Part shown: positions 1 through 32,000 of the stretch, in pieces | Layout: each line of letters opens with the position of its first letter | Numbering within the stretch: the first letter of the stretch is position 1 | NCBI GenBank assembly: GCA_963675915.1 | Contig: OY780959.1 | Span: forward strand, 540,001-572,000 | Reading direction: 5' to 3' | Length of the DNA: 32,000 nucleotides | From: Coprobacillaceae bacterium | Lineage (GTDB): Bacteria; Bacillota_I; Bacilli_A; Erysipelotrichales; Coprobacillaceae | Notes under the pieces: generated by a model | The model's input: the letters and a program-made list of their open reading frames with translations, nothing else | Told to the model about the DNA's origin: nothing | The model's database searches: none | Program-made: the position numbers and the translations under genes

Positions 1-639
1 AAAATTGCGCTGTTGATACGCAAATATTTGCCTTATGCTAGAATTTCCACATATGCAAGGGTCAATGATTTTATAAACAAGAGTGTTGAGGAAATCCGTC
101 ATTTGAAAGAATTGGGATTTGAAGATATTCTAATCGGCGTCGAAAGTGCAGATGATGAACCATTGACATTTATGGATAAGGGCTACACCAGTAAAGATGT
201 CCTTGAACAATTGAAAAAAGTTGAAGAAGCTGGTGTGGATTACCGGGTAATCTATCTTGGGGGAATAGCCGGATCTGGCAAGTGTGAGGAAAGTGCCCAA
301 AAAACAGCAGCGGTATTGAATCAGTTGCATCCTTATATGATTTTCCTGACTTCGGTTGCTGTTTTACCGGATACAAAGCTGTATGATGAAATTGAAAGTG
401 GCAATTTTGTCGAACCTAGTGAATTGGAACGAATCAAGGAGCTTAGAACGTTGGTAGCCAATATGAGCAATGATATATATATCTATGCCCGCAGCGTCTC
501 TAGCGCCGTGGATTTCACCGCTAATCTGCCTGAAGACAAAGAAGCGGTCTTGGCCAAATTGGATAAAATTATTGGAAACTTTTCAACAATTGATGAAATG
601 CGCCTTAAACAAAAACGAGATCGACTAAGAAGCGTCTGA
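1..639 (+). CDS. radical SAM-type enzyme, C-terminal part (5' end upstream of window)
   Basis: Frame 1 is open from base 1 into listed ORF 13..639. The stretch ILIGVESADDEPLTFMDKGYT...GVDYRVIYLGGIAG resembles the barrel half of radical SAM proteins. The Cys cluster is not visible because the N-terminus is missing. Confidence 0.55.
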   Translation, partial: KIALLIRKYLPYARISTYARVNDFINKSVEEIRHLKELGFEDILIGVESADDEPLTFMDKGYTSKDVLEQLKKVEEAGVDYRVIYLGGIAGSGKCEESAQKTAAVLNQLHPYMIFLTSVAVLPDTKLYDEIESGNFVEPSELERIKELRTLVANMSNDIYIYARSVSSAVDFTANLPEDKEAVLAKLDKIIGNFSTIDEMRLKQKRDRLRSV

Positions 640-851
640 TTCTAGATATTAATCTCGTGAGAAACTTTAGTCGATAATCATTAAAATATAGCTTATCTCT
701 TTTGGCTTAATCGACAAGGGTATTTTTCTTATGTTGCATCATAACTCGAATCTGATGGTCAATTTATTCTGGCATTGCGTTAGTATTCTTGAGTTTTACT
801 AAAAAGATGTCAGGATAAGGTTTAAAAGAGTGGCTAGATTTAGTATAATGA

Positions 852-2297
<1,446 letters not shown>

Positions 2298-2339
2298 ATT
2301 TTTTGACAACCATAAGATTTGCTATGTAGCAGATATTGA

Positions 2340-2367
2340 CCAATTCTCAACTGAGAATTGGTTTTTT
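2340..2367 (+). terminator. rho-independent terminator of the GH1 gene
   Basis: CCAATTCTCaactGAGAATTGG hairpin followed by TTTTTT. Confidence 0.8.
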
Positions 2368-2379
2368 GATATCTACGTT

Positions 2380-2417
2380 AAAAAACTCTGTTAGGTTCGG
2401 TTCAAATTAACAGAGTT
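2380..2417 (-). terminator. rho-independent terminator of the convergent C-S lyase gene
   Basis: On the minus strand, AACTCTGTTA...TAACAGAGTT stem followed by a T run. Confidence 0.7.
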
Positions 2418-2443
2418 AGTTGTTTTATTAATAGTTGAAGTGA

Positions 2444-3643
2444 TTAGTTGGTATTGGTTAAAACAGCGGTGCAGATTCGCTCCAATCCTTTGGTCAAAGT
2501 CGCTTTAGGACAAGCCAGATTGAGCCGGATAAAACAGTTGGCATTCTTTACAAACATTTCTCCGGCCTCGAGAAGAACACCTGCCTTTTGGGCGAAAAAT
2601 AGCGGAAGATCCTCGTTATCGCCAAAATAGAAGCTCAAATCGATCCACGCCAGATAGGTGGCTTCCGATATCCTGAATTTTGCCTGGGGTAAATTGGCCT
2701 GCAAATAGTCCTGGGTCAGTTTGAAATTCCCGTCCAAGTATAGTTTCAACGCCTTAAGCCAGGCATAGCCTTTTTCATAAGCAGCTTGGGCCGCAGCTAT
2801 GCTCAAGGGATTGTCGAAGTTGTAATGACGTTGACACCACAGTTCTCTTAAATCTTCATCCTTGATAATCACATTGGAGATCATCATCCCGGCAATATTG
2901 AAGGTTTTTGTCGGCGCCATGCAAGTGATCAGTTTTTGATAATCGTCCATGATTTTGCCCATGGGAAGATGTGATTGATTGGAACGAATCAAATCGCAGT
3001 GGATTTCATCGGATATTATCCATAAGTCATTGTCCTTGATTATTTTGGCAATTTTCCTTAGTTCTTCTTCTTTCCAAATCCGCCCGGTCGGATTATGAGG
3101 GTTGCAAAAAATAAATAGTTTGATTTTAGGATCACGAGCCTTGCGGGCCAGATCATCAAAATCGATGGCAAAATAGTTGTCGTTATTGATTAAATCGCAA
3201 CAGACACTTTCCTTGTTATGAAAATCGGCAGCATACTTGAAATAGGCGTATGAAGGCGTCAAAAATAGTATCTTTTCGTCATCTTCAAGAATATAGTCCA
3301 CCAGTTCATATAAGGCGGGAATGATTCCATTGGAAATAACGAGATCATTAATATCAAAACTCCATCCGTATTGAATGTTACACCAGTTTGCAAAAGCTTC
3401 ATAATATTCTTTTGCGAAGACTTTGGAATACCCTAAAATCCGCTTGTCCAACCTGTTCTTGATTCCCTCGATAATGACATCGGGAGTTGCAAATTCCATA
3501 TCTGCAATCCACATTCTCACCATCTCTTCTTTATCACAGGGGAATTCGATATCAGGTTGCCCCTTGAACATATAGTCCATGTAACCATCAGTATTCATGG
3601 CATTGGTGTTGTTTCTATCAATAATTTCATCAAAATCGTACAT
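2444..3643 (-). CDS. MalY/PatB-type class I/II aminotransferase (cystathionine beta-lyase-like C-S lyase)
   Basis: N-terminus MYDFDEIIDRNNTNAMNTDGY and the FCNPHNPTGR and SDEIHCDL blocks are characteristic of the MalY/PatB PLP family. ATG at 3643 follows GAGGAG. The 11 extra codons of ORF 2444..3676 lack an RBS. Confidence 0.88.
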   Translation of the reverse strand: MYDFDEIIDRNNTNAMNTDGYMDYMFKGQPDIEFPCDKEEMVRMWIADMEFATPDVIIEGIKNRLDKRILGYSKVFAKEYYEAFANWCNIQYGWSFDINDLVISNGIIPALYELVDYILEDDEKILFLTPSYAYFKYAADFHNKESVCCDLINNDNYFAIDFDDLARKARDPKIKLFIFCNPHNPTGRIWKEEELRKIAKIIKDNDLWIISDEIHCDLIRSNQSHLPMGKIMDDYQKLITCMAPTKTFNIAGMMISNVIIKDEDLRELWCQRHYNFDNPLSIAAAQAAYEKGYAWLKALKLYLDGNFKLTQDYLQANLPQAKFRISEATYLAWIDLSFYFGDNEDLPLFFAQKAGVLLEAGEMFVKNANCFIRLNLACPKATLTKGLERICTAVLTNTN

Positions 3644-3747
3644 ATAAATTCTCCTCAGATTATTTCCATGCAGCATGATAATTTGTATACGCGATTATTT
3701 TAGCAATCTGCTCAAACAATGTCAAAACCACTTAAGTTTCATCTCAG

Positions 3748-3770
3748 GAAACAATTTTTGTAATTGTTTC
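3748..3770. promoter_or_regulatory. perfect 9-5-9 inverted repeat in divergent intergenic region (candidate operator)
   Basis: GAAACAATTtttgtAATTGTTTC lies between the C-S lyase gene and the XRE regulator gene. Confidence 0.35.
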
Positions 3771-3797
3771 GCTAGAGTGGAAAATGTCATGCACCTG

Positions 3798-3806
3798 TGA
3801 TAGAAT
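3798..3806 (+). promoter_or_regulatory. extended -10 element (TGaTAGAAT) for the XRE regulator gene
   Basis: TGATAGAAT lies about 70 bp upstream of ATG 3878. The -35 is weak (TGGAAA). Confidence 0.4.
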
Positions 3807-3877
3807 AATTTCGACAAGAATTACATCTAAGAATAATCAATAATTAGTTGATTCTAAGGAAACTTTGAGGGGTGAAG

Positions 3878-4588
3878 ATGATGGGGAATATCAATCAGGA
3901 AATTGGGAAACGAATCTGTATTTATAGAAAGTCCCGGAATATGACGATGGAGGGGTTGGCAAAAATTATATTTAAAAGCAAGTCGACCATATCCAAGTAT
4001 GAAAAAGGGGAGATTACAATCGATATCGTCACCTTATATGAAATTGCCGATGCCTTGGAGATAAGCATTGAACAGCTTCTTTATTATCCCAAGGAAAAGT
4101 TTGTCCTGACAACCGACAAATCAATCCCGGCTTTTTTCAAGGACACCAATCAGTTCTATTCTTATATTTATGATGGCAGGTGTAACAAGCTGGTCCGTTG
4201 CGTATTTGATGTCCTCTTTGAAATGGAGAACAATCAATATAAGATCATGATGTATATGAACTTCAAAGATTATAGTACTTATCAAAATTGTGAGAATACC
4301 TACTGGGGTTATATCGAACATTATGATGCCCTTACCAATATTCAGTTGACCAACCAGGATTCACCGATTGAAAAAGCAAGTGTCCAGATTCTGGCTTCTT
4401 ATCTTGACTCTCAAACGAAGTGGGGACTTTTCAACGGCTTTTCCTCACGTCCGATGATGCCAGTCGCGACCAAGATGTTGTTTTCCAAAAAACCGATCGC
4501 GGAAGATGATGATCTGATCAGAGAATTGAAAATCAGTCGGGAAGATATCAGAATGTTCAAGTTGTACAATATGTTTTCAGTTATTTAG
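3878..4588 (+). CDS. XRE-family helix-turn-helix transcriptional regulator with uncharacterised C-terminal domain
   Basis: N-terminal HTH_3-like stretch IGKRICIYRKSRNMTMEGLAKIIFKSKSTISKYEKGEITIDIVTLYEIADALEISIEQLL. ATG 3878 lies 6 nt after GAGGGG. Confidence 0.75.
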   Translation: MMGNINQEIGKRICIYRKSRNMTMEGLAKIIFKSKSTISKYEKGEITIDIVTLYEIADALEISIEQLLYYPKEKFVLTTDKSIPAFFKDTNQFYSYIYDGRCNKLVRCVFDVLFEMENNQYKIMMYMNFKDYSTYQNCENTYWGYIEHYDALTNIQLTNQDSPIEKASVQILASYLDSQTKWGLFNGFSSRPMMPVATKMLFSKKPIAEDDDLIRELKISREDIRMFKLYNMFSVI

Positions 4589-4692
4589 GAAATATCTAAC
4601 GACGTTTCAGGCTAAACCGATCACTTTCCGCCCCAACCAGTGGCTGCAAAAAATGGTCTTATTAAATACCAAGTAAAATTTACACAATCATT

Positions 4693-4722
4693 ACGCAATT
4701 TTCATTTGAAGTTGCGTTTTTT
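4693..4722 (+). terminator. weak candidate terminator after XRE gene
   Basis: ACGCAA...TTGCGT 6-bp stem with a long loop, followed by TTTTTT. Confidence 0.35.
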
Positions 4723-4881
4723 GTTAAGTGATTTTTGATTATGAATCGGTGTTTGTACAATTGATATAATCCAAAGATTGGTAATAACCTTCTAATTGAG
4801 TTAACAACTTAGTGAACATATAAGTAGAAACTTGAAGCCAAAAAAATGGTTGACTGGTTATGGGGCACAATGTCTGACCGA

Positions 4882-4910
4882 TTGACAGACCTAGAACTTC
4901 TATGTATAAT
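4882..4910 (+). promoter_or_regulatory. consensus sigma-70/SigA promoter of the padR operon
   Basis: TTGACA (4882-4887), a 17-bp spacer, then TATAAT (4905-4910). Confidence 0.75.
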
Positions 4911-4912
4911 AT

Positions 4913-4929
4913 ACCTAGATTGTCTAGGT
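4913..4929. promoter_or_regulatory. perfect 7-3-7 palindrome, candidate PadR operator
   Basis: ACCTAGAttgTCTAGGT starts 3 bp after the -10. A partial copy GACCTAGAAC sits inside the spacer. Confidence 0.55.
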
Positions 4930-4950
4930 TTTAAGAAAGAGGGTGAAGAT

Positions 4951-5298
4951 ATGAAGATTGATAAGAATTTAATCGGTGGGAGTGCCATGCTGTTGATTTT
5001 GACCCTGCTAGAGCAAAAAGATATGTATGGGTATCAGATTATCAAAGAACTTGATGAAAGATCGGATAGCACTTTTCAATTCAAAGAGGGATCATTATAT
5101 CCGGTGCTGCACAAGATGGATAATAACGGCTATGTAAAATCATATTTGGCCAAGGGGGAAACCGGCAGAAGCCGCAAATATTATCGAATAACTCGAAGTG
5201 GACGGCGTCAGTTGAAAGAACAGAAGGAACAATGGGAAGAGTTCACTACGTCGGTCAATAAGGTATTAGGGGGAAACAGGGATGTCTTTGCACAATGA
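4951..5298 (+). CDS. PadR-family transcriptional regulator
   Basis: LLILTLLEQKDMYGYQIIKEL...GSLYPVLHKMDNNGYVKSY...RKYYRITRSGRRQL is the canonical PadR winged helix. ATG 4951 follows GAGGG. The 35 upstream codons of ORF 4846 cover the promoter and are not coding. Confidence 0.9.
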   Translation: MKIDKNLIGGSAMLLILTLLEQKDMYGYQIIKELDERSDSTFQFKEGSLYPVLHKMDNNGYVKSYLAKGETGRSRKYYRITRSGRRQLKEQKEQWEEFTTSVNKVLGGNRDVFAQ

Positions 5299-5998
5299 GA
5301 AGGATAATTATTTAAACCAGGTTATCGCTTACGTAAAATTTCCTTATGACAGAAAGAAAATATATCAGGAACTGGATGACCATATTATGGATAGGTGCGA
5401 TGACTTTGTAGAAGAGGGCTATAATCATGACCAGGCCTTAACCAAAGCTATTGCATTGATGGGTGATGCTGAACTTATAGGAAAAGAATTGAATAGAATG
5501 CACAATCCATTGCTAGGTTGGGTTTGGAAAATATCGGATTATGCGGTTAAGCTTATCGGAATAATTTTGATTGCATCTGTGGTTATGACAATAGTAAATT
5601 CAAGGGATTCCTTTGATCCCTACAGTGATATCAGTGAAAATAGCGTACTTTACCATCTTGAATTGGAAAAGACGGCTCAAATAGATGATGAAATAATCAC
5701 ATTGACTGATATATATTATGATGATAGTGAAACCTTGCATGTTTTCTTTACGACTCAACGAACGGGAATGATGATTTTTTCTGATCCGATCTCAAGTTAT
5801 GTCGGGGTATTTACTGATGGTGAGGGGAAAAGGTACGCGGGAGCTTCTAATCATTCCTCAAGGTACACCCGTAATATTATCCATAAAGAACTTTGGGATT
5901 TCCCTGCTACTCAAAAAAGATTAAATGTTGTCTATGATTATGTCGACAGACACTATGAATTTCATATCGATTTGAGTTTGGAGGATCAGGATGCATAG
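5282..5998 (+). CDS. PadR-associated membrane protein (permease-prefix/DUF1700-like N-terminal domain)
   Basis: It overlaps the padR stop. The N-terminal YLNQV...IYQELDDHI...GDAELIGKELN pattern is typical of proteins encoded after padR. There is one central hydrophobic helix. Confidence 0.6.
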   Translation: MSLHNEKDNYLNQVIAYVKFPYDRKKIYQELDDHIMDRCDDFVEEGYNHDQALTKAIALMGDAELIGKELNRMHNPLLGWVWKISDYAVKLIGIILIASVVMTIVNSRDSFDPYSDISENSVLYHLELEKTAQIDDEIITLTDIYYDDSETLHVFFTTQRTGMMIFSDPISSYVGVFTDGEGKRYAGASNHSSRYTRNIIHKELWDFPATQKRLNVVYDYVDRHYEFHIDLSLEDQDA

Positions 5999-6518
5999 AA
6001 TACTAAAGACTATAAGAAATTTCATTTTGATTGGATTGTTATTAGCGGTGTTTATGGCCTTTACCGGGATGCGACCAACACCAAATCAAGCCCATAAATA
6101 CAGCGATAAAGTCCGGCATTTTGGTCCCTCTGAAATTTTATCTGTATACAAATATGATGGTTATCAGGATATGTTATGCAAGTATGAAAATTGGATTACA
6201 TGTGATACTATTAGAGGGCGTCTGATTTTCTGGCAGAACAGCAATAATAGTGCATTTGAAATTGATAAGAGTGAATCTCTTAATTTCTCTGGAAGACTGA
6301 CATCGGATGGAGTCAATATTGTCTATGGAATTGTCAATGATCCTAATATCGCAAAAGTTAAGTTGAAAGTTCCAGGGATGGAGCCAATGATCCAAGAAGA
6401 GTTTCAGGATGACCTGTTTTATTTTACTTGGGAAAGTGTCTTGGATTTAACGGCGATAGAGGGGATTACAGGGTATAATCAAGAAGGAGAGCAAACCTGC
6501 AAATATACGCTATTTTAA
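5991..6518 (+). CDS. hypothetical membrane-anchored protein
   Basis: ATG 5991 follows GGAGGA and overlaps the upstream stop by 8 nt (translational coupling). N-terminal TM helix FILIGLLLAVFMAF. Confidence 0.55.
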   Translation: MHRILKTIRNFILIGLLLAVFMAFTGMRPTPNQAHKYSDKVRHFGPSEILSVYKYDGYQDMLCKYENWITCDTIRGRLIFWQNSNNSAFEIDKSESLNFSGRLTSDGVNIVYGIVNDPNIAKVKLKVPGMEPMIQEEFQDDLFYFTWESVLDLTAIEGITGYNQEGEQTCKYTLF

Positions 6519-6651
6519 CAGTCAATCCAAGTGTGGTATTATCAATGTTTGGAAATAAAGACCATCGGGATTAATCAATCCGCTAAAGTTGGCATTGAGA
6601 GGATTTTGGTTTATGGCGTATTTTTTTGAATCTTAAATATTATAAAATTAT

Positions 6652-6684
6652 AAGCAATTCAGGTTTTGAGAATTGCTTTTTTTC
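6652..6684 (+). terminator. rho-independent terminator of the padR operon
   Basis: AAGCAATTCaggttttgaGAATTGCTT followed by TTTTT. Confidence 0.7.
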
Positions 6685-6996
6685 CCCGTATTTTCAGATA
6701 ATTATGATTAAACAGGGAGAGAATATAGTCAAACTATTTGTGGGGGAATCACATTGAAATTTTACAATATTTAGAAAATCTTAAGAAATTATTGTAGATG
6801 CAAAATAGGATATTTGATATAGTTACATTATGTGCATTTAGTTATGTTTAAATGTTTATTAATTACTTAAATGGGTCGAAGATTACTATTTTTTAATTTA
6901 TGATTAAAATTTTAGTTGATAAATTATGATTTTCTTAGATATTTAGTTTAAATATCGTATGTTGATAAGAAAATTTTGAAAAAGGAGAATCTAAAA

Positions 6997-7512
6997 ATGC
7001 TCATATTCAAGCAAGTAACGCCTAATGATGAAGCACTCATAGCAATCATGACCAGCTGGTATAATGATGATAGCATCCAACATTTCATCAAGCCTAACTT
7101 CCAGGAAGGTCCGTTTGAAAAATGTACGCAAGACAGTATTAAGGAATCTGTCAATGAGAAGAACAAATACTATTACATTGCCTTTGATGATGAACATCCC
7201 ATTGGAGAAGTCTCTATTACAGTTGACCCGGAACATCTGGCCAGAAAAGTTGAAAACACCGGTTGGATTTCAATTCTCATTGGTGAAGGTTCGTATAGAA
7301 AAAAAGGGTATGGCGATAAGCTGATGCATTTTATTGAAAAGACAGCTAAGGAGCTAGGTCTAAAGCGGATTGAACTGGGTGTTTTTGACTTTAATGAGAA
7401 TGCAATCAAGTTTTATCAAAAACTAGGGTATCTGCCCTTTTATGAGTTCAAAGATTTCACCTACTGGAATGAAACTTGGCATTCGGATATTCGGATGGAA
7501 AAATATCTGTAG
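6997..7512 (+). CDS. GNAT-family N-acetyltransferase
   Basis: GEVSI...ILIGEGSYRKKGYGDKLMHFIEKTAKELGLKRIELGVFDFNENAIKFYQKLGY is the acetyl-CoA binding core (R/Q-x-x-G-x-G/A type). ATG 6997 follows AAGGAG. Confidence 0.85.
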   Translation: MLIFKQVTPNDEALIAIMTSWYNDDSIQHFIKPNFQEGPFEKCTQDSIKESVNEKNKYYYIAFDDEHPIGEVSITVDPEHLARKVENTGWISILIGEGSYRKKGYGDKLMHFIEKTAKELGLKRIELGVFDFNENAIKFYQKLGYLPFYEFKDFTYWNETWHSDIRMEKYL

Positions 7513-7628
7513 TAAAATAACAGGTTGAACCTAGCCAGCCAATCAATCTATCAGTTCATGAGTTATATTAATGTTGTTAACAGTAATTACCAAAATACAA
7601 ATTACACTGAGATAAGGGAGATGGGCGA

Positions 7629-8042
7629 ATGATGGGAATTCTTTATAGGTTGCTAAAAGTAGTTACCAGCATGATAATATTTTGCCTTGAAGTTTATGTG
7701 ATTGTGTCGATTTCAAACAATTATGGTTGGTTTGAAGATGATTTTGTTTCTTATGGGGTTTTGCTGTCAATAGTAGCGATTTTAAATATTTTGATACCCT
7801 TATTGAAGAAGAAAAAAGGCCGCTCATATTTTAAGGGAATAATATTTAATACTATTATGACATTTATTGTGGTATTTGTTTTTATGGAGGTGTCTTCTTT
7901 AGTCAATAGTGTGACACCAGATGTGAAAGCTGAATTATCTGACTGGTATTACTTCGGCCCCGGATTGGTTTGGGCAATTTTGTTCCAGATAGCAATTGCA
8001 ATCCCTGAATTGTATTTATATCTAAATAAGCCAACAAAGTGA
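7629..8042 (+). CDS. hypothetical small polytopic membrane protein
   Basis: ATG 7629 lies 8 nt after AAGGGAG. About 4 hydrophobic helices. Confidence 0.55.
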   Translation: MMGILYRLLKVVTSMIIFCLEVYVIVSISNNYGWFEDDFVSYGVLLSIVAILNILIPLLKKKKGRSYFKGIIFNTIMTFIVVFVFMEVSSLVNSVTPDVKAELSDWYYFGPGLVWAILFQIAIAIPELYLYLNKPTK

Positions 8043-8260
8043 CGGAATTTATGTGGGGATGGATCGAAATGACTCTGATGTTTTTTTGGGATGCAGGTCA
8101 AATCACTTTTAGATAAGTTTCTGGATTTTTGGGAGTGGATAAAGGGATATGATTATTTTCAAAAAATATCATTGGAGATGATACCATACAAATCCCGGCA
8201 CAAAATGTTGCGACAACAACATATTAAAAAGATATACTTTTGTTGAAGGGAGGGATATTC

Positions 8261-9169
8261 TTGGATATATTAGACCGGATGAGCCAGGCAATTGCGTATT
8301 TGGAAGACAACATGACAGGTACGATTGTTCAGGTAGAATTGGCGCAAATAGCTGGTTGTTCATTTTACAATTTCTGTAGAATGTTTTCTTATATGACTGA
8401 TATTACTTTAACAGAATATATTCGCAGAAGAAGGCTTACTTTGGCGGCGATAGAACTTCAAAGCAGTGAGGTCAAAGTGATTGATCTGGCTTTAAGATAT
8501 GGTTACGATTCACCTGTTTCATTTTCACGGGCTTTTCAAAAACTTCATGGAGTCACGCCGACAAAAGCCCGAGCTGATGGAGTAACCCTGAAAGCATATC
8601 CGAGAATCTCTTTTCAAATTTCAATCAAAGGAGAAAAAGAAATGGATTATCGAATTGAAAGTAATGAAGCGTTTCAAATATTTGGTTACGAGGGAGTATT
8701 TAGCATTGACGCAGTCAGTTTGAATGGGGATAATCCCCATGAGCTATGGAACAGAAATCAGGCCAGTGGTGCCTATGAAAAACTCGTAGCTGATGCCGGT
8801 GATTTACCTCCATTCGTCTCTCAGGGATTATGCAAGGTACATGGAGTTTGTGATTATAAAGAAACTGAACCAGGAACATTCGCTTATATGCAGTGTGCTT
8901 TTAAAAGTACAAACAGCATTACTGATGGCTACTCGGTTGTCGATGTTCCGGCGTACACCTGGGTTATCCTACCTTCTGAAAAGTTCAAATGGGAAAATGT
9001 CATCGAAGTCATCAACAAGCTAAACAAGCGTTTTTATATGGAATGGCTGCCTACCTCCGAATATGAGCAAGCGGCTGGGATTAACTTTGAAGTGTATGGG
9101 GGCGATTTGGAGATGGGATATGTTGAACTTTGGTATCCAGTGCAAAAAAAGTCCGGGGGAAAATCATAA
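8261..9169 (+). CDS. AraC-family regulator with GyrI-like effector-binding C-terminal domain
   Basis: AraC HTH signature LALRYGYDSPVSFSRAFQKLHGVTPTKAR. The C-terminal half has the GyrI-like/SOUL pattern (FQIFGYEG...EVYGGD...VELWYPV). The start is uncertain: TTG 8261 after GGGAGGG, or ATG 8279. Confidence 0.82.
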   Translation: MDILDRMSQAIAYLEDNMTGTIVQVELAQIAGCSFYNFCRMFSYMTDITLTEYIRRRRLTLAAIELQSSEVKVIDLALRYGYDSPVSFSRAFQKLHGVTPTKARADGVTLKAYPRISFQISIKGEKEMDYRIESNEAFQIFGYEGVFSIDAVSLNGDNPHELWNRNQASGAYEKLVADAGDLPPFVSQGLCKVHGVCDYKETEPGTFAYMQCAFKSTNSITDGYSVVDVPAYTWVILPSEKFKWENVIEVINKLNKRFYMEWLPTSEYEQAAGINFEVYGGDLEMGYVELWYPVQKKSGGKS

Positions 9170-9424
9170 TAGTTATGATATTGTAGTGGCCAGCTCCAAC
9201 TATCTTTTATTCAATCTGAAATTGGTTTGCACTTGAATATAGGACTTTATTTGAACCATATGCCTGTCACGTACTGATGTGATTAAGATAATAAATTTAT
9301 CCAATAAATATCGCTTTACATTTACACCTGGAGCGTATTTTCATTAAAACGACATGTATTTGTTTTATAGAAAGGATATTCTCTAAACGAGCGTAGAAAT
9401 CTGATATCTTGAAGGAGGGAAAGA

Positions 9425-9574
9425 ATGCAAATAGTCAAAGCAAAAAAATTTGATTCCGCTATTGTAGGTAGAGTCCATTTTGAAGGATGGACCCAAGCTT
9501 ATATCGACATTTTCCCTGATCGGTACCTTAATAATGTCACACCTGAAAAAAGGATTCAGGAGTTTATTGATTAA
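9425..9574 (+). pseudogene. 49-codon N-terminal remnant of an acetyltransferase-like gene
   Basis: GAAGGAGGG RBS followed by MQIVKAKKFDSAIVGRVHFEGWTQAYIDIFPDRYLNNVTPEKRIQEFID then a stop. This resembles the first ~50 residues of GNAT proteins, and the acetyl-CoA core is absent. Confidence 0.35.
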
Positions 9575-9600
9575 ATTGTTTATTGACAGGGGGGTTGCGA

Positions 9601-10002
9601 GTGAAAAAAGGAAAATTACTGCTGTACATACTAGCTTTGATTTTGGCGGTTTCAGGAGGATATATCGCAAAAAGTATTTCCATTGAAAATGAAATTAGAT
9701 CAGAAAATTTATCTCGAAGAATGGGAACTTACCAATTGTGGGGTGGTGGTTTAGCAATAACTGCGAGCGTAGGAATCGATAATGAATTCTGGTATTCACA
9801 ACCAGGAAGTGATGGAATTGCTGAAACATTTTACTGCAAATTAGAACCCATCGACAATTATCTGTATTTAATTAATTCAGAGGAATTCGATTATAACGTG
9901 GTCAATGTTAAAGAAGATACTCTGTTGTTGGTTGATACGGACAATGAGACCATCTTGGAAATAGACAAGATTGATGATTTACCGACTGAGATTCACAATT
10001 AA
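9601..10002 (+). CDS. hypothetical signal-anchored protein
   Basis: GTG 9601 follows GGGGGG. N-terminal KKGKLLLYILALILAVSGG hydrophobic segment. Confidence 0.5.
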   Translation: MKKGKLLLYILALILAVSGGYIAKSISIENEIRSENLSRRMGTYQLWGGGLAITASVGIDNEFWYSQPGSDGIAETFYCKLEPIDNYLYLINSEEFDYNVVNVKEDTLLLVDTDNETILEIDKIDDLPTEIHN

Positions 10003-10501
10003 TTATATCCAGCCGGGTTCTTTGTCTGTCTACATTTCATTGATTAATATCTTGGAAATATCGAAGATAATATGAACCCGTGCCTGGTCACTTTGGAAAT
10101 GATCTATGGAACTGGAGCTGCCAATAATTGGGATTACCATTTTGAGTTTTAGCCACTAATCTCGTTGGTGTTAGAAAACAGGTAATTTATTCGGAATTGT
10201 TTTCCAAATAAAATATAAAAGCATTCGATTGATGATTCAATGGAGTCAAGTTTTTCATATGAATAGGATATTAATCAGGCGGTGTATGGGCATTGAGCGT
10301 GTTCACTTTCATTTGACAGTCCCGCATCGGCAAGGGACATCGATGATATTATCTGTTGAACCGACCTGAGGATAGTGGCAATCATGATTCAGTTCAAGAA
10401 AGTAAAGTTTGTTTGGTATTACGGTATTTAAGCTCATTGAATAGAGCAAATAGAGTAAAGTATGTTAAAGATACTGATAATCATTTTGGAGGAGGAATAA
10501 A

Positions 10502-10786
10502 ATGAATTTAAATTATGGATGGGGAGCTACTTTGGTAGCTTGGTTAATGACACCGCTCTTTTTCATCGCTATGCGCTTGCTTGTAGTCTCGGATTATTTG
10601 GAATTTTTACTTCAAGATCAAGAAGCGTTGGCTGCAATTAGTATTTATCCGGGAATAATATGGGGGCCGATAGGCTTATGGGCTTCTAAAGTGTGCAATA
10701 AAAAAGGACAAAAGAAGTCTTCATGGCTGGTCATAAAAACTTTTTTGATATTAAGCGTTGTTTTAATGGCGCTTGCAGGGATTTAG
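10502..10786 (+). CDS. hypothetical small membrane protein
   Basis: Strong RBS GGAGGAGG 6 nt upstream. Three hydrophobic helices. Confidence 0.55.
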   Translation: MNLNYGWGATLVAWLMTPLFFIAMRLLVVSDYLEFLLQDQEALAAISIYPGIIWGPIGLWASKVCNKKGQKKSSWLVIKTFLILSVVLMALAGI

Positions 10787-10977
10787 AATTGTTTGAAAAA
10801 TTATCATTTACATATTGATGTGATAAATTCATGCCATCTTGTTCTAATCAGGTGGCGTCAATATTTTTGTGTGAATTTGTAAAATTAGTTCTAATCACTG
10901 CCCCCATGTGTTAGGATAGTTGTCGTATAGAGGGATTTGGATTATACTTATAAAAACCGATCCAAGGAGACCAAGAA

Positions 10978-11454
10978 ATGACTAAAACATATACGACTGA
11001 AGAAAAAATAAAATTGATCAATCAAACATTGCCACCACTCAACAAAACTGTTGTTCAGATTGCTGCTGAAACTGGAATCAAAACTTCGACTCTTTATTCC
11101 TGGAAGCGTAGATACCTAAAATGTGCCGTTAATTCCAAAATCAAGGAACGTTACAGCAAGGCTGAAAGATTCCACTTTATCGTCGAATCCGCTTCGTTGA
11201 ACGAACACGAACTTGGAGAATATTGCCGGCAAAAAGGAATTTATCCTGATGAGCTGACAAAGTGGAAAAATGAATTTCTCAATGTTTCCAGTCAAGATGA
11301 TTCTGCGAAGGCCGAATTGCACAAGGAGCGAAGAAAACGTAAAGAGCTGGAAAAAGAACTCAAGCGCAAAGAAAAGGCTTTGGCTGAAGCTGCTGCGCTA
11401 CTGGTTCTTGAAAAAAAGCTCCAAGCAATTTGGGACGAAGAAGAGGAAGATTAA
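10978..11454 (+). CDS. IS3-family transposase OrfA (HTH)
   Basis: AAGGAG RBS. HTH VVQIAAETGIKTSTLYSWKRRY and a C-terminal leucine-zipper-like KELEKELKRKEKALAEAAALLVLEKKL, typical of IS3 OrfA. Confidence 0.9.
   Translation: MTKTYTTEEKIKLINQTLPPLNKTVVQIAAETGIKTSTLYSWKRRYLKCAVNSKIKERYSKAERFHFIVESASLNEHELGEYCRQKGIYPDELTKWKNEFLNVSSQDDSAKAELHKERRKRKELEKELKRKEKALAEAAALLVLEKKLQAIWDEEEED
11412..11418 (+). other. programmed -1 ribosomal frameshift heptamer A-AAA-AAG
   Basis: The heptamer is in phase with orfA codons GAA AAA AAG. The orfB frame is exactly -1 and is open from here. Confidence 0.75.
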
Positions 11455-12533
11455 CCTCTCTCAAATTGCGTAAACTAATCGTTTCATTGATCAAAGACGC
11501 CAACGAAAATGGTGCTCGATTGATTCCGGCGTGTAAAGTGGTTGGAATATCCAAACGAACATATGAACGGTGGACCAATGAAACAGATGTGTTGGCTGAC
11601 AAACGAACGACAGCTATTAGACCTGTGCCGGCCAATAAGCTAAGCGATGATGAGCGCCAAGTCGTAATTGACACTGTCAATTCTCCTAAATACAATTCTC
11701 TGCCTCCATCAACGATAGTGCCTAAGTTAGCTGACGAAGGTAAATATATTGGCTCAGAATCAACCATTTACCGCATTCTAAGGGAAAATAAACAATTGAA
11801 ACATCGTGGAAGAAGCAAGGAGCCTCAAAAGCAGGTCCCGACAACACATATTGCCAAAGCACCCAACGAGGTTTGGAGTTGGGATATTACTTGGTTGCAC
11901 CGTAAGGATGTTAGGGGAGTTTATTACAAGTTATACATGATAATGGATATTTTCAGCCGGAAGATTGTCGGACATGAAGTGTGGGAAACGGAAAATGCCG
12001 AATATTCCCAAACTCTTATAAAAAGGACACTGTTAAAAGAAAAGATAAGTGGCAGATCGCTTGTGCTGCATTCAGATAATGGTGGCCCAATGAAAGCATC
12101 ATCATTCCTGGGAACGCTTGAAAAATTAGGTGTGCAAAGCTCGTTTTCAAGGCCGAGAGTAAGTAATGACAATCCATATTCGGAAGCACTGTTCAAAACG
12201 CTAAAATACATTCCTAAGTATCCAACCAGCGGGTTTGAATCACTGGAACATGCCCGAGAATGGACTAGTGAATTCGTCCATTGGTACAATGAAGTCCATT
12301 ACCATAGCGGCATCAATTATGTAACCCCAGGAAGCAGACATCGTGGCGAAGATATCGAGATATTGAAGAATCGCAAAAGTGTTTACGCCCTTGCAAGAAT
12401 GAAGCATCCTGAGAGATGGAGCGGTAATACTAAAACCTGGGAATATCAAACAACGGTTGCCCTGAATCCAACCGATGAAGAAAAAAACATGATCCAGAAA
12501 AAGAAATATCAAACAAACCAAATCTACGCATAA
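11430..12533 (+). CDS. IS3-family transposase OrfB (DDE/rve catalytic domain), expressed as OrfAB fusion
   Basis: WSWDITWL (D), HSDNGGPMKA (D), ...NDNPYSEALFKTLK (E) and YNEVHYHSGINYVTP form the rve integrase core. Confidence 0.9.
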   Translation: MGRRRGRLTSLKLRKLIVSLIKDANENGARLIPACKVVGISKRTYERWTNETDVLADKRTTAIRPVPANKLSDDERQVVIDTVNSPKYNSLPPSTIVPKLADEGKYIGSESTIYRILRENKQLKHRGRSKEPQKQVPTTHIAKAPNEVWSWDITWLHRKDVRGVYYKLYMIMDIFSRKIVGHEVWETENAEYSQTLIKRTLLKEKISGRSLVLHSDNGGPMKASSFLGTLEKLGVQSSFSRPRVSNDNPYSEALFKTLKYIPKYPTSGFESLEHAREWTSEFVHWYNEVHYHSGINYVTPGSRHRGEDIEILKNRKSVYALARMKHPERWSGNTKTWEYQTTVALNPTDEEKNMIQKKKYQTNQIYA

Positions 12534-12584
12534 TTAATTCAAAAAAATGCGTCAACTATATTGACAAACTCCGTTACTGTATAT

Positions 12585-12612
12585 AAAAAAACCGCTTATT
12601 AAGCGGATAATT
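12585..12612 (-). terminator. rho-independent terminator reading on the minus strand, no credible upstream CDS
   Basis: On the minus strand, CCGCTTAATAAGCGG hairpin followed by TTTTTTT. On the plus strand the tail is not T-rich. Confidence 0.6.
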
Positions 12613-12636
12613 TATCAAATGGCACCAGTAGCTCGT

Positions 12637-12980
12637 GCGCGTCGAACTTTTTTACCAATAATTAACGCAATTTTCGTTGGAGAATTGTGTTTTTTATCTG
12701 CTTGATCATTGACAAGTGGATAGGTTATTGGATAACAGTTGGAGTAGCTAAATGGGTTCGCAACATTGAATAAATGGCGATAAAACCTACATTTAAAACT
12801 ATCGTTGCAAGATGGTATGGCTGAAACTTCTAAGATACACACGTTGCGACTGAGTCAGAGCAGTTATCGTACTGTCGCAGGCAAGTCAACGTATTAGCTG
12901 AGATGCAATTGCTTTAAAAAAGTAGTGGAGAGTGCTTCTCTCGTTCAATAACCAGTTTTTGTATATTAATGGTAATATAG
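12637..12980. repeat. unexplained ~340-bp repeated module, copy 1 (uninterrupted)
   Basis: It aligns by eye to 18300-18451 plus 20124-20260 with few substitutions in the right ~135 bp. It contains nested hairpins (GCGAC...GTCGC and GAGAGtgcttCTCTC). Confidence 0.8.
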
Positions 12981-13112
12981 CTGAATGTTATCATTAATTT
13001 GCAAAAATGCAAAAAAATCAGGAGGTATGAAGTATGATCAGTTCTATCGATAAAATATTAAGTGGAATTTATTAATAAAATTTGATGAGGCTAACTAATA
13101 AATCCAGTGGTA

Positions 13113-13142
13113 TTGACTTTATATTGCAAAGTGCTTTATAAT
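13113..13142 (+). promoter_or_regulatory. SigA-type promoter for the membrane protein/wHTH pair
   Basis: TTGACT (13113-13118), an 18-bp spacer, then TATAAT (13137-13142). Confidence 0.6.
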
Positions 13143-13203
13143 ATAAAGTAATTAAAGTGTGCTGCTATTTTGCGGCAAGATTCTTAAGGAGGCTATGTTA
13201 AAT

Positions 13204-13881
13204 ATGAACATTGATTCAAAAAATGCTATAGAGCAAATCAAGATTATCGGAGATTCCATCGAAAATACCAAAAGAAATGCGAATACGATTTATAAATTAT
13301 TCCTGGTAGTGGGCATTATTAACTTGATAAATTTTATTGCAGGAGTATTTTTACCTATCTATGTATTTTCCATGTCAAATTTCTCAGTATTTATATCAAG
13401 CACAATAGAGATAATTGGATACGCGCTTATGCTTATGTATTTCGCTAGAATATATTACTATGAGAGTAATTCGTCTAACAAATACTATGTATCATTTATT
13501 AATTTCTTTATGATCGTTAATATGTTGATGCCTCTTATTTCGAGATTAGTAAGAGTTACTTTATCTGTTTTCTCGGATCTGTCACAGATTTCAATAATGA
13601 CGGGATTAGGTAGTATCAATGCCACTGTCAATATAATGCTGTTTATATTTTCGCTGGTAACTTGTAATGTGCTTTTTTGTAAAAATAGATTTCTAAACAA
13701 CGTTTTACTAATTATCATCTCTATCGCAGTGATGAATTTCAGCTTTTTCGAGATGTCTGTGACGGTAGGTTCTGGTTCCCATATTTTTTTGAGATCAATA
13801 ATTTATCTGCTAATTATATCTATCGGTTATATTGCTTTAGGTATTGCCGTTAAATCGAGGGATATAAACAATGGAGATTAA
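13204..13881 (+). CDS. hypothetical polytopic membrane protein
   Basis: About 6 hydrophobic helices. AAGGAGG at 13186-13192. ATG 13204 has better spacing than ATG 13195. The listed start at 13159 overlaps the promoter region. Confidence 0.6.
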   Translation: MNIDSKNAIEQIKIIGDSIENTKRNANTIYKLFLVVGIINLINFIAGVFLPIYVFSMSNFSVFISSTIEIIGYALMLMYFARIYYYESNSSNKYYVSFINFFMIVNMLMPLISRLVRVTLSVFSDLSQISIMTGLGSINATVNIMLFIFSLVTCNVLFCKNRFLNNVLLIIISIAVMNFSFFEMSVTVGSGSHIFLRSIIYLLIISIGYIALGIAVKSRDINNGD

Positions 13882-14155
13882 TAATATTCCACCTGCCTTT
13901 ACGCTACCTCTAAGACTTGCCATAATAAGTTTTTTGGTTAATGGAGCAAAGACGTTTAAAGAAATAAAGGATTATACTAAATCATCAGATGGCAATATTA
14001 GTGTTCAACTTTCAAAGTTAGAGGAGTGGGGTTACGTGCTTTCAACAAAAACAAGATTGAAAAAAAAGAATATTTCATCCTATGCTATCACTGAATTTGG
14101 AATTAAACAATTGCAAGATTATGTTGAGATGTTGAGTGGAATTATCAAAAATTAG
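13871..14155 (+). CDS. small winged-helix transcriptional regulator (HTH_34-like)
   Basis: PLRLAIISFLVNGAKTFKEIKDYTKSSDGNISVQLSKLEEWGYV...YAITEFGIKQLQDYVEML matches the usual pattern of this family. It overlaps the upstream gene by 11 nt. Confidence 0.7.
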   Translation: MEINNIPPAFTLPLRLAIISFLVNGAKTFKEIKDYTKSSDGNISVQLSKLEEWGYVLSTKTRLKKKNISSYAITEFGIKQLQDYVEMLSGIIKN

Positions 14156-14293
14156 GCACGGAATAATTGGATTACACTTATAGTTTGCTCGCAAAATTAT
14201 TGTATTTGAGTAACGAACTGAGTCGAACCTTTATAACTTTGAAATAGTTTTGATTTAATCGAATAAATCCGTAAAAAATTTTACTGAAAAATG

Positions 14294-14350
14294 CCAAATC
14301 TATGCCTGATTAAATTCAAAAAAATGCGTCAACTATATTGACATATTCCG
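14294..14350 (+). mobile_element. solo right-end fragment (57 bp) of the IS3-family element
   Basis: CCAAATCTATGCcTGATTAAATTCAAAAAAATGCGTCAACTATATTGACATATTCCG is almost identical to 20067-20123. It includes the last orfB codons and the stop. Confidence 0.8.
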
Positions 14351-14547
14351 GACAAATACAGCATATTTAACCTATTAAAGAATCTATATTCATTTTTGTA
14401 TTACAGGAGCAGAATATAACATCATCCAGCTATCAATTTAATAAGATTACATGTACTACTCAAATCTCAATATTCGAAAATTAGTCTAATGGGATTATGT
14501 TCAGGTGTTTCCAATTCTTAGATGAGTGTAACTTAAGTAAATCACTG

Positions 14548-14575
14548 TTGCAAATATGTGGTTTTGTGCTATAAT
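14548..14575 (+). promoter_or_regulatory. strong orphan promoter with extended -10
   Basis: TTGCAA, a 16-bp spacer, then TGcTATAAT. No ORF follows before the IS6-like element. Confidence 0.5.
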
Positions 14576-14721
14576 TGTTACTTATAAGGGGGCTGATATT
14601 AAGGGGTGGCTAATATTTACTGAAGTTGAATTTTTTTGATTAAATTTGTATTAGTAAAAGTGAGCAAAAATATCTATACGTATAATATAAAATAATGTTA
14701 TATATGTAATATGCGCTATGG

Positions 14722-16410
14722 AAAATTTGAGGTAGTGTCAAACAGGTATGAAAAGTATGATTAATTTGTTATGGAGTTGTTGATGATGTAATCATTGGCC
14801 ATAGCGATAATCATATTCCATTTTCTAGGCATGTTGGTCACACCTTCGAATGATTCCAGTTTAACTGGAGGACTGTATTCCAAAGAACTATGCTTCCTGA
14901 GGAAATTAAAGTATGTGGTAAACAGACACATGAATTCATTTGCTTTGTTTAAATCCGCAAATCCATTCTTTACGTAATAAGAAAACTTGAATGTTCTGTT
15001 CAATCTTTCAATTATCTGCTTTTGAGGTCGGTAAATCTTTGAAGCTTCATCCTTGTTTTCTAAACCTATTACCTGATGGACTTTGAATTTCCTGTCTTGC
15101 AATAGGAAATATTGTTGAGCGGCAAGATAGATTGGATTGCCATCAACTACAAAACTCAAGCCTTCGGGAATGGCGGTAAACTTTCTGAGTACTGAATAGT
15201 AGGCTTGGATAGCTGAAAAGGTATCTCTTTTCATAAAGATATTATATGAAGTGATTATCTTCTTGATGCTGTCACACATGAAAAAGACATAGGCTTTGTT
15301 ACCGTTGATTTTAACGTAGGTTTCATCACCGCATTGATCTGGTGTCAATTCACCGTATTGGTAATTGTCTAACCAGGGGTTGATTAGACAGCTTGCCGCT
15401 TCGGCGTAATTGGCAACGGTTTGGTGAGATACATCGACATCATGTACTTCTTTGAGAATCAATGCAGTTTTTCTTAGGGATAGTCCATAATTGATGTGAT
15501 ACGTGAGGATTAAACCTAGTATTTCCTTAGAATTTTTGATTCTGGATAGTTGAACTCTTGAAGGGGTAATAGTCGCCTGGAGCTGTTCTAGTTGTTCTAT
15601 GGACGCACTAAAAACCCTAGTAATATAGCGAAGTTTGAAAGCGGATGGATTCTTCTTGTATAGCTTTTTCTCTTGTTTACTAAGGGAGCGGATATTGTGT
15701 TTGTAGTAGGTGCATTCCCTGTTTGAGCATCGATATACTGTGAAATGATCTCTGACATGATGAGGGTCGAGTTTCCGACCGCAGTAAGGACAGTGATGTG
15801 CAACTTGTTGGATATAAGGTTTCCCGGGAATAAAAGTTGTATCACAAACCTTGCAGCGACACTGCTGGGAGATTTTTCCGGATCTGTTGTCATAAAGATA
15901 TTCGTAAGGAGCACCGCAGTGAGGGCAGACAGTATCTTTGGGTATGTTTAAAGGAACTCGTCTATTTATAGGTTTGGGCGAGCGACCGTTATGCTTTGAT
16001 TTGTAGATTTCAACAGCTTTAGAGAATGTGATTGGAAGATTTTCTTCTTTGATGAGAGGAACCGGATCAACTTTGAATTTGCGGTATTGTTCGCCCATTA
16101 TTAAAGTATCAGGATCTTTGGGAAGAAATTTCATCAAAAAGCATTCGAATTTGAAAGAAATTTTATTGACAATATTCAATAATTTGATAATTAGTGATAT
16201 AATCTTAGCCATGGTAATAGTTCTCCTTTACTTGTGGTTTTGTCACTTACAATTATAGGAGCTATTGCCTTTTTTGTATATTGAAATGGCTAAGTTATAT
16301 GTCGATTCCGGAGGGGAGCGACTAAAATAGATAAAAAACCTAGGTAGAATGCGGTTTACCAGTTATTTAAAGCTATAAATAACTAACTGGTTTTGACACT
16401 ACCAAATTTG
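14722..16410 (-). mobile_element. IS6-like insertion sequence
   Basis: Terminal inverted repeats AAATTTGAGGTAGTGTCAAAC (14723-14743) versus the reverse complement of 16390-16409, AAATTTGGTAGTGTCAAAAC. They flank a single DDE transposase gene. Ends are good to about 5 bp. Confidence 0.65.
14761..16212 (-). CDS. IS6-family-like DDE transposase with long N-terminal multi-CxxC zinc-finger extension
   Basis: GDETYVKINGNKAYVF (IS26/IS257-type DETYxK motif), VVDGNPIY, and QIIERLNRTFKF (E). The N-terminus carries CPHCG, CKVCD, CPYCG and CSNREC. AAGGAG RBS. Confidence 0.82.
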   Translation of the reverse strand: MAKIISLIIKLLNIVNKISFKFECFLMKFLPKDPDTLIMGEQYRKFKVDPVPLIKEENLPITFSKAVEIYKSKHNGRSPKPINRRVPLNIPKDTVCPHCGAPYEYLYDNRSGKISQQCRCKVCDTTFIPGKPYIQQVAHHCPYCGRKLDPHHVRDHFTVYRCSNRECTYYKHNIRSLSKQEKKLYKKNPSAFKLRYITRVFSASIEQLEQLQATITPSRVQLSRIKNSKEILGLILTYHINYGLSLRKTALILKEVHDVDVSHQTVANYAEAASCLINPWLDNYQYGELTPDQCGDETYVKINGNKAYVFFMCDSIKKIITSYNIFMKRDTFSAIQAYYSVLRKFTAIPEGLSFVVDGNPIYLAAQQYFLLQDRKFKVHQVIGLENKDEASKIYRPQKQIIERLNRTFKFSYYVKNGFADLNKANEFMCLFTTYFNFLRKHSSLEYSPPVKLESFEGVTNMPRKWNMIIAMANDYIINNSITN

Positions 16411-16425
16411 AGAGAAGGGAATTTT

Positions 16426-17598
16426 ATGAAAAAAATTAAAAGTATTTTGTCGTTTTTGGTTATTATTTCATATTTTACAATTAATCCAAGTATGAATGTA
16501 TGTGCTGAGGAAAGTGTTAATATGCTGGATGAAGAGTATGTTAGCAACGTCGATGAGGTTTGCGAATTAATCAATAGTGATATTGAGTATGGTGAGGTTG
16601 TCGTGAACAGAAGCGTAATAATTGGAGGGCAAATTAATTATCTTTATTGCGAATTTGAAGATGAAAGCGCTGCCCTTGATAAGTTCAAGATAAAATATGC
16701 GAATGAATTAAAAGACATCGAAGATTATTTTAAGATTGATGAGCTTTCTACTACTAACTGGGAATTGTATCGTAATTATTATGAAAAATATAAAAGTGAC
16801 ATTTGTATTTCAGATAAAGATGGTAATCAGTTGTTACCAAATGAATCGCTTTATATGCGAATGGATCAGTTCTTTGATATTTATGAAAATAAGTCAAAGA
16901 ATAATATGATTTTAAATCTAGCAAATTCAGATGCATTATTAGAAAATGAAGGTGTAGATTTGGAGTTAATATTATCTTTGCCCGATTATTCTCCGTCTCT
17001 TGAAGAATATACTGAAGTTACAATGGAATCAAGAGAATTATTTGCATCGCAATCATTATTGAGTTTGTCAGATAGTGACGGTGCGGCATATGCGGCAACA
17101 TGGGCTACTAATCGTAATTTATATGAATACGCTAGTTTTTCAACTGATTGCACGAACTTTGCCTCTCAGATACTTGAGGCTTCCGGTGTATCTCAAGATG
17201 TTTATTCGAGCGAATATTTAGGTTGGTGGCATAAGAGTACTGGTATGTGGGTTGGCGGGCAATACGTGCTCACACACACACATTCAATCTCTTGGATTCG
17301 GGCCGATACATTTGCAAAATATATGGGTGTAGGGTACACGACTAAAAGTCACTATGCGTTTTCAGCAAATATTAGACAATACGATTTTATCGGTTTTGAT
17401 GAATACAGTGATGGTGATTGGAATCATATAGGTTATGTCACATTAAGAGATAGCAGTTTTGGACCATATGGGTATTATGATTATAAAGTTGCTCAACATA
17501 CAACTGATTATCATGCTTGGGCAAGTACGTCAACGAACAATTGGGATACATTGGAAGCAAGTAGTCATAATTACACTTATGCAAGAATAAGGAGATAA
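16426..17598 (+). CDS. secreted protein with C-terminal putative amidase domain (Amidase_6-like, Cys nucleophile)
   Basis: Signal peptide MKKIKSILSFLVIISYFTINPSMNVCA. AAYAATWATNRNLYEYASFSTDCTNFASQILEASG...WNHIGYV matches the putative amidase domain pattern. ATG 16426 follows GAAGGG. Confidence 0.7.
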   Translation: MKKIKSILSFLVIISYFTINPSMNVCAEESVNMLDEEYVSNVDEVCELINSDIEYGEVVVNRSVIIGGQINYLYCEFEDESAALDKFKIKYANELKDIEDYFKIDELSTTNWELYRNYYEKYKSDICISDKDGNQLLPNESLYMRMDQFFDIYENKSKNNMILNLANSDALLENEGVDLELILSLPDYSPSLEEYTEVTMESRELFASQSLLSLSDSDGAAYAATWATNRNLYEYASFSTDCTNFASQILEASGVSQDVYSSEYLGWWHKSTGMWVGGQYVLTHTHSISWIRADTFAKYMGVGYTTKSHYAFSANIRQYDFIGFDEYSDGDWNHIGYVTLRDSSFGPYGYYDYKVAQHTTDYHAWASTSTNNWDTLEASSHNYTYARIRR

Positions 17599-17601
17599 TC
17601 T

Positions 17602-18153
17602 ATGGAAAAAGAATTGATATATAAAAAAATTCAATTGTACACATTGATTTCGTTCATGTTTTTTTGTGTATTATCAACATTAGTATTTAAAGACAATTTT
17701 TCTCTAAGAATGACCGAGGAACTGTTATTGTATCCTTACAATATTACTGCCCTCTTGGTAACGTGGTATGGTGAGTTAGGCGGTGGTGTGAATCCGGTGG
17801 CAATTTTGCCTGGGGCAGTTTTGTTGCTAAAGTTTTTATCAATTGTATGTTTTTTCTGTTTATGTTTGATTACATTGTTTAAATCAAAGACCAAAGGGAA
17901 AATTATAACGTGGGTAAATATTCTTATCAGTGGAATAATTATCGCGGTACATTTTATTAGCCTTGAAGGTACAACTGAATTGGCGTTTTGTTTAAAAAAA
18001 ATCAAAGTTTCTTATATGTTGGGCATTATCACCTACCCTTTAGTTTTTTATTATCTTTTCACTCTATTGTTAACGTGTTTCTTGATTTTTGTGACAATCT
18101 ATGAACTTGTTGGAGAGAAAAAGAAGCTGAGTATTTGTGACAACGAAAAATGA
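17602..18153 (+). CDS. hypothetical polytopic membrane protein
   Basis: Starts 3 nt after the amidase stop. 5-6 hydrophobic helices. No recognisable motif. Confidence 0.55.
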   Translation: MEKELIYKKIQLYTLISFMFFCVLSTLVFKDNFSLRMTEELLLYPYNITALLVTWYGELGGGVNPVAILPGAVLLLKFLSIVCFFCLCLITLFKSKTKGKIITWVNILISGIIIAVHFISLEGTTELAFCLKKIKVSYMLGIITYPLVFYYLFTLLLTCFLIFVTIYELVGEKKKLSICDNEK

Positions 18154-18299
18154 GATTCACATTTAATATATTTACTATCATATGGCATTTGAATTTACGG
18201 GTCATCTATTAATAATGTTCTAATATCGTGATACTGATGTCAGAATTAAGCATGAAATAGCCTCTTAATAAACTTATAAATTAATAAGTGGCGGCATGG

Positions 18300-18451
18300 G
18301 CGCGTGAGTGTTGAAGTTTTTTACTGATAATTAACGCAATTTTCTGTTGAGAATTGTGTTTTTTATCTACTTGATCTTAGACAAGTGGAAATGTTAATGG
18401 ATGAAATTAGTATGACGCAAACTCGTTATATTGTGATTTTGCGAGATGGTA
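18300..18451. repeat. repeated module copy 2, left part (split by IS)
   Basis: Aligns to 12637-12815 of copy 1 with an internal indel. It ends exactly at the IS left end. Confidence 0.75.
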
Positions 18452-18528
18452 CCCCCATGTGTTAGGATAGTTGTCGTATAGAAGGATTTGGATTATACTT
18501 ATATAAATTGATCCAAGGAGACAGTAAA

Positions 18529-19005
18529 ATGACCAAAACATATACGACAGAAGAGAAAATCAAACTAATAAGCCAAACATTACCGCCGTTAAGTAAAACC
18601 GTAGTTCAAATCGCAAAAGAAACCGGATTAAAGACAACCACGTTGTATTCCTGGAAACGCCGATATCTTAAAGGCAAAGGCAATTCCAAGATTAAGGAAC
18701 GCTACAACAAGGAAGAGAGATTCCATTTCATTGTTGAATCAGCTTCACTGAATGAACATGAGATAAGTGAGTATTGCCGCTCAAAAGGAATTTATCCTGG
18801 TGAACTGGTAAAGTGGAAAAATGAGTTCCTAAAAGTTTCCAACCCATCCGATTCAGTGAAAGACGAATTAAGCAAAGAACGTCAAAATCGCAAGGAACTT
18901 GAAAAAGAGCTTAAGCGAAAAGAGAAGGCACTTGCTGAAGCTGCAGCGCTACTTGTTCTAGAAAAAAAGCTCCAAGCAATTTGGGAAGAAGACGAGGAAG
19001 ATTAA
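18529..19005 (+). CDS. IS3-family transposase OrfA, copy 2
   Basis: Roughly four-fifths of residues are identical to copy 1 OrfA by eye. ATG 18529 follows AAGGAG. Confidence 0.85.
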   Translation: MTKTYTTEEKIKLISQTLPPLSKTVVQIAKETGLKTTTLYSWKRRYLKGKGNSKIKERYNKEERFHFIVESASLNEHEISEYCRSKGIYPGELVKWKNEFLKVSNPSDSVKDELSKERQNRKELEKELKRKEKALAEAAALLVLEKKLQAIWEEDEED

Positions 19006-20086
19006 CATCACTCAAATTGCGTAAACTGATTGTATCGTTAATTAAGGAAGCTAATGAAAATGGAGCCCGGCTGATTCAAGCTTGTAAAGTTGCCGAAATC
19101 TCAAAACGAACTTATGAACGTTGACCAAGGAAGTAGATGTTTTGCCCGATAGACGCAGGACAGCTATACGACCCACCCCAGCTAATAAACTGAGTGAGCA
19201 AGAGCGAAAGATTGTGATTGATACTATCAACTTACCTGAATACAGTTCTATGTCCCCTTTGGAAATTGTTCCTAAATTGGCTGATAAAGGCGAATATATT
19301 GCTTCGGAATCAACCATTTACCGGATTTTAAGAGAGAACAAGCAATTGAAGCATCGAGGTCGGAACAAGGAGCCAAAAAGCAAAATCCCGACAACACATA
19401 TCGCCAATGCACCTAACGAGGTTTGGACTTGGGACATAACTTGGTTGCATCGTAAAGATGTTCGTGGTATCTATTACAAACTCTACATGATCATGGATAT
19501 CTTCAGTCGCAAGATAGTCGGTTACGAAGTCTGGGAAGAAGAGAACGCTATCCATTCCCAGACACTGATTAAAAGAACCCTTTTAAAGGAAAGCATCTGT
19601 GGTAAACCGCTTGTATTACATTCGGATAATGGCGGCCCCATGAAGGCCTCATCATTCTTGGGTACGCTTGAAAAACTTGGTGTTCAAAGCTCATTTTCGA
19701 GGCCAAGAGTAAGCAATGACAATCCATCTTCGGAATCACTATTCAAAACTTTGAAATACATTCCAAAGTATCCAACCAGTGGAGTTGAATCAATGGATCA
19801 TGCCAGAGAATGGACCAGTAAATTCGTCCATTGGTATAACGAAGTTCATCTCCATAGCGGCATCAACTACGTTACCCCAGGGAGCAGACATCGTGGCGAA
19901 GATATCGAAATACTTAAGAAACGAAAAGAAGTATACGCCCGTGCTAGATTGAAGCACCCTGAAAGATGGAGTAGAGATATCAAAAATTGGAAGTACCAAG
20001 CCACGGTTGCTTTGAACCCAACTGATGAAGATAAAATCATGATCGAACAAGAGAGTTACCAAAAAACCAAATCTATGCATGATTAA
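18969..20086 (+). pseudogene. IS3-family orfB, copy 2, disrupted by a 1-nt deletion
   Basis: Copy 1 reads CGG TGG ACC AAT GAA. Copy 2 reads CGT TG- ACC AAG GAA, which gives TGA at 19122-19124 in the orfB frame. The rest of the ORF continues in another frame from 19121. Confidence 0.8.
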
Positions 20087-20123
20087 ATTCAAAAAAATGC
20101 GTCAACTATATTGACATATTCCG

Positions 20124-20260
20124 TTGCGACTAAGTCAGAGCAGTGATCGAGCTGTCGCAGGCAAGTCAACTTATTAGCTGAAATGCAATTGCTTAAAAAG
20201 TAGTGGAGAGTGCTTCTCTCGTTCAATAACCAGATTTTATAAATTCATGGTAATCTATAG
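20124..20260. repeat. repeated module copy 2, right part
   Basis: GTTGCGACTaAGTCAGAGCAGT...GGAGAGTGCTTCTCTCGTTCAATAACCAG aligns to 12843-12980. Confidence 0.8.
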
Positions 20261-20357
20261 TTTTCAATAATCAGGGGAATGGGTATGTAGTGTGAAAAAT
20301 ACGATGAATTCTATTTTTGGTAGAGTATAAAATATCAAAGAAATCAATATAATTTAA

Positions 20358-20419
20358 AATCATTTTTTAATAAAATACTGCAGTAATCTAAAACTGCAGT
20401 ATTTTATTAAAAAATGATT
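20358..20419. promoter_or_regulatory. perfect 27-bp inverted repeat with 8-nt spacer upstream of abiEi
   Basis: AATCATTTTTTAATAAAATACTGCAGT aatctaaa ACTGCAGTATTTTATTAAAAAATGATT. Confidence 0.6.
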
Positions 20420-20446
20420 GTCTGTTTGTTTGGTCTAAAGTATAAT
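20418..20446 (+). promoter_or_regulatory. candidate abiE promoter
   Basis: TTGTCT, a 17-bp spacer, then TATAAT (20441-20446), followed by AGGAGG and ATG 20465. The -35 overlaps the last 2 bp of the palindrome. Confidence 0.55.
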
Positions 20447-20464
20447 TAAGCTAGGAGGAATAGT

Positions 20465-21052
20465 ATGGATACAGATGAAAAAATACAAGAAAGTAAAAAA
20501 ATATACTCAATTGATGAATTGAAAAATTTAGGATATTCGCACTATAAAATCAACAAATTTGTCCAAGAGGGAAAACTTGTCAAATTGAACAAGAAATTCT
20601 ACGAAAATGTGCAATATACAGGAGATGAAAATGATTTTTATTATGCTAAAGCTTATGTTTCTTCAGGGGTTATTTGTTTATTAAGTGCAGCGGTTCATTA
20701 TAATCTATCTAATTATAGACCGGACGGAATCGATGTGGCGATTCATAGAAGCAAAAAGATTACAACACTTCCAGATTGGCCTGTTTTGAATCTATATTAT
20801 TTTGATGAAGTAAGATATGAAACAGGAATAGTCACTGAAAAATTTGGTGATAATTATTTCGATATCTATGATATCGAAAAAACGGTTATAGATATTATAT
20901 ATTATAGAAATAAAATTGGAATTGAGGAGACAAAAGAAATATTAATAAGTTATCTTAAGCGCGGTGATAGAGACATAAACAAGCTGTACAAGTATGCTAA
21001 GTTACTCAAGTGCCATGAAATTTTACAAACATATCTGGAGGTATTAGTATGA
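20465..21052 (+). CDS. abiEi: type IV toxin-antitoxin / abortive infection antitoxin AbiEi-like
   Basis: Its size, its position directly upstream of an AbiEii-like gene with ATGA overlap, and an N-terminal wHTH-like segment. Confidence 0.7.
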   Translation: MDTDEKIQESKKIYSIDELKNLGYSHYKINKFVQEGKLVKLNKKFYENVQYTGDENDFYYAKAYVSSGVICLLSAAVHYNLSNYRPDGIDVAIHRSKKITTLPDWPVLNLYYFDEVRYETGIVTEKFGDNYFDIYDIEKTVIDIIYYRNKIGIEETKEILISYLKRGDRDINKLYKYAKLLKCHEILQTYLEVLV

Positions 21053-21945
21053 CAAATCCTGAATCGATTAAAGCGCGACTAAAAAATCAAGCAATTGAAA
21101 AAGGACATCTATTTCAAACTGAGTTAACAACATATGCTTTAGAGCGTACTATTTATAGAATTTCCATATCTGATTATGTCGAAAAATTCACTTTAAAGGG
21201 TGGGATATTTCTATATGCTTTATTTGATGGGAATTTTACTAGAGCAACCAGCGATATAGATCTGTTGGCTTACAAAATAAGTAATGAGATGCAAGACATG
21301 AGAAAAATATTTGGAAAAATCTTTTCCATAGTTGTAGATGATGCTTTGCATTATGATTTGGATTCTTTAAATGTAGTAAGTATCACGGAATTTAAAAATT
21401 ACCATGGTGTCAATGTTTCTATTTTCTCTTATCTGGGAAATACAAAAATCCGTGTTTCAATCGATATTGGATTTGGTGATGTAGTATATCCTGATAGATT
21501 ATTAATTGATTTCCCGGTATTACTTGAGATGGAGGCTCCTAGGATTTACGCATATTCACTTAGCTCGGTAATAGCAGAAAAATTTGAAGCAATCGTCTCT
21601 ATTGGTCCCGCGAATAGTAGATATAAGGACTTCTACGATATTTATATAATTGCTGCGAAATATGATTTTCATGGAGATGAGTTAAAATCAGCAATACTAG
21701 AGACGTTTAATCATCGTGGTACAGTTTTTGATGAAATTATTGCATTTGAAAATGATTTCGCTCTTGATAAGCTTAGAAATACAAGGTGGAAATCTTTTAT
21801 TAACAAGAAGAAAGCATTAGAAGTAATTGAATTTCCTGAAGTTATGGAGTTTATAAAAAGATTCCTGATTCCAGTTGTTTCGTCTATCCAAAATTTAGAG
21901 AATTTGAATAAAGATTGGAATTCAGATGAAAAACGCTGGCAGTAA
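21049..21945 (+). CDS. abiEii: nucleotidyltransferase AbiEii/AbiGii-family toxin (DUF1814)
   Basis: N-terminus IKARLKNQAIEKGHLFQTELTTYALERTIYRIS...FTLKGGIFL...RATSDIDLL is the family signature. Confidence 0.85.
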   Translation: MTNPESIKARLKNQAIEKGHLFQTELTTYALERTIYRISISDYVEKFTLKGGIFLYALFDGNFTRATSDIDLLAYKISNEMQDMRKIFGKIFSIVVDDALHYDLDSLNVVSITEFKNYHGVNVSIFSYLGNTKIRVSIDIGFGDVVYPDRLLIDFPVLLEMEAPRIYAYSLSSVIAEKFEAIVSIGPANSRYKDFYDIYIIAAKYDFHGDELKSAILETFNHRGTVFDEIIAFENDFALDKLRNTRWKSFINKKKALEVIEFPEVMEFIKRFLIPVVSSIQNLENLNKDWNSDEKRWQ

Positions 21946-22042
21946 AAATTAGAAGTTCCTAGTTATACGGAGATAACATTTTTGTTGGAATAATACAAAG
22001 AATTTATTTGTTATAACATATATTTATTAGATAGATGTAATC

Positions 22043-22074
22043 ATAAGCTACTTGTTATTTGACAAGTAGCTTAT
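22043..22074. promoter_or_regulatory. perfect 13-bp inverted repeat (candidate oriT/origin hairpin or terminator)
   Basis: ATAAGCTACTTGTtatttgACAAGTAGCTTAT. The tail is TTGATC, not a clean T-run. Confidence 0.4.
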
Positions 22075-22146
22075 TTGATCAAGAAGATTTATATCCAAAA
22101 ATATAATTAAAAATAAAAGAAAGAAATGACTGAGAAGGGGAAAATC

Positions 22147-23097
22147 ATGGAAAGTAACAAGACTTTTATTAGGTACTATACCTTTGATTCGAGAGAAAGC
22201 GTGACTGAGTATATTAATGATGACTGCGTTTTAATCTCTAACTACGATGATCATCTCTCAATGATAGAAATGCTGATTTGTTATAAAGACAGTCATCTGA
22301 ATAATTATTCTAAAAGACGTAATGGTTCATCATATAGAAATGTATATGCTCATGGTTTGACAGTAGCCATACCTTTGGAAATAAAAGAGGATAGATATAA
22401 TGAATTTGTAGAGAAATACATCCGTTCAATAGATCAACGTTTTAAGGCTTTATTATGGGTCTATAAGATAAAGAGAGCAGGTAATGGTGTATATGCTGAA
22501 ATAATGCTATTTAGCCGCTACGTCTACAAAAATGAGCGCAAAGTTAATGATAGATATAACCAGGACTATTACTATGACAGCAAAACAGGGAAAAGATGTC
22601 GCAAAGACCATCCAAATGCAATATTGAAGGCTAAAAAGGGTAGTTGTAAGATTGATGAAAATGGATCTCCGATAATGAAGCTGAGATCTGTTAAAGAAGT
22701 TGAGGAGCGGGTATTCAAGTTTAGAAACTTCAACAAGTATATGAAAAAGCTGAAGAAGAAATTGTTGATCGTTGCGATGAAATTCAGCTCGGCAATAGAA
22801 TTCAACAGAACCATCTCAAAGCACACAATCAAGGATGAATATGGAAATCCCGTGAAAAAAGCAATGAGAGTAATTAATCGGAAAATAGATAAAATAAATG
22901 ATGTGCTGCTTCAGTATCAGGACAGCATTCGCAAAGGGAAGATTGATCAGACAGATCCGGAAATCTTCCCTTTGTTTAATTTAATGCTAAGAAATATCGA
23001 TAATCTGATTCATGTAGAAAAAACAATGGATTATGAAGGTCTTCACAACAGAATGAAAGACTGGTGGAAGTCCAATGTAGTTGGTGAGATGGCTTGA
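22147..23097 (+). CDS. hypothetical protein, possible divergent MobQ (MobA/MobL)-like relaxase
   Basis: AHGLTVAIPLEIKEDRYNEFVEKYI resembles the AREIxIxLPxEl block, and KIKRAGNGVYAEIMLFSR resembles the N-P-H-A-H-hhh-T-R block of MobQ relaxases, but without the two His. ATG 22147 follows GAAGGGG. Confidence 0.35.
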   Translation: MESNKTFIRYYTFDSRESVTEYINDDCVLISNYDDHLSMIEMLICYKDSHLNNYSKRRNGSSYRNVYAHGLTVAIPLEIKEDRYNEFVEKYIRSIDQRFKALLWVYKIKRAGNGVYAEIMLFSRYVYKNERKVNDRYNQDYYYDSKTGKRCRKDHPNAILKAKKGSCKIDENGSPIMKLRSVKEVEERVFKFRNFNKYMKKLKKKLLIVAMKFSSAIEFNRTISKHTIKDEYGNPVKKAMRVINRKIDKINDVLLQYQDSIRKGKIDQTDPEIFPLFNLMLRNIDNLIHVEKTMDYEGLHNRMKDWWKSNVVGEMA

Positions 23098-23237
23098 TAA
23101 AAAGGAAAAACAAAAAAATACATTAAAGAAAAGCTTTAATGTCAATTTACCAATTAAATAAAATAATTCACCATATATAAAATATCTAAGTTTACTTAGA
23201 TGTCAATTTAACCGGACATAACCAAAAAGGAGGAGCT

Positions 23238-23441
23238 ATGAAACACTTAGTATATTTTGATTTCAATGATTTTGAAGATGAACAGATGTACGATTTGACA
23301 GTGGGACATCTGAAGCACCATTACCGTGCAACCGATTTAGACATTGAATCTGTAGAAGAGGGTAAAAATCACGTGATTATGGTAAAAAAGAAGAATGCAA
23401 AAGTGAAAAGATATGCATTAAAAGCGATACTTCATCTATGA
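23238..23441 (+). CDS. hypothetical 67-aa protein
   Basis: Strong RBS AAGGAGGAG. No recognisable motif. Confidence 0.55.
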   Translation: MKHLVYFDFNDFEDEQMYDLTVGHLKHHYRATDLDIESVEEGKNHVIMVKKKNAKVKRYALKAILHL

Positions 23442-23454
23442 TAAAGGAGGGAAA

Positions 23455-24384
23455 ATGATGGCACGCAAAGAAAGAAGAAAACAAGTTGCTGGCTATGATC
23501 TGGTGGCTTTAGCTCAAGAACTAGATTATACGCCAGTAAAAGTCGGTAGACGGTATTATACCCTGGAGGAGCACGATTCGGTTAGAATCGATACATTCAA
23601 GAATACTTTCAAACAATATTCCACTGGTATCGGTTATGATCCGGTGGCTTTTTTGATGCATTTTGGAGCAATAAAGAATGCAAGGTTCAAGAGTCTGGAT
23701 TACTGCTTGTTTTATCTTGAAAAAGGACTGGATAAAAACAAGACAAATAACCAACACAAGGAAGAATTAATCTATCGGAAAAAAGAAACAAAAAAATTGG
23801 AGCTACCAGAAAGAGCTGGCAATAACGATAGAATATACCGGTATTTGCACGGAAACAGGAAGATATCCACTGAAATCATTGATTATTTTATCGGAAATGA
23901 TCTGCTGTATCAGGATAGCAAGAATAATTGTGTTTTTGTTTCCTATAAAAATGAGATACCGGTATTTGTTACTGAAAAGGGAACCGGTAGAACCAGATAT
24001 ATGAATGAGCACACAGGCAATGACTATGGTCATTGTTTTTTTATTGACAATCATCAAAGCAACTTGATAGTCACCGAAGCGATTGTTGATTTGATGTCGT
24101 TGATGACGCTGCATCCGTATATCCTTTATTCAAATAGTTTCCTGTCAATAAATTCGGTGACAAAGGACAATGCAATATATTGTCATTTGAAAAATAACCC
24201 GGAAATAAAATCGGTAGTTCTGGCCCTTGATAATGATGAACCAGGGATCAAAGCAACTAAAAGGATTAAAGAGACGATAGAATCGGAATTTCCGGATATC
24301 TTGGTTGAAGTTCGTATACCTAAAAACAAGGATATCAACGAGGATTTGATTGAAAAATCGAATACACGAGGATTGGTCTTATGA
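23455..24384 (+). CDS. DUF3991/Toprim-domain protein (conjugative-element primase-like)
   Basis: C-terminal Toprim: LIVTEAIVDLMSL (E) and VVLALDNDEPGIKA (DxD). The N-terminal half is typical of DUF3991 proteins of Gram-positive plasmids and ICEs. Confidence 0.75.
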   Translation: MMARKERRKQVAGYDLVALAQELDYTPVKVGRRYYTLEEHDSVRIDTFKNTFKQYSTGIGYDPVAFLMHFGAIKNARFKSLDYCLFYLEKGLDKNKTNNQHKEELIYRKKETKKLELPERAGNNDRIYRYLHGNRKISTEIIDYFIGNDLLYQDSKNNCVFVSYKNEIPVFVTEKGTGRTRYMNEHTGNDYGHCFFIDNHQSNLIVTEAIVDLMSLMTLHPYILYSNSFLSINSVTKDNAIYCHLKNNPEIKSVVLALDNDEPGIKATKRIKETIESEFPDILVEVRIPKNKDINEDLIEKSNTRGLVL

Positions 24385-24463
24385 TACCTACATAGTAGTT
24401 TGGAGATTTTCAATCATAAGTTTTCGAAAAAAATAACAGATAATGACATACAGAAAAACGAAA

Positions 24464-24469
24464 GAGAGG
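24464..24469. repeat. left copy of 6-bp target-site duplication GAGAGG
   Basis: It directly abuts the TGT end of the transposon and is identical to 27785-27790. Confidence 0.8.
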
Positions 24470-24678
24470 TGTCGCTAGCCAGTTTATATGGTAAGTATTT
24501 CTAGGATTTTATGCAAATTAAATAGAGGCCATTGCCAATTAATTTGAATGTTTATTCTTCAAATTAGTTGAACCTGACCTCTTTTTTTGTTACCTTGTTG
24601 ATAAATATTCCATAGAAAGAAAAAAACGAGAGACCCAACCTGCAAGTAGTTTCTCTCGTTTGCCATATAGACAAACGT

Positions 24679-25233
24679 ATGATAACTTATCACAACGATA
24701 AAATCAAGAGTAAATTACTCGAAATCGATTCCGAATCAAAGCTCCAAGCTTTTTATAACGAAGCTGTAAATGATATTAACCGTTACGCCATCGGTTGTGT
24801 CAACTCATGCAATGGTAATCACATCATTCATGGTTATTATAACCGAAGGGTAAAACTGCCTTTTGGCTTTTTCAGGTTGCGGATAATGCGGCTAAGATGC
24901 AAGGATTGCGGTAGAACCCATGCAATTCTTCTTTCATGTTTGGTTCCATATTCAAGTATCCCGTTGGCTGTTCAAGTTGAGATTTCCATACATAAAAATA
25001 ATCAGAAACTATTAAAAGCCATTCTTGATCGAAATCCCTATATGTCTGAGTGTGAAATTTATAATGTTGTGAGCAGGTATATCAATTTTTGGCAGCAACG
25101 TTTGATGTCATTGAGAATTGAATCAAATGATATTAACCGTCTTGTTGAAAGCTGTTTTTCAAATTATTTGATGCAGTTCATGCAATGTAGAAATACCATA
25201 AATATCCTGTATACAATCAACCACATAGGATGA
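24679..25233 (+). CDS. zinc-ribbon protein, DUF6431-like, first gene of the transposon
   Basis: CVNSCNGNH...LRCKDCGRTHAILLSCLVPYS. Proteins of this type are commonly annotated next to Mu-like transposase and ATPase pairs. There is no obvious RBS, so the start is uncertain. Confidence 0.55.
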   Translation: MITYHNDKIKSKLLEIDSESKLQAFYNEAVNDINRYAIGCVNSCNGNHIIHGYYNRRVKLPFGFFRLRIMRLRCKDCGRTHAILLSCLVPYSSIPLAVQVEISIHKNNQKLLKAILDRNPYMSECEIYNVVSRYINFWQQRLMSLRIESNDINRLVESCFSNYLMQFMQCRNTINILYTINHIG

Positions 25234-25281
25234 GTTAAATAATCGATTCTATTAGTATATAGTGGGTGACGGAGGTATTAT

Positions 25282-26529
25282 ATGGATAAAAAAGAACAAG
25301 AATACGTAGCGTTGATGCGCCATCGGATCATTCATGACATCATTACCGGAAATTATGATGCTGCATGGTCTAAGAATCAGGCGATTACGGAAGCTACCAA
25401 GAAAGTCTATAAGAGTTTCGACAACCGTGATTTCACTGTCTCAAGCAGTACCATCTCCAGATGGATTGCTGCTTACGAAGAAAAAGGCTTCGATGGATTG
25501 ATTCCTCAAAAGCGGAGTGATTGTGGCAAGTCAAGAAGACTGGATGATGACATCGTTGAAACAATCAAATATTATAAGACAACCTATCCTAGATTGCCGG
25601 CAACTGTAATATACGGCAAGTTGATTGAGAAAGGAATCATCAAGAAAACTGATGTTTCCCTATCAACCGTTAACCGATGTGTCAATCAGATAAAGTCGGA
25701 ATTGCGGCTTTCAAACAAGAAAGACATGCGTCGCTACGAAGTGCCCCATATCAATATGAACTGGGCTGGCGACAGTTCGGTCGGCCCTTACATAACCATT
25801 AATGGCAAGAAGAACCGGACATACATGATTGCCCTGATCGATGATGCTTCAAGGATGATCGTCCATCTTGATTTGTATTTGAATGACAACACAGTCAATT
25901 TGATGGATACCATGAAAAGTGCGGTAACAAAATATGGAGTTCCTGAGATGTTCAGGTTTGACAACGGCTCCAATTATCGAAATCACCAGATCAAGATGAT
26001 TGCAGCAAGGATTAATTCAACCATTAGCTACTGCAAACCGTACTCGCCGGAAGGAAAATCAAAAATTGAGCGGGTGTTTCGGACGATCAAAGATCAGTTC
26101 TTCGCCCAAATAAACATAAAAGATTACACAAACAATCTAGAAGGTTTGAAGCAGGATTTAAGCCAGTTCATCAATGATTACAACAACAAGGTGCATTCGT
26201 CTTTGAATGGATTGACACCTCATCAACGTTTTTTTCAGGAAAGCAACCTTATCAAAAGGCTTGATGATGACTTTATCGACAACACTTTCCTGTTCGAAGT
26301 AGAGCGGTCTGTCAGTACTGATTCGGTAATCAAAATAGATAATCGGGAATACGAGATTGATTATATCTATTCTGGTGAAAGGCATATGTTCCGATATACT
26401 CCGGACTTGGAAAACGTCTATATAGTCAACAAGAATACCGGCGAACTGGAACGGATTCACCTACTTGATAAAAACGCCAATTCAAAAGTAAAACGAGTGC
26501 AGCCAAAATTATGCGGAGGAGAAGATTAA
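25282..26529 (+). CDS. DDE (rve) transposase, Mu/TnsB/TniA-like
   Basis: N-terminal HTH, WAGDSS (D), FRFDNGSNYRN (D), YSPEGKSKIERVFRTIKDQF (E). GGAGG RBS. Confidence 0.88.
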   Translation: MDKKEQEYVALMRHRIIHDIITGNYDAAWSKNQAITEATKKVYKSFDNRDFTVSSSTISRWIAAYEEKGFDGLIPQKRSDCGKSRRLDDDIVETIKYYKTTYPRLPATVIYGKLIEKGIIKKTDVSLSTVNRCVNQIKSELRLSNKKDMRRYEVPHINMNWAGDSSVGPYITINGKKNRTYMIALIDDASRMIVHLDLYLNDNTVNLMDTMKSAVTKYGVPEMFRFDNGSNYRNHQIKMIAARINSTISYCKPYSPEGKSKIERVFRTIKDQFFAQINIKDYTNNLEGLKQDLSQFINDYNNKVHSSLNGLTPHQRFFQESNLIKRLDDDFIDNTFLFEVERSVSTDSVIKIDNREYEIDYIYSGERHMFRYTPDLENVYIVNKNTGELERIHLLDKNANSKVKRVQPKLCGGED

Positions 26530-27332
26530 TGGAAAAATATTGGACCAGATATGGATTGGAATTCAATCCGTTTATCAAGAACTCAAAGAATTTATTTATT
26601 GAAACAAGTGAATACCAGGAATTGAAAGTACGCCTTAACAGCCTTTTTGAAATCAAGGGTTTCGGACTAATAGTCGGTGAACCCGGCCATGGCAAAACAA
26701 CCATGATCAGAAACTATATCAAAACACTCCCCAAATCAGCTTACAAGATAATTTATTTGTCAATGTCGACCCTTACAGTCAAGGAGTTCTATATGCAACT
26801 AGCTGAGTCGCTGGATCTGACTCCTCGGTATCGAAAGAATGATCTGTTCAGGGAGATCCAATCAGCCATAAACCAGTTGATTTACGAAAAAAGGATTACC
26901 CCGGTGTTTATCTTTGATGAATGTAATTACATGAATAACGCCATTCTTAATGATTTGAAGATGATCTTCAATTTTGATATGGATTCCAAGGATCATGCTG
27001 TAGTCTTGATGGTCGGATTGCCGACAATAACAAGGAACCTGAAATTAACCGCTCATGAACCATTGCGCCAGCGAATGATTATCAATTACAAACTTGAGCC
27101 ATTGAACAAGAGTGAAAGTCTTGCTTATATCAAAGACAAGCTCCAAGGCGGAAAAACAATTCAAGAAGTGTTCAATGATAATGCAATTGAGGCAATCATC
27201 AATGCATCCAACGGCACCTGTCGGGTTATTGATCGGATATGTGACCGGGCAATGTTTATCGGAGCAATCAGAAAAATCGAAGTAATTGATTCCGATTTAA
27301 TCCTAGAAACAATCGAAGAGGTAGTAATTTGA
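26529..27332 (+). CDS. AAA+ ATPase, TniB/ExeA-like transposition protein
   Basis: Walker A GEPGHGKTT and Walker B VFIFDECN. The ATG overlaps the transposase stop (TAATG) after GGAGGAG. Confidence 0.85.
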   Translation: MEKYWTRYGLEFNPFIKNSKNLFIETSEYQELKVRLNSLFEIKGFGLIVGEPGHGKTTMIRNYIKTLPKSAYKIIYLSMSTLTVKEFYMQLAESLDLTPRYRKNDLFREIQSAINQLIYEKRITPVFIFDECNYMNNAILNDLKMIFNFDMDSKDHAVVLMVGLPTITRNLKLTAHEPLRQRMIINYKLEPLNKSESLAYIKDKLQGGKTIQEVFNDNAIEAIINASNGTCRVIDRICDRAMFIGAIRKIEVIDSDLILETIEEVVI

Positions 27333-27637
27333 TAATCGAATACTTCTGCAACTATGATGAAAAAACATGGGCCAACGAGATAGTAATAGTCTCACAAAAC
27401 CCAGATAAGTGTGAATTCCAGCTAAGATATGACGGAAATGAAATCGAAGTGATAGTAGGTAAATCAGCCAAAGGGAACTGGATTTGCATCCCGTTGATGA
27501 AGCTGGGACTGGAACTATCATATTTCAAAGACAAATTTTGGAACAAGTCAGCTCTATTGCGCGAGATAGATCCAATCAGCAGCGAAGCAATATCACAAGC
27601 AATCTACAAAATAAACGAGTCAGGGATAATCGTCTAA
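27329..27637 (+). CDS. hypothetical 102-aa protein, last gene of the transposon
   Basis: TTG 27329 follows GAAGAGG and overlaps the ATPase stop by 4 nt. No recognisable motif. Confidence 0.5.
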   Translation: MIIEYFCNYDEKTWANEIVIVSQNPDKCEFQLRYDGNEIEVIVGKSAKGNWICIPLMKLGLELSYFKDKFWNKSALLREIDPISSEAISQAIYKINESGIIV

Positions 27638-27784
27638 AAAGGCGATTATTTTCTTTTTCCTCTAAAACATCATTTCAAATAAACTGAATATTCCATTCGA
27701 TTAATTTGAAGAGCATCAAAAAAGGGCCAAAAGAAGGTCCATATAATTTGAAGAATCATCCATCAAATAAATTGACTAGCTACA

Positions 27785-27790
27785 GAGAGG
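27785..27790. repeat. right copy of 6-bp target-site duplication GAGAGG (doubles as parA RBS)
   Basis: It directly follows the ...GCTACA transposon end and lies 8 nt upstream of parA ATG 27799. Confidence 0.8.
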
Positions 27791-27798
27791 CAACGAAA

Positions 27799-28569
27799 AT
27801 GAAAGTCATAAATATTATTAACGCTAAGGGAGGAGTCGGAAAAACGACCACAGCTCTTAATCTTGCAGTGGGTCTTGCCGATATGGGCAATAAGGTATTG
27901 GTAATTGATGCGGATCCTCAGGGCAATGCGACAGTATCGATCAATTTTGAAAATAACGGTCTGGATCTTGATATCAACAACGTTCTACAAAATACCAATG
28001 ATATCTCCGAATGCATCTACAAGTCGGAATTTGAAAATCTTGATATTATTCCATCATTCAATATGGAATTGATTTTGACAGACAAGATTATCTTCACATC
28101 AGTCAACCGCGAGTCAAAGCTATCAAAACAATTGAGGAAAATCCGAAAGTCATATGAATATGTGATTATCGATAATGCACCTACATTCAACACGATTACG
28201 ACAAACACATTAAACTGCAGCGAAGATGTGATTATCCCCATGACCGATACTCATCTCTCAGAATGCGGGAAGCAAATGACGTTGATGCAGCTGGAAGAAC
28301 TAGGAAGTTCTGATTGTCTGGACCGGAAGTTCAACATCAAGATACTCTTTACAATGATTCATCGTGGCAATAGACCCAAAACGTTGGATTTTATTGAACA
28401 GACCAAGGAAGTGAATAACGTATATCAGACAACCATCGGTTACCAGGATGGAGTCATCAAAGATTTTGAATTAAGTAAGAAGGTAGTCATCAGAACCACA
28501 AACAAAAAGAAAAAAGTAGGCTTCGATTACCAGGACTTTGTACGGGAATTTGTCGACACAGTTGACTAG
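27799..28569 (+). CDS. parA: ParA/Soj-family partition ATPase
   Basis: MKVINIINAKGGVGKTTTALNLA deviant Walker A, then VLVIDADPQGN. The listed ORF start 27706 lies inside the transposon end and is rejected. Confidence 0.9.
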   Translation: MKVINIINAKGGVGKTTTALNLAVGLADMGNKVLVIDADPQGNATVSINFENNGLDLDINNVLQNTNDISECIYKSEFENLDIIPSFNMELILTDKIIFTSVNRESKLSKQLRKIRKSYEYVIIDNAPTFNTITTNTLNCSEDVIIPMTDTHLSECGKQMTLMQLEELGSSDCLDRKFNIKILFTMIHRGNRPKTLDFIEQTKEVNNVYQTTIGYQDGVIKDFELSKKVVIRTTNKKKKVGFDYQDFVREFVDTVD

Positions 28570-28631
28570 GGCAAAATTGCCACATGGTTACATTTACGAA
28601 CTTATGGGCAAGGGTGGCAATTTTTCCACCC
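28569..28631. repeat. candidate centromere (parS-like) module 1
   Basis: GGGCAAAATTGCCACATGGTTACA ... GGGTGGCAATTTTTCCACCC. Both boxes are palindromic around GGCA/TGCC. Confidence 0.55.
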
Positions 28632-28670
28632 TTGATTATTTGATAGACAATACAAGGAGAAAAAAAGAAA

Positions 28671-29450
28671 ATGTTAAGCAATTTTATAGATCAAAGGGAT
28701 AAGTTGATCAAGTCGTCAAAGATAAAGAAAGTCGATATCGAGGACATCGTCAAAAACCCAAATAATGAATTTTCAATCAATGACCTGGATGAATTGAAGG
28801 AATCAATTAGATTATACGGATTGAAGAATAACATCACCGTATACGATGAAGATGAAAACGGTGAATACATGATCCAGTCTGGTCATCGCAGATTTGAATG
28901 TGTCAAGGCTCTTCATGACGAAGGATTGATTAGCGATGAAATACCGGTATACGTAATTCCGCCAGAGCAGGATACCATTCAATCGAAACTGGATTTAGTT
29001 CTGGCTAATGCGCAACGGAATTTATCTGAAGATGATAAAACCAACCTGGTAGGATCTTTGCTCAATATCTGGAGTGAAATGTCTGATGACATGCGTCCCA
29101 AAGGAAAGAAAAGAGACTGGATTGCCGGATTCATGGGATGTTCCGGGCGAACAGCACAAGTCTACATCAATTCATTCGAACAGGATGAAAACGGAGTGTA
29201 TGAAACCGTGGAGGAAAAAACCAATGACGATAGTATTTCAGAAGATAAAGACACTTATGATTACGCTAGACTATCCAAGGATATCAGTATTATCAAAAAC
29301 AAATTGAAAAAGGTACTAAAAAATTGTGATGAGAATAGTCTTAGCGAAATCGTGGTATCAGACCATAACGGCAAGACTGCTGATATAGGCAGTGTCCTTG
29401 AAAATCAATTGGTTCGTTTTGAGGCGATTGTAGAGATGATGAGCGACTAG
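28671..29450 (+). CDS. parB: ParB-like partition protein (ParB/Srx N-terminal domain)
   Basis: KKVDIEDIVKNPNN...LKESIRLYGLKNNITVY...IQSGHRRFECV is the ParB box region. It follows parA. Confidence 0.8.
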   Translation: MLSNFIDQRDKLIKSSKIKKVDIEDIVKNPNNEFSINDLDELKESIRLYGLKNNITVYDEDENGEYMIQSGHRRFECVKALHDEGLISDEIPVYVIPPEQDTIQSKLDLVLANAQRNLSEDDKTNLVGSLLNIWSEMSDDMRPKGKKRDWIAGFMGCSGRTAQVYINSFEQDENGVYETVEEKTNDDSISEDKDTYDYARLSKDISIIKNKLKKVLKNCDENSLSEIVVSDHNGKTADIGSVLENQLVRFEAIVEMMSD

Positions 29451-29457
29451 AATGGCC

Positions 29458-29522
29458 CGTGGGCAAAATTTCCACATGGTAACAATATTTGGTTTTTGTG
29501 TATGGGTGGCAGTTTTGCCACC
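29458..29522. repeat. candidate centromere (parS-like) module 2
   Basis: GTGGGCAAAATTTCCACATGGTAACA ... GGGTGGCAgtttTGCCACCC (a perfect 8-4-8 palindrome), with the same order and spacing as module 1. Confidence 0.55.
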
Positions 29523-29585
29523 CTAGATTAATCAGTAGAAAATAATGTTATTCTTAAATAAAAAACTGGGAAAGGAAGCAAAATT

Positions 29586-30458
29586 ATGAAAAATACGAAA
29601 ATCGGCTTGCTGATGATTGCAGGTGTTATTTTGATTGGTATCGGATCATACTCGTATTTTGGGAACTCTAAAGATTTGATTGTCTTAAAAGATGATGAGA
29701 AAATTATAACTTTTGAACTGGGCAATGAAATTTCGACTAATCTGATGGATTATCTGGATGTGACCCATCTCAGTACCGAACAACTGGCGGACATCCAAGA
29801 ATTTGCATTGGTGACAGTTCATCCGAATCAAGATAATGAATCAGGATATCAGCCGGTAGGCAAATATTTGATTGAAATTGATTATAAAGACGATGAAGAA
29901 ACAGTCGATGTCGAAGTAGTGGATACTACGGAGCCGTTGATAGTTGGCGATGACAAGCTCACCATTGAGCATGGTTGTAATCTTGAAACGTATGATTTTG
30001 ATGCTCATTACACTGCAACTGATTATTCAAAAGTTTCTTGGAACTACGATTACAGTGCTATTGATACAGACAAAGCTGGAGATTATCAAATGACAGTAAA
30101 AGCATCAGACGAGTATGACAACAGCAGCTCCAAGAGAGTCAAGGTTGTGGTTGAAACGCAAGCAGAAGAAATAAATGAAGCAGTTTCGGTAACAAAAGCG
30201 ATAACTGATAACAGTCAATCTAGTACTGACACAAATACATCAAAAGAAAGGGCAACCACTGAACCGGAATCGCCTTCGCCCAATGAGCTCCAAAATGATC
30301 AGGAGAGCAGTGATGAGCGTTCCCAAAGAAAAGACAGCGTAGAAACAAATGATTCATCAGAAATTGAATTGAAGAAAACTGACGAGGGCGATCTTGATAT
30401 CGGTGGATATTGGGAATCGTTTGACATTGTCGGTGGCTGGCCGGATGAATGGGAGTAA
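29586..30458 (+). CDS. membrane-anchored surface protein with Ig-like (DUF5011-type) domain and acidic Ser/Glu-rich tail
   Basis: N-terminal TM IGLLMIAGVILIGIG. TEPLIVGDD...TATDYS...DTDKAGDYQMTVKASDEYDN...VKVVV fits bacterial Ig-like domains. Confidence 0.6.
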   Translation: MKNTKIGLLMIAGVILIGIGSYSYFGNSKDLIVLKDDEKIITFELGNEISTNLMDYLDVTHLSTEQLADIQEFALVTVHPNQDNESGYQPVGKYLIEIDYKDDEETVDVEVVDTTEPLIVGDDKLTIEHGCNLETYDFDAHYTATDYSKVSWNYDYSAIDTDKAGDYQMTVKASDEYDNSSSKRVKVVVETQAEEINEAVSVTKAITDNSQSSTDTNTSKERATTEPESPSPNELQNDQESSDERSQRKDSVETNDSSEIELKKTDEGDLDIGGYWESFDIVGGWPDEWE

Positions 30459-30471
30459 TTGAATATACAGG

Positions 30472-30498
30472 AAAAAAGGACTTCAGAGTCCTTTTTTT
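30472..30498 (+). terminator. rho-independent terminator
   Basis: AGGACTtcagAGTCCT followed by TTTTTTT. Confidence 0.75.
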
Positions 30499-30513
30499 AT
30501 TTGGAGGAAATGA

Positions 30514-32000
30514 ATGAAATTAAAAGGGATTATAAACAAATTATTATTGATATTCAGCTTGGTTGTAACCATGATTGGTATAAATACGACCAAAGTTGAT
30601 GCAGCTGACTATATTACCTATAACGGAAAAGTCACAGCAACATATTCGACGGTGGGTGATTTTACAGTAGGAGGACAGCAAGCTTTTTGCATCGAACACG
30701 AAAATACAACTCCGACTACCGGGACAGCAATTTCGCAAACCGGTCCTTATAACAATGAGATGTTTGAAAAGGCTTTGTATTACGGTTGGGCTGGACCGAA
30801 ACAGTGGAGTGGATTTACTTCGCGTTCAGCCGGAATTGTGGCAACGTCACTGGTGCTTTCACATATCTACAACGGTACATCGATTAAAACTGATGCCAAA
30901 GCGTTTTGGAATTATCTTCAAAGTGTCCCGGATATTCCGGACTCGAAACTGAGTCTGTCAAAAAGTAATTTGACGACCTATATATCCAACGGTGTACAAA
31001 GGACACAAAGTACCAAACTATCGGCAATCGGAGAGACCGGTGCAGCCGGAAGTCTTACCCTGTCATTGCCAACTGGAATCAAATTGGTCAATGAGTCTAC
31101 AGGTAAAACATATACGGGCAGTGCTACTATAAGTAATGGTCAGACATTCTATCTAACGGCATCGATTGGTTACGATGGCAACTTTGACAGCGGTAATGTC
31201 TCGGGTAACAATATTTACAAGTTCCAGCCAATTATCTTTAAAACAGCTTCCACCAGTCTTCAGGATCTGAGCGCGGGAAGATTGATTATCGATCCGAATC
31301 CGACTGTCAGACTGACAGCTGATTTTGAAGCAACTTTGGGCGATATCAGTCTGACAAAGACACTGAACCGCAGTGACAGCGCCAAAGCTACTGTGGCCGG
31401 TGCAACTTATGGTCTTTATGCAAGAACTGATATCTTAAATGGTGTAGGCGCGGTAGCATACAAGACGGGAGCATTGATAGGATACAAGACAACAGACGAC
31501 CAGGGTAAACTCAATTTCTCTAATCTTTTTGTCGGAAACTACTATATCAAGGAGATAGGTGCTCCGGCCTACACGATGCTGGATAGTACCCAGTACAACG
31601 TGTCGCTATCGGCGACCGGGAGCATGTCAGCCAATGTCACTACGCAAAATGATATCCAGACTAGAGATATCTCTTTTGCGAAAAAAGATGACGGTGGCCA
31701 TATGATATCTGGCGCGACAATGGAACTTCGTGATAATTCCGGAAAACTGATTGATCAGTGGATATCCACGAATTCGTTGCATGTTGTAAAGAATCTTCCG
31801 GTTGGAAATGCATATACTTTAAAGGAAACTGCAACGCCTTATGGGTATCTAAGAGCTGGTGATATTTCATTTGTAGTTGGAGACAGCAGTCAGACTATTA
31901 CAATGGTCGACAAGCAGCCAACTGGGATTATCAATTTATCCAAATCTCTGGATAGAAATGATAGTGCGGGTGCCAGCGTAGCCGGTGCTCAGTATTCACT
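30514..32000 (+). CDS. thioester-domain (TED) surface adhesin with SpaA/Cna-B-type repeats, 3' end beyond window
   Basis: It is not in the ORF track because there is no stop in the window. I translated frame 1 from ATG 30514 (after GGAGGAAA) to base 32000 without a stop. Signal peptide MKLKGIINKLLLIFSLVVTMIGINTTKVDA, thioester motif AFCIEH, and repeated G-x-Y-x-L/I-K-E segments (GNYYIKEIGAP, GNAYTLKETATPYGY) typical of Cna-B/SpaA folds. Confidence 0.75.
   Translation, partial: MKLKGIINKLLLIFSLVVTMIGINTTKVDAADYITYNGKVTATYSTVGDFTVGGQQAFCIEHENTTPTTGTAISQTGPYNNEMFEKALYYGWAGPKQWSGFTSRSAGIVATSLVLSHIYNGTSIKTDAKAFWNYLQSVPDIPDSKLSLSKSNLTTYISNGVQRTQSTKLSAIGETGAAGSLTLSLPTGIKLVNESTGKTYTGSATISNGQTFYLTASIGYDGNFDSGNVSGNNIYKFQPIIFKTASTSLQDLSAGRLIIDPNPTVRLTADFEATLGDISLTKTLNRSDSAKATVAGATYGLYARTDILNGVGAVAYKTGALIGYKTTDDQGKLNFSNLFVGNYYIKEIGAPAYTMLDSTQYNVSLSATGSMSANVTTQNDIQTRDISFAKKDDGGHMISGATMELRDNSGKLIDQWISTNSLHVVKNLPVGNAYTLKETATPYGYLRAGDISFVVGDSSQTITMVDKQPTGIINLSKSLDRNDSAGASVAGAQYS

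Follow-up and report, generated by a model that had tools for sequence, protein, structure and literature searches.

Tn552, the beta-lactamase transposon of Staphylococcus aureus, carries a transposase gene (p480) followed by an ATPase gene (p271), reading towards an end, and also contains the BinL resolvase, a res site and bla cargo within 6.5 kb. Its terminal repeats are near-perfect over ~50-116 bp; in pMW2 they form blocks of 50 nt (88%) and 47 nt (83%), and that copy is flanked by the 7-bp duplication TAATTGT. Mu (A/B), Tn7 (TnsB/TnsC) and Tn5053/Tn402 (TniA/TniB) combine a transposase with helix-turn-helix (HTH), RNase H and beta-barrel domains with an initiator-clade AAA+ partner and have several short sites per end; Mu, Tn7 and Tn5053 duplicate 5 bp. 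IS481 elements are reportedly single-ORF elements of ~1-1.3 kb, and TGT tips with a 6-bp duplication are said to fit the ranges of the family, which is usually assigned a copy-out/paste-in pathway. IS21, for which a mechanistic framework is available (PMC11208146), is IS-sized and has multiple end repeats, a DDE transposase (IstA) and a dedicated AAA+ helper (IstB) that is DnaC-like.

We analysed a 32-kb window, the whole stretch of Coprobacillaceae DNA under study; coordinates are positions in this window unless another sequence is named. We estimate a probability of roughly 85% that positions 24470-27784 are an intact, recently inserted, IS-like transposon of a widespread Bacillota family, DUF6431-DDE-AAA, with DUF6618 added. 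The sequences compared include L040 (a related 2.57-Mb chromosome), L041, L001 (a Coprobacillaceae chromosome) and L010 (a Logan contig). All four element genes read on the plus strand, and the locus has the following features.

23455-24384, plus strand: DUF3991/Toprim gene, directly upstream of the target site
24464-24469, no strand: left copy of the target-site duplication GAGAGG, the original parA Shine-Dalgarno sequence; GAGAGG is single in the empty sites of L040 and L041
24470-27784, plus strand: entire transposable element, 3,315 bp, delimited by the empty site and by the L001 copy of the same length
24470-24491, plus strand: left terminal inverted repeat, 22-nt form TGTCGCTAGCCAGTTTATATGG, with TGT tip
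24535-24547 and 24559-24571, no strand: two left subterminal copies of the 13-bp quasi-palindrome TCAAAT-N-ATTTGA, at the same positions (66, 90) in L001 and L010
24624-24661, no strand: conserved hairpin AAACGAGAGA...TCTCTCGTTT, just 5' of the DUF6431 start, with a minus-strand T-run after it
24679-25233, plus strand: DUF6431 zinc-ribbon protein, 184 aa, PF20020 match
25159-25171, no strand: perfect end-motif copy inside the element, TCAAATTATTTGA, ~120 bp 5' of the transposase start
25282-26529, plus strand: DDE transposase, 415 aa, Pfam rve/HTH_32
26529-27332, plus strand: AAA+ ATPase of the MuB/TnsC/Tn552-p271 type, 267 aa, Pfam AAA_22
27329-27637, plus strand: DUF6618 protein, 102 aa, with a TTG start overlapping the ATPase stop
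27623-27652, plus strand: terminator-like hairpin and T-run at the operon end, 147 bp upstream of parA
27675, 27697, 27739 and 27763 (span 27675-27775), no strand: four right-end copies of the 13-bp motif
27724-27740, no strand: small hairpin GGACC...GGxCC at the right end
27763-27784, minus strand: right terminal inverted repeat, minus-strand reading TGTAGCTAGTCAATTTATTTGA, identical in L001
27785-27790, no strand: right copy of GAGAGG, which now acts as the Shine-Dalgarno sequence of parA, 8 nt from its ATG
27799-28569, plus strand: parA, 256 aa, intact, the gene whose ribosome-binding site (RBS) was struck; 251/256 aa identical to L040 ParA

The insertion into the parA Shine-Dalgarno sequence is real and recent. 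In L040 and L041, whose Toprim is 88% and 79% identical to that of the window, parA lies directly after Toprim and the element is absent. The decisive check was the uninterrupted Toprim-parA sequence that the sequence-only reading had predicted, and L040 has exactly this sequence, ...ACGAAAGAGAGGCAACGAAAATG (also given as ...ACATACAGAAAAACGAAAGAGAGGCAACGAAAATGAAAGTC), with one GAGAGG. When 24470-27790 was removed from the window, the remainder aligned to L040 in one block of 8,629 bp that spans the junction (94.75% identity). Removal of the element had been proposed to restore a normal RBS-spacer-ATG, which the conserved RBS in both L040 and L041 confirms, and the duplication has regenerated the RBS as the right GAGAGG, ahead of the parA ATG at 27799. 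We judge the insertion to be recent because ParA is so close to its uninterrupted homologue and parB is intact.

The two ends were seen directly where they had been claimed. The left 18-mer TGTCGCTAGCCAGTTTAT (24470-24487) and the right 18-mer ...ATAAATTGACTAGCTACA (27767-27784) match at 15 of 18 positions, and the extended repeats at 17 of 22, with TGT...ACA at the tips. A degenerate end pattern (≤3 mismatches) matched only these two ends in 32 kb, and L001, L010 and L013 share the TGT tip and an ATTTATxTG block. GAGAGG is perfect, 6 bp long and present on both flanks as described. There is a minor ambiguity between 6 and 7 bp, as an A precedes the left GAGAGG and an A also ends the element.

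Both the empty site and an identical Toprim protein are carried by ~2.6-Mb contigs, so the idea of a free replicon as host has to be dropped: parA is part of an integrated plasmid- or ICE-like element in a ~2.6-Mb chromosome, not of a plasmid. At this locus parA keeps its RBS but would lose the upstream Toprim transcript, as 3.3 kb with two hairpins intervenes. The insertion is probably polar on parA in this host, for which the terminator-like hairpin (z-score -3.2; conserved in L001 and L010) argues, and it is plausible that parA transcription has to come through or out of the transposon.

Copies of the element occur elsewhere. The L001 copy (3190-6504 of L001, 3,315 bp) is independent and has its own 6-bp duplication, CTGAAG. 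No matching duplication is present at the ends of the L010 copy. A four-gene relative that is 34% identical (L015, Clostridium estertheticum pCF007-A) is bounded exactly by TGT...ACA and duplicated TTATAC, and its empty sites are found on four other plasmids. Clostridium butyricum (L002-L009) has at least seven near-identical three-gene copies with the 6-bp duplications TCATAC, ACAATG, ATTGAC and CGTTAT; the tips in this branch are TA...TA instead of TG...CA. Every resolved insertion shows a 6-bp duplication. The filled and empty sites and the several independent duplications show that the element is mobile. The family comprises more than 2,200 transposase homologues and is multicopy in Clostridium, with 15 copies in Clostridium sp. 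JS66 (bioRxiv 10.64898/2026.08.16.744336). Near some relatives, serine recombinase genes are found at a distance of a few kb at most.

The same order of genes, zinc ribbon, 415-aa transposase and 267-aa ATPase between short inverted repeats, is found in the window, L001 and L010, and the DUF6431-DDE-AAA order recurs in C. butyricum, C. estertheticum, Geobacillus (L016) and Sporosarcina (L017). In Clostridia and Bacilli alike, members with as little as 31% identity still retain the ATPase and DUF6431 in translational coupling with the transposase. The trio is the conserved core of a large, very common Firmicutes family of gut and soil. The element had been described as having four genes, and it does contain the four ORFs; DUF6618 is present in only part of the family and is lineage-specific, which leaves three genes as the core. 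The architecture had also been called poorly described, and the literature searched yielded no family name for it. The documented insertions hit unrelated sites with no sequence in common: the parA RBS, a transposase gene, a choloylglycine hydrolase gene, and various intergenic and genic sites in C. butyricum.

Within the operon, stop and start codons overlap and Shine-Dalgarno sites are present; between transposase and ATPase the overlap reads TAATG. Only the four ORFs are present in the 3,315 bp, none with a Resolvase domain, and there is no res site, in agreement with the view that the element has neither resolvase nor cargo. The transposase consists of N-terminal HTH domains, an RNase H core (D164, D227, E263; invariant in 114 sequences) and a C-terminal beta-barrel. 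Its AF2 model (pLDDT 84.6) shows these parts, with strands at 338-392, and so is predicted to have the C-terminal beta-barrel architecture of Mu/Tn7-type transposases. Foldseek searches with this model matched ShCAST TnsB (1.7e-20), IstA (second best, 2e-17), Tn7 TnsB and MuA over the whole length (range 1e-20 to 1e-13), at sequence identities of only 12-19%. BLASTP aligned 289 aa of the transposase, HTH and DDE core included, to Tn552 p480 at 27% identity (E 2e-22), and the transposase also matched phrog_310, a Mu A-type family of transposable phages (1e-51). The best NCBIfam model was transpos_IS481 (NF033577; 5e-50, residues 49-317), at 170.6 bits below the cut-off of 224 bits. A Geobacillus relative, the pGeo12a homologue, scored 255 bits, above this cut-off, and is named IS481 by PGAP. 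Tn552 p480 likewise has IS481 as its best model (103.8 bits), so this model does not discriminate. With the IS21 model NF033546 the transposase reached 65.8 of the 160 bits required.

In the ATPase, the Walker A (GEPGHGKT) and Walker B (DE) motifs are invariant. It is 25% identical to Tn552 p271 over 266 of 271 aa (E 2e-11), and its profile matched MuB (8xvb) nearly over the full length (positions 21-263, E 5.4e-6), VchTnsC (E 0.016) and phrog_296, the Mu B-type family of transposable phages (4.8e-25). With 113.6 bits it is far nearer to ExeA/TIGR03015-type AAA_22 proteins than is Tn552 p271, which reaches 27.7 bits. The Pfam TniB match was weak (8e-4, below the cut-off); there was no Pfam match to IstB_IS21 and no IstB among the PDB profile matches.

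The DUF6431 protein has the layout C-x3-C...C-x2-C followed by a helical C-terminal half, and C40, C74 and C77 are invariant. It gave weak matches to zinc-ribbon families only, including Zn_ribbon_ISL3. TniQ was matched by none of 48 DUF6431 proteins, which gave generic zinc ribbons only; the PDB profile search gave no match and the predicted structure was unusable (pLDDT 52). A role for this protein may lie in the 13-bp motif. With ≤2 mismatches, 6 of the 17 matches in the window fall in the two ~115-bp termini, an enrichment that is partly circular because the motif was derived from these same ends. The terminal positions are conserved in diverged copies, the two left copies (24535-24571) together make a larger palindrome, and the internal copy TCAAATTATTTGA is perfect in the window, L001 and L010, where its position (689/690) is unchanged. 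The hairpin at 24624-24661 (z-scores -3.6 and -3.4) has a compensatory change from C:G to T:A in L001 and L010.

How close is this element to the described systems? With Tn552 it shares the gene order, the TGT tips and its occurrence in Firmicutes, and its 6-bp duplication accords with the 6-7 bp quoted for Tn552, which shows 7 bp in pMW2. It is half the size of Tn552 (3.3 kb), lacks BinL, res and bla, and has the additional DUF6431 and DUF6618 genes. Its short repeats, with the 17/22 terminal match, are followed by dispersed 13-bp sites. There is also one 40-nt arm at 80%, and the ends seem to differ from the long repeats of Tn552. It resembles Mu, Tn7 and Tn5053 in the domains of the transposase, the type of AAA+ partner and the several short sites per end, but it duplicates 6 bp instead of 5, is IS-sized and cargo-free, and has no TnsA, TniQ/TnsD or resolvase. 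The matches to p480/p271, TnsB/IstA/MuA and the PHROGs bear out the proposed Tn552/Mu-like nature. The closest curated transposase model is that of IS481 rather than one of Tn552 or Mu, and the element is a distant relative of Tn552, not a strict member of its family. IS21 is similar in size, in pairing a DDE transposase with an AAA+ helper and in its end repeats, but the ATPase here is of another type than IstB.

The element could be an IS481-family IS with acquired accessory genes, in which the transposase alone drives copy-out/paste-in movement, while the ATPase, DUF6431 and DUF6618 either ride along as passengers or act as modulators that can be dispensed with. Such an origin would fit the best NCBIfam match, the naming of the Geobacillus homologue, and the TGT tips and 6-bp duplication, which lie within the ranges given for IS481. 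However, the score is below the cut-off of a model that also picks up p480, the transposase has ~100 extra C-terminal residues that form the beta-barrel and resembles TnsB, IstA and MuA from end to end, and the element, 3,315 bp with a four-gene operon, is about three times the usual IS481 length. Furthermore, an AAA+ ATPase and a zinc-ribbon protein always accompany the family transposase, conserved and coupled even in distant members, and no sigma-70-type junction promoter would arise from the abutted ends (read by eye). We therefore consider an IS481 element with passengers unlikely.

Alternatively, the small zinc-binding protein next to a transposase and AAA+ pair could be the TniQ/TnsD of a targeted Tn7/Tn5053-type transposon and steer it, for example, to partition or resolution regions of mobile elements, as the copy at the par locus and the nearby serine recombinase genes of some relatives might suggest. 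The absence of TniQ matches among the DUF6431 proteins, the unrelated targets and the duplication of 6 instead of 5 bp make this improbable. There is next to no chance that the 3.3 kb is ancestral and was deleted in relatives, with coincidental terminal repeats and GAGAGG copies. Beyond its bare possibility, this scenario can draw on more distant relatives with another gene order (orf323-parA-parB-...-Toprim), but in two relatives the site, exactly without the element, has a single GAGAGG and a conserved RBS, and the same element with the same tips sits at unrelated loci of other genomes next to other duplications. The empty site, the 8.6-kb collinearity and the L001 and L015 insertions refute it for practical purposes.

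For a recently inserted transposon of the DUF6431-DDE-AAA family, we infer the mechanism beyond movement and the 6-bp duplication from homology. The transposase would bind each end at its TGT-tipped repeat and at the array of 13-bp sites within the terminal ~115 bp, pair the ends, expose their 3' ends and join these to target DNA with a 6-bp stagger. The ATP-bound AAA+ protein, like MuB, TnsC or p271, would coat or mark target DNA, recruit and activate the transposase, and probably confer target immunity. Lacking both a resolvase and a second nuclease such as TnsA, the element would probably give simple insertions by Mu-like nick-join-repair, or from cointegrates that host recombination resolves. 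For the zinc-ribbon protein, a part as DNA-binding accessory or regulator at the palindromic 13-bp sites is most likely, and this step is the least certain. With IS481 as the closest curated model and a Geobacillus relative above its cut-off, the chemistry may differ from that of Mu and Tn552.

A more tentative possibility, with the odds against it, is that DUF6431-DDE-AAA is a distinct IS family between single-gene IS481 and Mu/Tn552/Tn7, with the zinc ribbon as a new third transposition component. The zinc ribbon would then recognise TCAAAT-N-ATTTGA in both ends and at one internal site 5' of the transposase gene, these sites would tie the recognition of ends to the expression of the transposase and to the ATPase-dependent choice of targets, and its fast mosaic evolution with the left end would represent specificity switching between competing lineages.

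Overall, the element is a cleanly bounded, apparently active minimal transposase-plus-AAA+ member, 3.3 kb long and free of cargo, with both filled and empty sites. Gut and industrial Clostridia carry the family in abundance, and its copies already rearrange genomes there, as seen from an evolved Clostridium strain with a deletion between copies and from swapped flanks in C. butyricum. Naming and characterising the family would improve the annotation of thousands of trios now labelled 'DDE-type integrase / AAA family ATPase / DUF6431' and could reveal what two DUF families do. As a small system, it lends itself to the study of how IS481-like transposases gained AAA+ regulators, and the parA locus provides a natural experiment in which the partition operon of an integrated element has probably been disrupted with a polar effect.

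The sequence-only reading placed a four-gene transposon in the ribosome-binding site of parA, and this anatomy held up. The 18-nt ends match at the 15 of 18 positions originally counted, the extended 22-nt ends (TGTCGCTAGCCAGTTTATATGG versus TGTAGCTAGTCAATTTATTTGA) are identical at 17 positions, and a scan of the 32 kb with a degenerate end pattern (≤3 mismatches) gave no end-like sequence beyond the two tips. All four open reading frames were as described. The features of the element are arranged as follows (L001, a second 3,315-bp copy on a Coprobacillaceae chromosome; L010, a copy on a Logan contig):

24464-24469 and 27785-27790: GAGAGG duplication (sequence inspection)
24470-24487: left end, TGTCGCTAGCCAGTTTAT (sequence inspection)
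24535, 24559, 27675, 27697, 27739 and 27763: 13-bp sites in the termini (≤2 mismatches)
24624-24661: conserved hairpin 5' of the DUF6431 start; L001 and L010 show a compensatory change
24679-25233: DUF6431 gene (domain match)
25159-25171: internal perfect 13-bp site, TCAAATTATTTGA, ~120 bp before the transposase start and within the 3' end of the DUF6431 gene
25282-26529: transposase gene, rve and HTH_32 (domain match)
26529-27332: ATPase gene, AAA_22 (domain match)
27329-27637: DUF6618 gene (domain match)
27623-27652: conserved hairpin with T-run at the parA-side end of the element
27767-27784: right end, ATAAATTGACTAGCTACA (sequence inspection)
27799: parA ATG (sequence inspection)

The element genes form one operon. 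The transposase, ATPase and DUF6618 genes are translationally coupled, with the transposase stop overlapping the ATPase start in TAATG, the ATPase stop overlapping the DUF6618 start in TTTGA, and a Shine-Dalgarno sequence before each start; no such sequence precedes the start of DUF6431. An Rfam search of the element gave no match.

The uninterrupted site exists and reads as predicted. Searching with the Toprim protein identified three useful homologues, with identities of 100% (2.63-Mb contig), 88% (L040, 2.57-Mb contig) and 79% (L041, Logan contig). Toprim and parA are separated by 93 bp in L040 and by 90 bp in L041, with no element between them. The L040 junction, ...ACATACAGAAAAACGAAAGAGAGGCAACGAAAATGAAAGTC, equals the window without 24470-27790 in every letter and contains a single GAGAGG, and L041 has one GAGAGG, 8 bases 5' of the parA ATG. 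When the element is left out, the window backbone aligns with L040 in a single 8,629-bp block of 94.75% identity that spans the junction. ParA is identical to its L040 counterpart at 251 of 256 residues and parB is intact, hence the insertion is recent and the par genes show no decay. The parB gene call in L040 is 40 codons longer because of a one-base poly-A difference shortly ahead of the gene's start (window 28640-28675, L040 7860-7895), and the real start is common to both sequences (AGGAG...ATG, MLSNFIDQ). PLSDB plasmids, searched by BLAST in both near and distant modes, contained nothing similar to the element or its left flank, and no exact-sequence records were found for the window's Toprim and ParA proteins or for proteins P0121 and P0124. 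Toprim relatives from metagenomes were rejected as empty sites owing to their identity of at most 48% and their gene order orf323-parA-parB-...-Toprim. In these human gut contigs (L019-L037) Toprim is 43-47% identical and lies 1.3 kb beyond orf323-parA-parB, while the order is orf323-orf67-Toprim-parA-parB in the window, L040 and L041; the two orders represent one module rearranged.

Other copies, which the sequence-only reading had proposed to look for, were found at unrelated loci with their own 6-bp duplications. A genome scan with the transposase gave one locus, L001, on the Coprobacillaceae MAG chromosome OY776328.1. Its element (3190-6504, 3,315 bp, tips TGTAGATAGCC...GACTAGCTACA) lies inside another transposase gene and is flanked by two copies of CTGAAG. 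Clostridium estertheticum plasmid pCF007-A carries a four-gene relative with a 34% identical transposase, predicted to span 1905-5431 with tips TGTAGTGCGTCAAA...ACA and the duplication TTATAC. The C. tagluense copies match exactly this interval and no further, confirming the predicted bounds, and four other plasmids have a 468-bp empty site (205 + 269 - 6) within a choloylglycine hydrolase gene. In C. butyricum, near-identical three-gene copies of 3,042 bp number at least six in one genome, with a seventh in a metagenome contig; the duplications include TCATAC, ACAATG and CTTATA(T). Two inverted C. butyricum copies 646 kb apart (L002 and L003) have swapped duplication halves, ATTGAC and CGTTAT, which points to an inversion between them. 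The copies in GCA_013149575.1 (L002-L008, element at locus position 3191-6232) have TA...TA tips (TATAGAATAGCA...TGCTATTCAATA), unlike the TG...CA that is near-universal elsewhere, and are still multicopy and near-identical. At L004, one of these copies is adjoined by an rve/Mu-transpos_C_2 transposase and IstB_IS21 pair (7329-9248), and thus two distinct transposase-plus-AAA+ systems are present in one genome. An automated search for duplications and inverted repeats returned nothing on L010, L016 (Geobacillus) or L017 (Sporosarcina); in L010 the element ends are clear and the flanks do not match, which we put down to assembly or recombination. The filled and empty sites show that the element moves and makes 6-bp duplications.

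By sequence and predicted structure the transposase is Tn552/Mu-like. Residues D164, D227 and E263 do not vary among 114 homologues and align with the triad of Tn552 p480, to which the element transposase is 27% identical (E 2e-22), and the protein matches phrog_310 (1e-51). An AlphaFold model (pLDDT 84.6) predicts helical DNA-binding domains at the N terminus, an RNase H core and, at the C terminus, a barrel of six strands, and its best structural matches were ShCAST TnsB (1.7e-20), IS21 IstA (2e-17), Tn7 TnsB and MuA. The ATPase has invariant Walker A and Walker B motifs and aligns over nearly its full length with Tn552 p271 (25% identity, E 2e-11). Searched as a profile, it matches MuB (E 5.4e-6), Cdc6 and VchTnsC; it also matches phrog_296 'DNA transposition protein' (4.8e-25) and ExeA-like TIGR03015 (1e-32), and is not like IstB of IS21. 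In the Tn552 of pMW2 (L018, 5765-7304) the transposase gene is a frameshifted pseudogene split into overlapping ORFs of 254 and 277 aa, which explains its absence from the PLSDB gene table.

Going by homology and by analogy with MuA/MuB, TnsB/TnsC and IstA/IstB, for which a framework has been published (PMC11208146), the transposase would pair both ends and join their 3' ends to the target at positions separated by six base pairs. The ATP-bound AAA+ protein would ready the target and activate the transposase, and would probably block insertion close to existing copies. As the element encodes no second nuclease and no resolvase, simple insertions probably arise either when the strand-transfer product is repaired as in Mu or when the host resolves cointegrates. 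We consider a copy-out route as in IS481/IS3 unlikely. The NCBIfam IS481 model scores the element transposase at 170.6 bits, under its cut-off of 224; it is also the best model for Tn552 p480, at 103.8 bits. The family member from Geobacillus exceeds the cut-off with 255 bits. These scores place the family between IS481 and Tn552 in sequence space.

On the simplest view DUF6431 would be a DNA-binding accessory or regulator. It has a zinc ribbon (C-x(2-4)-C...C-x2-C) followed by helices. An exhaustive search yielded 691 clusters at 50% identity, compared with 3 homologues in a word-based search, and the AlphaFold model, made from a shallow alignment, was poor (pLDDT 52). Outside the family DUF6431 resembles generic zinc ribbons only, including that of ISL3 transposase. 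The documented targets have nothing in common, with no consensus seen among nine insertion sites, and so lend no support to a TniQ-like role in targeting. DUF6431 gave no match to TniQ. PDB profile searches with DUF6431 and DUF6618 returned noise only, and DUF6618, which the C. butyricum and Geobacillus elements lack, had no informative match in other searches.

Inward of the outermost 22 bp, each end contains copies of a 13-bp quasi-palindrome, TCAAAT-N-ATTTGA. The window has 17 matches with ≤2 mismatches, six of them within the two ~115-bp termini and nine in the 28.7 kb outside the element. About 0.07 matches would be expected in 230 bp of termini, a figure that is partly circular since these ends served to define the motif. 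L001 (88% identical overall) and L010 (77%) have the terminal sites at identical positions, and this positional conservation in diverged copies is independent evidence and stronger than the enrichment. The internal site at 25159-25171 is perfect in the window, L001 and L010 (element position 689 in the latter two) and is a candidate operator- or enhancer-like site; an additional internal site is present at 25123-25135. Mu, Tn7, Tn552 and IS21 likewise have several short sites arrayed at each end. The palindromic form of the sites here is unusual and hints at a dimeric binder.

Most of the element is 85-100% identical to L001, mostly ~90-96%, but the left end and DUF6431 gene (window 24470-25170, L001 3190-3890, ~700 bp) reach 64-77%, with one 100-bp bin at 89%. 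Correspondingly, DUF6431 is 71% identical between the two copies and the transposase and ATPase 97-99%. Judged by this profile, the element is a mosaic. Protein P0121 (2.63-Mb contig) is L001-like over its first ~55 residues and window-like over the remainder, and hence there is recombination between variants.

The duplication keeps the parA Shine-Dalgarno sequence at its native 8-nt spacing, and parA is now preceded by 3.3 kb in the same orientation with hairpins near both ends. The hairpin at 24624-24661 pairs CGAGAG/CTCTCG in the window and TGAGAG/CTCTCA in L001 and L010, and resembles a terminator for leftward transcripts because its minus strand continues into TTTTTTTCTTTC. A promoter scan performed at chance (14 found, 13.3 expected), so that no promoter was assigned to the element, and no convincing promoter was found between the hairpins and parA. 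TTGACT at the right tip was rejected as a parA promoter, as the transcript start would fall 3' of the parA ATG. With two hairpins and no convincing promoter, a polar effect on parA-parB is predicted as likely. The locus is not a free plasmid, being on a ~2.6-Mb chromosome, and its neighbours (AbiEii, Toprim, ParA/ParB and a giant SpaA/TED surface protein) suggest an integrated conjugative or plasmid-like element. The AbiEii toxin gene (298 aa) and a preceding 195-aa ORF without Pfam match (20465-21945) are probably an AbiE-type toxin-antitoxin pair; they lie just 5' of the replication and partition module and are kept in L040. The window has three more transposase genes, at 11430-12533, 19121-20086 and 14761-16212 (minus strand), two of them of similar rve/HTH_32 types and one rve_3/IS240-like with a zinc ribbon. 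Similarity to L040 begins only at ~20056, directly after the IS at 19121-20086.

This kind of system is well known. The DUF6431-DDE-AAA architecture is very common: its transposase has over 2,200 homologues, and members occur in Clostridium, Geobacillus, Sporosarcina and Coprobacillaceae. Labels given by PGAP to the family are generic only, and the searchable literature mentions it just twice, both times incidentally: in a gene table of a paper on Ruminococcus gnavus (PMC12323340), and in a 2026 preprint on a 'repetitive gene cassette', left unnamed and present in 15 copies, that mediated a deletion (bioRxiv 10.64898/2026.08.16.744336). The element can serve as a model that is minimal and well bounded and whose third component is uncharacterised.
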